Notes under the pieces: model-generated
The model's database searches: none
What the model saw: only the letters and a program-made list of their open reading frames with translations
What the model was told of the DNA's origin: nothing
Translations under genes and position numbers: made by a program
Virus record (IMG/VR): IMGVR_UViG_3300042260_000337
DNA length: 64,000 nt
DNA from: a virus
Taxonomy: Duplodnaviria > Caudoviricetes
Reading direction: 5' to 3' (one strand)
Shown here: positions 1 through 64,000 of the stretch, piece by piece
Layout of the letters: each line of letters starts with the position of its first letter
How positions within the stretch are numbered: position 1 is the stretch's first letter

Positions 1-240
1 ACCACCGGCACCCGTACCAGCAGACCCAGTATACCCGATTACACCCTGACTACCTTGCGAACCAGTATAACCTTGCGAACCAGTATAACCTTGCGAACCA
101 GTATAGCCACCACTTGCCTCAATGATATTCGTTGGAGTTGCCTCCCCTCTCCATTTTACGCCGTCATATTTGTATCTAACTCCGTTATTCGCCACATGAA
201 TCTGGTTCAATGATGGATTGGTTGGAAGGCTAAATGTCAT
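1..240 (-). CDS. Collagen-like (Gly-X-Y) virion/fiber protein, N-terminal fragment; runs off the window edge
   Basis: Not in the ORF track. Translated by hand from ATG at 240 (SD AAGGAG upstream): MTFSLPTNPSLNQIHVANNGVRYKYDGVKWRGEATPTNIIEASGGYTGSQGYTGSQGYTGSQGSQGVIGYTGSAGTGAGG. Confidence 0.75.
   Translation of the reverse strand, partial: MTFSLPTNPSLNQIHVANNGVRYKYDGVKWRGEATPTNIIEASGGYTGSQGYTGSQGYTGSQGSQGVIGYTGSAGTGAGG
53..105 (-). repeat. Three 18-nt tandem coding repeats (GYTGSQ)
   Basis: ccttgcgaaccagtataa at 53-70, 71-88 and 89-105 (last copy 17 nt), in frame in the collagen-like ORF. Confidence 0.95.
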
Positions 241-264
241 AATTATCTCCTTATTTTTCTGTAT

Positions 265-3075
265 TTATATTATTACAACTTCGATTATTTTTTGGGCGTC
301 ACTTGAATCTTCTTGCAAAGATTTTGCAAATACAGCCGCGCCTTTGTCTATTTTTCCAACACTTTTTGCAAATCCAGCAACTTCGCTTGTAACTAATAAA
401 TCGCCCTTTTTTACTGGACCGATAACCTTACACAGAACACGGCCACGCAATGCAATATACGGATGTGTTGAATCTGTTCCAGCTTGTGAGTTCATCTTGA
501 AAGCTGGGTTGCCAGAAATAACACCAGCAACAGAAACATCTTCTTCGGTTGTAGTTGTAGTAATTTCTTTTTCGCCGCCAAACACAACAACAGTTCCGAC
601 TTCATATTCCAAGTCAGATTCGTATCTTTCCGCCAAGTCAGCATAGGTTGCCTCTATAGTTCTACCATACACCGCCCGCCACTGATTGGTAGAAGTTCCC
701 AAGTCATATGTGTTATCTGCATCAACCAATATTGACCCGCTCATCGTTCCACCAGAAATATTCAAATAACTTCCAGTGATACCACCAATAACTTGGTAGC
801 CAACATGGCGAACAATAGTAACTTGACCGTTTGGTAATGGATTTACAAATGATATTGTTGTTCCAGAAACTGTGTAATCACCGCCTGGGGTCTGTGTAAC
901 GCCGTTCATAGTTACGATCAACGCTTCTGGACTTCCTGGAGTTGCAGAAAGTGTGAAATCAGTTTGCGTTCCGTTTCCAGTGAAAACATCTTTCACAACC
1001 GTTGGAACATTCGTTAGATTGTTAAAATGAACAGATGAACTGCCACTGGTTTCTAATTCTGTTCGTAAAATATCAACTCTTGCGTCAGCACGAGAATCAG
1101 TATAATATAGATTTGTAGTCCCCTCTGCTAAGTCATCGGTTGACGATGCAGATAGAGAACCTATGTTCTGATATACAATGCCATCGTTTGTAAATTGCCA
1201 TGTATCGGTAAATTCGTTCCAACGAATTGAAACATCATTTTCTATTCCACGGTTAATTTCTATACCAGAATTTAAAGTTGGATATTCGGTAGGTCCAACA
1301 CCAGCGTTCAAAATTATGATATTATCATTTACAACCAATTCAACGGTGTTGATGAAAGTAGTATTACCAGAAACGGTCAAGTCGCCAGTCAATACCATGT
1401 CAACAAATTCAACAGACGCAGTTGAATCTAACTCTATTACGCCAGTAGTGGAATTGTATGTAACACCATTTGTTGCACTGATGGTTTGTCGTATTTCGCT
1501 TGTTGTAACACTAACATAATCAATCTTATCAGTGAGCGAATTATATGTTAAACTGCCGTATTCAGCGGTGTCATTTATAATATTGCTGATTAGAGTATTG
1601 ACTCTATCGTCAGTGTAATAAAGATTTACAGTTCCTTCTGCCAAATCATCAGTGCTGTTGCCAGATAAGTCGTATCCGCCGTTTGTGAATGAAGAAATGG
1701 TTAACGTGTTTGCAACATCGTTATAAGATAAAGTAATATTGCTTCCAGCAACCAATAACGCCGCAACCCTATCATCAACTCTTTCATTCGTAAAATAAAG
1801 ATTTGTGCCTTCTGCTAAATCACTTGTTGTTTTCAAAGCAAAATCGTTATTGAAATTTACAGATTTGTATGTTGTTACGGATAATACACCAGTAGAAGGA
1901 TTATACGACAAATCACCAGAAACACTTATTGCATTTCTCGCTCGTGTATTAGTAAAATACAGATTAGTGCCTTCTGCTAGATTCGTGGTTGTCTTTGTAG
2001 CAAAATCGTTATTGAAATTTACAGATTTGTATGTTGTTACGGATAATACACCAGTAGAAGGATTATACGACAAGTCGCCAGATACACTTATAGCATCCCT
2101 TGCTCTTGTATTGGTAAAATATAGATTAGTGCCTTCTGTTAAATCTGTCGTAGTATGATTTGAAATACTCGAAACTGTTCCTGTCACGTTTCCGACAAGT
2201 TCGGAATATACAGTGTTTGCTTGGAAGTTGGCCAGTTCAAATGACGGATGGGCAGTGTCTATATATATACTTGTATCTGGTTCTGGTGTATAACCCTGAA
2301 ATATTTTCCATCTTCCATCGGTGGCATCTCGGAAGAATCCAGTATGGTGATATGTTCCATCATTGTAGTTTCCTGCGATTCCTAAGTCTGGATTGGTATT
2401 TGTGCTTCCATCGTTTAAATAAATCAGGTTGTCGGCAATTGCCAAATTTTCAGACGATATTGTAATTGTGGTTCCGCTTACAGTAAGGTTTCCATCAATC
2501 TGAACGTTACCAGTTGCGTTTATGTCATTGAATGTAACATTAGAAGTGTTGGTTAAATCCTGCCCGACTGATATTTCACCGTCAGTAATTGTAACACCAG
2601 TTCCGCCAGTAAAATGAGCGCGAACTTCTGTCGCAGTTGGTCCAGTGTATGTAATTTCGCCAGTTGATGAGTTATATGAAAGTGAACCATCGCCACTCAC
2701 ATCTGTCACTGATATCGCGTTTCTTGCTCGTGCATTTGTGAAGTATAGGTTGGAGGTTCCCTCTGACACATCATCAGATGTCAACACAACATCACCGATT
2801 TGTCCGTTGACACTGCCAACCGAGCCAGTGGCGCTGAAGCTAAGACTTCCATTTATATCGTCATATACAATTGTTATATTCGTATGTGTTCCAGCATTTA
2901 TCAATGCGGCAACGCGGTCATCAATTGAATCAGGAGATACCAGATCAGTAAAATAAAAGTTATATGAAGAATCAATTGCTAAAACTTGGCCGTCAGTTCC
3001 TGGAACCACTTTTAATTTTTCGGCAGTTATACTGTTATTACCTATAACAAATTCGGATACTTGTGTAATAGTCAT
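265..3075 (-). CDS. Tail fiber/appendage-like virion protein with repeated TxDLxEGxNLY(F/Y)T motifs and a C-terminal intramolecular-chaperone (peptidase G2-like) domain
   Basis: 936 aa, Thr/Ser/Asn/Gly-rich. Six copies of the EGTxNLY motif. C-terminal YADLAERY...GTVVVFGG...GDLLVTS domain. Confidence 0.65.
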   Translation of the reverse strand: MTITQVSEFVIGNNSITAEKLKVVPGTDGQVLAIDSSYNFYFTDLVSPDSIDDRVAALINAGTHTNITIVYDDINGSLSFSATGSVGSVNGQIGDVVLTSDDVSEGTSNLYFTNARARNAISVTDVSGDGSLSYNSSTGEITYTGPTATEVRAHFTGGTGVTITDGEISVGQDLTNTSNVTFNDINATGNVQIDGNLTVSGTTITISSENLAIADNLIYLNDGSTNTNPDLGIAGNYNDGTYHHTGFFRDATDGRWKIFQGYTPEPDTSIYIDTAHPSFELANFQANTVYSELVGNVTGTVSSISNHTTTDLTEGTNLYFTNTRARDAISVSGDLSYNPSTGVLSVTTYKSVNFNNDFATKTTTNLAEGTNLYFTNTRARNAISVSGDLSYNPSTGVLSVTTYKSVNFNNDFALKTTSDLAEGTNLYFTNERVDDRVAALLVAGSNITLSYNDVANTLTISSFTNGGYDLSGNSTDDLAEGTVNLYYTDDRVNTLISNIINDTAEYGSLTYNSLTDKIDYVSVTTSEIRQTISATNGVTYNSTTGVIELDSTASVEFVDMVLTGDLTVSGNTTFINTVELVVNDNIIILNAGVGPTEYPTLNSGIEINRGIENDVSIRWNEFTDTWQFTNDGIVYQNIGSLSASSTDDLAEGTTNLYYTDSRADARVDILRTELETSGSSSVHFNNLTNVPTVVKDVFTGNGTQTDFTLSATPGSPEALIVTMNGVTQTPGGDYTVSGTTISFVNPLPNGQVTIVRHVGYQVIGGITGSYLNISGGTMSGSILVDADNTYDLGTSTNQWRAVYGRTIEATYADLAERYESDLEYEVGTVVVFGGEKEITTTTTEEDVSVAGVISGNPAFKMNSQAGTDSTHPYIALRGRVLCKVIGPVKKGDLLVTSEVAGFAKSVGKIDKGAAVFAKSLQEDSSDAQKIIEVVII
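1802..2135 (-). repeat. 162-nt (54-aa) tandem duplication inside the fiber gene
   Basis: 1837-1911 is identical to 1999-2073 (75 nt, offset 162). The flanking codons have diverged, mostly synonymously. Confidence 0.95.
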
Positions 3076-3091
3076 TTATATCTCCATATCC

Positions 3092-3655
3092 TCAATTATA
3101 TAACAAAGTAGATATTACTTTGTATTTTACCGTATTACTTGAAACTCCAGTTGCAACCAATGATACGTTGCCAGATACAACAGAAACTTCATATGAGGAT
3201 ATGATATTATTTGTAGTAACGGTCGCATATTCAGTGGCAACAACTGATGAGTTTGTATTTGATGCTAATAGCTCAGTTGTTTGTCTAACCCCAGACGCTT
3301 GGTCGTATGCCAATACAACAAACTTTGCGCCGCCATATGTGGATGCCGAATAATTTATAATTTCGGTTGGTGTGACGCCCGATACAATAGTGGTTGACGA
3401 TACTATGGTTGCGTCATTGTTTATTGTAATTTGAGAATATTGGGGGGAAGATGGCTCGGTATAATCAATTGTGATAGTTCCGCCATCACCAAGTGTTATT
3501 GTTCCGCCGCCAGTTAGACTTCCAGTAGTATTGATTTCAACAGTTGTATTACCGCGAACAGCATTTGTTGAACCATTACCGAAAACGTCTGAGTTCAGAT
3601 GAAAAAAATGAACCTCAGTGTTTCCCAGTAAATTGCTGTTAACCTTCGTTGTCAT
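3092..3655 (-). CDS. Putative virion structural protein
   Basis: 187 aa, beta-rich Thr/Ser/Gly composition, co-transcribed with the fiber genes, SD upstream. Confidence 0.55.
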   Translation of the reverse strand: MTTKVNSNLLGNTEVHFFHLNSDVFGNGSTNAVRGNTTVEINTTGSLTGGGTITLGDGGTITIDYTEPSSPQYSQITINNDATIVSSTTIVSGVTPTEIINYSASTYGGAKFVVLAYDQASGVRQTTELLASNTNSSVVATEYATVTTNNIISSYEVSVVSGNVSLVATGVSSNTVKYKVISTLLYN

Positions 3656-3656
3656 A

Positions 3657-5234
3657 TTACATCAAACTCACTAAAATTTCAATTGTTCCAAACCCAGACG
3701 CTTGGCTTCCCAACGCTTTGCCGATTACTGTTCCAACCGCAGGAGTTGAAGATGCAGTGGCGTATCCTGCTTGATCTGATGTAACAAGCAAATCGCCTTT
3801 GTTTATTGTTCCGTAAACCTTACATGTGGCACGTCCACTCAACACGACTGATGGGTGTGTAGTTGAAGTTCCTGCGTTTGCGTTCATCAAAATTGTTTCG
3901 TTTGAACCAATAACACCGACAACAGTTTTATCGTCTGCAATTGTAGATTGGGTAATTTCGTTTGTTCCGCCAAACACCACAACAGTTCCAACATCATATA
4001 CAGCATCAGTTGCGAAACGTTCAGATATATTAGTCCCGCTCACAGAATTGCTTGCATCTGTTACCATTGTATTGGTTGGAGTATTGGTAAAGTTATTATA
4101 ATCCAAGTAATATGATGGCAGTTGCGTATCTAACAAATCAGCATTTGTCGTAGTGGTCACAGTCGATGTTGTTGCTAATCTCAGAACATTCATTACTGAA
4201 TTTAGAGCTAAAGGAGAAGATAGTGTAATTGTAGAACCAGTTACAGTATATGAGATGTCTGGATTCTGAACTACTCCGTCAATATACAATAGTATATGCC
4301 AAGATTGAGAGACGAAATATGGAAGTGTGTATATACTCGTAGAACCGTTGCCAACAAATGTATCATAATACAACTGATTTATCTTTGCCGATGTGTCCAA
4401 TACTATCTCATCACCGACAACTGATACGGTCAAATCTCCGTTTCCTCCATTTGATATATTACCAACTGAAATTGTTTTGAATGATGCCATTGTGATATTT
4501 GATGAGTCGTATATCGCAGCGCCAGTTCCAACATTTTGAGCAACAAAATCTATGGTATAAGTTCCTAATATATCATCATAGTTTGATTCCAATGAGTATC
4601 CAGAATCAAACAGTGAATTGAAACGGTCATCTACTCTTTCGTTTGTGTAGTAAAGATTGGTGGTTCCTTCGGTAAGGTCATCTGTCGTATAGTTTGTCAA
4701 TACGTTTGTGATGTCAGTTCCATCGCCTATAATACTTGTGAAGTATCCAACTGCCGGAGTAGTAGCACCTATTACCGTGTTATCTATGTTTCCAGCACGA
4801 ATATCAACTAAGCCATCGCCTGTGTTGTCTATGATGACTACACCATTTTGCGATGTTACATTACCAGAGATAGTTGCAAATACCACATTTGCATTTATGT
4901 TACCAGTAGTATGAAAGTCTTTATCGTCAAGAGTCCAGTAATCTTCTGTTTCATTCCAGAAGAGTCTGGCCCAAGTAAGATCGCCACGGTTTACTTCAAT
5001 ACCAACATCTTCTGTTGGTATTCCTTCAAAATCTGCATTTAGAGTTATGAATGGGTCCGCAAAAACCGTTTGTATTGAATTTACAGTGGTTGTGTTTCCT
5101 TCAACCTTTAAGTTTCCTCTTATAATAAGAGTTCCATTTCTTGATTCGATAACGGCATCATTGTCTCCATTGTCAAATGAGACGGTTTCACCACGTAAGA
5201 ATAGACGATCACCAAATTTTATTTGTTCTGACAT
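3657..5234 (-). CDS. Fiber-like virion protein, paralog of 265..3075
   Basis: 525 aa. Shares the DPFITLN/EVNRG, TDDLTEGTTNLYYT and IDGVVQNP modules and the C-terminal GTVVVFGG...GDLLVTS domain. Confidence 0.65.
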   Translation of the reverse strand: MSEQIKFGDRLFLRGETVSFDNGDNDAVIESRNGTLIIRGNLKVEGNTTTVNSIQTVFADPFITLNADFEGIPTEDVGIEVNRGDLTWARLFWNETEDYWTLDDKDFHTTGNINANVVFATISGNVTSQNGVVIIDNTGDGLVDIRAGNIDNTVIGATTPAVGYFTSIIGDGTDITNVLTNYTTDDLTEGTTNLYYTNERVDDRFNSLFDSGYSLESNYDDILGTYTIDFVAQNVGTGAAIYDSSNITMASFKTISVGNISNGGNGDLTVSVVGDEIVLDTSAKINQLYYDTFVGNGSTSIYTLPYFVSQSWHILLYIDGVVQNPDISYTVTGSTITLSSPLALNSVMNVLRLATTSTVTTTTNADLLDTQLPSYYLDYNNFTNTPTNTMVTDASNSVSGTNISERFATDAVYDVGTVVVFGGTNEITQSTIADDKTVVGVIGSNETILMNANAGTSTTHPSVVLSGRATCKVYGTINKGDLLVTSDQAGYATASSTPAVGTVIGKALGSQASGFGTIEILVSLM

Positions 5235-5267
5235 TTTTTCATCCCAGTTATAGCTTGTTATATAGTC

Positions 5268-5275
5268 TATTTATC
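5268..5275 (-). promoter_or_regulatory. T4-type late promoter (GATAAATA) for the fiber operon
   Basis: GATAAATA on the minus strand, between the MCP terminator and the ATG at 5234. Resembles the T4 gp55 consensus TATAAATA. Confidence 0.65.
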
Positions 5276-5293
5276 TGATTGGATGCCTTTGAA

Positions 5294-5325
5294 TAAAAGA
5301 AAACCCAGTGCTTTCGCACTGGGTT
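5294..5325 (-). terminator. Rho-independent terminator after the MCP gene
   Basis: Minus strand AACCCAGTGC-GAAA-GCACTGGGTT followed by TTCTTTT: perfect 10-bp stem with GNRA loop. Confidence 0.9.
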
Positions 5326-5350
5326 GACTTTGTTTCCACGTTCGTATATA

Positions 5351-6508
5351 TTATACGAATGATAGGTTTGCAACGTTGATCTTTGATAGATAGTCTGCTG
5401 CGTTACCTAGAGATGAAGCGGTGTTGGTTAGTTCAACATATCCGTAACGAGTCATGAAGGACACGACTGGTTCGAAGGTTGATGGGTCAACCACAACGCC
5501 TGATGACATTAGAGGAACGTATGGGCAGTAGAACGCTGCTGCGTCGATCTCGCCCTGACCCTTGTAACCTAGTAGAACTGGTGCGGTGTCTGATGCGTAG
5601 GTGTTGACGTAAACGCGCATTGTGCCGTTTAGAGTTCCAACAAACTTGGTGTTGGTTGGTGCTTCAAATGTGCCTTCGGTTGTACGAGCGAATGCTGAAG
5701 TGGTAGCTGACTGTAGAACAGTTAGTGCTGCTGGTGAGATAACTGCCCAGTTAGCTGCGCCACGACGAGTGCGCTGTGCAACTAGGTTTGCTTGCTGGTT
5801 GATTAGTGTTGCTAGAACAGCGTGACGATCACCAACGAAGTGTGGGGTGCCTGTGAAGGTGCCGTTCATGTCGTAGGTTGCGCCTAGTGTTGCTAGGTTG
5901 GTTAGTGAGCCAAGGATTTCCTGGTCGATTTCAGCGGTGATTTCCATCGCTAGAGCCGCCATGATTTCTGCTTCGATGTCTAGACCGTGCATTGCGTTAG
6001 CATCTTGTGCTGCTTCAAAAGTCCAACGTGCTGATAGCTTACGTGTTTTAGCTTCAACAGTTTGCTTTAGGACTTGAATTGACATACGGTTACCAGCTAC
6101 ACCTTCTAGGTTTGCAGTTGGTAGAGGTGCGGTTGTGCCGTTACCTGAGTATGCAGTTGCAATGTTGAATGGTGATAGTGCTTCTGAACCAGCGGTTGTA
6201 GCACCAGCGTTGTCTGCGTAACGAACACGTAGAGTGTGGATTTGGCCTACTGGACCAGTCATTGGCTGAACGCCGATGATTTCGTTAGCAATAACGGTTG
6301 GCATAACACGGCGAATAACTGGTAGAATTACTTTGTTTAGAGTAGCAATGTTACCTGCCTGAGTTGCACCTGCGGTTGCACTTTCATTTAGTGCTTTCTT
6401 TGTGTTTTCTAGAACTGATGACATTACATCGCGCTTGGTTCCGACTAGACCTTCTAGTAGTGCTTCGCGTGTCGCGTTCCAGTTTTTACCTTCAAAAAGA
6501 TTTTCCAT
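5351..6508 (-). CDS. gp23: Major capsid protein, T4 gp23-like
   Basis: VQPMTGPVGQIHTLR, RKLSARWTFEAAQD, EITAEIDQEI, AFYCPYVPL and FMTRYG motifs. Strongly biased codon usage. Follows scaffold and protease. Confidence 0.97.
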   Translation of the reverse strand: MENLFEGKNWNATREALLEGLVGTKRDVMSSVLENTKKALNESATAGATQAGNIATLNKVILPVIRRVMPTVIANEIIGVQPMTGPVGQIHTLRVRYADNAGATTAGSEALSPFNIATAYSGNGTTAPLPTANLEGVAGNRMSIQVLKQTVEAKTRKLSARWTFEAAQDANAMHGLDIEAEIMAALAMEITAEIDQEILGSLTNLATLGATYDMNGTFTGTPHFVGDRHAVLATLINQQANLVAQRTRRGAANWAVISPAALTVLQSATTSAFARTTEGTFEAPTNTKFVGTLNGTMRVYVNTYASDTAPVLLGYKGQGEIDAAAFYCPYVPLMSSGVVVDPSTFEPVVSFMTRYGYVELTNTASSLGNAADYLSKINVANLSFV

Positions 6509-6535
6509 CTTTAAGTTCTCCTGTATCTGGTTAAA

Positions 6536-7645
6536 TTATTTCAATCCTGCCAATTTCTTTAGCACGACAATATCGGCATCGCCGTTCTGACTTGATTGTG
6601 TTTCCACAATACGGTCGCCAGTACGTTCTGTAACTTTGCCTTCAGTTAGTTTTTGTTTTGTTTCTGCTCTCGCAGTAACATTTTCGTTCAAAACTGCTGG
6701 TAGATATTTCTTAAAAGCAGTTTTTAGATTTGCTGTCTTTACTGATTCAAGAAGATCAGTCATTACACGGCGCTTTTCACCTGAAAGTGGTGATAGTAGA
6801 CTTTCCATAACCGCTTTACGGTTAGCACGGTCTTCCATGATACGCACTTTCTTGTTTGCCGCCGCGATTGCCGCTTCTTTCTCAGCAATCATCGCTTTCA
6901 GCGTTGCAACTTCGTTAGCATTTTCGTTTAGCTTCTTATTCATTTTAGAAACTTCAGTTCCTTCATTTAGCTGTGAAGCCATGAATTCACCAGCAAATGC
7001 TTCAAATAGACGACGACCAAAATCATTTTCTTTGGCCTGTTTGATGTCTTCTTTCAAAACATTTAGTTCTGAACGTAGAGTTTTGTTGATTGATTTTTCA
7101 ACTAGCTCTGCTGAACGTTTGATAAATGATTGCTTAGTTTTATTAAGCAATTCTTTACCTTCTGCTATCATACGCACCTTGGTTTCTACCAATTCGCGCT
7201 TGTCATTGTGGAACTCTGCTAGTTCGCGTGAAAGCTGTTTTGTTACGAATAGCTTGGTTGTTTCCAAGTGTTCGTTCATCTTCGCACGGTCAACACGTAG
7301 TTCCTTGACCTCGTTTGCAAGCTGAGAAGTAATGAATTTTTCAAGAAGTTTAGCGTGTTCAGCAATTGCCTTTTTATAGGCAACACGTTCTGAGATTAGA
7401 GACGCACGGTCTGCTTGGAACTCTTCAATTTCTTTGCGAATTGCCGATTCAATGGTGTGACCCATAGCTTCTACAATTACGCTCTTGTCGTGTTCAAACT
7501 TCTGTGCAAACTCTTCACGCAGTTCTGCTGTGACTTCTTCTCTCGCTTCATTTAGTTTTGCTTCCCAAGCCTCTTTAATTTGCATACTAACTTCTTCGGT
7601 TAGAACGCCTGACTCAAAAAGACCAGCAAGGATATCGTTTGCCAT
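6536..7645 (-). CDS. gp22: Prohead core scaffolding protein, gp22-like
   Basis: 369 aa coiled-coil, Glu/Lys-rich, located between protease and MCP. Confidence 0.85.
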   Translation of the reverse strand: MANDILAGLFESGVLTEEVSMQIKEAWEAKLNEAREEVTAELREEFAQKFEHDKSVIVEAMGHTIESAIRKEIEEFQADRASLISERVAYKKAIAEHAKLLEKFITSQLANEVKELRVDRAKMNEHLETTKLFVTKQLSRELAEFHNDKRELVETKVRMIAEGKELLNKTKQSFIKRSAELVEKSINKTLRSELNVLKEDIKQAKENDFGRRLFEAFAGEFMASQLNEGTEVSKMNKKLNENANEVATLKAMIAEKEAAIAAANKKVRIMEDRANRKAVMESLLSPLSGEKRRVMTDLLESVKTANLKTAFKKYLPAVLNENVTARAETKQKLTEGKVTERTGDRIVETQSSQNGDADIVVLKKLAGLK

Positions 7646-7659
7646 TGTTGGTTCTCCTG

Positions 7660-8289
7660 TTAAAGTTTCAGTTCACGAATGAACTTTACTATTTGTTCTG
7701 ACAAATACTTTTGCGCAGTCTTGTCATGTTGAACATCATGTGCCAGTTGCCAAGTTTGATAACCGCCACGCATATTCATTAGCCCTTCATATATCGCTTT
7801 TGGATAAGCATTAGGAGCACTAGGTTGTGCAACAATGTCTACCGTAACGATTTCAAAATTGCTTACATTACCGTTACCATCAACTTCACCCGAACCACGA
7901 GATGAAACACCAAGTGTTGCGCCAGACTCAATCAATGTTCTGATAATGTTTCCCATTGGAGTGGGAACAATTTTTAGTTTTCCAAAACCATTTGGTCCGT
8001 CCATCCACATATTCTCAATAATGTGAGAAACGCGGTCAACGTTCACTGTTAGTTCTGGTGGATGGTCGCACTCTCCAAGAACTGGAAAACCTTCAGATAT
8101 TTTTTGCTGAACGCTTTCCACTGCTCTTGAAATTTCGGAGACCGGATATACTCTTTGGTTGGCATTCTTCACGCCACCTTGCACAAAGATACCTTCCATG
8201 AACATCGTTTTATGTCCATTTTCACCCTCGACAATACGTGACTTGACGTTTGCTTGGTTATGAGATAGTCTTTCTATAAGAATGGCCAT
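7660..8289 (-). CDS. gp21: Prohead protease, gp21-like
   Basis: EGIFVQGGVKNANQRVYP, LGECDHP, GVSSRGSG, DIVAQPSAPNAYP. Confidence 0.95.
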   Translation of the reverse strand: MAILIERLSHNQANVKSRIVEGENGHKTMFMEGIFVQGGVKNANQRVYPVSEISRAVESVQQKISEGFPVLGECDHPPELTVNVDRVSHIIENMWMDGPNGFGKLKIVPTPMGNIIRTLIESGATLGVSSRGSGEVDGNGNVSNFEIVTVDIVAQPSAPNAYPKAIYEGLMNMRGGYQTWQLAHDVQHDKTAQKYLSEQIVKFIRELKL

Positions 8290-8309
8290 GATTTTTTCCC
8301 CTCAAAAAA

Positions 8310-9158
8310 TTATAGTAGTGACTTCTTGTTTACACCGTTATCACCTGGCTTTGCGGTTTGACCCTTCCAAGCTGGTGATTTTTTGTTACCAGAAACGTTT
8401 ACGTTCTTGGTTGACATGTCTTTTGGTGCTTCACCCTTGCCACCAGATGTGTTACCATCTTTGACACGAACTGGTGCTGCATTTGAATCATCACCTGGGC
8501 GCTTTGGATTTGCGTTTACAGTTGTCTTGTTTTGAATGCCATTGTCACCAACTTTTGCAGTTTGTGGAGTTACATATTCAACAAGGTCATCATCCTCAGA
8601 TTCATCTAGGTCAAGGTCGAATGATTCTTTGAAATCATCTTCTTCTTCACCTTCTTCATCTTCGTCTTCCATACCGTAGTCGTCATCTTCGCCTTCATCT
8701 TCACCTTCGAAGCCGTATTCCTCTTCGCCTTCGCCTTCTTCTTCACCTTCTTCACCAGACATAATTTTTTCAAATTCTGCTTCTAGTTGTGCAAGTGCAG
8801 ATTCTAGGTCATCAACACGAGATTCAACATCGCCTTCGCCTTCATCTTCGAACTCGCCGCCCATATCATCACCCATCTCTAGGTCGTCAACGGCTGCATC
8901 ATCACCCATTTCGTCTTCGTCATAGAATTCTTCTGTGTCGATTTCGTCTGAGTCATCTTCAAGGTCGTCAGCATAATCTTCTTCTGACTCATCTAAATCC
9001 TCTAGGTCTTCTTCTACAACTTCATCACTTTCGCTTAGAAGTTCTTCGTGGATTTGACGAGCGTTTTCAACGATAAAATCATGTAGCAGTTCTTCTGCTG
9101 CTTCACGCTCTTCATTGATAAGAAGTTCTAACACTTGTTCTAGCGTACTTCTTGACAT
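8310..9158 (-). CDS. Highly acidic prohead core/internal protein (putative)
   Basis: 282 aa with a long Asp/Glu-rich low-complexity core and basic C-terminus. First gene of the head operon. Confidence 0.6.
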   Translation of the reverse strand: MSRSTLEQVLELLINEEREAAEELLHDFIVENARQIHEELLSESDEVVEEDLEDLDESEEDYADDLEDDSDEIDTEEFYDEDEMGDDAAVDDLEMGDDMGGEFEDEGEGDVESRVDDLESALAQLEAEFEKIMSGEEGEEEGEGEEEYGFEGEDEGEDDDYGMEDEDEEGEEEDDFKESFDLDLDESEDDDLVEYVTPQTAKVGDNGIQNKTTVNANPKRPGDDSNAAPVRVKDGNTSGGKGEAPKDMSTKNVNVSGNKKSPAWKGQTAKPGDNGVNKKSLL

Positions 9159-9183
9159 TATATAGTCTCCTTATCTTTTAAAA

Positions 9184-9236
9184 GCCACAAAGTGTGGCAA
9201 AGTTATAGAACACTTCCTGTTCTAAATATATTTACT
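9184..9236 (-). promoter_or_regulatory. Late promoter (AGTAAATA, 9229-9236) and 5' leader with two hairpins for the head operon
   Basis: Stems at 9206-9212/9218-9224 and 9184-9189/9193-9198 lie between the motif and the SD AAGGAG of the 9158 gene. Confidence 0.5.
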
Positions 9237-9266
9237 CATTGTGGGGGAATATATGTGTATAATACG

Positions 9267-9300
9267 CAAAAAACGGCACTTTTTCTTTGAAAAATGCCGT
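9267..9300 (-). terminator. Rho-independent terminator after the portal and 83-aa genes
   Basis: Minus strand ACGGCA-TTTTT-CAAAG-AAAAA-G-TGCCGT followed by TTTTT. Confidence 0.7.
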
Positions 9301-9343
9301 AGAGATATTTAGATACTAGTCCAAAAAAATAAACTTCGGAGTT

Positions 9344-9595
9344 TTATGCTCCGAAGTCCATTCCGTCCATTGGTGGCATTCCGCCTTCTTCACCGCCAGC
9401 GGCAGCTTGTCCACCATACATTCTCTTTACTAACTCTCCACGTGTCTTGTCCTGATACTTTCTGTATTCACGCATTCTACGTAGCTTTGCCAAATGTGCA
9501 AGAGTGAGACGAGCCTTTCGGGTGTCGCCCACTTTCTTTGCGTTCTGTTTATCTGCCTCTGGTGAGTAGTTCTCACTAATTTGTTTGTATCTCAT
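9344..9595 (-). CDS. Hypothetical head-module protein
   Basis: 83 aa. KARLTLAHLAKLRRMRE motif, located between portal and core genes. Confidence 0.75.
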   Translation of the reverse strand: MRYKQISENYSPEADKQNAKKVGDTRKARLTLAHLAKLRRMREYRKYQDKTRGELVKRMYGGQAAAGGEEGGMPPMDGMDFGA

Positions 9596-9600
9596 ATAAC

Positions 9601-17872: not shown

Positions 17873-19002
17873 TCTGTTCTGATTTCGTCAAAACCCCAAT
17901 CAATTGCGACTGGAAATCTGGGTATACCATCAGGTGTGTAATCAAAAAACCTGATGGTTGCCCATTTTGGTTTTGTCGGATTGTCGTAAAGGTCTTTCAG
18001 AAGTTCTTGATTTCCTCTTACGCCCGATCCAAACGGCTTGCCGTCTTTGTTTTCCAGAACAAACCGCTTGGCATGACCAGCCCAATTTCCAAGACCTTCT
18101 TCAATGCCAGTAACTTTGAACTCGTCTGTCTTGAACTCTTTTCGTTTGATTAGATTATGAGAACGCTTGTTTTCATATTCCTTGTTACGACGAATCATCT
18201 GTCCCTCATATCCATCTTCAATATATGCGGCATATAGGCTGTTCATATGGTCTTCATCAAGAATCATAAATGTTTCTACCTTTACAACGCATTCAGTCTT
18301 CGGTAGTAGTTTGAGGTATCTCTTGCTTCGTTCTTCAAATATCAAATCTTCTTCCACGCAATCAATAACGTCATAGATATGATATTCAATTAGCTTCTTT
18401 GAAATTTCAATGTCTTTTGGGGTAGGCTTTGTCTTTCTTACGATTGACGTAATCTTGTTGAAGTTTGTCTTCAGTTTGTGATTGTAAAGTTCGCCATCAA
18501 ACGTCAGATTTGGATGGTCAACAAATACATCCTTGATTGCTTCCCAGACGTGTGGAACGGATGTAATCTCTTTACCAGAACGAGTCCATAGCCCATCGGC
18601 CCTTGCGATACAGCGAATGCCATCCAGCTTTGGCTGCGAGTATAGCTTATCTTCCTCTGTGTTTATTTTTTCGTCGGCAAAGCCTTGAGCCAACATTGGA
18701 TTAAACGTAGTCTTTGTATTGACTTCATCTACGTTTTCAAAGTAGCCAGAGTTCTTCTTGTTGGTGTAGTTGGCTACGATTTCTTTTTCAGCTTGTGAAC
18801 GAATGGTAGTCGCGTTTGATTTTCCAGTATTCTTTGGAACACATTTATGCCAAGATGATGTAACTAAGTTTCCGCCACGAATACCAGAAACAGTTCGGTA
18901 TCCAGCCGTATCTTCACCTTCTCCAAGTTCCATATACCATATTCGTATATTCTGTGAACTGTCAATCTTGAACAATGGTTCGTAAGTTTTTATGAGTTGC
19001 AT
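17869..19002 (-). CDS. lig: ATP-dependent DNA ligase
   Basis: Motif I QPKLDGIRC, FDGELY, YHIYD, EGQMIR, KRSHNLIKRK, RFP. N-terminal WGR-like extension. Confidence 0.93.
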   Translation of the reverse strand: MQLIKTYEPLFKIDSSQNIRIWYMELGEGEDTAGYRTVSGIRGGNLVTSSWHKCVPKNTGKSNATTIRSQAEKEIVANYTNKKNSGYFENVDEVNTKTTFNPMLAQGFADEKINTEEDKLYSQPKLDGIRCIARADGLWTRSGKEITSVPHVWEAIKDVFVDHPNLTFDGELYNHKLKTNFNKITSIVRKTKPTPKDIEISKKLIEYHIYDVIDCVEEDLIFEERSKRYLKLLPKTECVVKVETFMILDEDHMNSLYAAYIEDGYEGQMIRRNKEYENKRSHNLIKRKEFKTDEFKVTGIEEGLGNWAGHAKRFVLENKDGKPFGSGVRGNQELLKDLYDNPTKPKWATIRFFDYTPDGIPRFPVAIDWGFDEIRTD

Positions 19003-19020
19003 GTGTTATCCTTTTACTGC

Positions 19021-19049
19021 ATTATACTGAATAGTTCACGGACTGTCAA
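19021..19049 (-). promoter_or_regulatory. Perfect sigma70 consensus promoter for the ligase gene
   Basis: TTGACA-gtccgtgaactattcag (17 nt)-TATAAT. Confidence 0.9.
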
Positions 19050-19078
19050 TAAAAAAGGCTCCACATATGTGGAGCCTT
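19050..19078 (-). terminator. Rho-independent terminator
   Basis: AAGGCTCCAC-ATAT-GTGGAGCCTT then TTTT: perfect 10-bp stem. Confidence 0.9.
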
Positions 19079-19154
19079 AGTTTTCTCGTATGAGATATTA
19101 AGGAAGCCTCGCTGAGATGAGAGAGGTTGAGAGGAGACACAGGACTTCCCTAAT
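19050..19154 (-). ncRNA. Candidate ~105-nt small RNA with a CU-rich loop
   Basis: Has its own promoter (19161-19189) and terminator (19050-19078) and no ATG-initiated ORF. 12-bp stem 19154-19143/19108-19097 encloses CTGTGTCTCCTCTCAACCTCTCTCATCTCAGCGA. Confidence 0.7.
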
Positions 19155-19160
19155 GTTTAT

Positions 19161-19189
19161 AGAATATCAAATACGAATCATATTGTCAA
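19161..19189 (-). promoter_or_regulatory. sigma70-type promoter of the candidate sRNA
   Basis: TTGACA-17 nt-TATTCT with extended TG. Predicted +1 at about 19154, the first base of the stem. Confidence 0.75.
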
Positions 19190-19205
19190 GAACTTTTTTC
19201 ATATT

Positions 19206-20999
19206 TTATGCAAATATTTCAGATTCTTCTGTCGCAATAACTTCTTCTTCTTGACTAAATGATGTGAACCCATTCTCTTTCACAACATTCAATACGTTGG
19301 AAACCCGCCCTTGAAGTTCGTCTCTATGTGAAACCAAGAAAATTGTCCGATTACTTTCTCTTACCATTTTCTTTAGAACTGACAATGATGCTTCTACGCC
19401 GTTTGTATCCATACCACTATCAATCAACTCATCTACAAACAGAACATTGATGGTGCTGTATAGTGACTCGAAGATATCTCTGAACGCCCATGACAAGCCA
19501 AGGATAAGTCGGTTTCGTTCACCACGTGACAGGTTATCAAAGTCAAGGTCTCTACCGAGTTCTTTGATTTCAACACTCAAATCGCTCTGGAACCGAACTT
19601 CATGTGGCAAACCAAGTTTTTCAAGGAAGAAATCAAGACGAGAATTTAGATAGTTTAGGTTTTGGTCAATGATTTTCTTGCGAATAAAGCTATCTTTGTT
19701 GGTAAGTAGTTTCAAAAGAAATTCTTGATGGTCCTTGAACGAAATGAGAGAGTTCATCTTATCGTAACTGATTTCTTCAAGTGAATTAGACTTCATTTCT
19801 TCAATCTGTTCTTGATACGGGTCAGTGGTTTCTTTCTTTCGTTGTATCTGGTCAGTCACCGATGTTACCAAGTTCTGATGCTCATATGCATCTTGAATTG
19901 ATTTGTAGTATACTGATGGCTTTACTCCAATATCACCAATGCTTGCCACCAATTCCTGATGCTCTTGAAGTTGACTTTCGTTAGCAAGAATTTGCATCAC
20001 GGCTTCTTGCTTTTGGCCAGTCTTTGACTTTAGAATTTCTTCTTGTTTGTTATCATGTAGGTCTTGACCACACGCATAACATGTGTGTGACTTGAGTGCA
20101 TCTATTTCAATATCAAGTTTATTGATAAATGTGTTCTGTTTGTCAATATCTTTGTTGAGATTTGTAATCCATAGATTAGCTTGGTCAAGTTTTGTTTTCT
20201 TTTCGTTATACTCTACAAGTTTAGAATGATTTTCAATTTCAGTTGTAATGTCTATATGTGATAGGTCATTTAACTGTTTTGTCAGAGTTTCAACGTCAGA
20301 ATCAATATTCTTTTTCCATACTCTCTGTCTACGTTCAATGTCTTCAATTGACTTTAGAATACGTTTGTTGGCTTCTTCTTTCGCCTTGATTTCATATTCT
20401 TCATCTTTGATGAAATCTTTGGTCTGTTTGATTTGTTCTCTCAGGGATTCTGCTTTCTTTGAAAGTTCAGTGATACCGAGAAGTTCTTCAATTATTTCAC
20501 GTTGGTCTGCCGCCCGCATAGACAAGAACGGTTCAGTGTATGTATTCAATGCAACGATATGCTTGAACATTGAATGCGAAATGCCGATAATTTGGTCTAC
20601 CTCAACTTGAGTGTGTCGGTTTTCACCCTGTGCTTCATCTTGACCTTCATTTAGGTCAATACCGTTTCTTTTAAGACGAAACACGGCTGGCCTTCTACCA
20701 CGCTCAATACGGTATTGTTCTCCATTGTATTCGAAATCAACTGTAACCAACATCTGCTTTCCGTTAGTTTTGTTGATTAGGTTATCTTGTTTGATTTTGG
20801 TTAGAGCATTTCCGTATAGCCCATAGCTAAGAGCGTTGATAAGAGTAGTTTTGCCTGTTCCGTTTCTTGCTCCATCTCCACCCAAATCAAGGTTGTTACC
20901 TAGAACGAGTGTGAGGTTGTTACGGTTTAGTGTTACGGCTTGTGTTACGTTTCCAATGCTCATGAAATTTCGCATTGTGATGTTATGAATTCTCAGCAT
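19206..20999 (-). CDS. gp46: Recombination endonuclease ATPase subunit, gp46/SbcC/Rad50-like
   Basis: Walker A NGTGKT, zinc hook CYAC, signature LSRGE, Walker B LFVDE, VSH. Confidence 0.97.
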   Translation of the reverse strand: MLRIHNITMRNFMSIGNVTQAVTLNRNNLTLVLGNNLDLGGDGARNGTGKTTLINALSYGLYGNALTKIKQDNLINKTNGKQMLVTVDFEYNGEQYRIERGRRPAVFRLKRNGIDLNEGQDEAQGENRHTQVEVDQIIGISHSMFKHIVALNTYTEPFLSMRAADQREIIEELLGITELSKKAESLREQIKQTKDFIKDEEYEIKAKEEANKRILKSIEDIERRQRVWKKNIDSDVETLTKQLNDLSHIDITTEIENHSKLVEYNEKKTKLDQANLWITNLNKDIDKQNTFINKLDIEIDALKSHTCYACGQDLHDNKQEEILKSKTGQKQEAVMQILANESQLQEHQELVASIGDIGVKPSVYYKSIQDAYEHQNLVTSVTDQIQRKKETTDPYQEQIEEMKSNSLEEISYDKMNSLISFKDHQEFLLKLLTNKDSFIRKKIIDQNLNYLNSRLDFFLEKLGLPHEVRFQSDLSVEIKELGRDLDFDNLSRGERNRLILGLSWAFRDIFESLYSTINVLFVDELIDSGMDTNGVEASLSVLKKMVRESNRTIFLVSHRDELQGRVSNVLNVVKENGFTSFSQEEEVIATEESEIFA

Positions 21000-21592
21000 T
21001 ATCTCTCTCTTGCAAACTGACCTGATTGAATCGGGTCAAGACTTATCTCATTAATGTTTACGTATTCTGGTTGATTTAGAAGCCATACTATTAGTTCAGC
21101 TATATACGATGTATCCAAAAGTTTTCTATCTGGATGTTTTTTCATGACACTTTCGGTTGTAAGACTTCCTGGTGAAATGAGCGTAGTTTTTATATTACTA
21201 CCGCCTATTGTAGCATAACTTAGGTTACGATTGAAGTCTTTTATTGACTTCTTTTCGATAGGATATCTCCATGCAGAACCCCTTACGCCAGTGTCGGCAG
21301 TTGAACCAATATGAATGAAGTATGCAGATTTTTGTGCTTCTGCCACTGTGTTATACATAGTTTCAGCTAAAAGGGTCTGGTTGAATTTCCATAGTGCCGA
21401 GTTGTTTATGAACACATCGTAAGACTGTTCCACAAATTCATTGGCAAGTTTTTGATGGTTGTTATTATCGCAAAGATCGTATCCGGTGGAACGACTAACA
21501 GTGCGATAAACAACGCTATCCATAGTATCAAAAAGATCACATATTTTTTGGCAAAGCCCATACTCACGGTTTCCTGTAATCAGTATTTTCAT
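20999..21592 (-). CDS. Short-chain dehydrogenase/reductase inserted between gp47 and gp46
   Basis: ILITGNREYGL, DVFINNS, HIGS, YPIEK (YxxxK), ISPG. Confidence 0.8.
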   Translation of the reverse strand: MKILITGNREYGLCQKICDLFDTMDSVVYRTVSRSTGYDLCDNNNHQKLANEFVEQSYDVFINNSALWKFNQTLLAETMYNTVAEAQKSAYFIHIGSTADTGVRGSAWRYPIEKKSIKDFNRNLSYATIGGSNIKTTLISPGSLTTESVMKKHPDRKLLDTSYIAELIVWLLNQPEYVNINEISLDPIQSGQFARER

Positions 21593-22599
21593 AGGTTTTG
21601 GTATATCTCAATCAGAACGTTATTGTTATACGAACCATCAAGTTCTTTTAGTTGTGATACTACAATTTGGTCAATGGTTTCAAAATGAATTTCCGCCCCG
21701 ACATCTTCGGTATGCTCTGTATTTTTGATTGGAACCAGTGTGATTTCTCTCAGGTTATAAGTTTCCACAAATGTATCCTTGATGTAGTTTGCTTCTTCAT
21801 ATGTAATATCAATATCCAGAGATACCTTGATGTGAGACTTTGGAAGTAGATATCGTTCTGTGTTGTCCAATAACGCAGATAGTTTTACCGTTTTGTATTT
21901 CGGGGCATCTGGCCACGCAAAGAACTCAGGTTCTTTATCCCATTCAAGGAACATCCATCCACGGTCATCATCCCAGTTGTCGGAGAAGTTATGTGGAAAT
22001 GCGTTACCCATATAGATTACGTTTTTCTTTATCTGGCGTTTATGAAAGTGTCCAGTGAATACGTAATCTTGATGTTCAAACATGTCTCCATTCAAACCGC
22101 CATGGTCTGGCATTTCTACCATGGCGTTTAGTTTGAATGTAGGAAGTTCAAAGTGGCCAAACATATATTTGGATTTGATACGAGGAATACTTTTCCATTC
22201 CTCGCCAACAATCCAAGATACAAGGGCAACATCACCTTCTACCATAACATCATCTACTAGAGTGATGTTTGGAAACTCTTTGATAAACTCAATAGAGTTC
22301 ACTTCTCTGGTTTCACGATAGTAAAGGTCATGGTTGCCCAAAATGAAATATACTTTTTCAAAAGCGTTACTCAGTTTTCGTAGACCTTGAAGGCTGTATT
22401 TCATAGTTGAAATATTGAGGCTGGCACGATTGTGGTGCCAATCCCCTCCAAAGATACAAGTCTCACATCCCTTTTTCTTTGATTCGGCAATAAACCAATC
22501 AATAAAATCTAAACAATCTTCGTTATGTGATTTTGAGTTGTTTTTATTACCAAAGTGAATGTCTGTGAATACTGCCGCTTTTTGAAATAGATTAGTCAT
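21589..22599 (-). CDS. gp47: Recombination endonuclease nuclease subunit, gp47/SbcD/Mre11-like
   Basis: TDIHFG, GGDWHH, LGNHD, GHFH metallophosphoesterase motifs. Start set at MTNLF (22599). Confidence 0.96.
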   Translation of the reverse strand: MTNLFQKAAVFTDIHFGNKNNSKSHNEDCLDFIDWFIAESKKKGCETCIFGGDWHHNRASLNISTMKYSLQGLRKLSNAFEKVYFILGNHDLYYRETREVNSIEFIKEFPNITLVDDVMVEGDVALVSWIVGEEWKSIPRIKSKYMFGHFELPTFKLNAMVEMPDHGGLNGDMFEHQDYVFTGHFHKRQIKKNVIYMGNAFPHNFSDNWDDDRGWMFLEWDKEPEFFAWPDAPKYKTVKLSALLDNTERYLLPKSHIKVSLDIDITYEEANYIKDTFVETYNLREITLVPIKNTEHTEDVGAEIHFETIDQIVVSQLKELDGSYNNNVLIEIYQNL

Positions 22600-23467
22600 C
22601 TTCTGCGTAAATTTCCTTGATGGTTTCTGTTGGTATTTGATCATCAGTGATTGGAGTTGACTTGATTTTCTGCCAGCGTTCTTGGGACTTCATTTCATGT
22701 TCAAGCTGTCTTGTCCATGATGGTGATTGTCCAATACTTTCAAGTAGGTCGTCACGCAGTCCTTGATTTTTCTTCTCAGTGTTGAGAACACGTGTGAATG
22801 AGTTGTTAACCACCGCTGTGAAATAAGCGAATGGATTGTCACTCTTATCTTCATTGAACTGTAGACCTACTTGTGTTAGCTGTAGTAGTGCTTGCCCTCT
22901 CATCTCATCAATGTATGTATAGCCACGCCAGTTTGAACGTTGTGAATAACGTTCAACCAACTTGATATACATGTTAGCCAGTGTAGCAGTTACCTTGCCA
23001 TAAGTCAAGTCGAAATCTTTGTGTTTGTTGTGATGGCTCAATCCAACACAACGTAAACTACCATCATCTTCAACTATGAAATGTTTGAATGGCGGAAAGT
23101 TTAGCTTTATTTTGTGGTCGGCAGGAGATTTTGGGTTCTTCTTTCTTCCTGGTTCGTCTGGTATATGATCATATGTCATAACTCTAAAAACTAAATCAGA
23201 CGTTTTGAACGTATCTGGGTCAATCGCAAAATCTGACTGTTTTAGTTTTTTATCTTCGTTGTCATCCCATGCGCGTTTCTGTATTCTATCCGCACGGTTT
23301 TGTCTTGCAATTTCTATTGAATCTTTTATATCGTTTTCGGAATAAAGAATTACATCGTATTGACTATGCTTTTCCCTATCTTCAAACCAACAGAAATTAC
23401 TCTTTGAAATGTGTATTTGACGTAACATATCTTTGTTATTCAAATAATTTGGTCCTCGTTTAGCCAT
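22592..23467 (-). CDS. gp55: Late-transcription sigma factor, T4 gp55-like
   Basis: NYLNNKDML, YIDEMRGQA, NPFAYFTAVVNNSF, EKKNQ. Canonical position upstream of gp47. Confidence 0.9.
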   Translation of the reverse strand: MAKRGPNYLNNKDMLRQIHISKSNFCWFEDREKHSQYDVILYSENDIKDSIEIARQNRADRIQKRAWDDNEDKKLKQSDFAIDPDTFKTSDLVFRVMTYDHIPDEPGRKKNPKSPADHKIKLNFPPFKHFIVEDDGSLRCVGLSHHNKHKDFDLTYGKVTATLANMYIKLVERYSQRSNWRGYTYIDEMRGQALLQLTQVGLQFNEDKSDNPFAYFTAVVNNSFTRVLNTEKKNQGLRDDLLESIGQSPSWTRQLEHEMKSQERWQKIKSTPITDDQIPTETIKEIYAEDD

Positions 23468-23496
23468 AAAAATCTCCTAAAGAATAAATTATTATC

Positions 23497-23525
23497 ATTA
23501 TATCAAAAACGAATCACTTTGTCAA
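23497..23525 (-). promoter_or_regulatory. Perfect sigma70 promoter for gp55-gp47-SDR-gp46
   Basis: TTGACA-17 nt-TATAAT with extended TG. Confidence 0.9.
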
Positions 23526-23556
23526 CTACAAGTATAAAGTTCGTATATAATACGAT

Positions 23557-23564
23557 GATAAATA
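23557..23564 (+). promoter_or_regulatory. Late promoter GATAAATA for the baseplate operon
   Basis: 26 nt upstream of ATG 23591 (SD GGAG). Confidence 0.7.
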
Positions 23565-23590
23565 CTGTATAACGATAGTCGGAGAACAAA

Positions 23591-24202
23591 ATGAGCAATC
23601 CATATAATGAAAGTCAACCTGTATACATAAAAGACCCAACTGGAAGACTTGGAGGCGGTTCAAGTGTTTCCACGCCAGTTGGTCCACAAACTGGTGGAAA
23701 GATATTTTATTTTCCTTACACGCCGACTATAACCAATGTTAATTCAACAAGTTACAGTAGTTACGATATGACTCATAGTAACTTCCAACAGAAGGCATTT
23801 GATATGTCAACTAACTCTGTTTTCTCAGTTACCGCTCCGATGATTGCTAGAAATTCCGAAGAAGCACAGAGTATTTTAAGTGGTGTTGATTTTTTTAGAG
23901 CCGCTATGAAAATGGGATTTGGTAAGACCGACCCATTGGCTGGCCTTCCGCCAGTTGTCATGCATTTTTATGCATATGGTATTTATGAAGCAGTTCCAGT
24001 GGTTCTTACCGATTTCACTTGGAACTTGGATGACAGTATAGATTATATTGATTTTAAGAGTAACAACAAGAATGTAAGAATACCAACAACCAGCACATTT
24101 GTTTTGTCATTGACAACCACATATGGCGCTAAAAGAGTAAGAAACGAGTTCACATTGCAAAAATATGCATCTGGTGCTCTCAGAAATATAGGATATGTAT
24201 AA
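23591..24202 (+). CDS. Tail tube initiator/baseplate tube-like protein (gp48/gp54-like)
   Basis: FPYTPTI, GLPPVVMHF, VPVVLTDF...DYI. Position before the gp53-like gene. Confidence 0.65.
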   Translation: MSNPYNESQPVYIKDPTGRLGGGSSVSTPVGPQTGGKIFYFPYTPTITNVNSTSYSSYDMTHSNFQQKAFDMSTNSVFSVTAPMIARNSEEAQSILSGVDFFRAAMKMGFGKTDPLAGLPPVVMHFYAYGIYEAVPVVLTDFTWNLDDSIDYIDFKSNNKNVRIPTTSTFVLSLTTTYGAKRVRNEFTLQKYASGALRNIGYV

Positions 24203-24492
24203 TGTATGATAGCCGTAGTAATTACATAAAAACTCCAATCGTAAATAACACGTACATGGATATATTGGTTGATAGATATATATTTCTTGACCCAAACGAT
24301 GAGGTATATGAAATAGAGCAAAAATATCACAAGAGACCTGATTTGTTCAGTTATCATCGTTATGGAACATCAAAATATTGGTGGGTTTTTGCAAGAAGAA
24401 ATATGAATACCATAATTGACCCTATAAATGATTTTGTTGCTGGTGCTAAAATTAAAATACCTTCATTGAAAAACTTGGAAAATACAAAATAA
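24202..24492 (+). CDS. gp53: Baseplate wedge protein, gp53/LysM-like
   Basis: RPDLFSYHRYGTSKYWWVFARRN...GAKIKIP. Confidence 0.8.
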   Translation: MYDSRSNYIKTPIVNNTYMDILVDRYIFLDPNDEVYEIEQKYHKRPDLFSYHRYGTSKYWWVFARRNMNTIIDPINDFVAGAKIKIPSLKNLENTK

Positions 24493-27400
24493 TGGCAACT
24501 GTTGATGATATCGCAGAAACAATAAAAATACGAGAGTCTGGTGGAAATTATACAATCAAAAATCCAGCACCAGGAGCAACTGCATCTGGTGCATATCAAT
24601 ACATTGACTCAACATGGCAAGCAGAAGCCACAAAAGCTGGAATCAATTGGAAAGCAAATGGATGGACTTCCGCTAATATGGCACCTGCTTCAGTTCAAGA
24701 TACTGTTGCAAAGAACAACATTCAAAATATATTGAACGCAAATAATGGAAACATTGAAGCGGTTCCTAATGTTTGGTATACAGGAAATGCCGCTGGTAAC
24801 ATGACAGCAAAACAACTAGCTGCCAATGGCGGTCAGACTTCCGCAACCTATACGCAAAAGTGGATGCAAGATTACGCTAAAGTCACTGGTGGAACTTACA
24901 CTACAGACACAAGCGGCCAAGGCGTGGTTGTGGATGATAACGGAAAAGTAATTGCAACGGTTGAGGACGTTCCAGCGCCAGCATCAAGTGGATTTGCGGT
25001 TTACACTGGAGCAGAGCAAGCCCAACTTATTCAAAGTATGCAAGACTTGGAAAACTTTGAGGCAAACTGGGAAGAAAACGTCCTTGACCAATCCGACGAT
25101 TATATTTACAACTTGGAATTGTTTCTTGTTGATAAAGAAGATGTAATTGGGTTCATGAGTGTTCCTGCCGAGGTTATTGAAAATGATGGCTGGCCAGGTG
25201 TTGGTCAGAAGAAAGTTGTTATTGCTAAAACAGGAGAGACGGCAGAGTTTGTTATTACTGATTTGGTCGTTGATTCTATATCTGTTGGCGGTGTTGGAAA
25301 TCCAAACATGCTCATAGCAAACGCATCAACCGAACTATCATTTAACATTACACGAGTTGGGAACGCAAGACTTGGTGATGCAATTCAAGATGCTGTTGCC
25401 GTTGCTGGATATGCTGATGTTTCTAGTGCGTATTTCTTCATTAAGATAAAATTCACACATGTAAGCCGAAATGGTTCTGCTACATTCATTCCAAATACAA
25501 CGAAGGTATTGCCATTTAGACTAAAAAAGGTAATGGATATTTCAACTTCCACTGATAACCGTGGGACGGCGGCTACTCTTGAAGGAACAATTATACGAAA
25601 ACATGCCTTGCAAACTCCAAGTGTCGGGCAAATAAAAGAAAAGATAACCTCAGATGTTGTAAAAAACAGTGCAGACGCTACTATAGATAATTTTATTAGT
25701 AAATTGAATGAAATGATGGTTAAAAATTCATACGGAGTTGATTCAAAGTATGTTGTTGAATACAAATATGAACGTGATGACCATTTTAAACAAAAATATT
25801 CACAGTTGGTAATTGGTTATCCTGAAACTTATAGAACTGGCACTGGAAGTGGTGAAGCAGAAACACTAGCAAATCCAGATTATAATACTATTTCAATTGC
25901 TGGAACTACACTTGAGGTTCAACCAACAACAAATATAATTGATGTATTGAGAGATATATTAATTAATACTAACGAAATGAGAGCAGCATTAACTACTCCA
26001 AACAAAACATTGAGTGATTTATTTTCAATTGAAATTGACTACGTTCCAAAAGAAGACGGTTATAATATTTTAACAAGAACCGAGGGCGCAACTGTTACAT
26101 TTAGAGCTTGCTTGAAAGAAGAATTAATTGAACACAATACACTGAATCAAATTGACCAGCTTACAAATATAAATCAAACATTGCAAGCTATGATAACCAC
26201 TGGTAGAATTAAAAAGAAATACTACTATTATTATACTGGTAAAAACGATCAGATAATGCAATTTGATATTTCTTTGAACAACCAACTATTAAAAGTTCAA
26301 AATGAAGAATATACTGTATTTTTTGATGTAAACCAAGTTAATTCATTGGAAGACATGCTTTCTGCTACTCAAGCTCAGTATAAAGCACGATTGACCGCTA
26401 TGTCAGAAGAATTTTCCAGAACAAAAACAAATGTGCAGCAAACAGAAGCAGCCCTAGAATCCGCTAAAAACACTTATGCGGCAATGGTTGATGAATTAAA
26501 GAAAACTTTTATAGATGGCATTATTTCAAGTGATGTTCCACCATATGAAAGAAGTGAATTGGCTCGTATAATTGATCAACGATTTGAACAATTAGATTTA
26601 TATAGTGCTGACGAAAACGGATATTCAACTCTCGTTGACGATTTAAACGCAATATTAGGTGAATTAGGATTATCAGATGAACTTTTAAACGATGAGATGG
26701 TAAATTCACTAGATAAATTACTTGAAGATGTTTCAAAAGCACAACAAAACTATAATAATGCCAAAGCTGCATTATCAGATAAAGAAGCTGAACTAAATGA
26801 CGGTGCAAGAACTATATTAGGCGTAAACGCAACGGAAGAATGGATAACACGTGGTGGTGGAGATGCAGATACAACATTCGATACCCTTGGTATAGCATCA
26901 AACATAGCCACCTTGGAAGATTTGGGAACTGATATACGTAGGAAATTAACCACGACAGAAGTTGCTGGTATATTGAACTTTTTATCGGTTGGGTCTGCAA
27001 GATTCATAAGTGCGCAACTTTCAGAATTATCTGGTGAAAAAACCGATGCTAGATTAATATTGACCGCTGATCAAAGAAAGGCGGAACTTGCAAACATTAA
27101 ATATATTGAAGGATGGTCACAAGACCTAAGTATGGTTAACGCAACCATGAAAATTAAAGGTGACCCATACTGGATTGAAAACTATTTAACATCTGAAAAA
27201 CGAAATTCCATATATCAACGAAACAATTATAGACCCAATAACGTATCAAATGTAGTTGGAACTAATTTTATTATGGTGGTAAGCAACACAATAGATGGAG
27301 TTGATAACATTGACCAGCCTATTGTATCAAATTTGTTTAGATATTTGTATATGGTAAAATCAATCAAAAGTGAATTTTCAAATGGTTTGTTTACCCAAAC

Positions 27401-27605
27401 ATTAGATATGTCTCGCTTTACACTTGCAGATACATACAATTACAATCCAACATCGGCAGACAGCGCGGCAAGTAATTTACCAAACGGTGTGGATGATGAA
27501 AACTCAGAACCAGTGAGAGAGGGAGTTCAACCTGGAGAGTCAATTACAGTAGAAGAAACACAAATACCAATAGAAGAAACAACTCCACAGCAAGGTCCGA
27601 GATAA
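24492..27605 (+). CDS. Baseplate hub protein with N-terminal lytic transglycosylase-like domain
   Basis: RESGGNY...ASGAYQYIDSTW at the N-terminus, central coiled coil, C-terminal MKIKGDPYW and YMVKSIKSEFSNGLFTQTL hub motifs. Confidence 0.7.
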   Translation: MATVDDIAETIKIRESGGNYTIKNPAPGATASGAYQYIDSTWQAEATKAGINWKANGWTSANMAPASVQDTVAKNNIQNILNANNGNIEAVPNVWYTGNAAGNMTAKQLAANGGQTSATYTQKWMQDYAKVTGGTYTTDTSGQGVVVDDNGKVIATVEDVPAPASSGFAVYTGAEQAQLIQSMQDLENFEANWEENVLDQSDDYIYNLELFLVDKEDVIGFMSVPAEVIENDGWPGVGQKKVVIAKTGETAEFVITDLVVDSISVGGVGNPNMLIANASTELSFNITRVGNARLGDAIQDAVAVAGYADVSSAYFFIKIKFTHVSRNGSATFIPNTTKVLPFRLKKVMDISTSTDNRGTAATLEGTIIRKHALQTPSVGQIKEKITSDVVKNSADATIDNFISKLNEMMVKNSYGVDSKYVVEYKYERDDHFKQKYSQLVIGYPETYRTGTGSGEAETLANPDYNTISIAGTTLEVQPTTNIIDVLRDILINTNEMRAALTTPNKTLSDLFSIEIDYVPKEDGYNILTRTEGATVTFRACLKEELIEHNTLNQIDQLTNINQTLQAMITTGRIKKKYYYYYTGKNDQIMQFDISLNNQLLKVQNEEYTVFFDVNQVNSLEDMLSATQAQYKARLTAMSEEFSRTKTNVQQTEAALESAKNTYAAMVDELKKTFIDGIISSDVPPYERSELARIIDQRFEQLDLYSADENGYSTLVDDLNAILGELGLSDELLNDEMVNSLDKLLEDVSKAQQNYNNAKAALSDKEAELNDGARTILGVNATEEWITRGGGDADTTFDTLGIASNIATLEDLGTDIRRKLTTTEVAGILNFLSVGSARFISAQLSELSGEKTDARLILTADQRKAELANIKYIEGWSQDLSMVNATMKIKGDPYWIENYLTSEKRNSIYQRNNYRPNNVSNVVGTNFIMVVSNTIDGVDNIDQPIVSNLFRYLYMVKSIKSEFSNGLFTQTLDMSRFTLADTYNYNPTSADSAASNLPNGVDDENSEPVREGVQPGESITVEETQIPIEETTPQQGPR

Positions 27606-27608
27606 AAT

Positions 27609-29360
27609 ATGCCAAGAAAAAACTCAAATGATATTGGTTTACCTGAACTTTTAAGACAGGGTAGAAAACGCGCCCAGAATCCAATTTCCAGTAAAATGGA
27701 AAGTGGTATATTCAAGGCAATCACCGTTGGTATACCAGACCCAGAAGGCAGAGGAAGACTTTCTGCCTATGTCCCACGATTAGGTGGAAACCCAGAAAAC
27801 TATCAATTCTTTGAATATGCAAGTCCATTTGGTGGACAAGCAGAAGGAAGTTCTTATGGATTTTTCGCTGCACCACCTCACGCAAACGTAACAATATTGG
27901 TGTTCTTTGCCGAAAATGGAGATATGAGAGAAGGATATTGGTTTGCCGTTACACAACAGGCACCATCTGTTGCATCTGGAGGGGCATTGGGAACCCCTCA
28001 CCCCGACCCACAAACTGGTATTGGGGTTGGAGTTTTTGAAGGCGTTCCAGCGGCAAAAGATGGACGTTCAACGTTACATGATGCACAGCTTGGACCAGAC
28101 GCTTTCAATGCAGATTTACCACCAATGTATTCACCAGATGGTGAAATGATTCCACCGACTGGTGGAAATAGCCCAAGAAACGCAAACGCAGCGGAACAGG
28201 GAACATTCTCTGACGTGTTGCGAGGTGGAACAACTGCACATCCAGCACGTGATCCGTCTTACTCAACCCCACAGCCTTCTCGTGTATTTGGTATGGTTAC
28301 ACCTGGCCAGAGCGCAATCACATTTGATGACGGTAGTGTTGGAGATGATGGGACTATACACCCAACTCAGATACGATTGACTACAGGAAATGGTGCAGCC
28401 GTCATCCTTGACGGAACAAATGATTTTATATACATAGTCAACAGTAGCGGAACTGGTTGGGTTGAAGTCGGCGCAGATGGTGAAGTTTCAATATATGCTA
28501 AGGGTTCAATGAGTGTTCGTGCGGAAAAAGATATAAACTTTCGCGCTGATGAAAACATAAACTTTGATGCTGGAAAGAAAGTAAACATTCGCAGTGGAAA
28601 TGACATGATGTTGACTTCCGCTGGCCAAACACATATGCATAGTGCAGGAAATCAATTTTTCCAAACCGAAGGTTCGAATCACACAAAATCTGGTGCTAAC
28701 ATGTATGTTAGCACAGATGGTGTATTACATTTGAATGGTCCGGCAGCCACTCCTGCACTTAAAGTGTCTGGTGTTTCAATACCCGATATTCAAGGGCATT
28801 CATCCGTTGAAGCACCCGATGTGTCTGTTCCATACATGCCATCAGCGGAACCATACTTACGCCCAGCGCCACCAAGCACTGGGGGTGGTGGAATTGTGCC
28901 AGACCTTGCAAGTTATCAGAGCCAAGCAGATTCATTTAACACTCCATCTACTGGCGCGTTCAACGACCCACAAGCAAGTGCGCCAACTGGCGAAAATGGT
29001 AGACTAGATACCAGCACTCTAAAATCTATTGGTGGGTCGCATCTAATGCGACCAGATGCAGCGGATGCTTACTTGAGAATGGTTGAAGCGGCAAGGGCAG
29101 ATGGAATAACATGGTCTGTCACAGATAGTTATAGAACATATGAACAACAAGTAGATTGCGTGAGAAGAAAAGGACTGTATTCGCAGGGTGGTAAGTGCGC
29201 AAGACCTGGCACTTCACGACATGGTTGGGCATTAGCCGTTGACCTTGGTGGTGGTGCAAACAGTGAATATACACCGCAAAATAACTGGCTAGTAGCAAAC
29301 GCTGGTAGATTTGGATTTAGAACTATCCCTGGCGAGCCTTGGCACTGGCAGTATGGATAA
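27609..29360 (+). CDS. gp5: Baseplate central spike (gp5-like) with C-terminal M15 (VanY-type) Zn peptidase
   Basis: OB-fold PDPEGRGRL, beta-helical repeats, then SYRTYEQQ, PGTSRHGWALAVD (SxHxxxxAxD) and EPWHW. Confidence 0.85.
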   Translation: MPRKNSNDIGLPELLRQGRKRAQNPISSKMESGIFKAITVGIPDPEGRGRLSAYVPRLGGNPENYQFFEYASPFGGQAEGSSYGFFAAPPHANVTILVFFAENGDMREGYWFAVTQQAPSVASGGALGTPHPDPQTGIGVGVFEGVPAAKDGRSTLHDAQLGPDAFNADLPPMYSPDGEMIPPTGGNSPRNANAAEQGTFSDVLRGGTTAHPARDPSYSTPQPSRVFGMVTPGQSAITFDDGSVGDDGTIHPTQIRLTTGNGAAVILDGTNDFIYIVNSSGTGWVEVGADGEVSIYAKGSMSVRAEKDINFRADENINFDAGKKVNIRSGNDMMLTSAGQTHMHSAGNQFFQTEGSNHTKSGANMYVSTDGVLHLNGPAATPALKVSGVSIPDIQGHSSVEAPDVSVPYMPSAEPYLRPAPPSTGGGGIVPDLASYQSQADSFNTPSTGAFNDPQASAPTGENGRLDTSTLKSIGGSHLMRPDAADAYLRMVEAARADGITWSVTDSYRTYEQQVDCVRRKGLYSQGGKCARPGTSRHGWALAVDLGGGANSEYTPQNNWLVANAGRFGFRTIPGEPWHWQYG

Positions 29361-29371
29361 GGAATACTATT

Positions 29372-30013
29372 ATGATATTTGATAAAAGAAAAGGTTCACT
29401 TCTTAATATTATTCAACGTCCGTTGAATGTTATAACTCCATATGGAACATATATAGGATTAGATTATAAAAAGGACAATACACCAAATTATATTCTTTCC
29501 CATGTGAGAGTTAACACATTTAAAGTATCGGACCTTGTATTTTCATATCTGAGTAAAGATTATATAATTCGAAGAAATAAACCCATACTAACACTAACAC
29601 CAGATAACATTATAGGATATAACTATCATGTTTCTGATGTTGAGTTAAAGTATGGGTATATAACTGTTGCATCAAAAAGAATATCAATATCAAACAAGTC
29701 TATAATAAAACTTGAAGCAGATAAAATTCTTGAAAAGCAACTAAGAGTTATTGGAAATATTCTTGACCAACATGTAAAAATGGAACTTGGTCAACCGCAG
29801 TATGATGCTTTATTAGTATACTTTTTTTATGAAGGAACTGATAAAATAGCGGGGCATCCTATCATTGAAATGATAAACAAGGGATTGTGGTTTGATATAA
29901 CTGACGAACTTCAAACTAATATTAGAAGGCAGAATGGCAGAGTTGATGAACAACTTGCCAGACTGCGCATGGATATTGCAAATATTTGGAGTTTTGTTCC
30001 TAATTATAGCTGA
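29372..30013 (+). CDS. Lysozyme-fold (GH24-like) protein, possibly inactive
   Basis: [12 protein letters not shown] and LARLRMD resemble the C-lobe motifs QxQFDAL and LxxRR. No recognisable catalytic E-x8-D-x5-T. Start set at ATG 29372. Confidence 0.5.
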
Positions 30014-30633
30014 CTTGAACGGTCAGTAATAACTTTGTCCGCAAGACCCCACGCAACTGCTTCTTCTGCACGAAGGAAGGTGTCATACTTCATAGTTTCA
30101 AACAGTTCTTCAAACGTCTTGCCAGCAGAGTTATGTGAAACATAAATCTCTGTGAGACGCTTGTTCAAATCTTTTGATTCTTGAAGGTGGCGAAGGTTGT
30201 CTTCCATTTCCATTTCTTGAATATGGACAGAACCCCCAGTTCCACGTGTCCCAGAAGAAACACGGTGAATCATGGTGCGAGAGTTTGGAAGAACATAACG
30301 TTTTCCAGCCGCTCCTGCTTGTGCAAGCAATGAACCCATGGATGCAGCCTGACCCATGACCATTGTTGATACATCAGGTTTGATAAACTGCATTGTATCG
30401 TAAATTGCTAGGCCAGCAGTTACATGCCCGCCTGGAGAGTTGATATAAAAATGAATGTCCTTTTCAGGATTGTCGGCTTCAAGGAATAGAAGCTGCGAAC
30501 AAATCAAATCAGCTTGATGATCATCTACCCCGCCAGTCAAAAATACTACCCGCTCTTTCAAAAGACGGGATTTTAGGTCCATCGCTCGTTCTCCACCAGC
30601 GGTGGTTTCCAATACCATTGGAACAAATGTCAT
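30004..30633 (-). CDS. clpP: ClpP protease proteolytic subunit
   Basis: [23 protein letters not shown] (Ser), MIH (His), YDTFL (Asp), EAVAWGLAD. Confidence 0.97.
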
Positions 30634-30643
30634 ATATTACCTC

Positions 30644-30823
30644 TTATTTTGTTGATAGTTGTTGTTTTAGACGTGTATTTTCTTCAATTAGTTCATCAAT
30701 ACGCTTGTATGCATTTTGAAGTTGTGATTGAAGAATTTTCATTTCATGTTCCATTGTGCCTACCCGTAATCTTGATTCTTGGGCGATGCTCTCGTTGATG
30801 AAATATTGGTTGTCGTAAGTCAT
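30644..30823 (-). CDS. Small coiled-coil hypothetical protein
   Basis: Start set at MTYDNQ (30823) after SD AGGGG. Heptad pattern in the C-terminal half. Confidence 0.65.
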   Translation of the reverse strand: MTYDNQYFINESIAQESRLRVGTMEHEMKILQSQLQNAYKRIDELIEENTRLKQQLSTK

Positions 30824-30950
30824 GGCTGTATGAACCCCCTGTAATTGACAAGACCATCTTGTCAATAATTTCATTGGTTACACGGTAATCCCACGATTCG
30901 TATGATACGGTTAGTGTATAGTTCACAGAAATCTCCATAGTCTAAGGATT

Positions 30951-30979
30951 ACTGTATCACACCGTTATTTATATGTCAA
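30951..30979 (-). promoter_or_regulatory. sigma70 promoter for the clpP cassette, with an overlapping TATAAATA (30966-30973)
   Basis: TTGACA-17 nt-TACAGT with extended TG. Confidence 0.7.
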
Positions 30980-31004
30980 GAAATAAGTTCGTAGTTTATA
31001 CGAA

Positions 31005-31012
31005 GATAAATA
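31005..31012 (+). promoter_or_regulatory. Late promoter GATAAATA for gp25-gp6-wedge
   Basis: 33 nt upstream of ATG 31046 (SD GAGG). Confidence 0.7.
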
Positions 31013-31045
31013 CTCTAACAAGAACAATAAAGGGACGAGGCGAAG

Positions 31046-31405
31046 ATGAAAAGTTATAAAGGGTTCAGCACAAAAAATCCAGCAGCCATCAACAACATCC
31101 TTCAGGGTAAGGATTTGGTGATTGAGGATGTATTGAACGAGATTATGACTCGTAAGGGTGAGCGCATTATGCTTCCAAACTACGGGTGTATCATTCATGA
31201 TTTGATTTTTGAACCTCTGACGCCAGATGTATCTGGACTTATCAAAGAAGATTTGGAACGAATTATAGACAACGACCCAAGAATAGAACTTCTTTCGGAC
31301 ATCACCCTTTTGGAACAAGAACACAGTATTACTGCTACTATGATAGTGAAGATTTTACCAAGTGGCGAAGTTGAACAACTAACAATAGACTTAGAAAGAG
31401 AATAA
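31046..31405 (+). CDS. gp25: Baseplate wedge/sheath initiator, gp25-like
   Basis: TRKGERIMLPNYGCIIHDLIFEP, DPRIEL. Confidence 0.92.
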   Translation: MKSYKGFSTKNPAAINNILQGKDLVIEDVLNEIMTRKGERIMLPNYGCIIHDLIFEPLTPDVSGLIKEDLERIIDNDPRIELLSDITLLEQEHSITATMIVKILPSGEVEQLTIDLERE

Positions 31406-31408
31406 CAA

Positions 31409-34400
31409 ATGGCTCAGGACAGAATAGACAACTTATTTGCAAGCGAAAGCTGGTCAGCGGTATACACTGCTTTCACTAACATAAGCCTCAAAGCATATGA
31501 CTTTGACAACATAAGAGAAGCCCTGCTTACCTATGTTTCTCAGACATATCCTGACAAGTTTAACGATTACATCGCAAGTTCTGAGTTTATCGCAGTTCTT
31601 GACCTTGTTGCGTATCTTGGTCACTCATTGTCTTTCCGTATGGATATGAACAGCCGTGAGAATTTCTTGGATACAGCAGAGCGCAGAGCAAGTATTCTTC
31701 GTCTTGCAAAAAATCTTGGGTATCAAAAAAATCGTCCATTGAACGCCCGTGGATTTATGAAAATCACATCAGTTATGACAAACCAACGCATATTGGATTC
31801 TGACGGAAAGAGCCTACAGTCAAAAAAGATACGTTGGAATGATACCAATAATGAAAATTGGTATGATAACTTCGTTACCATTCTAAACGCCGCCCTACAG
31901 TATAACACCAAAACAAACTCTCCTGCATCTTCGTTGGTTTCAAACGGAATTGTAAACAACATTCATTACGTTAATGAAAATCCAAAATACAAATCAGTTC
32001 GTTATTCTTTCACTGGTAAAGTGGCGGGAGAAACACGTGCGTTTGACGCAGTAAGAGCCGAAATAGATGGAGACATTATAACTGAATCGGAACCAAACAT
32101 CCTGAACAATTTTAGTATTCTTTCAAGAGACGACTCATTCGGTCCATCAAGTGACAGAACAGGTTTCTTTGTCTATGCTAAAGCAGGACAACTAAGATTC
32201 AAGGACTTGAATTACACATCAAAAGTATCAAACAGAATAGAACAGATACTTGACACTGATATTTCGAACAGTGACGTTTGGCTTCAACGAGTTGATAGCA
32301 CAGGTCAATATAGTTCAAGTGTTGCAATCCTTGATAATAGCACACGAGATACCGCCATATACAACTATTTCAGAACAGGAAATGGTGACGTTGCTTCCAT
32401 AAGAACTAATGACGAAAACAGAGTTGAGATCGTATTCCCAGATGGAGTTTACGGTAATTCTGCATACGGACGATACAGATTGTGGTATAGAATTGTTGAC
32501 AATACAAACTTTTCTGTTGACCGTAGCGAAATCAAAAATGCATCAATAGTTATTCCATATATTGGTGAAGACGACAAGCCATATCTGCTTACAGTAACTC
32601 TACAATCAACTGTTGACTTTGTTGATAACTTCGTTGGTGAAAATTACTATAGCGTAAAAAGATTGGCACCAAAGACATATTACACGCAGGACCGAATGGT
32701 CAATGGTCAGGATTATAATATCTTACCGTTGTCTCTTGGTTCAAGTGTGGTCACAAAAGTAAAAGCAGTGAATACTACATTTGCGGGGAACTCACGATAT
32801 TTTGAGATGGATGATGTTACTGGTCACCATTCAACAATATCCGTAACTGGAACTGATGGGTCAATATACATTGAGGATGACCCAGTGCAAATGGAAATGT
32901 TCTTCAACATGGCTAGTGGAGACATTGACAGTTTTATACGAAACGATTTGACCGCCGCAATAAATCATCAGAGTATGGTGAACGCTTATTACTATGAGCA
33001 CCGTTATGACGCTTCTGTCAACATGACTAACATTACATACAATGAATGGCAACGAGACCCAACTGACTTATCTAATAATCTGAAGGGAACATTTAGTAAT
33101 TTTTTCTCTGTCACTCAGGGAGACAGCATAAAAATTGGACATGAGTGGTATACCGTTGTAAAATATGTAGATTCAACTAAGTCAATTACTCTTGACCGCG
33201 TTGCTCCGTATGGCGAGATACTGAAAGAACGTGTCCAAGCATACGAAAGAGTGTTTATTGATTCGGTTGTTGATTCCATAAAATATGAACTTTCCGAAAA
33301 TTTCGTAAATTCATTCTATCTAGTTTATGCGTTTACATTCCCAGAATGTGGAACGACAAATTGGACTATGATGACCGAGAGTGATGTGGCTAGTTTGGGA
33401 GAAGAAGAAGCCGCATTGTTTGCCGACTTGAAAATGAAAATATATGTAAAATACTTACCTGGTATTAGAACAAATGAGTCAAGATTTGTAGTTTCTTTCA
33501 CTGGAAAGAAAATTGTATTTGAGAGTAACGACCAAGTTAAATTCTATTATAGCAATGGAAACAAACAGGTAATTGACAATTCAACTAACTTGGCAAATAC
33601 TGACACTATAATAATAAACTATGCAGAAGGTGAATATCAAGAAACAAGCAACGTAGCAGCTATGTCAAACGTTGGAATGACAGTTGGATTTGGTCCAGTT
33701 GTTAGTATCGATCACGTCAATAATACATTTGACGTGTCGTTTGCATGTGCTGGCGGTCCAGAAAATATGAACTTTATTCAGAATAATGAAACATATTTAA
33801 ATGTGTCTTACAGTCACTATATGGTTTCCCCAGAGTGTGTAGAAAAACAAGTTCCGTCTCCTGCAAATCCAATTGGGACTAGTTCCAATGGTTATATTGT
33901 TACTTTTCCACTTGATACTATTGATGAAACATTGTCCACTACCACAGAAATCGCCACAAACATAAACACCGAAAATACAGATGAATTGAAAATATCTCTT
34001 CACAATGTATCACTTTATGTCGGAACAGGAAACATTGGTAATGTGGGCAACGTAGGAAACGTAGGAAACGTAGGAAATGTAGGAAACGTAGGAAATGTTT
34101 GCGGTAACGTAGGAAATGTTTGCGGCGATGGGGTAGGCAACGTAGGAAATGGTTCATACTATGGAGACGTATATACAGTTATTACCTCAAGTCAGTTGGA
34201 AGGAGTCATGGGCCTTCATGGAAACATAACAATGGATTACATAGACCGAGCGCAGAATGATGGGCATTTCTTCTTTATTGATGAGAGTGAAATGCTATCT
34301 GGTAAAACGTTACAGACAATAGAACTTGGAGACAGAGGAACCCAAGCGCCGTTTGTCACATTAGAATCTGATTCCAATGGCGTTCAAACATTCAAGTTTA

Positions 34401-35788
34401 CGTTTATAAACAATCAAGATTTCAAGTTTTGCTCAGATGATTGTGACATTTTCATCAAGCAAAAAGCATATTCAGAAGTTACATTCATTACTACAGTTAA
34501 TATAACCGCATCTCAGCTTGTGTTCAGAACAGAAAGCGGAAAATTGATAGAACCTGAATATTTTGATGTTATTCTAATTTCTGATGATGTATACCGTGTT
34601 ATATTTTGGTCACCAGATGTTCCAGTTAGCACACTAGTTGATGTCCTATATTCAAATATAGGGGATTCTGAACTATATCGTTTCCACTGCCGAGTAAGGG
34701 CGCAGTTCACAGATGTTGACTATAACATATATAGAGACAAGACATATTCGACAATCGGTTCATACGTGTATGATACTTATCTGACTCCAGAAGGGTATGT
34801 TGATAATACTAAGGTCAAACTAACATCAATGGATAAGTCTGGAAATCCAAATGGACTACTGAATATATTCAAAGATCAGACATCCACTGACCATATGATT
34901 ATAGAAACATATACAAAAAATGATATTACATATACTCGTGCATCAGAATATGCAGTAGTAATTGAAGGAGATGTAAGTATTTCACTTCGTATGCCATCTA
35001 CTGCAAGATTGGCTTACGATATAGAATTTGGTCGTTGGTATAAAAAGGTAGACGGACTATGGGAAATCATGCCAACTACTAGTAGCGATTATACAATCGC
35101 ATCGGACGGAACACTGATATACGCCGGTGTCACATATAAGATTGTGGAAGGTAAAACATTCGTCACTGATAACTACATGAGTTTCCGTTGGGACCATTAT
35201 GCAGATAAGGACAAGCGTATTGACCCAAGCACTTCAAACATCGTAGACGTATATGTTCTATCTTCGGAGTATGTAAGAAAAGTAAATCAGTGGATAGCAA
35301 GCAACTTCAAATCACAGATGCCATCGCCTCCTACATCATATGAGTTGAAAGCGATAATGAGCAAGATAAATGACAAGTCTGCCATTGCAGACCATATAAG
35401 CTATATTCCAGTTCGTTTCAAATACTTGTTTGGTTCATACGCAGAAGAACAAAACCAAGCGGTATTCAAAGTAGTGAAAAGAAAAGGAACACCATATACC
35501 GACAGTGAAATAAAGTCAATGGTATCTGCAAAAGTAAACGAGTATTTCTCAATTGAAAATTGGGATTTCGGAGATACATTCTACTTCTCAGAGGTCGCTG
35601 CATATCTTCATAAAGAACTGAACGAGTATATTGCTTCCGTTGTGATTACTCCTAGATTCTCAAACTACAACTTTGCAGATATGCTAAGTATTACTAGCGA
35701 ACCATACGAGATGTTTTTATCTGTCACCACATCAGCAGACGTAAAAATAATCGATTCAATAACAAAATCAGAACTATCAGGTGGATAA
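31409..35788 (+). CDS. gp6: Baseplate wedge subunit, gp6-like, with a large insertion
   Basis: YDFDNIREAL, NSRENFLDTAERRASILRLAKNLGY, QDRMVNGQDY, WDFGDTFYFSE. Confidence 0.9.
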   Translation: MAQDRIDNLFASESWSAVYTAFTNISLKAYDFDNIREALLTYVSQTYPDKFNDYIASSEFIAVLDLVAYLGHSLSFRMDMNSRENFLDTAERRASILRLAKNLGYQKNRPLNARGFMKITSVMTNQRILDSDGKSLQSKKIRWNDTNNENWYDNFVTILNAALQYNTKTNSPASSLVSNGIVNNIHYVNENPKYKSVRYSFTGKVAGETRAFDAVRAEIDGDIITESEPNILNNFSILSRDDSFGPSSDRTGFFVYAKAGQLRFKDLNYTSKVSNRIEQILDTDISNSDVWLQRVDSTGQYSSSVAILDNSTRDTAIYNYFRTGNGDVASIRTNDENRVEIVFPDGVYGNSAYGRYRLWYRIVDNTNFSVDRSEIKNASIVIPYIGEDDKPYLLTVTLQSTVDFVDNFVGENYYSVKRLAPKTYYTQDRMVNGQDYNILPLSLGSSVVTKVKAVNTTFAGNSRYFEMDDVTGHHSTISVTGTDGSIYIEDDPVQMEMFFNMASGDIDSFIRNDLTAAINHQSMVNAYYYEHRYDASVNMTNITYNEWQRDPTDLSNNLKGTFSNFFSVTQGDSIKIGHEWYTVVKYVDSTKSITLDRVAPYGEILKERVQAYERVFIDSVVDSIKYELSENFVNSFYLVYAFTFPECGTTNWTMMTESDVASLGEEEAALFADLKMKIYVKYLPGIRTNESRFVVSFTGKKIVFESNDQVKFYYSNGNKQVIDNSTNLANTDTIIINYAEGEYQETSNVAAMSNVGMTVGFGPVVSIDHVNNTFDVSFACAGGPENMNFIQNNETYLNVSYSHYMVSPECVEKQVPSPANPIGTSSNGYIVTFPLDTIDETLSTTTEIATNINTENTDELKISLHNVSLYVGTGNIGNVGNVGNVGNVGNVGNVGNVCGNVGNVCGDGVGNVGNGSYYGDVYTVITSSQLEGVMGLHGNITMDYIDRAQNDGHFFFIDESEMLSGKTLQTIELGDRGTQAPFVTLESDSNGVQTFKFTFINNQDFKFCSDDCDIFIKQKAYSEVTFITTVNITASQLVFRTESGKLIEPEYFDVILISDDVYRVIFWSPDVPVSTLVDVLYSNIGDSELYRFHCRVRAQFTDVDYNIYRDKTYSTIGSYVYDTYLTPEGYVDNTKVKLTSMDKSGNPNGLLNIFKDQTSTDHMIIETYTKNDITYTRASEYAVVIEGDVSISLRMPSTARLAYDIEFGRWYKKVDGLWEIMPTTSSDYTIASDGTLIYAGVTYKIVEGKTFVTDNYMSFRWDHYADKDKRIDPSTSNIVDVYVLSSEYVRKVNQWIASNFKSQMPSPPTSYELKAIMSKINDKSAIADHISYIPVRFKYLFGSYAEEQNQAVFKVVKRKGTPYTDSEIKSMVSAKVNEYFSIENWDFGDTFYFSEVAAYLHKELNEYIASVVITPRFSNYNFADMLSITSEPYEMFLSVTTSADVKIIDSITKSELSGG
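34028..34153 (+). repeat. (Gly-Asn-Val)n coding microsatellite in gp6
   Basis: 9-nt GGAAA(C/T)GTA-type tandem units encoding GNIGNVGNVGNVGNVGNVGNVCGNVGNVCGDGVGNVGNG. Confidence 0.95.
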
Positions 35789-35791
35789 AAT

Positions 35792-38700
35792 ATGAAAGAT
35801 AAAGTATACGATTTTCTTCCAGCACATTTAAAAAACAGCGAATTAGAGAACATTTTTAATGCTACTCTGGACCGCGTTTTTTCAAAAGGCAAAGTAGAAA
35901 AAATCAGATCATTTGTGGGTAGAAAAGAAAAGGGTATTTACAATTCCAAAAACTCTTATGTTGAATATCCATTCTCACAATCTTATCGTAATGACTATTC
36001 ATTTGAACCAGTTTATGCAAATCCTAATATACAAGATAATGTATTTTATGATGACCTATTGAACTTAATATACAATAAGGGTGGTTTGATAAATGACCAT
36101 CGTCGTCTGTTTACAAATGAATATTATACTATAAACTTGCCAATTGACGCAGATAAGTTCTGTAATTGGGCGATGTATTATTGGGTATACCCTGGGTTTG
36201 ATGAATCAATATCTGGTTCTAATCTAAAGCATTATGTGACTATTGATAAAAATCAAAACAACTGGTGGGGAGTGAATAACTCTTGGTATCATTTTGATGA
36301 TATAAAAAATTTGTTGACTGTTGATAATAAGCATCTAATCAAGAAGGCGTCTCGTCCTATTATTGAGTTTGATAAAGGACTTGAATTGTCTACAACCAGT
36401 TCTACAAAGCCAATTGAAGACTTGGATTTTGAAGAACCAACCTTCGCATTATATGGACCAACTGGGTTGTCTCAGGAAGGAAGTAAGATTTTCTCATATG
36501 TTACTGGGACTGCCGAAGATTATCCATACGATGCAGAATTGATGCTTTACCCAAAACTGATAGCTGGTGATTACCAGAGTGAATATTCATACATTATTAG
36601 CCTGCCAGAATCATTAACATGTAAATTGAACGGCGATGATTTAAGTATATACATACCAAGCAATTTCAAATACAGAAACGTCCGTCAGGAAAAACCAGAA
36701 GGATTAGTTTCATTCATTAATCTTGAATATGAACCATCATCTGAAAATGACATTGATGTTTATGTAAATGGGGTTCGCCAGATTGGAAATTATTCGTATG
36801 ATAATAGAACAATCACTCTTGATACTCCAACATCGGAATATGTTTATGTTGATTATTCCACTGCTTCTCCGATTGATGAAAAAAAGCCATATACTTTTCA
36901 ACGAGTAAATCCATCAGTTGAATATAACCCTGATGGGGTAAGTCATGTGAACGTTGAGTTTTCATACTCAACTATCTTTGAGCATTTGATTCGTATCATT
37001 GAGACGGCAGTTGGCCTTGAAGGCGAACCAATATCAAGTAGCAACTTTAGAACTTTGATTGGGACAGACAAAACGAAATTGAATGACCAAGGCAGCGTTA
37101 TGATAAAGAGTGGCGTCGATTTAGCGTTTGCTTATTTCGCAATCAACAGAGACGACTTCAACCCATTTGCTGCGGTAGAGTCACTATCAACATACTACAA
37201 TAGTTTCAAAAATAAACTAGTTTTGACCATTCAGGAAATTCTAAAGTCTGCTGACCAAGGCAATAAAACTGACACAGAGATATTAGAAGAAGCACTCAAA
37301 ACAATTTCCATCAACAAAAGCACTGTCTACAAAGTATTTGACAGTGTGTTTATGCTTGATTATGGTGTCAAAAATAATCACTACCAAGAACTGACAGTAA
37401 CAAACGTAGCCGGTTCTCTTGAACAGTTTATGCCACAATTTGACAACCCAGTTGTGAGCGACAGTGATGTGGCAGTATACGTAAATGGTGTAATTCAAAT
37501 ATATGGTCACGATTATACGATATCATCTACTGGTGGAGAAATACTATTCAAAACATATGCCCCATCTTCAACTGACATAATATCGGTTAGAAACTATATT
37601 AATCGTGAAGATTTGCGTATTCCGCCATCATCCGTAAAATTGGGCATCTCTCCTTCATACATACCATCATTTCAAACAGACAATGAATTTTCAGAACCAG
37701 TTGAGTTCATTATAGGACACGATGGGTCAAAAACACCACGTTGGAATGATAGAACAGATAACATCCTACTTGAATACGAAATCCGTGTGTATAACAAACT
37801 GTCAGTATATGAAACAAATATTGACTATATGAACTATGGAGTTTTTTCAACCGCAAACACCGACTATTCATACGCAGAAAAGAATCATATTGCTTATCCA
37901 TTCTTCAAAAAATGGATGGTCAAGAACGAAATAAGCAATATGTATAATGATACTTTCAATCCAAATGATTGGAAGACTTGGAACTACTCTGCTCTCAATT
38001 CAGCACTTCCGGGAAATTGGAGAGGTATATACAGTTATCTATATGGAACCGACAACCCACTTATTGAACCTTGGAAGGCGGCTGGATTAAGCCAGAAGCC
38101 AGAAGACTTTGATATTGACTATGGCCCTGATTACACATCTCCTTCTTTTTGGGCTATGCTTATTTCAGACAATATGCTTGATGTTCCTGTTCCAGTTTAT
38201 ACAAGTGGCGAGTTGAAGTCAATAGATGACTTACTATATAGTGGGTCAATTACAAATCAAGTTATTCAAACTCTGAAATCCGATTGGTATTTTGGTGATG
38301 GCTCACCAGTCGAAATGGCTTGGAAGCGTTCAAGTGAATATTCATTCATTTCGTTTATAGAAATGATGCTTCAACGACCATTTGATGTAATTTCAAAATA
38401 CCGTGATAAAATAAATTACATTGTATCCTTGTATACAAAAATACTTGGCATCAATTTTAATGCGGTGGAAAGAGAAAGAAACAATTACCAATTCAAACTT
38501 GGTTCTAAACTATCTGGATTTGTAAATAACTTTGTCCTTCTAAGTGAAAACGAATCTCTTGTGAACAGTAAATATTCAGAAATTCCATCTGATAATTATA
38601 ATCTGTTTATTCACGCAAGCGTTCCATCGAGAACTGAAAATTTTAGTGCTATCACAATTGAAAGAGTGTCATTGGATAAACAGTATCCAACATATTCAAT

Positions 38701-41700
38701 TGACAACACTGCCGATTATCTTGTTGGCGATATAGTTATCAATCCTAACGATGGAAAATATTACAAGAGAAAGATAGCAGGGCAGACAGATAAAGAAGAA
38801 GCGCAGTCTATCACATTTGATTATTCTGCTTGGATATTGGTTCCACAACCAAAGGTAAAACAGTTTGGTTTCAGAATCCATGGATACATTGACCTTCACC
38901 CAGAGTTCCCAGCCTTTGAATGGGACACTGCAAGTGGAGAGAAAGTATACGAAACCGTTGGTGACAAACTGGTCATTGCAAACTGGAAGCAAAATACATT
39001 CTATCGTCAAAATGATTATGTGCTGTATGACAACAAACCATTCGTTTGCTTAGAAACTCACACATCGTTGACTACATTCGGAGACTCATTGACAAAGTGG
39101 AAGGCGGTTGGAACATGGCCACGTGTGAACAAGACTTATGCTTATGGATATAATAAGGTAGACGAAACCCGTGTCAAGACATACAAGTATGGTGAAGTTC
39201 TAACTTCCGCCGATGATGTTGTTCATCTTCTTGTTGGCTATCAAGAATACCTACAATCACGAGGATGGAAGTTCCTTGATATTTTTGAGAACTCGTATCC
39301 AATCAATTTTGAAAATCTGATTCCACAATTCTTAGACTGGACAGCCGAAAATCATACAGTGGGCGAATACATTTCGCTAACGCCACTGAAAGAAAATGGC
39401 GAATTTGATTCTCCACACGGTGTTGCAAAAGTTGGTAAGGACACATTCAAAAATTACTATCGTGTTGTTGATGCCGAAGGAAATAAAATTTCCGAGAATG
39501 ACATAAGTTTCTACACAACTGGAAATTCATTGACTTGGAAATCTAGTCATCCAGTATATGGAATGATGATTGACATAACTGACATTGAACACGCTTTTGT
39601 TGTTGACCGTGTTGACTCATATAACGATATCATATATGACCCGCTAAACCATAACAGAAATCTTCGTATGCTGATTGACTGCAACCGAGCAGTTGATTGG
39701 GATGGGACAATGGCAACCGATGGCTACATTGTGTATGGAAACAAGATGATTCCAAACTTTGAAACAGTTATTGATGAAATTCAAAACTACCGAGACACCA
39801 TACTTGACCAAAGTTTAGAAAACATCAATCTGTTGAAGGCAAGCCATATTGGTTTCTTCCCACGTGAATATTTTAACCGTATGGGAATTGAACGAGAAAG
39901 CCAACTTGAATTTTACAAAGGTTTCTTAGCTGGAAAAGGAACAAAAGAAAGCATTAACCGTCTAGTAAACCTTGAAAGCAACATCACTGATATTGAAAAC
40001 AGCGATGTGTGGGCGTTCAAGATGGCAGAATATGGTAACAATAACTCACGTAGAAAAGAATCCAAAGTTGTAAACATATCAGACTTGCGAAAGACTCCTT
40101 ATGTTGTGACATATGATAACATAGAATATCCTATGGAAACAACAACTGCTATTTCACCAGTTCCTCTAAAAACTACTGGGTATGTAGATTCAACCTATAT
40201 AAGTCATGTTGTTATGAATACTTCATCTCTTACATCTCTGAATGTTTCAAAAATATTTGAAGGCGACATTGCTTGGGTTCAGTTTGATGACGACCGTGAA
40301 TGGGATGTATTGCGTTTGAGTGAGATTGCAGAAATAGTATATCTTGGTGAAACTCCTGATGCTCAACTTTACATAGCGTTGACGAATGAAATACCAACTG
40401 ATAAGGAAATATTCCTTCGTGTTGTTTCAAGTGGCATACAGCCTGAAATACAAGGATACTTCTATCCAGTGTATGAATCTACGCAGACATATAATGGAAT
40501 GCCAGTATATCTGTATCTGATTTTTGACATGAACTATGAAGCCGTGATTGTTGAAATTGATACTTCAACAAGTAACAGTGTTTACGTTCCAACTCAATCA
40601 ATCCCATATGTTGAAGCAAACGGTTCTGTAGTAAATCCAAATATTGTTGATGGCGATACCTTGGTAATCAATGGAAATTCATATGTGTATGACCCAGTTG
40701 GTGTTGGAACTACGAGAGTTCAGATATATGGTTCTGAGTTCTCAGTAAACCCATTTGTTCAGGCTGGTGAAAGAATACGAATTTCGGTATTTGATAGTTT
40801 TGGACAATTGGCGAACAACAACTCAACTGTTACATTTACTGGGACCGTTGCAGAAACTGAAAATCCTGTAACTTCTGAAATAGGAGACCAAATTAATATT
40901 GATGGGACGATACTAACTGTTGCAGCAAGTTCTGATTCGGAAATAGTAATTGTTTCTGATAATAATGAATTGACAGAAGTTCCAGTTGGCTCAACCATAT
41001 TGGTCGATGGTCAAACAGTTGCAACATTTGAGAAGATAGTAGTGAATGGAACTACTAATAATCTAACGTTGTCATCTACAAAAGCACTGAGCGTCAACGG
41101 GACAATCATTACGTTTACCGTTCCAACTGGCACAACAATAGGAACAAATTCTACTGAACTATTCTCAAATGTGACTACTCCAGTGCCATCTATTCAATTG
41201 GCCTCTGCTATGACTAATTACCTACCAGGTAATATAACTGTAAGTAACGGTATTGATGCGCCATACGTTCTCACAACGTCTGCATATACATACAATAGTA
41301 ATACAAAAGTTATAACTTTTGATACTCCGATACAAGATGGGCAAGTTGCTTCGGTTCAAACTGAAACTCAAATATTGGTCGCGGACTCAATCACCACGTC
41401 ATTTACTCTTACAGGACCGTTCAACACTGCTGACCGTATTATAGTTGGAAGCTATACAGAAGGAACAGAATATAGCATAAATGGTTCAAACATCGTGTTT
41501 GTGACTGCCCCAACTTCTGATGTTACTGTGACTTATGAGACTGACATTCTTGTAAATCAAGATAGCGTTGTGGATATTACAGTTCAACTTGTAGCACAAC
41601 CTGTGGCACAATTCTTGGATATTGATGATATCGTATCGATCATAAATGCATCATCTGCACCTGTCACTGCGAGTAAGTCAGCATCAAACTCATTGAACAT

Positions 41701-44700
41701 TGAATATTCTGGTGCGGTTCTTACAATGAACGGTTCCATATTGATAGACTTTGGCATGTCATCTACAAGTTCGTTTAGAGAGTCTACATATCAAAATGTA
41801 GTAGACCAAATAGATTCGGTCGTTGATTTGACTTCATATCTAAATTCAAACGAACAGATAGTTATAACAACAACAAACCCAACAGTTACTCTGTCTGGAA
41901 CTGCACTTACTCATATCGGTATGGATGACGGCGTATACAACGCAGTCGCCAACCCTACTAAAAACAGTATAGTTGAGCAAATCAACAACTTGAACATTCT
42001 AAATCTTCAGGCAAGTGTTACCACTTCTGGTATAGAAATATATAAAAATAATCACCTTCTAACCATCAGTGAAGTAACTACTGGCGCTATGTCAAGACTT
42101 GGATTTACAAGTTCAACGGTTGTAGTTAGGGCGTCCGACCTTATCGCAGAACAGATAAATGCACAGGCGTTTGCAAACGATAGTTCTATAGGATATGCTA
42201 GTGTTGTTGACAGTAGAATCAAGATAACAAGTCCACAAAAATCAATCGCAATTTCCAGTCTAAATGGAAATGCGCTAGATGATATAGGGATTCCTGCGGG
42301 AACATATCTGGCAACTACAACAATATTGTCCTCTGCGTCTGCCTTCAAAGACCAAATAAATTCAGTCGCTACAGACGTTACCGTGTCAATATCGAGTGAT
42401 GGACGAATGATATTTGTTGGAAACAACAACGTAATTTCGTTTGCCGGAACGGAACAAGAAATACTTGACAAGATTGGATTGTATAGAGAATACACCAGTA
42501 TCACAAGTAGTAATGACTTCAAGGTTATGGACTGGAAATCCGTGCGTTACACACCAAATTATAATGGAGAAACATTCGGTGAGTTCTATGACAATCTTGG
42601 ATTGAATGGAATATCATTTATTTGGGCTGATGAATACGATGGCAATGGTTGGGCGGTTTTGGCTCGTAAACCAGATGGAACTCTAACCGTCATGCAGCGT
42701 CAGGCACCACGAGTGAATGTTGAAAACATAAATCGTTTGATCATAACTGATGATCAAACGAATCATCGTATGTATAGTTTGTATGATCCTTTGAATTTGA
42801 AATTCCCAGGGGATGTTGGTGCTAACTTGTCATATGTTTCCTGGCAAGACCCTGCGCAGTATGAGTTTGATGTTACACGAGACAAGTGGACTGACAGTCA
42901 CGTTGGAGAATTTTGGTGGAATACCACAAACGCAAGATATTATCGCTACAATGATTATGGTGATGTCAATGGAAACATTGATGCCAACTTTGCTAGAAAA
43001 TATTGGGGAAAACTAGTTCCTAATTCTGAGATAAAAGTATATCGTTGGACTGTATCAACTACTATACCAGATGACGTAACAAAATTCAACAAAGTAGTAT
43101 ATAATGACCCAGCGACAAATTCAAATGTCGTAAAGTATTACTTCTGGACAGCCGAGTCTATCGGACAAGAGGAAGATGATTTGACGCCATCAGATGTGAA
43201 AATGATGATAGAAAATCGTAAAATGTCTGATAACTTTATTCCTATTGCGAATAACAAAATATTGGTTTCAAATAGTAAAGAAGTCCTAAAGGGACAACGA
43301 GTAAAATTTGAACTTGATTATTACACTGATAAATCAAGAAACGAATCTCATAGTGATTGGCATCTTGTATCTGAAAAAGATTCTACTCCAATCCCAGATG
43401 AATTATGTCAAGAATTTATAGATTCAATTTCTGGGGCAATTATAGAAGATAGCATTTCAAACGTTATCGTCGCAGAAGAAATTGATGAGATAGGAAATGT
43501 CATAATAAGTGGAATTGATTTCTTGAACTATTGTGACCTTACAGATTCAGTCGTTATGATCAATTCAAATTTGGTTCAGCCATCGTTTTTTAGTTACAAT
43601 GGAGACACATTGGAGATAGACTATTCATACGCCGCTATGGTTGGTGATGTAGTGAGAGTTTACAAGCTATCTAGAAACTTCAACAACTGGTTCAAAAATC
43701 TTCCAGAAGCTAGAAGAAATTTTGGATACATAGTAAATGAATATATGAAGCGAAAGGTTATAGGCGGTTTCGCATACAACTGGAAAGAATACGTGTCTGA
43801 TTATGAGAACTCATTAGTTTCTTTGGACTACTGGTCACTCAATTCAAAGTATGACACCATAGATTATTTTGAATATCTGTCAAAAACTAAGTCTTTTGAC
43901 ATGAATGGGTTGTATGAATCTGGAATACAATCCTTCAAAGTATCAACCGATGAGGATGGGTATTACTTCCCAATTGACGGTGTTCTTCGTATGGTTCATA
44001 GAACCAATACTTCGTTGAGAATTTCTCACGAAAATGTAATTACTCCAAAATTGAATACTGAGTATTATGAAAATGCACTATCAGTGCAAACAATTGAGTT
44101 TATGAATATGATGAAGGAATATGCAGAGCCATCATTTATGAAAAAACTATTCTTGGAAATGGTAAAATATATGCTGACTGAAAAGACATATCCTGATTTT
44201 ATATTCAAGACAAGTTACTTTGACTTGATTATGAAAAATAATGGACTGAAGCAAAGTGCAATATACCTAAGAGACTATTATGATGATATGATTGATTACG
44301 TCAACGATACCAAACCATATCATGCAAAAATAAGAAATGTAACCAATCGTTTCTCCACGCAGGAAAGCATGAACAATTCGGTGACTGACATTTCAAACAT
44401 GACAGTTCGTATGAAATTTGGAAATTCTGATTATTATACCATTATAGTTGACGAATCATTTGATGCTGATCCTATCATATACGATATAGATAAAAAGTTC
44501 AATCCTTCTCCCGAACCATTGACGCTAACAGTTTATATCAACGGCGTGAAAATACGAGACCAATATTATTCAATAGAAAATGGACATTTGGTTTTCAACA
44601 CAAATGGCGATATTCTTGATGGCAGCACTTCCGGGGCTATTAGTATTGAAGTCGGAGACAGAATAACCGTATCAAGAACAAATAGTCGTTATGCGTTGAA

Positions 44701-45196
44701 CAGAGTGGAAGGAAACGCCACCATAAATACAGAAAACGATTATGATGGCGGAACTCTGTTACAGTCTATAACTTCGTATACAAACGTTGCGGGGGGAATT
44801 GACACTGGTTTCATTACATCCAAGTCAAGAGATATTCTAGTGCTTACGCAAAATGGATACACAGATGAGACGAGAACAACATTGACCGAAAAGAAGTTTT
44901 TTGTTTATGACCAATTTGGTAGAGGATACATTGTTGAAGTTGACAAAATGGGAACCATCAGCCAGTTTGATGGAGATACCGTAACTGTCAACCAGCAAAG
45001 TTATTTCAAGTCTGCCAAGGGTGATACTAAACGACTATCAATATTGGACAATGGCTCACAGATAGAATTTTTCCTATATGACAAGAAGGATGGAACTGAA
45101 TTGAGAATTTCAGACCGTGGAGTTTACACTGGTAAAATGTCTAACTTCTCAAATGGAGATGCCATTTACACTGTAAAATCAGTAGTCGAAATATAA
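35792..45196 (+). CDS. Giant baseplate wedge/virion protein (gp7-like position)
   Basis: 3134-aa uninterrupted ORF directly after gp6. PWKAAG, LVGYQEYL...GW and KPYHAKIR segments, repeated VYVNGVxQ modules, Thr/Ser/Asn-rich central region. Confidence 0.75.
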   Translation: MKDKVYDFLPAHLKNSELENIFNATLDRVFSKGKVEKIRSFVGRKEKGIYNSKNSYVEYPFSQSYRNDYSFEPVYANPNIQDNVFYDDLLNLIYNKGGLINDHRRLFTNEYYTINLPIDADKFCNWAMYYWVYPGFDESISGSNLKHYVTIDKNQNNWWGVNNSWYHFDDIKNLLTVDNKHLIKKASRPIIEFDKGLELSTTSSTKPIEDLDFEEPTFALYGPTGLSQEGSKIFSYVTGTAEDYPYDAELMLYPKLIAGDYQSEYSYIISLPESLTCKLNGDDLSIYIPSNFKYRNVRQEKPEGLVSFINLEYEPSSENDIDVYVNGVRQIGNYSYDNRTITLDTPTSEYVYVDYSTASPIDEKKPYTFQRVNPSVEYNPDGVSHVNVEFSYSTIFEHLIRIIETAVGLEGEPISSSNFRTLIGTDKTKLNDQGSVMIKSGVDLAFAYFAINRDDFNPFAAVESLSTYYNSFKNKLVLTIQEILKSADQGNKTDTEILEEALKTISINKSTVYKVFDSVFMLDYGVKNNHYQELTVTNVAGSLEQFMPQFDNPVVSDSDVAVYVNGVIQIYGHDYTISSTGGEILFKTYAPSSTDIISVRNYINREDLRIPPSSVKLGISPSYIPSFQTDNEFSEPVEFIIGHDGSKTPRWNDRTDNILLEYEIRVYNKLSVYETNIDYMNYGVFSTANTDYSYAEKNHIAYPFFKKWMVKNEISNMYNDTFNPNDWKTWNYSALNSALPGNWRGIYSYLYGTDNPLIEPWKAAGLSQKPEDFDIDYGPDYTSPSFWAMLISDNMLDVPVPVYTSGELKSIDDLLYSGSITNQVIQTLKSDWYFGDGSPVEMAWKRSSEYSFISFIEMMLQRPFDVISKYRDKINYIVSLYTKILGINFNAVERERNNYQFKLGSKLSGFVNNFVLLSENESLVNSKYSEIPSDNYNLFIHASVPSRTENFSAITIERVSLDKQYPTYSIDNTADYLVGDIVINPNDGKYYKRKIAGQTDKEEAQSITFDYSAWILVPQPKVKQFGFRIHGYIDLHPEFPAFEWDTASGEKVYETVGDKLVIANWKQNTFYRQNDYVLYDNKPFVCLETHTSLTTFGDSLTKWKAVGTWPRVNKTYAYGYNKVDETRVKTYKYGEVLTSADDVVHLLVGYQEYLQSRGWKFLDIFENSYPINFENLIPQFLDWTAENHTVGEYISLTPLKENGEFDSPHGVAKVGKDTFKNYYRVVDAEGNKISENDISFYTTGNSLTWKSSHPVYGMMIDITDIEHAFVVDRVDSYNDIIYDPLNHNRNLRMLIDCNRAVDWDGTMATDGYIVYGNKMIPNFETVIDEIQNYRDTILDQSLENINLLKASHIGFFPREYFNRMGIERESQLEFYKGFLAGKGTKESINRLVNLESNITDIENSDVWAFKMAEYGNNNSRRKESKVVNISDLRKTPYVVTYDNIEYPMETTTAISPVPLKTTGYVDSTYISHVVMNTSSLTSLNVSKIFEGDIAWVQFDDDREWDVLRLSEIAEIVYLGETPDAQLYIALTNEIPTDKEIFLRVVSSGIQPEIQGYFYPVYESTQTYNGMPVYLYLIFDMNYEAVIVEIDTSTSNSVYVPTQSIPYVEANGSVVNPNIVDGDTLVINGNSYVYDPVGVGTTRVQIYGSEFSVNPFVQAGERIRISVFDSFGQLANNNSTVTFTGTVAETENPVTSEIGDQINIDGTILTVAASSDSEIVIVSDNNELTEVPVGSTILVDGQTVATFEKIVVNGTTNNLTLSSTKALSVNGTIITFTVPTGTTIGTNSTELFSNVTTPVPSIQLASAMTNYLPGNITVSNGIDAPYVLTTSAYTYNSNTKVITFDTPIQDGQVASVQTETQILVADSITTSFTLTGPFNTADRIIVGSYTEGTEYSINGSNIVFVTAPTSDVTVTYETDILVNQDSVVDITVQLVAQPVAQFLDIDDIVSIINASSAPVTASKSASNSLNIEYSGAVLTMNGSILIDFGMSSTSSFRESTYQNVVDQIDSVVDLTSYLNSNEQIVITTTNPTVTLSGTALTHIGMDDGVYNAVANPTKNSIVEQINNLNILNLQASVTTSGIEIYKNNHLLTISEVTTGAMSRLGFTSSTVVVRASDLIAEQINAQAFANDSSIGYASVVDSRIKITSPQKSIAISSLNGNALDDIGIPAGTYLATTTILSSASAFKDQINSVATDVTVSISSDGRMIFVGNNNVISFAGTEQEILDKIGLYREYTSITSSNDFKVMDWKSVRYTPNYNGETFGEFYDNLGLNGISFIWADEYDGNGWAVLARKPDGTLTVMQRQAPRVNVENINRLIITDDQTNHRMYSLYDPLNLKFPGDVGANLSYVSWQDPAQYEFDVTRDKWTDSHVGEFWWNTTNARYYRYNDYGDVNGNIDANFARKYWGKLVPNSEIKVYRWTVSTTIPDDVTKFNKVVYNDPATNSNVVKYYFWTAESIGQEEDDLTPSDVKMMIENRKMSDNFIPIANNKILVSNSKEVLKGQRVKFELDYYTDKSRNESHSDWHLVSEKDSTPIPDELCQEFIDSISGAIIEDSISNVIVAEEIDEIGNVIISGIDFLNYCDLTDSVVMINSNLVQPSFFSYNGDTLEIDYSYAAMVGDVVRVYKLSRNFNNWFKNLPEARRNFGYIVNEYMKRKVIGGFAYNWKEYVSDYENSLVSLDYWSLNSKYDTIDYFEYLSKTKSFDMNGLYESGIQSFKVSTDEDGYYFPIDGVLRMVHRTNTSLRISHENVITPKLNTEYYENALSVQTIEFMNMMKEYAEPSFMKKLFLEMVKYMLTEKTYPDFIFKTSYFDLIMKNNGLKQSAIYLRDYYDDMIDYVNDTKPYHAKIRNVTNRFSTQESMNNSVTDISNMTVRMKFGNSDYYTIIVDESFDADPIIYDIDKKFNPSPEPLTLTVYINGVKIRDQYYSIENGHLVFNTNGDILDGSTSGAISIEVGDRITVSRTNSRYALNRVEGNATINTENDYDGGTLLQSITSYTNVAGGIDTGFITSKSRDILVLTQNGYTDETRTTLTEKKFFVYDQFGRGYIVEVDKMGTISQFDGDTVTVNQQSYFKSAKGDTKRLSILDNGSQIEFFLYDKKDGTELRISDRGVYTGKMSNFSNGDAIYTVKSVVEI

Positions 45197-45210
45197 ACAT
45201 CTAACATATT

Positions 45211-45218
45211 GATAAATA
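45211..45218 (+). promoter_or_regulatory. Late promoter GATAAATA
   Basis: Upstream of ATG 45248. Confidence 0.6.
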
Positions 45219-45247
45219 TAATAAATCATAACGAAGAGAGACAATAC

Positions 45248-45907
45248 ATGTTCAATGATAAAATAGAACCTTCAATAGTTGGTTCTCTTGTAATAAGAGA
45301 CAAGAACACTGGCGAGATATTGGTAAAAAAGAAAAACGCCATACACCAAGGCAACATGGCATATATAATTGCCTGTGCCTTGGCTGGCACTGCTACATCT
45401 GTAAATGTTGGTGGTGGTAGTCCTTCTATAAACTGGATGGCATTTGGCAATGGTGGTTCTGTTTCAACTACAACATTGGCATATCGTTCACCTCGCGTAT
45501 CAACTATATATGACGAGCAAAGTATGTCAACTAGCACTTCAAGTTTGTATGCTAAAACATATGAAACTCAAACGTCAAGCGTAGTATATTTTCCGGGTCA
45601 AGCACTCAGTGAAACTGAATATGTGCCAAACAGTACAGCAAAAATCGTATTCACCGTTGAACTGGACCATAATGATATTGCGGCATACACTGGTGCTACC
45701 ATACCAGAAAGTGATAGTTCTACTGATGAAGCATCATTAGCAGCATTTACATTTGACGAACTTGGTTTAGTGGCGGGTGTAACGGAAGCTGGTGTTATGC
45801 AAGAAGACAAATCGCTATTGGTTACTCATGTGGTATTCCATCCTGTTCTGTTGTCTGCGAACAGAACAATCATAATTGATTACACAATAACAATTCAAGT
45901 AAGCTAA
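45248..45907 (+). CDS. Baseplate/tail structural protein (putative)
   Basis: KKNAIHQGN, MAFGNGG, FDELGL, HVVFHPVLLSANRTIIIDYTI. Start set at MFNDK. Confidence 0.65.
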   Translation: MFNDKIEPSIVGSLVIRDKNTGEILVKKKNAIHQGNMAYIIACALAGTATSVNVGGGSPSINWMAFGNGGSVSTTTLAYRSPRVSTIYDEQSMSTSTSSLYAKTYETQTSSVVYFPGQALSETEYVPNSTAKIVFTVELDHNDIAAYTGATIPESDSSTDEASLAAFTFDELGLVAGVTEAGVMQEDKSLLVTHVVFHPVLLSANRTIIIDYTITIQVS

Positions 45908-45916
45908 GAGAGAACA

Positions 45917-46789
45917 ATGGCAGTAGGCGATATAATATATGCAGCGGACTTGGCGACATTACGGACCACGCTGAACACCATTTTGAATGATAGTTCAGTT
46001 GCAAGCGGATATAATCAAGCAACAACTATTACAGCTAATCCGGCAATAACTAATATAATTGACGATGCTTTCCATGATACAATATATTCTGCGTCTGGAA
46101 TTTTAGCAAACTATTATAACATTGTAAACCCATTTTTGGTAGTAAACGCTGACGGTATTATAAATTGGGCTGATTATGCAACATCGGCAAGCACATTTAA
46201 CAGCACAATAACAACACAGCATGCTGCTCCATGGACGTATTCTGCTGGTTGGGATACAACCACTGCTACTGAACTAACGTCTGCTATTTCAAACTGGAAC
46301 GGCGCAAAGACTTTTGATTTCAATATCGCGTTTTCTTCCACTGCACATATGAACTCTTGGTTTACAGCGGGCGGCGAAATTCGTATCAGTGCTTCACATT
46401 CGTCTGCGGCAACTCCACAGGCAGTTTCTTGGCAACAACTTTGCACTGAACTAGGGACATTCCGCATATCAGTTCGTCCGACTGATACTACCGACACAAA
46501 CTTGTCTGTTAGAAAACTATACAACGATTTGACTGGTGCATATACCACTGTAAAATTGATATATGCTGATGCAACCAGTTATTCCACTAACTACATTCAA
46601 ATTCAGGCGTATAAAACCACGACTACAGTTTATGTCAGAATGATAATAAATGATGCACATGCCAACGTGTTTTCTGACATTGTATCTGGCACCACGACCG
46701 CTACAGTGTCATCTTTGAAGTTGTCTAATACGGTAGGATCAGTAAATATAACAAACCCAACGTTCACGTCAACGGCTGTGTTCGTATAA
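45917..46789 (+). CDS. Virion structural protein (short fiber/collar-like)
   Basis: Thr/Ser/Ala-rich. WFTAGGEIRI motif shared with the next gene. Confidence 0.6.
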   Translation: MAVGDIIYAADLATLRTTLNTILNDSSVASGYNQATTITANPAITNIIDDAFHDTIYSASGILANYYNIVNPFLVVNADGIINWADYATSASTFNSTITTQHAAPWTYSAGWDTTTATELTSAISNWNGAKTFDFNIAFSSTAHMNSWFTAGGEIRISASHSSAATPQAVSWQQLCTELGTFRISVRPTDTTDTNLSVRKLYNDLTGAYTTVKLIYADATSYSTNYIQIQAYKTTTTVYVRMIINDAHANVFSDIVSGTTTATVSSLKLSNTVGSVNITNPTFTSTAVFV

Positions 46790-46804
46790 TCGGAGAGAGG
46801 GTTT

Positions 46805-47731
46805 ATGTCACCACAAAGTTATTATATCGGCGGTAAGATACGAGCGGAAGATTTCAATACATTTATTGGAAATATAAACGATATAGTAGGCATAGGTGCT
46901 GGGGATTCTGGTTATGGGCAAGATCATCTTGTCATGGAAGAACTATCACCAACGCAAAAAATTAGAGCATCGCATTGGAACAAATTACTAAACGCAATAC
47001 ACGTTGTTGCCGACCACCAAGGCACTTCCGTTTCTGTTCCAGAATCAACAAATGACCCACTGTTTCCTGCGGCAAATAAGGTCATTGAACTTATACCAAC
47101 TCTAACAACCGATATTGCGAATGTGGTTGCCAACAAGTTAAACTATGACCCAGCACAACTTGTGATTGAGACAAATAAGATTTCTTCGTCTCAGACATAC
47201 GTTGACCCATCATCTGGTATACCAAATTGGGTTGGAACCGTTTATTATGAATTTTCGACCAATTTTGACAATGACAACCACCGCAGACATTTTTTCAACA
47301 CTGGTGGAGAAATACGTATTGGATGTGATTTGTTACCGTCTGGTTCCGACCAACAGTCGGTAGATTGGGAAAACTTACTCAACAGTGTAGCAACGATTAA
47401 GATGAATATCAATACTACATATTCATCTACTGGGGTTGGAACTCCTGGTCCTGGGTTCAACACGCTTACCAATTCATTCCAGCTAGTATATACGAAAGGC
47501 GGAACTGGAAACTATTCGTCAAACCAACTAAACATATATGCCAAATTAAACACCAACCATGGAATCACGATTAAGGTTAGTTTTGATGATGTTCACAATC
47601 CGAGCACTGGAACTGGTTGGACTGGGGACGATTATGTTGCTGGTGTATTGACTATTCAGGTAGATCAGCAACGGGCGGATGGCGTGGTTGTAATTGCTTC
47701 TCCAACATATAGTCATATTTCTGAACTATGA
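46805..47731 (+). CDS. Virion structural protein, paralog of 45917..46789
   Basis: GIGAGDSGYGQ, FFNTGGEIRI. Confidence 0.6.
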   Translation: MSPQSYYIGGKIRAEDFNTFIGNINDIVGIGAGDSGYGQDHLVMEELSPTQKIRASHWNKLLNAIHVVADHQGTSVSVPESTNDPLFPAANKVIELIPTLTTDIANVVANKLNYDPAQLVIETNKISSSQTYVDPSSGIPNWVGTVYYEFSTNFDNDNHRRHFFNTGGEIRIGCDLLPSGSDQQSVDWENLLNSVATIKMNINTTYSSTGVGTPGPGFNTLTNSFQLVYTKGGTGNYSSNQLNIYAKLNTNHGITIKVSFDDVHNPSTGTGWTGDDYVAGVLTIQVDQQRADGVVVIASPTYSHISEL

Positions 47732-47733
47732 TG

Positions 47734-47762
47734 TTGACATAATATTCATTTTTTGATATACT
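47734..47762 (+). promoter_or_regulatory. sigma70 promoter at the start of the accessory island
   Basis: TTGACA-17 nt-TATACT with extended TG, immediately after the last structural gene. Confidence 0.85.
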
Positions 47763-47782
47763 TTTGGAAAAGGAGTATATCT

Positions 47783-48163
47783 ATGTCTATAGAAGAAAAA
47801 AAAGATGTTGATGTAGAGCGCCTCGAAAAGGCGCTTCATTTTTCAAATACAATGCAGACCTTCAATCTGGCAAAAAATAATCTCAAAGTTAAAACTCAAA
47901 ATCTTCTTTCATATTCTCAATATGGTGGAACTTTTAATATTACCCAAGAGTTCATTGGGTTTTTAAATGCAGTTAAATCTGCTGGTAGAAAAAATATAGT
48001 AATTCTAGACAAAAACGAAACTCCAATAAAAATCGAAGATGTGTCTGACTTTTTAGATAATGTTCTTTCTGTTTATTTTGAAGTGGTAAACGAATATAAT
48101 AATGAGTATCAAAAACTAAAAAGTTCTCGTAAGATAGAAAAGTTTTTGGACATAACAAAATGA
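47783..48163 (+). CDS. Hypothetical protein
   Basis: Start set at MSIEEK (SD AGGAG). ERLEKALHFSN...GGTFNIT motif. Confidence 0.75.
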   Translation: MSIEEKKDVDVERLEKALHFSNTMQTFNLAKNNLKVKTQNLLSYSQYGGTFNITQEFIGFLNAVKSAGRKNIVILDKNETPIKIEDVSDFLDNVLSVYFEVVNEYNNEYQKLKSSRKIEKFLDITK

Positions 48164-49017
48164 GCAGAGGCATTATAATTCTGGCAAACAATACCCCAGA
48201 TGTTAATTACGCAGCGATGGCTTGCTTATGTTCAGACTTTGCCAGACATAATTTGTCAAAGTTCGATGAAATTGCAATTATAACTAATTCAGAAACATAT
48301 GACGAAAATAAAGAACTGATTGATAAAAAATTTGACAGAGTTATAATTGATGACCATAAGCCATTTGTGAATATTAGATTGTTCAAGGATACTTCTTACC
48401 ATACATTCAAATCTGAATGGAATAATCATGGAAGGTCATCTGTATATGAATTATCTCCATATGATGAAACCTTGGTGATTGATAGCGATTACTTCGTTAT
48501 GAGTAATATATTGGACCAAGTATGGGGAAGCCAAAACGATTTTATGATAAACTCATCATTTGTGGATTTGGCTGGTCGTCAGGAAGAACGTCTTATTTAC
48601 ATAGACGAGTTTACTATTCCAATGTATTGGGCAACAGTATTCTATTTTACCAAATCTAAATTCAACGAAACATTGTTTACTCTTATAAATCATATAAGAA
48701 ACAACTATAAGTATTATTGCTTGTTATACAATTGCCCAAGTGCAATGTTTAGAAATGACTTTGTGTTTTCAATTGCATTACATATTATAAATGGAAATGT
48801 GGCAAATAATATCCCAACACTTCCATTTCAATATTTGAACAATAGTTTTGACTTGGACGATATATACAAAATAAATTCCTACAATGAAATTACCATGCTA
48901 TTTGCAAAAAAAACAGACGCTACCGATTATGTGTTTGGAAAAATAAAAAATATGGATATTCACATTATGAATAAAAAGGCCATATTGCGGCAGTTGTCGG
49001 AGTTTTTAAATGAGTAA
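48160..49017 (+). CDS. GT-A-fold glycosyltransferase-like protein
   Basis: RGIIILA, SPYDETLVIDSDY (DxD), YWATVFYF. Confidence 0.65.
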   Translation: MSRGIIILANNTPDVNYAAMACLCSDFARHNLSKFDEIAIITNSETYDENKELIDKKFDRVIIDDHKPFVNIRLFKDTSYHTFKSEWNNHGRSSVYELSPYDETLVIDSDYFVMSNILDQVWGSQNDFMINSSFVDLAGRQEERLIYIDEFTIPMYWATVFYFTKSKFNETLFTLINHIRNNYKYYCLLYNCPSAMFRNDFVFSIALHIINGNVANNIPTLPFQYLNNSFDLDDIYKINSYNEITMLFAKKTDATDYVFGKIKNMDIHIMNKKAILRQLSEFLNE

Positions 49018-49873
49018 AGGTTATATATGCATTGCTCAGAATACCGCAGATCATGATTATTTGAACATGTCATATGCGATGGCGCTGAGTTTGAAAGCAA
49101 CACAGAAAATAAACAATGTGTGCCTGTGTGTTGATGCTCCTACAAAATCCATGCTCACTGGAAAGCACTATGCAGTTTTTGATGATATTGTAAGTATACC
49201 CTGGCACGACGATGCACAGTATAAGCCAACTTGGAAGATACATAACAAGTGGAAATACTCTCATATGACACCATTTGATGAAACAATAATTTTGGACAGT
49301 GATGTTGTATTTACTGAAAATATTGACCACTGGTGGAGCTACCTGTCAAAGCGAGACTTTTGGGCTTGCACCAACGTAAAAACGTTTCGTGGTGAAAATA
49401 TTACAGGGGACTACTACAGAAAGAAATTTACTGACTCTAACCTACCAAACATATACACAAATTTTACATATTTCAAACAATCCGACCTAACATATGAAAT
49501 AACCAGAATGGTTGAGTTCATAATGAAAAACTGGAATGAGTTTTACAAAAAATTTCTTCAAGGTGTAGGGCAAGAGTGGTTGAGCGCAGACTTGGCATAT
49601 GCCCTTGCTATTCGTCTGTTGGACGTTGAGAATGAAACATGTGATAATACCATTAAAGATGTTCCAACGTTTGTTCACATGAAGAGTTTTGTGCAGAATA
49701 TAAATATCAACAAAATAAATGCGGATTGGACAAAAAGCCTAACGAGCCAACTTTCAGATGATTTGTCTGTAACGATTGGTAATTTTAGGCAGGAAGTTCC
49801 AGTTCATTACGTTGAAAAACATTGGATGACAGAAGAAAAAATAAAGACATATGAGAGATTTCTTGGAATATGA
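49010..49873 (+). CDS. GT-A-fold glycosyltransferase-like protein, paralog
   Basis: KGYICIA, TPFDETIILDSDV (DxD), FVHMK. Confidence 0.65.
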   Translation: MSKGYICIAQNTADHDYLNMSYAMALSLKATQKINNVCLCVDAPTKSMLTGKHYAVFDDIVSIPWHDDAQYKPTWKIHNKWKYSHMTPFDETIILDSDVVFTENIDHWWSYLSKRDFWACTNVKTFRGENITGDYYRKKFTDSNLPNIYTNFTYFKQSDLTYEITRMVEFIMKNWNEFYKKFLQGVGQEWLSADLAYALAIRLLDVENETCDNTIKDVPTFVHMKSFVQNININKINADWTKSLTSQLSDDLSVTIGNFRQEVPVHYVEKHWMTEEKIKTYERFLGI

Positions 49874-50445
49874 TAAAAAGCGTTACCAACAAAACAGTTC
49901 CGCTAAGATATGTCTATTTTAGCAACGAAGGAACAATCACAAAAATATCAAGTAAAAATGACGACGAAAGTGATGACATGTGGGCAACATTTGATATTGC
50001 AGATGTAAAGCCATTCATTGATGGTTCGTTCAAGTTTTCAGATTATGTGGTAAATAAAAATACAACGGACATGGGATACTCTATTGTTAAAAAGAGAGTG
50101 GACGTAAAAAGCCGTGCGATAGAAAGCCAGATACGAAAAATTACTACTTGTAAAGATGCTGAAATTATGATATTATTAGAACAAAATAGCATAAAGATAA
50201 AAGCAGCTAAAAGCGTAATAGAGAAAGATTTATCTTCTGACCAAGAAGTTATGATTGCTGGAAAATCAAGCCATCCATTTTTTATTACGATAAAGGATAG
50301 ACCAGATTTCATTTTACAAGAAGTTTCGGTCCCATATAACATACTGTTGACAGGAGAAACATTTTCTGAGTCAATACCATATAACCATTCAGCGGTTAGT
50401 ATCTATACACGACCGTATTTTAATACATATTCATTGGAGACATAA
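49870..50445 (+). CDS. Hypothetical protein
   Basis: 191-aa ORF overlapping the upstream stop (ATGA-type coupling). Confidence 0.7.
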   Translation: MIKSVTNKTVPLRYVYFSNEGTITKISSKNDDESDDMWATFDIADVKPFIDGSFKFSDYVVNKNTTDMGYSIVKKRVDVKSRAIESQIRKITTCKDAEIMILLEQNSIKIKAAKSVIEKDLSSDQEVMIAGKSSHPFFITIKDRPDFILQEVSVPYNILLTGETFSESIPYNHSAVSIYTRPYFNTYSLET

Positions 50446-51426
50446 ATGGCAAAAATAGTAATCGGTGACTTAGATGTGTTTTATCTAAGCTATGATGAAC
50501 CAAACAAAGAAGAACATTGGGCGAATCTTTTGCAGAAGTTCCCGTTTGCTAAACGAGTGGATGGCGTCAAAGGATTTGACAATGCACATAAAGAATGTGC
50601 AAGGCAAAGTGAAACTGAACGTTTTATTACGATTGATGGCGACAATATTGTCAGCGACGAAAAGTTCTTTGACCTTGAAATTAGTATCCCAGAAAATACA
50701 AACATGGCAAACTCAGTTCTTAGTTGGTCGGCAAAGAATGTAGTAAACGGTCTGGTGTATGGAAATGGTGGAATTAAGTGTTGGCCAGTTCAACTTGTGT
50801 TGGACATGAAAACCCACGAAAACGCTGATAACGAATCAAAGAAGTTAGACTTCTGTTGGGATTTGAATTACATTCAAATGAACAATGTCTACTCACATGT
50901 GTTCAATGCTGGTTCTCCATTTCAGGCGTTCCGTTCAGGTTATCGTGAAGGTGTAAAGATGTCTCTGGATCAAGGACATGTTGTTCCAGCAAAGCAGTTC
51001 AAAAAACGTATATGGCCAAAGAACTATGAGCGTCTTTTGACTTGGTGCAATATAGGAGCAGACGTTGAAAATGGACTATGGGCCATATACGGCGCAAGAT
51101 TGGGATGCTTGGAAACTAATATAACAAAGTCGCTTCCAATTGATGGTATATCAAACTATGAATGGTTTAAGGATTATTTTGACGCTGAAATTCTTCCAGA
51201 ATTTAAAAATGGCGATGAGTATTGTAATAAAACCAAAGTTCACTGGAGCTACGATAAACTGTATGATGCCACACTTGATGTTGGCGACCAATTGATGGAT
51301 TCATTAGCAATGGAACTATGCGACCCGACTCCTGAGATGTCTGCGTTCTTCAAACGAGTTTATGTGAACCCACCACGGGTGGCAAACCCAATAGCCACCG
51401 AAAAACAAACTGGATGGGACAAGTAA
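50446..51426 (+). CDS. Glycosyltransferase-like protein (GT-A)
   Basis: DVFYLSYDEPN, GVKGFDNAHKECA, FITIDGDN (DxD). Confidence 0.6.
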   Translation: MAKIVIGDLDVFYLSYDEPNKEEHWANLLQKFPFAKRVDGVKGFDNAHKECARQSETERFITIDGDNIVSDEKFFDLEISIPENTNMANSVLSWSAKNVVNGLVYGNGGIKCWPVQLVLDMKTHENADNESKKLDFCWDLNYIQMNNVYSHVFNAGSPFQAFRSGYREGVKMSLDQGHVVPAKQFKKRIWPKNYERLLTWCNIGADVENGLWAIYGARLGCLETNITKSLPIDGISNYEWFKDYFDAEILPEFKNGDEYCNKTKVHWSYDKLYDATLDVGDQLMDSLAMELCDPTPEMSAFFKRVYVNPPRVANPIATEKQTGWDK

Positions 51427-53012
51427 TGAGTAAAACTCTAGATGATTTTAACTGGGAACGGCAAAAAGGAAGTAATGACATAATATCGTCACATTCTAAT
51501 GTCGAAAATGTAAAAGTATTGCTTGATAGCAAGGGACCAGGATTTTGCCTAGCAAAATTCAAGCAAGTGACACTTCATTTGGGAACTGGGTTGGTGCATT
51601 CATGCCATCACCCTAGTCCCCATAAGATTGACAAAACCGAGTTAGAAAACAACGTAATGACATTATTCAATACGTCAAGATTGAAACAAGTTCGCAAGCA
51701 AATGCTAAACGGAGAAAGACCTCGCGAATGCGACTATTGTTGGCGCATTGAAGATAACAAAAGCACCAGCGACCGTCATTTCAAGAGTGTTGAGCCATGG
51801 GCGATTGGCGACCATGACAAAATTGCGTCATACACTGGCGACGAGGATATATTTCCCTCATATCTTGAGGTTGATTTTAGTAACGTATGTAACCTACAAT
51901 GCACTTATTGTGGACCAGAGTTCAGTTCAAAATGGGTTGAAGACCTTAAACATAACGGTCCATTGAAAGTTTTAGAGGGAACTCCAAGCGAAAGTTGGGT
52001 TCAGGGCTGGCAAGACTTAGAAACGCTAAACATAAAAAATCGTGATGTCAACCCTTATATTGATGCATTTTGGGAATGGTGGCCATCTGCATATCCACAT
52101 CTAAAACATTACCGAATTACGGGCGGTGAACCTCTGATGAGTAAAGAAACCTTCCGCAGTATGGATTGGTTTATAGAGAACCCAAACCCAAATCTTGAGT
52201 TCAGTATCAATACAAATCTTTCTGTTCCCGATAAATTGTGGGAAAAATTTGTTGAAAAGTTAAAGTTACTGAATGATGGTAAAACTGTTGCAAAGATTAC
52301 GGTTTACACCAGTGTTGAAGGATGGGGTGCAGCCGCTGAGTATGCAAGAACTGGTCTGGATTTTGAACTCTTTAAGCGTAGATTTGAAGAATTGGCTTCT
52401 ATAGGAAACGTCCGTTGTGTGATTATGGCCGCTTTCAATATATTTAGTGTCACTACATTTCAGAAACTACTTGAATGGGTGTATGAGTTAAAATGCAAGC
52501 ATAATACTAATGTTGGAGCAATAGGGATGGAAAAAGAAACTGGGTATGCGTTAGCATCTCCTAGTTTATCAGACCGTGAAACTCACAATCCAACTCTTGC
52601 TCGTTCATACGTAGTGGGGCTTGATATTCCATATTTGAGAAGTCCTGCCATGTTGGATGCACACAATATTTCGCATGAGTTGGTTGAAAAGTATTTGATA
52701 CCATCACTAGACTACATGGCAAGCCATGCTGCATGGGATTCTTGGAGTAATCATCAAGGATTTGAACGTCACGAAATTGAAAAACTTCGTAGAATTGTTG
52801 TTCATCGTATGTATCATAACAGAAAGAACGACCCAACCGACAGCCATTTTGAGACTCTTAAACAGCGGGCAATGTTTTACGACTTTGTAAATGAAAACGA
52901 CAAGCGCAGAGGGTCAAACTTTTTGAACTCGTTTCCTGAAATGACTGAGTTCTACCAGTTGTGTGAAGCCGCGAAAAAAGAGTTTATCTCGCTTCTTGGA
53001 AATAAACAGTAA
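51426..53012 (+). CDS. Radical SAM enzyme 1 with N-terminal SPASM/twitch-like Cys domain
   Basis: CNLQCTYC (CxxxCxxC), ITGGEPL, INTN. N-terminal FCLAK...HSCHH...ECDYCW. Start set at MSKTL. Confidence 0.9.
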   Translation: MSKTLDDFNWERQKGSNDIISSHSNVENVKVLLDSKGPGFCLAKFKQVTLHLGTGLVHSCHHPSPHKIDKTELENNVMTLFNTSRLKQVRKQMLNGERPRECDYCWRIEDNKSTSDRHFKSVEPWAIGDHDKIASYTGDEDIFPSYLEVDFSNVCNLQCTYCGPEFSSKWVEDLKHNGPLKVLEGTPSESWVQGWQDLETLNIKNRDVNPYIDAFWEWWPSAYPHLKHYRITGGEPLMSKETFRSMDWFIENPNPNLEFSINTNLSVPDKLWEKFVEKLKLLNDGKTVAKITVYTSVEGWGAAAEYARTGLDFELFKRRFEELASIGNVRCVIMAAFNIFSVTTFQKLLEWVYELKCKHNTNVGAIGMEKETGYALASPSLSDRETHNPTLARSYVVGLDIPYLRSPAMLDAHNISHELVEKYLIPSLDYMASHAAWDSWSNHQGFERHEIEKLRRIVVHRMYHNRKNDPTDSHFETLKQRAMFYDFVNENDKRRGSNFLNSFPEMTEFYQLCEAAKKEFISLLGNKQ

Positions 53013-53016
53013 ATAA

Positions 53017-54432
53017 ATGCAACAACAGCTATCTGATTACAACTGGAATGTAAACTTAGAACAGCGACTTCAAAACATGAAGTCGCTGTTGAACTCTACT
53101 GGAACTGGATTTTGTTTGGCAAAATTCAAACAAGTTACTATGCATCTTTCTCTTGGCAAGGTGCATTCTTGCCACCATCCATATGCACACAAGATTGACC
53201 CAGTGGACGTTCAACAAAATCCAAGTTTACTGTTTAATACGCCAGTGCTGAAGACAGCTAGAAAAGAAATGTTGTCTGGTGAGCGCCCGTCAGAGTGTAA
53301 CTACTGTTGGAGAGTAGAAGATTCTGACGATGAAAACTTTTCTGATAGACATCTAAAAAGTTCCGATACCTGGGCAATTGACGATCACGATACCATTGCA
53401 TCTTACACTGGTGATGAAGATATATACCCATCGTATTTGGAAGTTAGTTTTAATAACGCATGTAATTTGAAATGTCTGTATTGCGGACCAGAGTTCAGTT
53501 CAAAATGGGCAGAAGAAATAAAGAGCAATGGGCAAATACCCTTACTATCAGGCACAAAAGACTTTGAAATACATAATTATTTTAGGCCAAATGCTATTAT
53601 AAAGAACAGAGAATATAATCCATACACTGAAGCATTTTGGAAATGGTGGCCAGAAGTATATAAGCATCTTCAGGTTTTTAGAATTACTGGCGGCGAACCT
53701 TTAATGAGCAAAGACACGTTTAAATCACTGGACTGGTTTATAGAAAACCCAAATAAAAATTTAGAATTATGTATCAATAGCAATTTCAGCGTCGAAGATT
53801 CGTTATGGAAAAAGTTTATTGACAAAATAATCACGTTGCAAAATTCAGGAAACGTTAAAACCATAACCATATATACAAGTGTTGAGGCATGGGCTGAACG
53901 TGCAGAATATATAAGAACTGGTCTTGATTTTAATTTGCTATTGAATAGAATTGATGAGTGTTTATCCAAGGGAGTTCGCGTGGATATTATGGCAGCGTTC
54001 AACATACTGTCATTATCATCATATAAGCAATTGTTACAATGGGTTTTAAGCAGAAAAAAAATATATAATAAAGATAAAACACTAATTGCAATAGATACTG
54101 CATACGTTCGTGGCCCCGACCATTTGGATGCAATATTTTTAACAAGTGACCTGTTAAATTACTTAAAAGATATTACAGATTATGTCAAACAAAATATTTC
54201 AAATGATGGATATCACATGTATGAATATGAGAAAGTATCCAGAATATATTCAACTGTTTTGAATAGAAAAATATCAACGCAATCTAAAATTAAATGCAGA
54301 GCAAAGTTTTTTGATTACATTAATGAACTTGATACTCGGTATGGCGTAAAATTTCTAAATTGCTTTCCCGAATATTCTAAATATTACAGAGTTGCAAAGA
54401 AAGCCAGAAAGAGATTTAAGGATATAAGATGA
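53017..54432 (+). CDS. Radical SAM enzyme 2, paralog of 1
   Basis: CNLKCLYC, ITGGEPL, N-terminal FCLAK...HSCHH...ECNYCW. Confidence 0.9.
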   Translation: MQQQLSDYNWNVNLEQRLQNMKSLLNSTGTGFCLAKFKQVTMHLSLGKVHSCHHPYAHKIDPVDVQQNPSLLFNTPVLKTARKEMLSGERPSECNYCWRVEDSDDENFSDRHLKSSDTWAIDDHDTIASYTGDEDIYPSYLEVSFNNACNLKCLYCGPEFSSKWAEEIKSNGQIPLLSGTKDFEIHNYFRPNAIIKNREYNPYTEAFWKWWPEVYKHLQVFRITGGEPLMSKDTFKSLDWFIENPNKNLELCINSNFSVEDSLWKKFIDKIITLQNSGNVKTITIYTSVEAWAERAEYIRTGLDFNLLLNRIDECLSKGVRVDIMAAFNILSLSSYKQLLQWVLSRKKIYNKDKTLIAIDTAYVRGPDHLDAIFLTSDLLNYLKDITDYVKQNISNDGYHMYEYEKVSRIYSTVLNRKISTQSKIKCRAKFFDYINELDTRYGVKFLNCFPEYSKYYRVAKKARKRFKDIR

Positions 54433-55235
54433 AAAAAATTGCAGTTATAGGGTGTAGTCACAGTTCGTATGACCAAGTTTTTCATGGACCTAGTAGCGAT
54501 GGAAAAGACTGGGTTCATCATGTGTCAACTATTGCCCCAGAGTTTGAATTTCATAGTTTTGCGTGTGAAGGGCATGGTCCATTATATTATGACTACACTC
54601 TCAAAGAGATCGCAACAAAATACGAGCCTAAGTTTTTTGACACCTTGATAGTTCAATACACGGTCGGGGGGAGATGGATATTTCCTCTTAACGCTGGAAA
54701 TCTATGGAACCCAAACCAAAATACCTATACCGATTTTGATTCGACCAATATCACTGACAACTACAAATTCTATAAGCTATTTCCGCAGCGTGTCTCATTG
54801 TCCAGAAACCGAGCGACAGCGTGGCATGTAAATAGAAAAGATTACTTGTATCGCAGAAGGATACGACAAATAGAAGTATCGTTGGATGAAATATACCAGC
54901 CCGATGGTATTGTTACAACATACGAATCAAATTTCTCAAGGACATTGGTTCCTTTATATGGTCAGTATTTTAACAATATTTTTTATTTCGATTTTAGCAA
55001 TACAATGTTTAACGCAACTACTACGGACAAAGATTTTCAATATAGAAACAATATTGGATGGGATAAACCATTTAAGAACTATGTAACAGACAAATATGGA
55101 TTAGAATACGTGGCGGAATTTTTGTTTGATAGCTCGTTTCACTGCTCAAAACTTGGAAATGAAGTGTTGGTGAATGAATATCTAAATGAGAGTCTTCTTG
55201 GGGATTATCTAGGAACAAGAGGTAAACTAGTTTGA
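54429..55235 (+). CDS. SGNH/GDSL-like hydrolase or acyltransferase (putative)
   Basis: IAVIGCSHS (block I GxS) and C-terminal DSSFH (DxxH) followed by a helix. Confidence 0.5.
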   Translation: MKKIAVIGCSHSSYDQVFHGPSSDGKDWVHHVSTIAPEFEFHSFACEGHGPLYYDYTLKEIATKYEPKFFDTLIVQYTVGGRWIFPLNAGNLWNPNQNTYTDFDSTNITDNYKFYKLFPQRVSLSRNRATAWHVNRKDYLYRRRIRQIEVSLDEIYQPDGIVTTYESNFSRTLVPLYGQYFNNIFYFDFSNTMFNATTTDKDFQYRNNIGWDKPFKNYVTDKYGLEYVAEFLFDSSFHCSKLGNEVLVNEYLNESLLGDYLGTRGKLV

Positions 55236-56497
55236 TTAATTTACATGAAAATAAACACATATGTGCATTGGCATGGAACCATCTTCACGTTACGATAGAA
55301 GGGCGTGTTGCGCCCTGTTGCGTTTATACATCTTATACGTCAGAATCAGAGAAGCTATATAACTTGAAAACACATACTTTGTCTGAGGCTATAAACAGCC
55401 CTGGAATGAAAGAGATGCGAAAGGCAATGATTGAGGGAAAGCCCCATGGATTGTGTTCCGTATGCGATTACAATTTAGAGAATGGCATTAGGTCACCAAG
55501 GGATAAATTCAATGAACGATATATGGAACAAACTATAAATCTGATAGAAAAAACAAATCCAGATGGTTCTCTCGACATTGAAAATTTTAATCCAATATAC
55601 GTAGATTTTCGATTCAGCAATCTGTGTAATTTGAGATGCCGTATGTGTTCTATCCAAGCAAGCAGCGCATGGTACAACGAAACAGTAGAATACAACAAAC
55701 TAACAAATGGTGGACCCGTATACTATGATAAGAAGTTTGAAAACAATAATTCTAGCGAACAAGTAATACACTTACTTGACAGTGTTGAACACATGTATTG
55801 GGCTGGCGGCGAACCGTTATTACTTGATGAGCATTATTCTATACTGAAGCATTTGATAGATTCGGGTAGGGCTGCGCAAGTAAGTCTGGTTTACAACACA
55901 AACATGACGATTTCAAAATACAAAGGAACTCCTGTAGTAGAATACTGGAAGCATTTCAAACACGTATTCGTAGTTGGTAGTATAGATGGCATTGAAGCAG
56001 TGTCAGATTACATACGAACTGGATCGTCATGGGAAAAAACAAAGGAAGTTTTCGAATCATTTAAACGGTCTGGATATGAGAACATCCAAGTTCATCCGTG
56101 TTTAACTGTAAGCATGTTGAACATATTATACATTCCAGAACTTGTCAAGTGGCTGTATCAAAATAAATGGTTTGATGACGATATGGCAGAAATCGCCATA
56201 AATTTTGTTGATTACCCACCCGAAATGTCAATAAAATATATTCCAAGAGAACATAGAGAAACACTGAGTAACATGTTTTTAGAACTATACGATTGGTTAC
56301 GAGAGCGTGGCCATCCTCGGTCAGTTGATCCTTTGAATACGATACTGAAATATGTTAATGGGTTTAATTGCTCCGATGATGAAATAGAAAAAAATGTTTT
56401 GTCTCTTATAAGAAGATTGGATATATATGACATAACCGGTAAGCTGAATTGGAGAAACAGCTTACCAGAATTAGAAAAGATATTAAGTGGCTATTGA
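55232..56497 (+). CDS. Radical SAM enzyme 3 with N-terminal auxiliary Cys domain
   Basis: CNLRCRMC, WAGGEPL, YNTN. N-terminal ICALAW...PCC...LCSVC. Confidence 0.9.
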   Translation: MINLHENKHICALAWNHLHVTIEGRVAPCCVYTSYTSESEKLYNLKTHTLSEAINSPGMKEMRKAMIEGKPHGLCSVCDYNLENGIRSPRDKFNERYMEQTINLIEKTNPDGSLDIENFNPIYVDFRFSNLCNLRCRMCSIQASSAWYNETVEYNKLTNGGPVYYDKKFENNNSSEQVIHLLDSVEHMYWAGGEPLLLDEHYSILKHLIDSGRAAQVSLVYNTNMTISKYKGTPVVEYWKHFKHVFVVGSIDGIEAVSDYIRTGSSWEKTKEVFESFKRSGYENIQVHPCLTVSMLNILYIPELVKWLYQNKWFDDDMAEIAINFVDYPPEMSIKYIPREHRETLSNMFLELYDWLRERGHPRSVDPLNTILKYVNGFNCSDDEIEKNVLSLIRRLDIYDITGKLNWRNSLPELEKILSGY

Positions 56498-56920
56498 CTT
56501 TATCATGGTATAGTTTATGTTGTGCTTGAACATCCATACCATTAAGAATTCCTCCATTTTCCATTCTTCATTCTTGACCGCATGTAATGGGGTATTAACA
56601 AGATTGTTTACTGAATGAACCCATCTTGAAAATGTTGTCATTTTGATAAAGGTCATAAATGAATCTGCGTAAAATGTATTATAATTGTCAATAAAGCATA
56701 CCGTGTTTTTTTCTGCTCCATATATATAATCGGTGCGATTTTTTTCTGAAATATTATCTAATGAAAAACTTCTTGGTGAGCATATGACTCCCTTTACTTG
56801 AAGTTTTGTTTTTAGGGTTTCGCTGCTGATATTTTTCATTGCAAGTTGCCATGCTTTTTTATAATGGTTCGAATCTATTCTTGATTCTGGAATTATCCCT
56901 GTTATATATTGTTCAACCAT
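56483..56920 (-). CDS. Hypothetical protein
   Basis: 145-aa ORF overlapping the upstream GT-like gene. Confidence 0.6.
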   Translation of the reverse strand: MVEQYITGIIPESRIDSNHYKKAWQLAMKNISSETLKTKLQVKGVICSPRSFSLDNISEKNRTDYIYGAEKNTVCFIDNYNTFYADSFMTFIKMTTFSRWVHSVNNLVNTPLHAVKNEEWKMEEFLMVWMFKHNINYTMIKSIAT

Positions 56921-57884
56921 TGTTCCAATAGCTTCCTATTTTTATAAAATCGTCGTTGTCGTTTGGGTTAAGTTCTTTTATTTCTTTATTTGGTCTTGCA
57001 ACAATCATATGTATTTCGTCATGAATATCATTGATAAGTCTTTCTTCAATATTATTCATAGTTCCTCCGTCTTTCCATCTTTCTGAAATGCCTGGTGTTC
57101 TTATAATTGGAACTGAGATCGGACTTCCAAGTCTTCCGAATAGAACATGGAAGTTCATAAAGTCCCTAAATGCTTCATACTTTGGAAATGAGGTGTTTCC
57201 GTATATAGAAGTTTTTTTATGCATATAATCAATCATCTCATAGCATATTCTATCTGCCGCCGCCCCTGTAAATACAATCAACAAGTCATTTATCATATTA
57301 CAAAACATCGTATAGCGCCCAGGGTCGTTTCCTACGTATGCGTGGTTGGATGCGGGACTTATAATAGAATCTGGATCATTTGGCCAAACTTTTAAGTCAT
57401 CTGACGATTTTATTTTTTCTATTAGTTGTGGTATATAATCCATTGGCCTAAAGATTACATCATATCTTAGCATTATCACAGCGTCATAAAATATACCAGT
57501 CTCGGCCTCATATTTCTGTTTTAACAAAAGGCTATCAATCACCCCCGCTGGGGACAATACGCCATGATGATTGAACTCTGTTCTTTCTTTGTTTTCATTT
57601 TGTGTGATTAACTCAAACGGGTCAGTTACAAAATGAATACTTTTTGGATTCAATACATCTGTTATGGTTTTTCTAATATGGTCAACCTCATCATCATTTA
57701 TTGTTTCAACGCCCATCTCCATCAAGCGTCTTGATGCGTGAAATGATAGGCTGTTTTTTGTTGAACAAAATATGTCTATGTTTTCTACATTTATATTGTC
57801 GATTATAGATTTTAAATGTGGCAGACAAACGTCTCCTGAACGATATTGGCCATAAAAACATATAGCCAAGTTTACTATATTCAT
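56913..57884 (-). CDS. Putative glycosyltransferase (AICFYGQYR family)
   Basis: NLAICFYGQYR, DIFCSTK, YDAVIMLRYD (RxD), NDLL. Confidence 0.55.
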   Translation of the reverse strand: MNIVNLAICFYGQYRSGDVCLPHLKSIIDNINVENIDIFCSTKNSLSFHASRRLMEMGVETINDDEVDHIRKTITDVLNPKSIHFVTDPFELITQNENKERTEFNHHGVLSPAGVIDSLLLKQKYEAETGIFYDAVIMLRYDVIFRPMDYIPQLIEKIKSSDDLKVWPNDPDSIISPASNHAYVGNDPGRYTMFCNMINDLLIVFTGAAADRICYEMIDYMHKKTSIYGNTSFPKYEAFRDFMNFHVLFGRLGSPISVPIIRTPGISERWKDGGTMNNIEERLINDIHDEIHMIVARPNKEIKELNPNDNDDFIKIGSYWNNG

Positions 57885-57902
57885 ATGATAAACTCCTTCG
57901 CT

Positions 57903-58880
57903 TTATTTATCTTGGGTTGTAATCCATATACTCATTATTTTGTCAAAGTCATCTTCGTTTGATGGGTTCATATTATTGATGTCTGGATGTGGCCTGACTA
58001 GAGCAAACATTGGCTGAGTTTTTAAGTTGCAATTCGCTCTTTCATCAAAGTTATGTATGTCACCACTTGCTTCATTTTTATTTTTTGGATACTTGGTGAT
58101 ATGCGGGGCATCTATATGATGGAGCGAAATTCTATTTGCTAGATGTGTTAGCATACTGTGGCAATCATACATATGTTTGTATTTACTATACTTATGATTT
58201 TCATTGGTATATACACCAACAACAGTATCAACTAAGTTGACAAGTTCGTAACACAACCTGTCTGCGCCCGAACCAGTAAATGCAATAAATAAATCTGCAA
58301 TAGGATTTGGAAGAATGCTATATGGATGTGTTACATTCATTAAAAATGCGTCATTTATGATTCCCGCTATTATCGAATCTGGGTCGTTGGGCCATATCTT
58401 CAAATCATCTTCTTTTTGCATCTGGTATATGAATTTTTGTATGTAATCAATCGGTCTTATCATTATATCATATCTCATCAAAATTACGGCATCATAAAAC
58501 ATTTCATTCTCTGCTTCATATTGCTGTTTTAACAAAATAGAATCGATGATGCCAGTGAATACATAAAAATCTTTGCGAACATCTGAGTTCATTCTTTCTA
58601 TATCGTCCACTAGGACATTTATTCTTTTAGGAGAGAGTAATTTTTTTAAGGTGTTGACTGTTTTTTCAATTTCGCTGGCATCAACTGAATATACTGAGTT
58701 TATATCAATTTCAGAAATTGACCCATCTGCGGTATGATATGAAACTGTATCTTTTACTGAACAAAATATGTCAACGTTGACATTTTTTATTTGAGTGAGC
58801 ACATCTTTCAAATGCGGAACACATATGTCGCCCGTTCTGTATTGACCATAAAAACAAATTGCAAGATTAGTTATTTTCAT
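57903..58880 (-). CDS. Putative glycosyltransferase, paralog of 56913..57884
   Basis: NLAICFYGQYR, YDAVILMRYD, IWPNDPDSII. Start set at MKITN (58880). Confidence 0.55.
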   Translation of the reverse strand: MKITNLAICFYGQYRTGDICVPHLKDVLTQIKNVNVDIFCSVKDTVSYHTADGSISEIDINSVYSVDASEIEKTVNTLKKLLSPKRINVLVDDIERMNSDVRKDFYVFTGIIDSILLKQQYEAENEMFYDAVILMRYDIMIRPIDYIQKFIYQMQKEDDLKIWPNDPDSIIAGIINDAFLMNVTHPYSILPNPIADLFIAFTGSGADRLCYELVNLVDTVVGVYTNENHKYSKYKHMYDCHSMLTHLANRISLHHIDAPHITKYPKNKNEASGDIHNFDERANCNLKTQPMFALVRPHPDINNMNPSNEDDFDKIMSIWITTQDK

Positions 58881-58885
58881 ATTCA

Positions 58886-58913
58886 TATTTATGTCAAAAT
58901 AAATGCATAAATA
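58886..58913. promoter_or_regulatory. Back-to-back late promoters CATAAATA
   Basis: Minus strand 58886-58893 (5 nt before ATG 58880) and plus strand 58906-58913 (upstream of 58935). Confidence 0.55.
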
Positions 58914-58934
58914 TAATAATAGTAGGATTTAATT

Positions 58935-60236
58935 TTGACACAACCAATAGATTATAAGAATAACAAAAGAATATGTTCTCTTGCGTGGACACACCTTCAT
59001 GTGACCACTACAGGAAGGGTTGCGCCTTGTGGGCAGTATGTTAATTCAAAATCCCCAGACATAAAACTTGCGAACATACAGGATAGTTCATTGGATGAAT
59101 GTATCAATAGTTCTGGGATGAAATACATTCGTTCCATGATGCTACAGAATAAGCCGAATGAGATGTGTTCATTGTGCGAATACAAAATGCAACAGGGTAT
59201 TGAATCTACTAAAGACAGGTTCAATGCATTATATTTGGAAAAAACTAAATTTGCCATTGAAGCCACACGAGCCGATGGCCATATTGATATAGATGACTAC
59301 AAACCTGTGTTCTTTGATGTTAGATTTGGAAATCTTTGTAATCTTCGATGCCGAATGTGCAACTGGGAAGCAAGTAGTGCATGGTTTGATGAAACAAAGG
59401 AAATAGGAAAACAAAACCTAGTGACCTTTGATACTATAAGATTGGATGATTCAAGCCCAAAATTTGTAGCAAATGGAGCGTATGATAAGATAGAACATCT
59501 TTTGCAGTATGCAGAAAAAATGTATTTTGCTGGAGGTGAACCACTTCTCATGGAAGAACACTACCGAGCACTTCAATATCTAATTGATTCGGGAAAATCC
59601 AAAGATGTCGAATTGCATTACAGCACCAACTATACTATTTCAAAATACAAAGGCAAACTGGTTGCAGATTATTGGAAAGAGTTCAAACAAGTAATAGTGG
59701 CTGGTAGCGTGGATGGCATCGAAGAAGTTTCTGACTACATACGAACAGGATCGTCGTGGGAAAAGATGAAACAGGTTGTATCTGAAATGAAACCGCAGGG
59801 CGACGAATACAATAACATAACCCTGTCTCCATGTTTTTCTGTAAGTATAATGAATATATTTCATAGCCCAAGATTTTTTAAATGGTGTTTTGAAAATGGA
59901 TGGTTTGAAAAAAATCTATCCGTAATCGCCATTAATTATGTAGATTATCCTCCAGATTTGAGTATAAAATATTTGCCTTATGCAGCAAAGAAAACTGTAG
60001 AAGAAGAATATGTTGATTTATCAAGATGGCTAATTGAAAATGGACACCCATTGAGTGCTAAAGTTGTAAACGAAATTATAACGTATATGAATGGGGGAGA
60101 TATCACACAAGCTGATATCGATTATAGAATGAGTCAAGCGGTAAACAGAATGGATGTGTATGACAAAACATCGCATCTCAATTGGAAAGAAACACTACCA
60201 GAGTTGAAACATGCTCTTTTAGCATATATAAAATAG
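58935..60236 (+). CDS. Radical SAM enzyme 4, paralog of 3
   Basis: CNLRCRMC, FAGGEPL, YSTN. N-terminal ICSLAW...PC...MCSLC. Confidence 0.9.
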   Translation: MTQPIDYKNNKRICSLAWTHLHVTTTGRVAPCGQYVNSKSPDIKLANIQDSSLDECINSSGMKYIRSMMLQNKPNEMCSLCEYKMQQGIESTKDRFNALYLEKTKFAIEATRADGHIDIDDYKPVFFDVRFGNLCNLRCRMCNWEASSAWFDETKEIGKQNLVTFDTIRLDDSSPKFVANGAYDKIEHLLQYAEKMYFAGGEPLLMEEHYRALQYLIDSGKSKDVELHYSTNYTISKYKGKLVADYWKEFKQVIVAGSVDGIEEVSDYIRTGSSWEKMKQVVSEMKPQGDEYNNITLSPCFSVSIMNIFHSPRFFKWCFENGWFEKNLSVIAINYVDYPPDLSIKYLPYAAKKTVEEEYVDLSRWLIENGHPLSAKVVNEIITYMNGGDITQADIDYRMSQAVNRMDVYDKTSHLNWKETLPELKHALLAYIK

Positions 60237-60239
60237 TTC

Positions 60240-60268
60240 TTGAAGTTATTATATAAATTTGGTATAAT
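60240..60268 (+). promoter_or_regulatory. sigma70 promoter for the RuBisCO-like operon
   Basis: TTGAAG-17 nt-TATAAT with extended TG. SD GAGGT before ATG 60299. Confidence 0.75.
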
Positions 60269-60298
60269 GTAATAAAATATTCAAAAAAGAGGTATCCA

Positions 60299-61339
60299 AT
60301 GAATACATATAGAGTCACATATCGTGTTGAGAGTAGCAATATAGAAAAAGCTGCTGACGCCATAGTATTGGGGCAAAGTGTCGGTAATCCAGACATTCGT
60401 TCTTCATATGAAGAAGCAGACGGAATACAACAAAGCAAAGCGGAATTGATTTCCATCAACGGCAACGAGGTAGTGATTGACTTCAAGTGGAGAAACTTGC
60501 ACTCCACGACTGATATTGGTCAAATGCTTTGCACCATAAATGGCGGGCAGAGCGATATCGCACTGTTGGAATCATGCAGAATCGTTGGTCTTGAACTGAA
60601 CCAACCGTTTGTAAAGAAGTCTCCGCACAAGACATTAGTCAAAAGAAATCGTCCAGCAATTGGTAGTATTGTGAAACCAAAAGCTGGACTTACCTCCGAA
60701 CAATTGCGAGACATCACAACACAAATGTGTGATGGCGGAATTGACTTTATTAAAGAAGATGAAATTTTGGCTGACGCTGCGTATCTTCCACTCAGACAGA
60801 GATTGGATATTGTTCAGCCAATTATGGAAAAATATCCTGAAACCGTGTATACATATTGCACAAATGGAAATCCAGAACATCTAGTTTCTCAGCTTGATAT
60901 GGTGAAAGAGTGCAATGGCGATGGAGTTCATATTAATTTCTGGAGCGGCCTTGGGGCTTATTCTGATAGCAACCAACGAGGGTTCTTCACACATTTCCAA
61001 CGAAGTGGAATTAGAGTATTGACTGATCCTAGAAATCCGTGGGGAATTGATTGGCCTGTGTTGGTCAAAATGGCAATTTATCAAGGCATTGATAGTATAC
61101 ATGTTGGTATGATTGGCGGGTATTATCCTGGCGACCATCAAGAGGTTAGAGATGCAGTCAAGCTATGTCAAGAACACAATGTGTGGGCTGCGTTAAGCTG
61201 TGGAATGACACCAGACATAGCGAAGTCAATTCGTGATGAGATTGGAGACCATTGGCTTGCAAATGTTGGCGGATGGTTGCACACTGGGGACAGCATCGAA
61301 CAGAAAATAACTGAATTGCGGATGGCATTTGATGCTTAA
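60299..61339 (+). CDS. RuBisCO-like protein (form IV-like, non-carboxylating)
   Basis: GSIVKPKAG, GGIDFIKEDE, THFQRSG, IHVG, LSCG and VGG align by eye to the RuBisCO large-subunit active-site segments. Confidence 0.9.
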   Translation: MNTYRVTYRVESSNIEKAADAIVLGQSVGNPDIRSSYEEADGIQQSKAELISINGNEVVIDFKWRNLHSTTDIGQMLCTINGGQSDIALLESCRIVGLELNQPFVKKSPHKTLVKRNRPAIGSIVKPKAGLTSEQLRDITTQMCDGGIDFIKEDEILADAAYLPLRQRLDIVQPIMEKYPETVYTYCTNGNPEHLVSQLDMVKECNGDGVHINFWSGLGAYSDSNQRGFFTHFQRSGIRVLTDPRNPWGIDWPVLVKMAIYQGIDSIHVGMIGGYYPGDHQEVRDAVKLCQEHNVWAALSCGMTPDIAKSIRDEIGDHWLANVGGWLHTGDSIEQKITELRMAFDA

Positions 61340-62030
61340 TGTATTGCAGTTGTGTGCTGGTAAAGGGTCAAGGTTTGCAGAATACTCGCAAACCCCTAAA
61401 CCATTTTTAGATGTTCACGGCGACCCAATGTTTGTCGCTGCAATCAAATCTTTGAATTTGGGAAATGATGTTCGCCATCATTTCCTATTTCAAGAACGTG
61501 CGCTAACACAATACAAACCTTCGCAATATGTTGATGGATTGTTTTATGGCATAGACCATTACACTGATGGCGCAGCTACAAGCGCCGCATATGTTATAAG
61601 AAACAATAAGTTTCGACACGAACCATGGTTGATAGTTGACTGTGACTTTATAGTATCATACGATTCTACAACATTCAAATCCGTATACAATCACACGAAT
61701 TGTATTTTCGTTCAAAACCGTTCATTTGATATAAAAAGTAGCTATAGCTGCGTTGACTCAAACATGAATATATTAGGTGTGGCAGAAAAGCAACCTATCA
61801 GTAGATATCGCAACAGCGGTCAATACCATTGGGTTTCTGGCGATGTTTTTATCCAGTCGTATGATTTTTATACAGATAATGGATTGGTGTCTCTTGGTGA
61901 ATACTATACTGCTCCACTATATAACTATGCAATACAGAATGGAATACCAACCATGGCGATTGAGGTTGATAGTTTTACTCCGATAGGAACGCCTATGGAT
62001 TACGAAAGGTATATACATGAGATTCGCTAA
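61332..62030 (+). CDS. Sugar/polyol-phosphate nucleotidyltransferase (GT-A fold)
   Basis: LCAGKGSRF...PKP, GAATS, VDCD, VAEK, GEYY. Confidence 0.85.
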   Translation: MLNVLQLCAGKGSRFAEYSQTPKPFLDVHGDPMFVAAIKSLNLGNDVRHHFLFQERALTQYKPSQYVDGLFYGIDHYTDGAATSAAYVIRNNKFRHEPWLIVDCDFIVSYDSTTFKSVYNHTNCIFVQNRSFDIKSSYSCVDSNMNILGVAEKQPISRYRNSGQYHWVSGDVFIQSYDFYTDNGLVSLGEYYTAPLYNYAIQNGIPTMAIEVDSFTPIGTPMDYERYIHEIR

Positions 62031-62340
62031 ATTATCTGATTTCAAAGGTGGGTGGGTGATTGGAGACTTTGAACCCACTATGCTAAAAACAGACCAGTTT
62101 GAGGTAGCAGTTTTGCACCACACGGCTGGAAAACAAATAGAAAAACACTATCAAGTTATCGCTACTGAATACAATGTCATGATTAGTGGCAAAATGAATG
62201 TAAATGGAACTATCGTCACGTCAGGTGACGTATTTACATATGAACCAATGGAAATTACAGAAGTTGAAGTTCTGGAAGATACAGTGGTCATATGTGTCAA
62301 AACCCCAAGTATTCCAAACGATAAAGTGGTAATTGACTGA
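62017..62340 (+). CDS. Cupin-domain protein (possible sugar epimerase/isomerase)
   Basis: 107 aa. GWVIGDFEP, KHYQ...EYNVMISGKM, cupin beta pattern. Confidence 0.75.
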   Translation: MRFAKLSDFKGGWVIGDFEPTMLKTDQFEVAVLHHTAGKQIEKHYQVIATEYNVMISGKMNVNGTIVTSGDVFTYEPMEITEVEVLEDTVVICVKTPSIPNDKVVID

Positions 62341-62780
62341 TGCCAATTTTTATCGCACATCGTGGAAATACGAATGGTATAGAATTATCGTTTGAGAATA
62401 GAATAGACTATCTTGGTCACGCACTATCTATTGGGTATGGAATAGAATGTGATGTATGCTACTGGAAAGACAAATATTATTTTGGGCATGATGCGCCGCA
62501 AGAAGAGATAGATACTAATATCCTGTTAGCAGATAATTCATTTTGTCATGCGAAAGATATGCAATCTTTGCTGTATCTGAACTCAATTGGTGCTAATTGT
62601 TTTTGGCATGAAAGCGATAAAATGACATACACTAGTAAAGGAAATATATGGTGCTATCCAGGTGTATTTCCAATTTCAAAAAACGCAGTATGGCTTGATT
62701 TGTTGGGAATACCATTGCCTGAAAATATACATCATACAATATATGGTATTTGTGGAGATACATTCATAAATACCATATGA
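62340..62780 (+). CDS. Glycerophosphodiester phosphodiesterase/PI-PLC-like protein, truncated fold
   Basis: IAHRGN, IECDV, GHD, HAK. Confidence 0.7.
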   Translation: MPIFIAHRGNTNGIELSFENRIDYLGHALSIGYGIECDVCYWKDKYYFGHDAPQEEIDTNILLADNSFCHAKDMQSLLYLNSIGANCFWHESDKMTYTSKGNIWCYPGVFPISKNAVWLDLLGIPLPENIHHTIYGICGDTFINTI

Positions 62781-63517
62781 ATGTAAATATTATAAGTCAA
62801 TTCATTTCTGGAAGAAGCGGTGCAAAAGTTTATTTGGCCGAAAAAAATGGTATTGTCGGTGTCTATAAAACAAACGTAAAAGACCCATATGGTGTTTACG
62901 AATTATCAAAAAAACTTCCGTTTCGGACGCCAGAGATATATGATATTTCCGATGATTCTATATTCATGGAATACATAAACGGCAGACCATTAAAAGATGT
63001 TCTAAGAGACAATGATCCTATAAAAATAGAAATAGTATCTGACTTTATATTATCTTATGTAGATTACGCATTAAATTCTTCTCTGGGAATGTATGATTTC
63101 TCAGAAATAATAAACAAAAAAATAGAACAGGTTTCTGAATTTGTTTCAACGTCATATCTTTCAAACATAAAAACCGTCTATCCAACATCAATAACCCACG
63201 GTGATTTCACGTTTGATAATATGATATATTGTGAGAACGAGGTTTGTCTGATTGACTTGTCGCCAACTCCATTTACAAGTGTATATTTTGATATGAACAA
63301 GTTGAGACAAGATTTGACTGGATATTGGTTTGTCCGACAAGAGCCTTCTTATGCTCCTTGGGTGTCGGCATGTAACAAAATATATAGCATCATAGATACT
63401 AAGCACCCTAGCATGTTTGACGATGGACTTTACAATCTGATGATTTCAAGAATACTCCCATATTGCAAGAATAATGATTTTGATTTTAATTACGTGTTGA
63501 ATATGTTAATCGGTTAA
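62777..63517 (+). CDS. APH/choline-kinase-like phosphotransferase
   Basis: SGRSGAKV, MEYING, THGDFTFDN (Brenner motif), LID. Start set at ATG 62777. Confidence 0.8.
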   Translation: MNVNIISQFISGRSGAKVYLAEKNGIVGVYKTNVKDPYGVYELSKKLPFRTPEIYDISDDSIFMEYINGRPLKDVLRDNDPIKIEIVSDFILSYVDYALNSSLGMYDFSEIINKKIEQVSEFVSTSYLSNIKTVYPTSITHGDFTFDNMIYCENEVCLIDLSPTPFTSVYFDMNKLRQDLTGYWFVRQEPSYAPWVSACNKIYSIIDTKHPSMFDDGLYNLMISRILPYCKNNDFDFNYVLNMLIG

Positions 63518-63948
63518 GTTTGCGTTTTTGCCCATAAGTCTTTATATTTGAACCAAGTGTCTCTTTCAAGTATATCCAAGTGTTCTAACCCATCTCTTAC
63601 TATAGTTACGTTGACTTTTGTTTGAGATAATTCATTCTTAAACTCGTGCATTTCAATATTATTTTTGGCAAATATGTCATATATTAGCTCGTGTATATTT
63701 GTTATGGTGTCATCTAACACTCTATCAGACTGACGCCTTTTACCAAATTCCCCTACGTATTTTATAAGTTCACTTGCGAATATATCCATTGAATTACCAA
63801 TAGAAAAAAAAGCAACATCTTGTAACATTTTTATTATGTTGCCTTTTTTGTTGTAGTTTCCCATTCTGAAATGAAATACATGATTTGGATTTGTAAAGTT
63901 TTTTGCATTCATCAGGCTGTTTACAATAAAATCTAACGTTTCGTGCAT
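63514..63948 (-). CDS. Hypothetical protein
   Basis: 144-aa ORF converging on the kinase gene. No recognisable motif. Confidence 0.55.
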   Translation of the reverse strand: MHETLDFIVNSLMNAKNFTNPNHVFHFRMGNYNKKGNIIKMLQDVAFFSIGNSMDIFASELIKYVGEFGKRRQSDRVLDDTITNIHELIYDIFAKNNIEMHEFKNELSQTKVNVTIVRDGLEHLDILERDTWFKYKDLWAKTQT

Positions 63949-64000
63949 TGGATATATTATTGAATCATATCGCTGTAAAATTGTTATGTCGTAATGAAAA

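Follow-up and report, generated by a model that had tools for sequence, protein, structure and literature searches.

The window, a stretch of 64,000 nucleotides of DNA, comes from an uncultured jumbo myovirus carrying genes for a portal, a major head protein, a late sigma factor and SbcCD. On its minus strand, a gp46-like recombination gene is followed by a short intergenic region and an ATP-dependent DNA ligase gene. The original prediction had placed in this region a self-contained sRNA gene whose loop resembles an anti-Shine-Dalgarno sequence. Features were located by promoter and terminator scans and by folding, and are listed in order of transcription:

19206-20999, minus strand: gp46/SbcC-like open reading frame (ORF) of 597 aa, a recombination nuclease ATPase (Pfam AAA_23)
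19208-19206, minus strand: TAA stop codon of the gp46-like ORF
19161-19200, minus strand: putative sRNA promoter (promoter scan 10/12, plus an extended -10 TG)
19199-19194, minus strand: A-tract of the sRNA promoter
19189-19184, minus strand: -35 hexamer of the sRNA promoter, TTGACA
19169-19168, minus strand: extended -10 TG, in a spacer of 17 nt that ends in TGa
19166-19161, minus strand: -10 hexamer of the sRNA promoter, TATTCT
about 19154, minus strand: predicted +1, the first base of stem 1, seven bases past the -10 hexamer
19097-19154, minus strand: stem-loop 1 (minimum free energy and centroid folds)
19154-19143 with 19108-19097, minus strand: stem 1, 12 bp including two G-U pairs
19142-19109, minus strand: loop of stem-loop 1, 34 nt, containing GUCUCCUCUC and CCUCUCUC
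19118-19140, minus strand: loop core of 23 nt, GUGUCUCCUCUCAACCUCUCUCA, the presumed seed or binding surface
19084-19095, minus strand: stem-loop 2, UCUC-AUAC-GAGA, 4 bp (fold)
19048-19078, minus strand: intrinsic terminator (terminator scan)
19078-19055, minus strand: terminator stem, a perfect 10 bp with a 4-nt loop
to about 19051, minus strand: U run, which begins within the terminator stem
19021-19049, minus strand: ligase-gene promoter, TTGACA-17-TATAAT (promoter scan 12/12)
17869-19002, minus strand: ATP-dependent DNA ligase gene (domains PF01068 and PF14743)

The promoter, +1, stem, loop and terminator that had been described were all recovered at their minus-strand positions, and the description was accurate throughout. 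In the window, 16 nt separate the gp46 stop codon from the sRNA promoter. No terminator was found between gp46 and the sRNA in the window, and a gp46 mRNA formed by read-through would therefore end here and carry the loop. At the other end of the unit, the last U's of the sRNA terminator overlap the -35 hexamer region of the ligase promoter. The predicted RNA is about 105 nt long and folds at -35.9 kcal/mol (z = -4.8), a value that 0 of 200 dinucleotide shuffles attained. The loop is composed almost exclusively of C, U and A. Its core consists of two tandem CUCUC(UC)A(A/U)C units, and the motif occurs once within the window where 0 occurrences are expected.

Related loci (80 in number) were retrieved from IMG/VR by gp46 protein, and recognizable homologues of a 160-nt region were found downstream of gp46 in the closest of these. 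An 18-base loop pattern was present in 49 stretches of IMG/VR, two of which are chance hits. A covariance model was built from 18 sequences using a hand-checked structure. A search for homologues with a conserved loop had been proposed as a check on the sRNA, and the model returned 34 matches in IMG/VR contigs, 33 of them distinct and each located downstream of a gp46 homologue. With this model, the score of the window is 79.4 bits (E about 1e-14), and some of the matches form a second subfamily, in which the loop has diverged. Exactly one strong match was found in each of five long relative contigs, one being a complete genome of 342,607 bp (342.6 kb) with terminal repeats and another being 92% complete, and the window also has one. 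In the sRNA-bearing lineages the gp46 protein is about 66-74% identical to that of the window; members of a gp46 clade with 54-59% identity, as well as locus L035, are without the RNA at this position.

A promoter, three hairpins and a terminator are present in all homologues. Covariation was scored on the alignment fitted to the covariance model, and single-sequence folds served as an independent check. Standard pairs occupy 89.5% of cells, a share that drops to 40-50% if the 3' partners are shifted by 1-3 columns. Changes on both sides were observed in all 21 modeled pairs among the 33 homologues (12 in stem 1, 3 in stem 2 and 6 in the terminator, where 97.5% of cells are paired), and 0 of 500 shuffles matched the observed covariation values. 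Stem 2, which is UCUC/GAGA in the window, reads GUUUCA/UGAAAC, UCUCUG/CAGAGA or UUCCCUAU/AUAGGGAA in relatives. The same three hairpins were obtained by single-sequence folding in nearly every homologue.

In subfamily 1, the core is near-invariant while the stems vary freely. Core variants carry an extra UC (L001, L002 and L008, whose loops contain perfect direct repeats, two copies of CUCUCUCAAC), lack one A (L023), have a second run that is short by one UC unit (L004) or are otherwise variant (L036); the spacing of the repeats is fixed. The loop of subfamily 2 is cut down to CCUCUCAAC-UCUCA, and that of L020 retains only UUCUCUCUAAC. The loop, including the 23-nt core, is predicted to be unpaired in nearly all homologues, with mean probabilities of 0.85-1.0, as would suit a conserved single-stranded seed.

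A sigma70-type promoter is kept in all 30 distinct upstream regions examined. Of these, 29 fit a pattern of TTGACA (26) or TTGACT (3), a spacer of 17 nt (26) or 18 nt (3) and a TAnnnT -10 hexamer; L036 has TTGACA-17-GATAAT. The TGn preceding the -10 hexamer and the upstream A-tract are visible in the listed homologue promoters, and the spacer sequences diverge. Conserved elements on either side of a drifting spacer indicate a functional sigma70-type promoter, probably of the strong early class. Note that early timing is predicted solely from this promoter type.

The absence of an ORF, another part of the original prediction, also held up. The lone frame is a GTG-started one of 34 codons that begins in the loop. 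It is without a Shine-Dalgarno sequence (SD), stops at variable points, is absent from subfamily 2 and is shifted by 1- and 2-nt indels in L001, L002, L008, L023 and L036. Because the frame is broken or missing across relatives, the element is taken to be non-coding, and a small-peptide reading was rejected. Enclosed by its own putative promoter and a predicted Rho-independent terminator with a U tail, this short non-coding unit has the layout of an sRNA gene. It had been considered that the region might be only the gp46 3'-UTR. In many relatives, though, gp46 and the sRNA promoter are separated by about 250 nt or more, which argues that the RNA is not merely a 3'-UTR. Examples of gaps in the range of ~250-700 nt, all on the plus strand, are L011:4750-5010, L030:4762-5056 and L029:4777-5470. 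The flanking region is plastic and the RNA itself is retained.

The conserved promoter, three covarying hairpins, unpaired near-invariant loop and single copy per genome thus lend strong comparative support to the claim of a self-contained sRNA gene. Judged from these sequences, the gene is very probably real and not a product of chance, about 105 nt long and maintained by one clade of aquatic, uncultured jumbo phages.

The family is uncatalogued as judged against Rfam 15, cultured phages and bacterial genomes. No Rfam 15 family, C4 antisense RNA and STnc100 included, was matched at its gathering threshold, and the alphaproteobacterial cuckoo/alpha-r14 and AbcR families did not appear even to an E value of 10. 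The best scores were 27.6 bits for Phe_leader (threshold 55), 23.2 for STnc100 (47) and 21.3 for a toxic sRNA (50), and the sub-threshold hits fall mostly at the terminator end of the unit. The cultured phages closest by gp46 are Pseudomonas phage PA5oct (49%; match annotated “recombination endonuclease subunit”) and Agrobacterium phage Atu_ph07 (47%). Cultured phages showed no DNA similarity to an 801-nt query that covers the RNA, and the PA5oct and Atu_ph07 genomes gave terminator-like model hits only and no RNA. When 185,579 species genomes of bacteria and archaea were searched, the 18-base loop pattern was found in 49 stretches scattered over many phyla. These were rejected as bacterial homologues, as they give only weak partial model hits (E 0.15 or worse) that were taken as chance. 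The family may already be present as an unnamed entry in a catalogue of 8,495 candidate structured RNAs from IMG/VR (PMC10690425).

In 30 of the 33 variants, the next gene encodes a conserved basic protein of 55-66 aa with the motif FLKKGGKI...PEG...MKYKFRR. Its score of 28.7 bits against the Pfam SutA RNAP-binding domain (SutA-RBD) is below the 29.3-bit cut-off, and the protein may be an early phage RNA-polymerase-binding factor. Examples of this ORF, including the one in the full-length relative G001, are as follows:

L030, 5226-5417, plus strand: small SutA-like ORF
L019, 5158-5346, plus strand: small SutA-like ORF
L021, 2568-2756, plus strand: small SutA-like ORF
G001, 285782-285612, minus strand: small SutA-like ORF

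In subfamily 1, the small ORF starts 11-40 nt past the terminator with no intervening promoter, so that it would be transcribed only via terminator read-through or from further upstream. In subfamily 2, a separate promoter serves the small ORF. The window and G001 have a ligase gene with its own promoter next; the small gene of G001 lies just beyond the ligase, and no homologue of it was found in the window. Retention of the sRNA across three downstream arrangements suggests that it has a function of its own. For subfamily 1, the same data keep alive a different reading, in which the unit is a cis-acting leader or read-through element of the downstream early gene or genes and the terminated 105-nt RNA is the default product. 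A factor acting on the CU-rich loop, either by antitermination of the nut or put type or as an attenuator protein, would then permit read-through.

Like the lambda nut and HK022 put sites, the unit is located between an early promoter, which it follows directly, and a terminator, and this reading would also account for the small ORF that follows the terminator in 30 of the 33 variants and is promoterless in subfamily 1. There is a faint likeness between the tandem CUCUC-AAC units and boxA (CUCUUUAACAA), but it is short and imperfect. Moreover, the element and its loop are kept in subfamily 2, the window and G001, all of which supply the next gene with a promoter of its own, and also where that gene is the ligase, including the window, which has no recognizable small ORF. 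Inspection of the folds revealed no conserved alternative in which upstream sequence would pair with the terminator arms, which covary freely, and the start region of the small ORF is less complementary to the loop than the average start region. We consider a role in cis to be unlikely.

The unit could also be devoid of function. T4-type phages are rich in cassettes that combine a strong sigma70 promoter with a stem-loop (PMC2839356). Such promoter-early stem-loop (PeSL) elements number about 50 per T4-type genome, preferentially precede ORFans and comprise a sigma70-like promoter with AT-rich sequence upstream, a stem-loop in or next to the promoter, and an SD with its start codon directly behind (Arbiol et al. 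2010; PMC2839356). The sRNA gene resembles them in its strong sigma70-like promoter, A-tract, terminator hairpin and intergenic location, and might be an empty cassette of this type, or a mere gp46 terminator left behind after loss of the small ORF; the plasticity of the region, seen in the long gaps that many relatives have after gp46, would agree with this. However, the PeSL layout fits only the junction at which the sRNA terminator adjoins the ligase promoter (window 19021-19078, minus strand). PeSLs are repeated about 50 times and, being defined by promoter and hairpin, lack a conserved RNA body of their own, whereas the sRNA is present once in the window and once in each of the five long contigs, two of which are 92-100% complete. 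Its hairpins are downstream of the +1, in a covarying RNA body of ~105 nt with a near-invariant loop and without a conserved ORF. Neither that loop nor two covarying hairpins upstream of the terminator would be expected of a relic, and recent spread of an identical cassette is unlikely to explain loop conservation given the diverged stems and flanks. The probability of a functionless cassette is therefore considered very small.

The function that we favor, with a probability of roughly one in two, is that the ~105-nt RNA pairs in trans with GA-rich ribosome-binding sites. The transcription, timing, pairing, targets and effect that we infer are as follows. Transcription of the sRNA would start early, at its host-sigma70-type promoter, and stop at the intrinsic terminator of the unit. 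Its working part would be the apical loop of stem-loop 1, which is large, predicted to be unpaired and holds two tandem CUCUC(UC)AAC-type units. This loop would base-pair in trans with purine-rich SDs (GAGAGG/AGGAGA-type) of host mRNAs, phage mRNAs or both, and the pairing would block 30S binding, possibly with recruitment of RNase E or Hfq. A gp46 read-through mRNA would also carry the loop, as an icaR-like 3'-UTR.

The SD types that are common in these phages are AAGGAG, AGGAGA, AGAGGA and AAGAGA. The loop is complementary to them, which makes anti-SD action chemically plausible, and to this extent the proposed occlusion of SDs stands. Start regions, by contrast, favor the real loop no more than they favor shuffled CU-rich loops. 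For sets of 55, 446 and 448 ORFs, the mean duplex energy with start regions was -9.6 to -10.0 kcal/mol, compared to -8.8 to -9.3 kcal/mol for shuffled loops, and the number of start-region duplexes at or below -12 kcal/mol was inside the shuffled-loop range, giving no global enrichment. The phage genomes contain few exact loop complements of at least 9 nt. No conserved long target was found in these genomes, and the 185,579 species genomes contained no 18-nt complement beyond chance-like scatter. A phage regulon was sought using exact complements, duplex energies relative to shuffles and an orthologue ranking across two genomes; nothing significant emerged, and it was set aside. Pairing with the start of the small SutA-like ORF was also rejected, being below average (median background fraction 0.77). 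The main targets could possibly lie in the host.

The longest matches are two of 13 nt, both unconserved, one in the full-length relative G002 and one inside a coding region of G001. In G002, an ORF for a 196-aa signal-peptide protein (L148:4132-4735, minus strand) has AGAGGAGACACUU directly before its ATG, a perfect 13-nt complement to the sRNA loop of G002 itself, including its lineage-specific flank. No orthologue of this ORF was found in five related contigs, and the match may be due to chance or may mark a lineage-specific target.

Within the phage, the best candidate for pairing appears to be the gp46 start region, although it is statistically weak. In most sRNA-bearing phages this region contains GCAAGAGAGAGGUA, then 7-9 nt and a weak UUG start, and can pair perfectly over 9 nt with ACCUCUCUC in the loop. 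In the window it contains AGAGAGAGAUA followed by AUG (about 21012-21002, minus strand), a 7-nt match. The GAGAGAG that had been noted before the gp46 ATG is thus present, but 7-nt matches are within chance, as the original prediction had itself warned. The region ranks 4/446 by complementarity in G002, 22/448 in G001 and 6/55 in the window, and comes out close to the top among 237 orthologue pairs. In relatives without the RNA, the gp46 start regions are unrelated, have an AUG start and are without the motif; L023 has the sRNA and is missing the gp46 pairing motif. The correlation of motif and RNA amounts to one phylogenetic event, and the motif doubles as an ordinary strong SD and as the ARER-stop codons of an upstream 197-aa ORF. 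Because GCAAGAGAGAGGUA also encodes this ARER-stop end, gp46 and the upstream ORF are probably translationally coupled. The gp46 start codon is ATG in the window (20990-21015, minus strand), TTG in nearly all close relatives and GTG in L036. The start sites of the relatives are at position ~2960-3006 of loci L001-L036.

A core that is near-invariant over 23 nt is more constrained than generic anti-SD pairing would need, and leaves room for a specific partner, either a host RNA or a protein. The RNA could accordingly be a protein decoy or sponge, with its pyrimidine units titrating an RNA-binding protein of the host or the phage. Possible ligands would include a phage translational regulator, a cold-shock protein, ribosomal protein S1 and Rho; the last two favor C/U-rich single strands, and Rho binds YC dinucleotides. 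Two direct repeats at a fixed spacing, a core more conserved than SD pairing would require, a strong extended -10 promoter suggestive of high abundance and the want of a convincing conserved RNA target would all be consistent with a decoy. Set against this, no candidate protein of matching specificity was found and no evident RNA-binding protein is encoded in the neighborhood; known sponges (CsrB, RsmZ and 6S) have many more sites or a different architecture. In addition, subfamily 2 and L020 keep only the CU-repeat character, which degenerate base pairing fits at least as well. We regard a decoy as distinctly unlikely.

Less probable still is that the RNA acts in bulk as an abundant mimic of the 16S rRNA 3' end (an “SD sponge”) or, alternatively, that its loop titrates a global factor such as Rho. 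As an SD sponge, it would be produced in quantity from the strong early promoter, and its two CU units would soak up purine-rich SD leaders. If so, SD-led translation, mostly of host and early-phage messages, would be damped, and phage messages needing little or no SD would be favored.

The preferred reading, silencing of ribosome-binding sites in trans, has counterparts in bacteria. The cuckoo/alpha-r14 sRNAs (CcsR1-4 of Rhodobacter and NfeR1 of Sinorhizobium) and AbcR1/2 have their own promoters and intrinsic terminators, and carry C/U-rich, anti-SD-like loop motifs, often repeated, with which they repress translation at ribosome-binding sites. The phage sRNA is like them in its putative promoter, predicted terminator and CU-rich loop, and a probable alphaproteobacterial host would fit. 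It differs in that it has no sequence or structure match to them (Rfam), is phage-encoded and is single-copy. Its motif alternates CUCUC-AAC, as opposed to the CCUCCUCCC of alphaproteobacterial anti-SD sRNAs, and, unlike in those RNAs, both CU motifs are inside one 34-nt loop.

The host is probably an alphaproteobacterium, as suggested by the alpha-type tmRNA of relatives and by kinship to Agrobacterium and Sinorhizobium phages; this is a pointer and not a proof. Permuted alpha_tmRNA (RF01849) was detected in two full-length relatives at 122.6 and 91.7 bits, and 10-28 tRNAs are present in full-length relatives:

L162 (G002), 1167-1489, plus strand: permuted tmRNA with tag ANDNYQPEMAMAA
L175 (G001), 5986-6380, minus strand: permuted tmRNA with tag ANTNAAPAMAKLAA

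When these tmRNAs were compared with 401 Pseudomonadota genomes by BLAST, only the universal 36-nt core was matched.

Other known RNAs are more distant. The C-rich loops of RNAIII are alike in principle, but the sRNA is not a member of that group. As in the icaR 3'-UTR of Staphylococcus aureus (anti-SD UCCCCUG), a downstream pyrimidine motif could pair with the SD of its own gene. Unlike the icaR 3'-UTR, the sRNA has its own conserved promoter and in many relatives lies well away from gp46, and its complementarity to gp46 is short (7 nt in the window and 9 nt in relatives) and falls in a generic SD. Cyanobacterial Yfr1 has an ultraconserved, unpaired, pyrimidine-rich seed, ACUCCUCACAC, flanked by variable stems. 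The phage sRNA likewise has a conserved unpaired pyrimidine motif beside variable stems, but the motif is in a loop here and between two hairpins in Yfr1; sequence, host group and genomic origin also differ, and there is no Rfam match.

Strictly lytic phages have few known regulatory RNAs, and for jumbo phages that infect environmental bacteria there are hardly any. Comparative data alone here define a clean RNA gene that is single-copy and syntenic in its clade. If it does silence ribosome-binding sites, these phages would have in it their own counterpart to the alphaproteobacterial anti-SD sRNAs and a compact tool for early control of translation, either of the host or of their own messages.

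Follow-up and report, generated by a model that had tools for sequence, protein, structure and literature searches.

A phage operon couples a RuBisCO-like protein to a nucleotidyltransferase and probably makes a nucleotide-activated building block for surface glycans

Why would a phage carry a RuBisCO-like protein (RLP) in one operon with a nucleotidyltransferase (NTase), a cupin, a phosphodiesterase and a kinase, and what might such a set of genes produce? The operon lies near the end of the window analyzed here, a stretch of 64,000 nt from a Caudoviricetes virus, a jumbo phage (IMG/VR record IMGVR_UViG_3300042260_000337). The first-pass annotation named these five gene types and read them as a candidate pathway to an activated sugar. 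All five types stand on profile, motif, and structure evidence, and the pathway idea holds in outline, through co-occurrence, gene fusions, glycan clusters and the type of NTase, but not for the kinase as part of the core. We consider it probable that the operon is a biosynthetic cassette whose product, a sugar, ketol, or polyol phosphate in nucleotide-activated form, is destined for a glycan of a surface or virion.

Five plus-strand ORFs span 60299-63517 and, read from the sequence, overlap at 4/4 junctions (Table 1). The RLP and NTase genes share 8 or 11 nt, depending on whether the NTase begins at its ATG or its TTG, the NTase and cupin genes share 14 nt, the cupin and GDPD-like genes 1 nt (TGATG) and the GDPD-like and kinase genes 4 nt (ATGA), the last counted from the kinase ATG, which is preferred over the TTG because the gene as called in the database has 246 aa. 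The layout of one sigma70 promoter followed by five genes with overlapping starts and stops, as first described, is therefore confirmed, with the promoter itself plausible only. The candidate sits in the 62-nt gap upstream of the RLP gene and ranks first among 25 promoter-like sites in 58700-64000, with 10/12 matches; however, shuffling predicts 25.2 such sites, so that its assignment as the operon promoter is plausible at most. Transcriptional read-through from upstream is also possible, as the radical SAM gene before the operon runs in the same direction. TATAAATW was considered as a late-promoter box and rejected, since its 9 matches, vs. 14 expected by chance, show no enrichment in the window and leave the box uninformative.

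Table 1. Features of the operon and its surroundings in the window (ORF ends include the stop codon).
Feature	Position	Strand	Details
Radical SAM gene, N-terminal-twitch type	51414-53012		NF033640, E 1e-89 to 1e-106 over the four such genes
Radical SAM gene, N-terminal-twitch type	53017-54432		as above
Radical SAM gene, N-terminal-twitch type	55232-56497		as above
F17-like gene	56913-57884	-	hhalign probability 98% to family F17
F17-like gene	57903-58886	-	hhalign probability 98% to family F17
Radical SAM gene, N-terminal-twitch type	58935-60236		as above
Sigma-70-like promoter candidate	60240-60268	+	TTGAAG-17 nt-TATAAT, TG directly before the -10 hexamer
TATAAATT box	60252-60259	+	within the spacer of the promoter candidate
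Shine-Dalgarno-like AAGAGG	60287-60292	+	6 nt before the RLP ATG; read from the sequence
RLP ORF	60299-61339	+	346 aa
NTase ORF	61329-62030	+	233 aa; start ATG 61332 or TTG 61329
Cupin ORF	62017-62340	+	107 aa; start ATG 62017
GDPD-like ORF	62340-62780	+	146 aa; start ATG 62340, stop TGA 62780
Kinase ORF	62750-63517	+	255 aa from TTG 62750; 246 aa from ATG 62777
Convergent gene	63514-63948	-	overlaps the kinase stop and ends the operon

The RLP matches PF00016 above the gathering score (E 3e-28), and its AF2 model (pLDDT 88.8) superposes on RuBisCO with a Foldseek query-normalized TM-score of 0.85 (range 0.79-0.86 over forms I, III, and one RLP), the N-terminal alpha/beta domain and C-terminal TIM barrel placing it by fold in the RuBisCO large-subunit superfamily. 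Residues were mapped by profile alignments to solved RuBisCOs and counted over 108 family members. All 108 non-identical sequences keep the equivalents of K175, K177, K201, D203, E204, S379, G381, and G403, while those of H327 and G404 are kept in 106/108 and position R295 is K or R throughout. In RLP numbering the carbamate lysine and metal ligands K152, D154, and E155 and the lysines K126 and K128 of the K175-P-K177 motif are invariant, and the window RLP also keeps the R295, H327, S379, G381, and G403/404 equivalents. As judged from these alignments, both phosphate sites of the RLP are intact, as is its carbamate-lysine/Mg centre. The carboxylation residues, however, are replaced by others that are invariant in the family (E60 by G25, N123 by G83, H294 by Q234, and K334 by Y275), and the protein should thus be no CO2 fixer. 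Family-specific invariant residues are Q234, Y275, C301, H211, and N213. The RLP falls far below every NCBIfam cut-off: it scores 52-83 bits with the RuBisCO models (cut-offs 438-497) and 32-46 bits with the MtnW models (cut-offs 409-514), which places it outside the MtnW/YkrW DK-MTP-1-P enolases, and OiaX is its second-best match. A profile scan finds RLP relatives on 385 IMG/VR contigs, a single-sequence scan of the same database gave no match, and neither blastn with the operon nor tblastn with the RLP matched any of 50,697 GenBank phage records. The closest relatives of the RLP and the kinase are at 72-85% identity, and a 356-kb NCBI contig is among the sequences that encode them.

The NTase matches phrog_3980 (E 7e-29), and its family profile matches PDB 4evw over the whole length (E 5e-37), followed by GMPP, HddC, RmlA, and GlmU structures at 1e-13 to 1e-6, mannose-1-P guanylyltransferases among them. 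As a single sequence it stays below the Pfam cut-off (21.9 vs. 27 bits), and the NCBIfam models give a weak MurU match. The GxGxR...K signature is invariant (G11, G13, R15, K24) and the catalytic domain is complete, as in the RmlA/GlmU-N/GMPP fold (PF00483/PF12804). By sequence signature and profile, then, this is an NTase of the sugar-phosphate-activating type. The cupin matches phrog_24762 (E 4e-33) and, in the PDB, cupin_2 and quercetinase structures (E 1e-5 to 8e-4). Its family carries cupin superfamily motif 1, G(x)5HxH(x)3-4E(x)6G, with the family version HxH(x)4E(x)6G at H44-x-H46-(x)4-E51-(x)6-G58, and in the window cupin Q46 replaces the second metal His. The GDPD-like protein, or mini-GDPD, has the catalytic motifs HRG...EN...ExD...HD, with H7, R8, E19/N20, E36, D38, H50, and D51 invariant or nearly so in the family alignment. 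These residues align to GDPD 7e0v, and a PDB GDPD match covers the N-terminal motif (E 3e-4); no Pfam match was found at E 0.01. Foldseek with the AF2 model (pLDDT 92.8) is weak (E 0.02). The fold was settled by VIA-align, in which about 140/146 residues of the model align to the whole barrels of 22 GDPD structures (Z 10.7-7.4), and as modeled the protein is probably a miniature GDPD barrel.

Does this set of genes travel together? We examined 130 RLP loci, on 80 viral contigs and in 50 cellular genomes, the latter including a complete Pelagibacter chromosome, three Legionella species, Nonomuraea, Turneriella, CPR bacteria, and DPANN archaea. In 96/99 loci with enough flank an NTase gene is found no farther than 2.5 kb from the RLP gene, in varying order and strand, and the link recurs in 20/22 RLP clusters at 60% identity. 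Its carriers span phages, SAR11, Legionellaceae, an actinomycete, CPR bacteria, and DPANN archaea. The cupin and mini-GDPD are frequent companions of the pair, but must be regarded as accessory since 39/99 loci have the RLP and NTase with neither. Natural fusions bind the same parts into single proteins. NTase and RLP are joined in proteins of about 637 aa (P0151 and related), RLP, NTase, and cupin in an 813-aa triple fusion with the domain order of the window operon (P0150), and NTase and cupin share one reading frame in five loci (L059, L067, L068, L072, L073). Co-occurrence in other genomes, on which the first-pass annotation had staked its proposal, is therefore strong for RLP plus NTase and good for the cupin and phosphodiesterase. 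Along with the gene identities, this linkage and these fusions are the demonstrated parts of our account.

The kinase behaves differently. It carries the motifs HGDxxxxN and IDxS, and across 25 family sequences G12/S14, K31, H141-G-D143...N148, and D160 are invariant (G-loop, VxK, HGDxTxDN, and ID), motifs that place it in the protein-kinase-like fold (RIO/Bud32/APH/ChoK). Bud32 models match at E 1e-10, Pfam RIO1 at E 3e-5 (24 bits vs. a cut-off of 22) with APH also matched, and PDB structures of Bud32, RIO, and APH match the profile at E 1e-4 to 1e-2. It is probably a Bud32/RIO/APH-like small-molecule kinase. Its family, 29 members on large contigs, is a small jumbo-phage family. The kinase occurs in 0/130 other RLP loci, and hhalign against their 20 largest neighbor families gave no probability >50%. 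Relatives do stand directly upstream of NTase genes in two loci that have no RLP (L137 and L139). The kinase had been counted as a member of the set, a claim that has to be given up, as it pairs with NTases independently of the RLP.

The neighborhoods of the RLP are glycan clusters. Viral loci have GT25 and a TylF-like methyltransferase, and cellular loci have GT2 (several), GT9, WavE, an SDR, LicD, and methyltransferases of FkbM/RfbT-type and Methyltransf_11; four Legionellaceae loci conserve LicD as a neighbor of the RLP. A dNK-like kinase is encoded near the Nonomuraea RLP. The radical SAM and F17-like genes of the window (51414-60236) are context outside the five-gene unit, and their homologs co-occur with RLP in 13-14 viral loci. 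Supposedly GT-like genes upstream had been assigned the transfer of the product, however, these are members of an unnamed viral family that has a cyanophage "capsular polysaccharide" protein as a relative, and they are at most putative transferases. A relationship of LicD to F17, F2, or other unnamed neighbor families was considered and dismissed (hhalign probabilities <=1.5%).

The route we propose would begin with the RLP, whose carbamylated lysine and Mg2+ centre would enolize and isomerize a phosphorylated keto-sugar, without carboxylation, the substrate probably deriving from ribose or ribulose phosphate. The NTase would then attach an NMP to the phosphate ester so formed, yielding an NDP-linked donor, and the metal cupin may isomerize or epimerize the sugar, either free or nucleotide-bound. 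The mini-GDPD could form or cleave a polyol-phosphate-type phosphodiester in trimming, editing, or release. The lineage-specific kinase would feed phosphorylated substrate to the NTase, as in LicA-LicC or AmgK-MurU pairs, and installation of the unit would fall to glycosyltransferases or phosphotransferases of the LicD type from neighboring genes.

A pentose-phosphate-derived substrate is hinted at by NTase-family fusions to RpiB (Bellamy gp206), the DHBP synthase RibB (S-SKS1) and HAD_2 domains, which are found in paralogs of the NTase rather than in the RLP-linked NTase. Bellamy has the NTase-RpiB fusion with a cupin, F17, and mini-GDPD and no RLP, and RibB co-occurs with RLP in one locus (L078). 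With just two RpiB fusions known, the idea that a cassette has either RpiB or an RLP, never both, is a lead only. The "branched pentose or polyol" suggested earlier as the product is accordingly unproven, these fusions and LicD beside the Legionellaceae RLP being the only hints. Several points count against a biosynthetic reading, namely the Q at the second metal His of the window cupin, the accessory status of the cupin and mini-GDPD, the absence of the kinase from the 130 other RLP loci and the usually hydrolytic action of GDPDs. To our knowledge, all characterized RLPs (MtnW, the R. rubrum RLP, and OiaX) act in salvage or catabolism and none is biosynthetic.

Such points leave room for other explanations. 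In one, the GDPD would attack host teichoic acid or lipid head groups and set free a polyol phosphate, which the RLP and cupin would degrade, as RLPs do in apionate and related pathways. GDPDs are hydrolases, phage K gp155 has a virion GDPD domain and OiaX ranks second among the NCBIfam matches, all in keeping with a catabolic or host-takeover module. We nonetheless think it unlikely, as an NTase fused to RLP is anabolic, the neighbors are glycosyltransferases and methyltransferases and not transporters or catabolic dehydrogenases, and the module also occurs within cellular LPS-type clusters. Slightly less credence is given to a pathway for modified nucleotides or DNA hypermodification precursors, with the NTase, kinase, and phosphodiesterase acting on nucleotides. 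All three are of nucleotide-handling types, DNA modification is frequent in jumbo phages, and the Nonomuraea dNK-like kinase would fit. However, the same cassette is found in cellular surface-glycan clusters with GT2, GT9, WavE, and LicD, its NTase is closest to sugar-1-phosphate enzymes and neither a DNA glycosyltransferase nor a base-modifying enzyme was identified here.

Methionine salvage employs the kinase MtnK, the RLP enolase MtnW and the cupin dioxygenase MtnD, and an RLP with a protein-kinase-like-fold kinase and a cupin resembles that trio. Modeled on it, the operon could salvage 5'-methylthioadenosine or 5'-deoxyadenosine by-products for the adjoining radical SAM enzymes, four of which are encoded directly upstream, and the kinase profile search did reach methylthioribose kinase 2olc (E 0.085). 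Yet salvage has no place for an NTase, the one invariable partner of the RLP, the radical SAM family is present in only 14 loci, the kinase is missing from every other RLP locus, MtnW scores are far below their cut-offs and no MtnA- or MtnB-like gene is among the ORFs scanned at 45-64 kb. We rate this as rather improbable, a shade below DNA modification, and the original statement against a methionine-salvage set is supported by the NTase and the MtnW scores. A bona fide CO2-fixing or AMP-salvage RuBisCO boosting host carbon metabolism would suit the fold and intact carbamate/Mg site, but the four invariant carboxylation-residue substitutions, the low RuBisCO-model scores and the lack of a DeoA- or E2b2-like gene among the same scanned ORFs make it scarcely conceivable.

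A phage RLP clade to which this family probably belongs is already published. Jaffe, Castelle, Dupont, and Banfield (2019, Mol Biol Evol, PMC6389311) described "form IV-like" RuBisCO-related proteins of phages and Beckwithbacteria and left their function open, the text making no mention of nucleotidyltransferase, cupin, or glycosyl neighbors. Compared by features, our family resembles theirs as a divergent phage-borne RuBisCO homolog that lacks carboxylase residues and occurs in large myovirus-type genomes, and a Beckwithbacteria MAG locus (L094) encodes a relative of our RLP at 34% identity. What goes beyond that work is that synteny and fusions connect the RLP with a cassette of NTase, cupin, and GDPD, and that it is common in cellular genomes (SAR11, Legionellaceae, DPANN archaea). 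Our literature search found no paper describing the RLP-NTase-cupin-GDPD cassette.

Each component also has known counterparts. The RLP shares its fold, and the KPK and K-x-D-E centre for phosphorylated-keto enolization, with MtnW/YkrW, the R. rubrum MTRu-1-P isomerase and the 3-oxo-isoapionate-4-P decarboxylase OiaX, but differs in its length (346 vs. 400-430 aa), its own invariant residues and its anabolic setting with an NTase. NTase followed by cupin, sometimes in one polypeptide (L059, P0150), recalls the bifunctional GDP-mannose pyrophosphorylase/phosphomannose isomerase ManC/AlgA, although the 107-aa cupin has no PMI-family match, no phosphomannomutase was identified and an RLP is added. 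LicA-LicC-LicD comprises a choline kinase, a CTP:phosphocholine cytidylyltransferase and a phosphotransferase; here, as there and in AmgK-MurU, a protein-kinase-like-fold kinase adjoins an RmlA-fold NTase, and LicD stands beside RLP-NTase in Legionellaceae, but there is no sequence-level family membership and the window has no LicD. The mini-GDPD shares the HRG, EN, ExD, and HD motifs and, in its model, the barrel topology of GlpQ/UgpQ GDPDs (PF03009) at 146 vs. 220-330 aa.

Thus far the RuBisCO fold has been associated with CO2 fixation and a few salvage or catabolic reactions, and a glycan-building job is suggested here by a large, strictly conserved RLP family bound to a sugar-activating enzyme in viral and prokaryotic glycan clusters, including those of the abundant SAR11. 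More tentatively, and in a form toward which we remain on balance skeptical, this family may represent the first branch of the RuBisCO superfamily with an anabolic role, in which a ketopentose-type substrate, phosphorylated or linked to a nucleotide, would undergo an enolization or rearrangement not described so far, with the nucleotide-coupled product as a new glycan donor of phages, SAR11, Legionellaceae, CPR bacteria, and DPANN archaea and the phage-specific kinase adding a salvage entry in the window. The triple fusion P0150 offers a one-protein route into the biochemistry of the cassette. If the cassette does make a new nucleotide-linked donor, the superfamily would gain a reaction type and a building block of microbial, perhaps virion, surfaces would be named. 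It would also explain why phages have "RuBisCO" genes; in viromes such genes are easily mistaken for auxiliary genes of carbon fixation.

The conserved unit of this operon is the pair formed by the RuBisCO-like protein (RLP, 346 aa) and the RmlA/GMPP-type nucleotidyltransferase (NTase), with the cupin and the small glycerophosphodiester phosphodiesterase (mini-GDPD) as frequent additions and the kinase as a local one. A profile scan located RLP relatives on 385 IMG/VR contigs, 80 of which supplied the viral loci compared here, and relatives are also present in 50 species genomes. Among the cellular carriers are a complete Pelagibacter chromosome, Nonomuraea rosea, Azospirillum, Turneriella, Legionella maceachernii, L. 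nautarum and L. drozanskii, together with CPR bacteria (a Beckwithbacteria MAG among them) and DPANN archaea. Where at least 2.5 kb of flank is available on both sides of the RLP (99 loci), an NTase lies within 2.5 kb in 96, in varying order and orientation; it occurs with cupin and mini-GDPD in 14 of these 99 loci, with cupin in 21, with mini-GDPD in 22 and on its own in 39. When RLPs are clustered at 60% identity, NTase is found in 20, cupin in 16 and mini-GDPD in 10 of the 22 clusters. A locus labelled as a giant-virus MAG (IMGVR_UViG_GVMAG-M-3300023174-129_000001, L073) carries an RLP, an NTase-cupin fusion and a mini-GDPD. In four loci from DPANN archaea and a planctomycete MAG (L097, L101, L107, L132), two further NTase paralogues follow the RLP-NTase pair, a sign that one cluster may supply several activated donors.

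Natural fusions reinforce this linkage. A search among longer proteins recovered NTase+RLP fusions of ~637 aa, namely P0151 and seven others with PF00483+PF00016; residues 4-239 of P0151 align to the NTase of the window and 260-601 to its RLP. The metagenomic protein P0150 (813 aa, from a 10-kb contig) joins RLP (1-375), NTase (395-637) and cupin (709-811) in the gene order of the window operon, and NTase and cupin share one reading frame in five viral loci. It is therefore very likely that the first three genes of the operon share one pathway, and P0150 offers a single protein convenient for biochemistry.

A jumbo phage genome is the source of the window; the major capsid protein encoded here shares 70% identity with its counterparts in Pseudomonas phage PA5oct, Vibrio phage 2.275.O and Sinorhizobium phage Phosso, and portal, head and tail proteins and a 3134-aa fibre-like ORF are also encoded. 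The operon closes a gene island located downstream of the tail and fibre genes. The five-gene plus-strand arrangement described in the first-pass annotation was borne out, with overlaps at all four junctions (see table). For the kinase, ATG 62777 is a likelier start than TTG 62750, because the database gene call is 246 aa. The promoter-like site 5' of the RLP is the top-ranked within 5.3 kb and plausible as the operon promoter; such sites are as numerous in the region as shuffling predicts, and the gene directly 5' is co-directional with the operon. The convergent ORF that closes the operon has no PHROG match and no kin among the neighbour families.

Features of the operon, its flanks and related NTase fusions (L001, L002 and L133 are compared loci in other genomes)
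Feature	Location	Strand	Remarks
Candidate promoter	62-nt gap 5' of RLP	+	TTGAAG-17-TATAAT, extended -10 TG
Ribosome-binding site	62-nt gap 5' of RLP	+	AAGAGG
Five-ORF operon	60299-63517	+	ORF calling
RLP/NTase junction	stop 61339, ATG 61332	+	8-nt overlap
NTase/cupin junction		+	14-nt overlap
Cupin gene	62017-62340	+	107 aa
Cupin/mini-GDPD junction		+	1-nt overlap (TGATG)
Mini-GDPD/kinase junction	62777-62780	+	4-nt overlap (ATGA)
Convergent ORF	63514-63948	-	144 aa; 4-nt overlap with kinase stop
Radical SAM paralogues (four)	51414-53012, 53017-54432, 55232-56497, 58935-60236		N-terminal-twitch family NF033640, E 1e-89 to 1e-106
F17-like paralogues (two)	56913-57884, 57903-58886	-	323 and 327 aa
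NTase-RpiB/LacAB fusion, Bellamy gp206	L002 4838-5995		Pfam E 4e-32
NTase-RpiB/LacAB fusion, SynMITS9220M01_192	L001 4838-5995		Pfam E 4e-32
NTase-DHBP synthase (RibB) fusion, Synechococcus phage S-SKS1 SWZG_00042	L133 7001-8428		475 aa; E 5e-65

The kinase had been counted as a member of the set, a claim that fails: it was found in none of 130 RLP loci. Its motifs (Gly-loop, VxK, HGDxxxxN, ID) are of the RIO/Bud32/APH type and its family has 29 members, many from large contigs. Relatives lie directly 5' of NTase-family genes in two IMG/VR loci (L137, L139); in a third (L141), a HAD-NTase and a mini-GDPD are nearby. None of the three has an RLP. The kinase is best read as a lineage-specific feeder for the NTase outside the RLP core, with LicA-LicC and AmgK-MurU as the model.

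The RLP matches PF00016 (E 3e-28) and scores far under all curated NCBIfam cut-offs for RuBisCO forms, MtnW and OiaX. Its AlphaFold model (pLDDT 88.8) reaches query-normalised TM-scores of 0.79-0.86 when superposed on RuBisCOs of forms I and III and on one RLP. Residue equivalences were taken from profile sequence alignments to solved RuBisCOs rather than from superposed structures, and counted over 108 non-identical family members. The equivalents of K175, K177, K201, D203, E204, S379, G381 and G403 are invariant, those of H327 and G404 are conserved in 106 members, and the R295 position holds K or R, whereas E60, N123, H294 and K334 are invariably replaced by G, G, Q and Y, respectively. From this pattern the RLP is predicted to retain both phosphate sites and the carbamate/Mg centre for enolisation, and could not carry out carboxylation. 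Jaffe et al. (2019; PMC6389311) described the phage RLP clade and left its function open in a text without neighbourhood analysis, and our literature search found no paper on the RLP-NTase cassette.

The NTase family profile matches the uncharacterised 'NDP-sugar pyrophosphorylase' PDB 4evw over its full length (E 5e-37), followed by mannose-1-P guanylyltransferases, HddC, RmlA and GlmU, and its GxGxR...K signature is invariant. The cupin family motif is HxH(x)4E(x)6G, in which the second His is Q in the window copy and in L009 but His in the other 18 aligned members. The 146-aa mini-GDPD retains the GDPD catalytic motifs (HRG, EN, ExD, HD) in a predicted trimmed barrel (pLDDT 92.8) that aligns over ~140 residues with 22 GDPD structures (Z 7.4-10.7).

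The neighbourhoods of the RLP, in phages and cells alike, are those of surface-glycan biosynthesis. Marine phage loci include two or three GT25 glycosyltransferases and a TylF-like methyltransferase, while cellular loci carry GT2 enzymes, GT9, WavE, FkbM/RfbT-type and Methyltransf_11 methyltransferases, an SDR epimerase/dehydratase, a 2-hydroxyacid dehydrogenase and a CMP-sugar-type cytidylyltransferase. In four culturable Legionellaceae that carry the cassette (L123, L124, L126, L127), a LicD-family phosphotransferase in divergent orientation lies directly upstream of RLP-NTase. In the window, the four radical SAM paralogues are packed within 9 kb, and 13-14 other viral loci with the RLP cassette also carry members of this family. 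The upstream genes first described as glycosyltransferase-like belong to an unnamed viral family, and such activity is only putative. They have no Pfam match, and their N-terminal ~145 aa match F17 (hhalign probability 98%), a family that adjoins the cupin in cyanophages and is annotated once as 'capsular polysaccharide biosynthesis protein'; in the ESM Atlas they fall in virus-only clusters, some with DUF7796 or Glyco_transf_92. The proposed pathway to an activated sugar is therefore upheld in outline by linkage, fusions and glycan context, with the kinase outside its conserved part.

Hints to the substrate come from cyanophages, in which members of the operon's NTase family are fused to other sugar-phosphate enzymes. 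The Bellamy and SynMITS9220M01 fusions are labelled 'phosphatase' in GenBank despite their Pfam NTase-RpiB/LacAB assignment, and both phages have the cupin, F17 and mini-GDPD alongside the fusion and lack the RLP. The S-SKS1 protein is annotated as DHBP synthase alone, and its fusion suggests a nucleotide-activated C4 ketol. A HAD_2 domain is found on family members of S-CAM9, B23, S-8S56, L049 and Pelagibacter. Both RpiB and RibB take ribose or ribulose 5-phosphate as substrate and, like RuBisCO-fold enzymes, work through enediolate chemistry. Taken with the LicD and GDPD-type enzymes, these hints suggest, as a lead only, that a ketol or polyol phosphate derived from a pentose phosphate becomes nucleotide-activated. 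Against this, the nearest solved NTase relatives are sugar-1-phosphate enzymes, and RibB and RLP occur together in one compared locus (L078). On the pentose-phosphate reading, the activated ketol or polyol phosphate, for which CDP-ribitol and CDP-arabinitol are analogues, may be transferred as a phosphodiester.

What the first reader, a model, noticed from the sequence alone, without database searches (positions are those of the whole stretch)
60299..61339. Phage RuBisCO-like protein with a rewired active site
Seen, by manual alignment in spinach numbering: K175, K177, K201, D203, E204 (KPK; KEDE), R295, H327, S379 and G403/G404 appear retained. E60 is Q (LGQSVG), N123 is G (INGGQ), H294 is Q (HFQR) and K334 is Y (GGYY). 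Known: K334, H294, N123 and E60 are needed for RuBP carboxylation, and form IV RLPs use the carbamylated Lys-Mg site for enolase, isomerase or decarboxylase chemistry. Inference: a non-carboxylating RLP acting on a phosphorylated sugar, with a substitution pattern I do not recognise from MtnW-type enzymes. It may be a new reaction.
Basis: partly seen in the sequence, partly recalled or inferred. Interest (0 to 1): 0.72.

Follow-up and report, generated by a model that had tools for sequence, protein, structure and literature searches.

The report
Phage RuBisCO-like enzyme in sugar-activation cassette
A jumbo phage carries a shortened, non-carbon-fixing relative of RuBisCO that is almost always next to, or fused with, a sugar-phosphate nucleotidyltransferase, so it most likely prepares an unusual sugar phosphate for glycan synthesis, a role not yet described for this enzyme superfamily.

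Summary
The ORF at 60299-61339 (+, 346 aa) is real. It is a confident RuBisCO large-subunit homologue: Pfam E 3e-28, AlphaFold pLDDT 91, TM 0.84 to form III RuBisCO. The window is a PA5oct-like jumbo phage.

The Lys-Mg site and both phosphate sites are kept. K334, H294, N123 and E60 are replaced by Y, Q, G and G.

This pattern is not peculiar to this phage. It is invariant in 266 members of a large clade of short RLPs found in phages, SAR11, Legionella, CPR bacteria and DPANN archaea. The clade matches the "IV-like" phage RLPs that Jaffe et al. reported in 2019 without a function.

New here:
- The RLP sits next to one nucleotidyltransferase (NT) family in 121 of 129 loci.
- It is fused to that NT in both domain orders, and once also to the cupin.
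- It lies among glycosyltransferases or surface-glycan genes.
- In cultured cyanophages the same NT is fused instead to DHBP synthase or a HAD enzyme.

Best reading: a non-carboxylating enolising enzyme that remodels a ketose phosphate, which the NT then activates as a glycosyl donor. The substrate is unknown.

This scan noted the same five-gene cassette earlier.

The parts
60299..61339 (+). Short RuBisCO-like protein (346 aa), the finding itself
   Evidence: PF00016 E 3e-28. AF2 model pLDDT 91.4. Foldseek TMq 0.84 to form III RuBisCO 2d69 and 0.81 to RLP 3nwr. Residue map.
60240..60293 (+). Promoter-like site (TTGAAG, 17 nt, TG-TATAAT, at 60240-60268) and AAGAGG ribosome-binding site in the 62-bp gap before the RLP
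   Evidence: This is the best-scoring site of the scan, 10 of 12 with an extended -10; sequence read. The total number of such sites in the region is not above the shuffled expectation, so this is a lead only.
61332..62030 (+). Sugar-phosphate nucleotidyltransferase (NT), overlapping the RLP stop by 8 nt
   Evidence: Weak NTP_transf_3 and GlmU/MurU hits. Family profile A5 matches PDB 4evw, an NDP-sugar pyrophosphorylase, at E 1e-36, then GMPP, GlmU and RmlA. Found beside the RLP in 121 of 129 loci and fused to it.
62017..62340 (+). Small metal-type cupin (107 aa)
   Evidence: Family members hit Cupin_2 and Cupin_7. The profile weakly matches a 113-aa mannose-6-phosphate isomerase and quercetinase cupins. 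Present in 44 of 129 loci. Fused as RLP-NT-cupin in P0270 and P0273.
62340..62780 (+). Truncated GDPD-like phosphodiesterase (146 aa)
   Evidence: HRG...ExD...GHD motifs in alignment A3. The profile matches glycerophosphodiester phosphodiesterases 7e0v and 3i10 at E 3e-4 to 9e-4, over the N-terminal ~55 residues only. Present in 63 of 129 loci.
62777..63517 (+). Protein-kinase-like (RIO/Bud32-like) kinase, last gene of the co-directional run
   Evidence: RIO1 E 3e-5 and Bud32 E 1e-10. Gene call. Found in none of the other 129 loci, so it is specific to this lineage.
56913..58886 (-). Two paralogous DUF7796/WavE-like putative GT-A glycosyltransferases (323 and 327 aa)
   Evidence: The family occurs in about 80 of 129 loci, usually one gene away from the RLP. 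A member hits DUF7796 at E 7e-12. The Atlas links the family to DUF7796 and WavE. The AF2 model (pLDDT 64) gives only weak GT-A matches, TM 0.3-0.39.
51414..60236 (+). Four paralogous radical SAM genes with an N-terminal twitch domain (51414-53012, 53017-54432, 55232-56497, 58935-60236) flanking the cassette
   Evidence: NF033640 N_Twi_rSAM at E 1e-89 to 1e-106. They co-occur with the RLP in only about 15 of 129 loci, so they are accessory rather than core.

Best explanation
The gene encodes an active, non-carboxylating member of the RuBisCO superfamily. It belongs to a distinct clade of shortened RLPs.

Inferred mechanism. The enzyme keeps the first half-reaction of RuBisCO. Carbamylated Lys152, with Mg2+ held by Asp154 and Glu155, abstracts a proton next to the carbonyl of a ketose phosphate and stabilises the enediolate. 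The residues that add CO2, hydrate and cleave are gone (K334, H294, N123, E60). The enediolate is therefore probably reprotonated elsewhere, giving an isomer or epimer, or possibly an elimination or decarboxylation product.

The adjacent nucleotidyltransferase then joins the product's phosphate to an NMP, making an NDP-linked donor. The neighbouring GT-A-like transferases, or LicD in Legionella, put that donor on a glycan.

Shown: the fold, the conserved site, the loss of the carboxylation residues, and the tight genetic and physical (fusion) coupling to the NT within glycan gene clusters.

Inferred: the order RLP then NT, the reaction type, a pentulose-phosphate-like substrate, and the acceptor (host surface, virion or DNA).
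For: 1. Enzyme, not relic. Invariant residues sit at the C-terminal ends of all eight barrel strands of the model: K126/K128, K152-D154-E155, C187/N189, H211/N213, H232/Q234, H268, S300-C301-G302, G324-G325.
2. Carboxylation residues are replaced in 264-265 of 266 members.
3. An NT of one family lies next to the RLP in 76 of 80 viral and 45 of 49 cellular loci, with a median gap of 3 bp.
4. Natural fusions exist in three architectures: NT-RLP in 8 clusters, RLP-NT in P0131, and RLP-NT-cupin in P0270 and P0273.
5. The viral loci form islands that also carry GT25, Nucleotid_trans, DUF7796-like and methyltransferase genes.
6. The cellular loci carry epimerase/dehydratase, GT2, WavE, DegT, LicD and CTP_transf_3 genes.
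7. In cyanophages S-SKS1 and S-CAM9 the same NT family (194 and 308 bits against a family median of 278) sits with the same DUF7796-like genes. There it is fused to DHBP synthase (E 5e-65) or to HAD_2 instead. Both partners act on sugar phosphates before nucleotidylation, which supports the order RLP then NT.
8. Atlas structure neighbours of the NT include viral clusters fused to RpiB, DHBP synthase, HAD_2 and RuBisCO_large. This is a lead towards pentose or pentulose phosphates.
9. The five genes from RLP to kinase overlap or abut.
Against: - No substrate or product is identified, and nothing here tests catalysis.
- Both RuBisCO phosphate sites are kept (G302, G324, G325; R/K235, H268, S300). 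That fits a bisphosphate, or a phosphate plus another anion, better than a simple pentulose 5-phosphate.
- RmlA/GlmU-type NTs usually take anomeric 1-phosphates, whereas RuBisCO-family substrates carry primary phosphates.
- The RLP could act after the NT, on an NDP-ketosugar.
- The GT-A assignment of the DUF7796-like proteins rests on a mediocre model (pLDDT 64, TM below 0.4).
- The RpiB-NT fusion is an Atlas cluster label that I did not verify.
- Gene linkage and fusion show a shared pathway, not a reaction.
Confidence: 0.6

Rival explanations
1. The RLP acts after the nucleotidyltransferase. It isomerises or epimerises an NDP-linked ketosugar, as cupin ketoisomerases and RmlC-type epimerases do in deoxysugar pathways. 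The retained distal anion site would bind the diphosphate.
For: Fusions occur in both domain orders, so they say nothing about reaction order. The distal anion site R/K235-H268-S300 is conserved. Small cupins that accompany the RLP are typical of NDP-sugar tailoring.
Against: All characterised RuBisCO-family substrates are free sugar or acid-sugar phosphates (established knowledge). The enzymes that replace the RLP beside the same NT family, DHBP synthase and HAD_2, act on free sugar phosphates.
Confidence: 0.17
2. It is a methionine or 5'-deoxyadenosine salvage enzyme, an MtnW-like or R. rubrum-like RLP. It would recycle the by-products of the five phage radical SAM enzymes, with the kinase and cupin playing MtnK-like and MtnD-like roles.
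For: Four radical SAM genes flank the RLP and a fifth lies just beyond the window. A kinase with a protein-kinase-like fold and a cupin are in the same operon.
Against: Radical SAM genes accompany the RLP in about 15 of 129 loci and the kinase in none. MtnW models score 45.6 and 32.4 bits against cut-offs of 409 and 513.6. No MtnA, MtnB or MtnX-like neighbour turned up among the conserved clusters. The universal partner is an NT, which has no role in salvage.
Confidence: 0.04
3. It is a true, if unusual, CO2-fixing or RuBP-consuming RuBisCO used as a phage auxiliary metabolic gene.
For: The best sequence and structure matches are form II/III and form III RuBisCOs. The carbamate-Lys/Mg site and both phosphate sites are retained.
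Against: K334, H294, N123 and E60 are replaced in essentially all members. The stretch between K334 and S379, which holds loop 6 and helix 6, is 20 residues shorter. NCBIfam RuBisCO models score 52-83 bits against cut-offs of 438-497. No PRK, R15P isomerase or AMP phosphorylase neighbours were seen. Hosts such as Legionella and SAR11 lack the Calvin cycle (established knowledge).
Confidence: 0.03
4. It is a catalytically dead scaffold or regulatory subunit of the nucleotidyltransferase.
For: It is obligately paired with, and sometimes fused to, the NT. The protein is strongly trimmed compared with canonical RLPs.
Against: Mg ligands, the carbamate Lys and residues on all eight strand ends are invariant across phages, bacteria and archaea. 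That is the pattern of a working active site.
Confidence: 0.05

Closest known systems
Phage / Beckwithbacteria 'IV-like' RuBisCO-like proteins of Jaffe et al. 2019 (Mol Biol Evol 36:435, PMC6389311)
   Same: They are encoded by phages, including myoviruses and a ~200-kb phage, and are highly divergent from other RLPs. They keep only some key residues and group with Beckwithbacteria. My family also contains a Beckwithbacteria MAG member (L092) and forms one clade apart from other forms.
   Different: That paper left the function open and did not report the link to a nucleotidyltransferase, the fusions, or the spread into SAR11, Legionella and DPANN. I could not compare with their sequences directly.
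MtnW/YkrW 2,3-diketo-5-methylthiopentyl-1-phosphate enolase (form IV-YkrW)
   Same: It is a non-carboxylating RLP that uses the carbamylated Lys-Mg site to enolise a keto-phosphate.
   Different: The equivalog models score about a tenth of their cut-offs. There is no methionine-salvage context. N123 is Gly here, whereas MtnW has a catalytic Lys at that position (from memory of Imker et al. 2007, not tested).
Rhodospirillum rubrum RLP (5-methylthioribulose-1-phosphate 1,3-isomerase, IV-DeepYkr)
   Same: It is the best mechanistic analogue: enolisation followed by reprotonation moves the carbonyl and yields pentulose 5-phosphate analogues.
   Different: It belongs to a different clade and a different pathway (SAM/isoprenoid), and has no NT partner. 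The relationship was not tested here because no reference sequence was at hand.
OiaX/OiaC RLPs of D-apiose catabolism (Carter et al. 2018) and the NonPhoto RLP 3nwr
   Same: They are RLPs acting on acid-sugar phosphates. 3nwr is among the best sequence and structure matches.
   Different: The OiaX model scores 74 bits against a cut-off of 700. OiaX-like representatives fall on the other side of the tree. Their context is catabolic, not biosynthetic.
Form III RuBisCO (P. horikoshii 2d69/2cwx, T. kodakarensis 3a12)
   Same: They are the nearest solved folds (TMq 0.82-0.85, 18-21% identity) and share the Mg site and phosphate sites.
   Different: Four carboxylation residues are lost, and the protein has about 100 fewer residues.
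CDP-ribitol (TarJ/TarI) and ADP-heptose (GmhA/HldE/GmhB) pathways
   Same: They share the pathway logic: a sugar-phosphate-remodelling enzyme followed by a nucleotidyltransferase, then transfer to a surface glycan. LicD-family transferases use CDP-ribitol-type donors.
   Different: The remodelling enzyme is a reductase or an isomerase/kinase there, not a RuBisCO-fold enzyme. This is an analogy only.

Membership tests
RuBisCO large-subunit superfamily | Sequence match to PF00016 above the curated cut-off | tested here: met
   99.4 bits against 30.1, E 3e-28
RuBisCO large-subunit superfamily | N-terminal alpha/beta domain plus (beta/alpha)8 barrel superposable on solved members | tested here: met
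   AF2 pLDDT 91.4. Foldseek E 1e-24, TMq 0.84 to 2d69. The top 50 PDB matches listed are all RuBisCO or RLP chains.
RuBisCO large-subunit superfamily | Carbamylatable Lys (K201) with Asp/Glu Mg ligands (D203, E204) | tested here: met
   K152, D154 and E155 align and are invariant in 266 of 266 members. Carbamylation itself cannot be tested here.
Carboxylating RuBisCO (forms I-III) | Loop-6 Lys K334 | tested here: not met
   Y275 in 264 of 266 members
Carboxylating RuBisCO (forms I-III) | H294, N123 and E60 | tested here: not met
   Q234, G83 and G25
Carboxylating RuBisCO (forms I-III) | NCBIfam form I, II or III models above their cut-offs | tested here: not met
   82.8 against 438, 51.9 against 489, and 70.6 against 497
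MtnW / YkrW DK-MTP-1-P enolase | Equivalog model score | tested here: not met
   45.6 against 409 and 32.4 against 513.6
MtnW / YkrW DK-MTP-1-P enolase | Methionine-salvage gene neighbourhood (mtnA, mtnB, mtnK, mtnX, mtnD) | tested here: not met
   None appear among the conserved neighbour clusters of 129 loci. Only representatives of the larger clusters were annotated.
OiaX 3-oxo-isoapionate-4-phosphate decarboxylase | Equivalog model score and clade placement | tested here: not met
   74.3 against 700. OiaX-like representatives lie outside the family clade.
Phage 'IV-like' RLP clade (Jaffe et al. 2019) | Phage-borne, divergent from all named forms, grouping with Beckwithbacteria sequences | tested here: met
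   385 relatives in IMG/VR. A Beckwithbacteria member exists. The family forms one clade with SH-aLRT 99. E-values drop from <=1e-27 within the family to ~1e-16 for the next proteins.
Phage 'IV-like' RLP clade (Jaffe et al. 2019) | Direct sequence identity or phylogenetic grouping with the published sequences | not testable with these tools
   Their sequences are not at hand. The description was read.

The most novel reading that the evidence does not exclude
This clade is the first RuBisCO-superfamily enzyme dedicated to biosynthesis of a nucleotide-activated glycosyl (or phospho-sugar) donor. It would catalyse a reaction not yet known in the superfamily on a pentulose-type (bis)phosphate, and its product would be a previously undescribed NDP-sugar. 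Marine and freshwater phages, SAR11, Legionella, CPR bacteria and DPANN archaea would use that donor to decorate surface glycans, virions or DNA.
Probability: 0.4. Interest if true: 0.8.

Novelty: new variant of a known kind. Interest (0 to 1): 0.63.

Why it matters
RuBisCO-like proteins are a textbook case of one active site recruited for new chemistry. Only a handful of reactions are known so far: enolase, 1,3-isomerase, decarboxylase and transcarboxylase/hydrolase. All of them are in salvage or catabolism.

The function of the large phage-borne clade has been open since 2019. The near-obligate pairing with one nucleotidyltransferase family, and the natural fusions to it, turn that question into a simple two-enzyme assay. 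They also point to an unexpected anabolic role in glycan synthesis.

The family is common in abundant ocean phages and in SAR11. An unknown activated sugar made this way could therefore matter for phage-host recognition and marine cell-surface diversity.

Tried and rejected
- A single-sequence scan of IMG/VR found nothing. The alignment-based scan was needed.
- tblastn of the RLP against 50,697 deposited phage genomes found no match. Foldseek against BFVD found only generic TIM barrels, TM <= 0.44. No cultured or UniProt virus in those sets carries this RLP.
- No whole genome is held for the window.
Physical binding and expression were therefore not examined.
- Tabita et al. 2007, with its table of RLP clade residues, is not held. 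I could not check whether this clade is their 'IV-GOS'.
- Literature searches linking RLPs with nucleotidyl- or cytidylyltransferases, phage genomes, glycan synthesis, or the cyanophage DHBP synthase fusion returned nothing relevant.
- The genome search reports control genomes but does not return their loci. MtnW and R. rubrum RLP reference sequences were therefore not in the tree. Outgroup clades were labelled only through NCBIfam.
- Methionine or 5'-dA salvage was my first idea (note 1). I dropped it after the co-occurrence counts.
- The Azospirillum locus L096 was mis-called by my simple ORF finder in GC-rich DNA and was left out of the counts.

Full report
OBSERVATION

The window is phage DNA. 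It encodes a T4-type major head protein, a portal, an SbcC-like nuclease and a DNA ligase. The head protein is 70% identical to those of PA5oct-like jumbo phages. The same phage is seen on contigs of up to 246 kb.

The ORF at 60299-61339 (+) gives a 346-aa protein. It matches Pfam RuBisCO_large at 99.4 bits, E 3e-28.

An AlphaFold2 model built on 40 relatives has a mean pLDDT of 91.4. It superposes on form III RuBisCO with a query-normalised TM of 0.84, and on the RLP 3nwr with TM 0.81. The top 50 PDB matches listed are all RuBisCO or RLP chains.

RESIDUE MAP

Retained:
- K175/K177 = K126/K128
- K201/D203/E204 = K152/D154/E155
- R295 = R235
- H327 = H268
- S379/G381 = S300/G302
- G403/G404 = G324/G325

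Replaced:
- H294 -> Q234
- K334 -> Y275
- N123 -> G83

The distances K175-K201 (26 residues) and S379-G403 (24 residues) are kept exactly, which supports the register.

One correction is needed. E60 aligns with G25, and Q26 falls on S61. E60 is absent either way.

- T65/W66 -> N30/P31, H298 -> I238, G380 -> C301.
- The K334-to-S379 stretch is 20 residues shorter.
- About 49 N-terminal and 50 C-terminal residues are missing.

THE FAMILY

The pattern is not an oddity of this phage.
- The word-indexed search returned 1771 relatives, and the 120 best listed are all 231-410 aa, mostly 330-400.
- An exhaustive search of 1.8 billion cluster representatives found 23 clusters at E <= 1e-30. E-values are <= 1e-27 within the family and about 1e-16 for the next proteins, ordinary RuBisCOs and RLPs.
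- IMG/VR holds 385 relatives.
- Species-representative genomes hold 50 relatives. These include a complete Pelagibacter genome, several SAR11 single-cell genomes, three Legionella species, Nonomuraea, Turneriella, Beckwithbacteria and other CPR bacteria, and many DPANN archaea.

In a maximum-likelihood tree the family is one clade (SH-aLRT 99). It stands apart from representatives that NCBIfam labels as form III-like or OiaX-like.

Across 266 members the following are identical in 258-266 sequences:
- the retained residues K126, K128, K152, D154, E155, H268, S300, G302, G324 and G325;
- the replacements G25, Q26, N30, P31, G83, Q234, Y275 and C301;
- the family-specific residues D86, H211 and N213.

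R295 is R in 140 members and K in 124.

In the model these invariant residues sit at the C-terminal ends of all eight barrel strands and on the two N-domain loops that close the site in RuBisCO dimers. This is the signature of a working but different active site.

NCBIfam equivalogs for forms I, II and III, MtnW and OiaX all score far below their cut-offs.

WHAT IS ALREADY KNOWN

Jaffe et al. (Mol Biol Evol 2019, PMC6389311) reported about 80 RLP-related sequences on phage contigs. They described them as highly divergent, with residues unlike known form IV enzymes, grouping with Beckwithbacteria, and of unknown function. My family fits that description, so the existence of phage RLPs is not new. 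I found no later paper that assigns a function.

CONTEXT

I compared 80 viral loci and 49 cellular loci. How often each neighbour accompanies the RLP:

| Neighbour family | Loci (of 129) | Notes |
|---|---|---|
| ~240-aa nucleotidyltransferase (NT) | 121 (76/80 viral, 45/49 cellular) | median gap 3 bp |
| DUF7796/WavE-like, ~245 aa | about 80 | two copies in the window at 56913-58886, minus strand |
| Truncated GDPD-like, 146 aa | 63 | |
| Cupin, 107 aa | 44 | |
| N-twitch radical SAM | about 15 | |
| Kinase | 0 | window lineage only |

The NT family profile matches the unassigned V. cholerae NDP-sugar pyrophosphorylase 4evw at E 1e-36. It then matches mannose-1-P guanylyltransferases, GlmU and RmlA.

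Natural fusions exist in three architectures:
- NT-RLP, in eight 90%-identity clusters;
- RLP-NT, in P0131;
- RLP-NT-cupin, in P0270 and P0273.

Fusions in both orders imply independent events, so this is strong evidence for a shared pathway.

The typical viral island reads: methyltransferase, RLP, NT, DUF7796-like, GT25, GT25, Nucleotid_trans.

Cellular neighbours include NAD-dependent epimerase/dehydratase, GT2, WavE, DegT aminotransferase and methyltransferases. LicD is the neighbour in Legionella, and a CMP-sugar-type cytidylyltransferase in Pelagibacter. These are surface-glycan loci.

The DUF7796-like model is mediocre (pLDDT 64) and gives only weak GT-A matches. The Atlas ties the family to DUF7796 and WavE.

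A MODULE SWAP

Cultured cyanophages lack the RLP but have the same NT family. The scores are 308 bits in S-CAM9 and 194 bits in S-SKS1, against a family median of 278. The NT sits next to several DUF7796-like genes in both.

In those phages the NT is fused to a different enzyme:
- to a HAD_2 phosphatase/mutase domain in S-CAM9;
- to a bona fide DHBP synthase (RibB, E 5e-65) in S-SKS1.

The closest long relative of the window's NT (46% identity) is also a HAD_2 fusion.

Atlas structure neighbours of the NT include large viral clusters fused to HAD_2, DHBP synthase, RuBisCO_large and RpiB. The RpiB fusion is unverified.

The partners I checked all act on free sugar phosphates. RibB and RpiB both handle ribulose 5-phosphate. 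This supports the RLP as the step that supplies the NT's substrate, and it hints at pentulose-phosphate chemistry.

THE WINDOW'S CASSETTE

A promoter-like site (TTGAAG, 17 nt, TG-TATAAT) and an AAGAGG ribosome-binding site precede the RLP. The RLP, NT, cupin, GDPD-like and kinase genes overlap or abut, which suggests one operon.

Beyond the window the same phage carries a second NT fused to a HAD phosphatase, a fifth radical SAM gene and an aminotransferase. The region is therefore a larger small-molecule or glycan biosynthetic island.

MECHANISM (INFERRED)

The residues for the first RuBisCO half-reaction are kept: the carbamate on K201, the Mg ligands, and K175. Those for CO2 addition, hydration and C-C cleavage are replaced (K334 with E60, N123, H294).

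The most economical reading is enolisation of a 2-keto-3-hydroxy sugar phosphate followed by reprotonation. That gives an isomerase or epimerase, like the R. rubrum RLP or the xylulose-bisphosphate misfire of RuBisCO. Elimination or decarboxylation remains possible.

Both phosphate sites are retained, which suggests a second anionic group on the substrate.

Rivals considered:
- action after the NT, on an NDP-ketosugar (0.17);
- an inactive scaffold of the NT (0.05);
- methionine or 5'-deoxyadenosine salvage (0.04);
- true carboxylation (0.03).

VERDICT

The gene is a member of an already noticed but uncharacterised RLP clade. What is new is the consistent genetic and physical coupling to a nucleotidyltransferase within glycan-synthesis islands.

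This gives the clade a testable function: supply of a remodelled sugar phosphate for an NDP-linked donor. Confidence is 0.6 for that pathway role and much lower for any specific substrate.

Earlier notes of this scan had read the same five-gene cassette as a nucleotide-sugar pathway. I tested that reading independently with the co-occurrence counts, the fusions and the profile matches.

Noticed in passing
window 51414-60236 (+), and L136:17440-18345: Four tandem paralogues of the N-terminal-twitch radical SAM family (NF033640) lie in the window, and a fifth radical SAM/SPASM gene lies just beyond its end next to a class I/II aminotransferase. Five radical SAM enzymes in one phage island is unusual, and their substrate is unknown.
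   Followed up: partly
window 31409-45196 (+): Two very large adjacent ORFs of 1459 and 3134 aa lie directly upstream of the biosynthetic island. They may be fibre or structural proteins. I did not annotate them.
   Followed up: no
L140:5001-6428 (Synechococcus phage S-SKS1) and L141:4341-5726 (S-CAM9): Cultured cyanophages encode the same NT family fused to a genuine DHBP synthase (RibB) or to a HAD_2 domain, surrounded by DUF7796-like genes. An NT-RibB fusion implies a nucleotide-activated four-carbon ketol, which I have not seen described.
   Followed up: partly
L071 (IMG/VR GVMAG-M-3300023174-129), 8413-11035: A contig labelled as a giant-virus MAG carries the RLP together with an NT-cupin fusion, a GDPD-like gene and a second, 512-aa NT fusion. 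The cassette may therefore reach beyond tailed phages.
   Followed up: no
window 62340-62780 (+): The GDPD-like protein is only 146 aa, about half a TIM barrel, yet keeps the HRG / ExD / GHD catalytic motifs. It is conserved in 63 loci. How a half-barrel works is unexplained.
   Followed up: partly
P0001 residues C78, C93, C187, C301: Four cysteines are invariant or nearly so across the RLP family. C301 replaces G380 next to the P1 phosphate loop, and C187 sits at the end of strand 3.
   Followed up: no
L137:15522-16553 (same phage, ~5 kb beyond the window end): A second nucleotidyltransferase (NTP_transf_3) is fused to a HAD-type phosphatase domain. The island may therefore make more than one activated compound.
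   Followed up: no
L081 (Sphingobacteriales MAG) and L082 (Balneola MAG): These 'bacterial' contigs carry the same gene order as the marine phage loci (c3, RLP, cupin/NT, DUF7796-like, GT25, Nucleotid_trans). They may be phage contigs binned into MAGs, or prophages.
   Followed up: no
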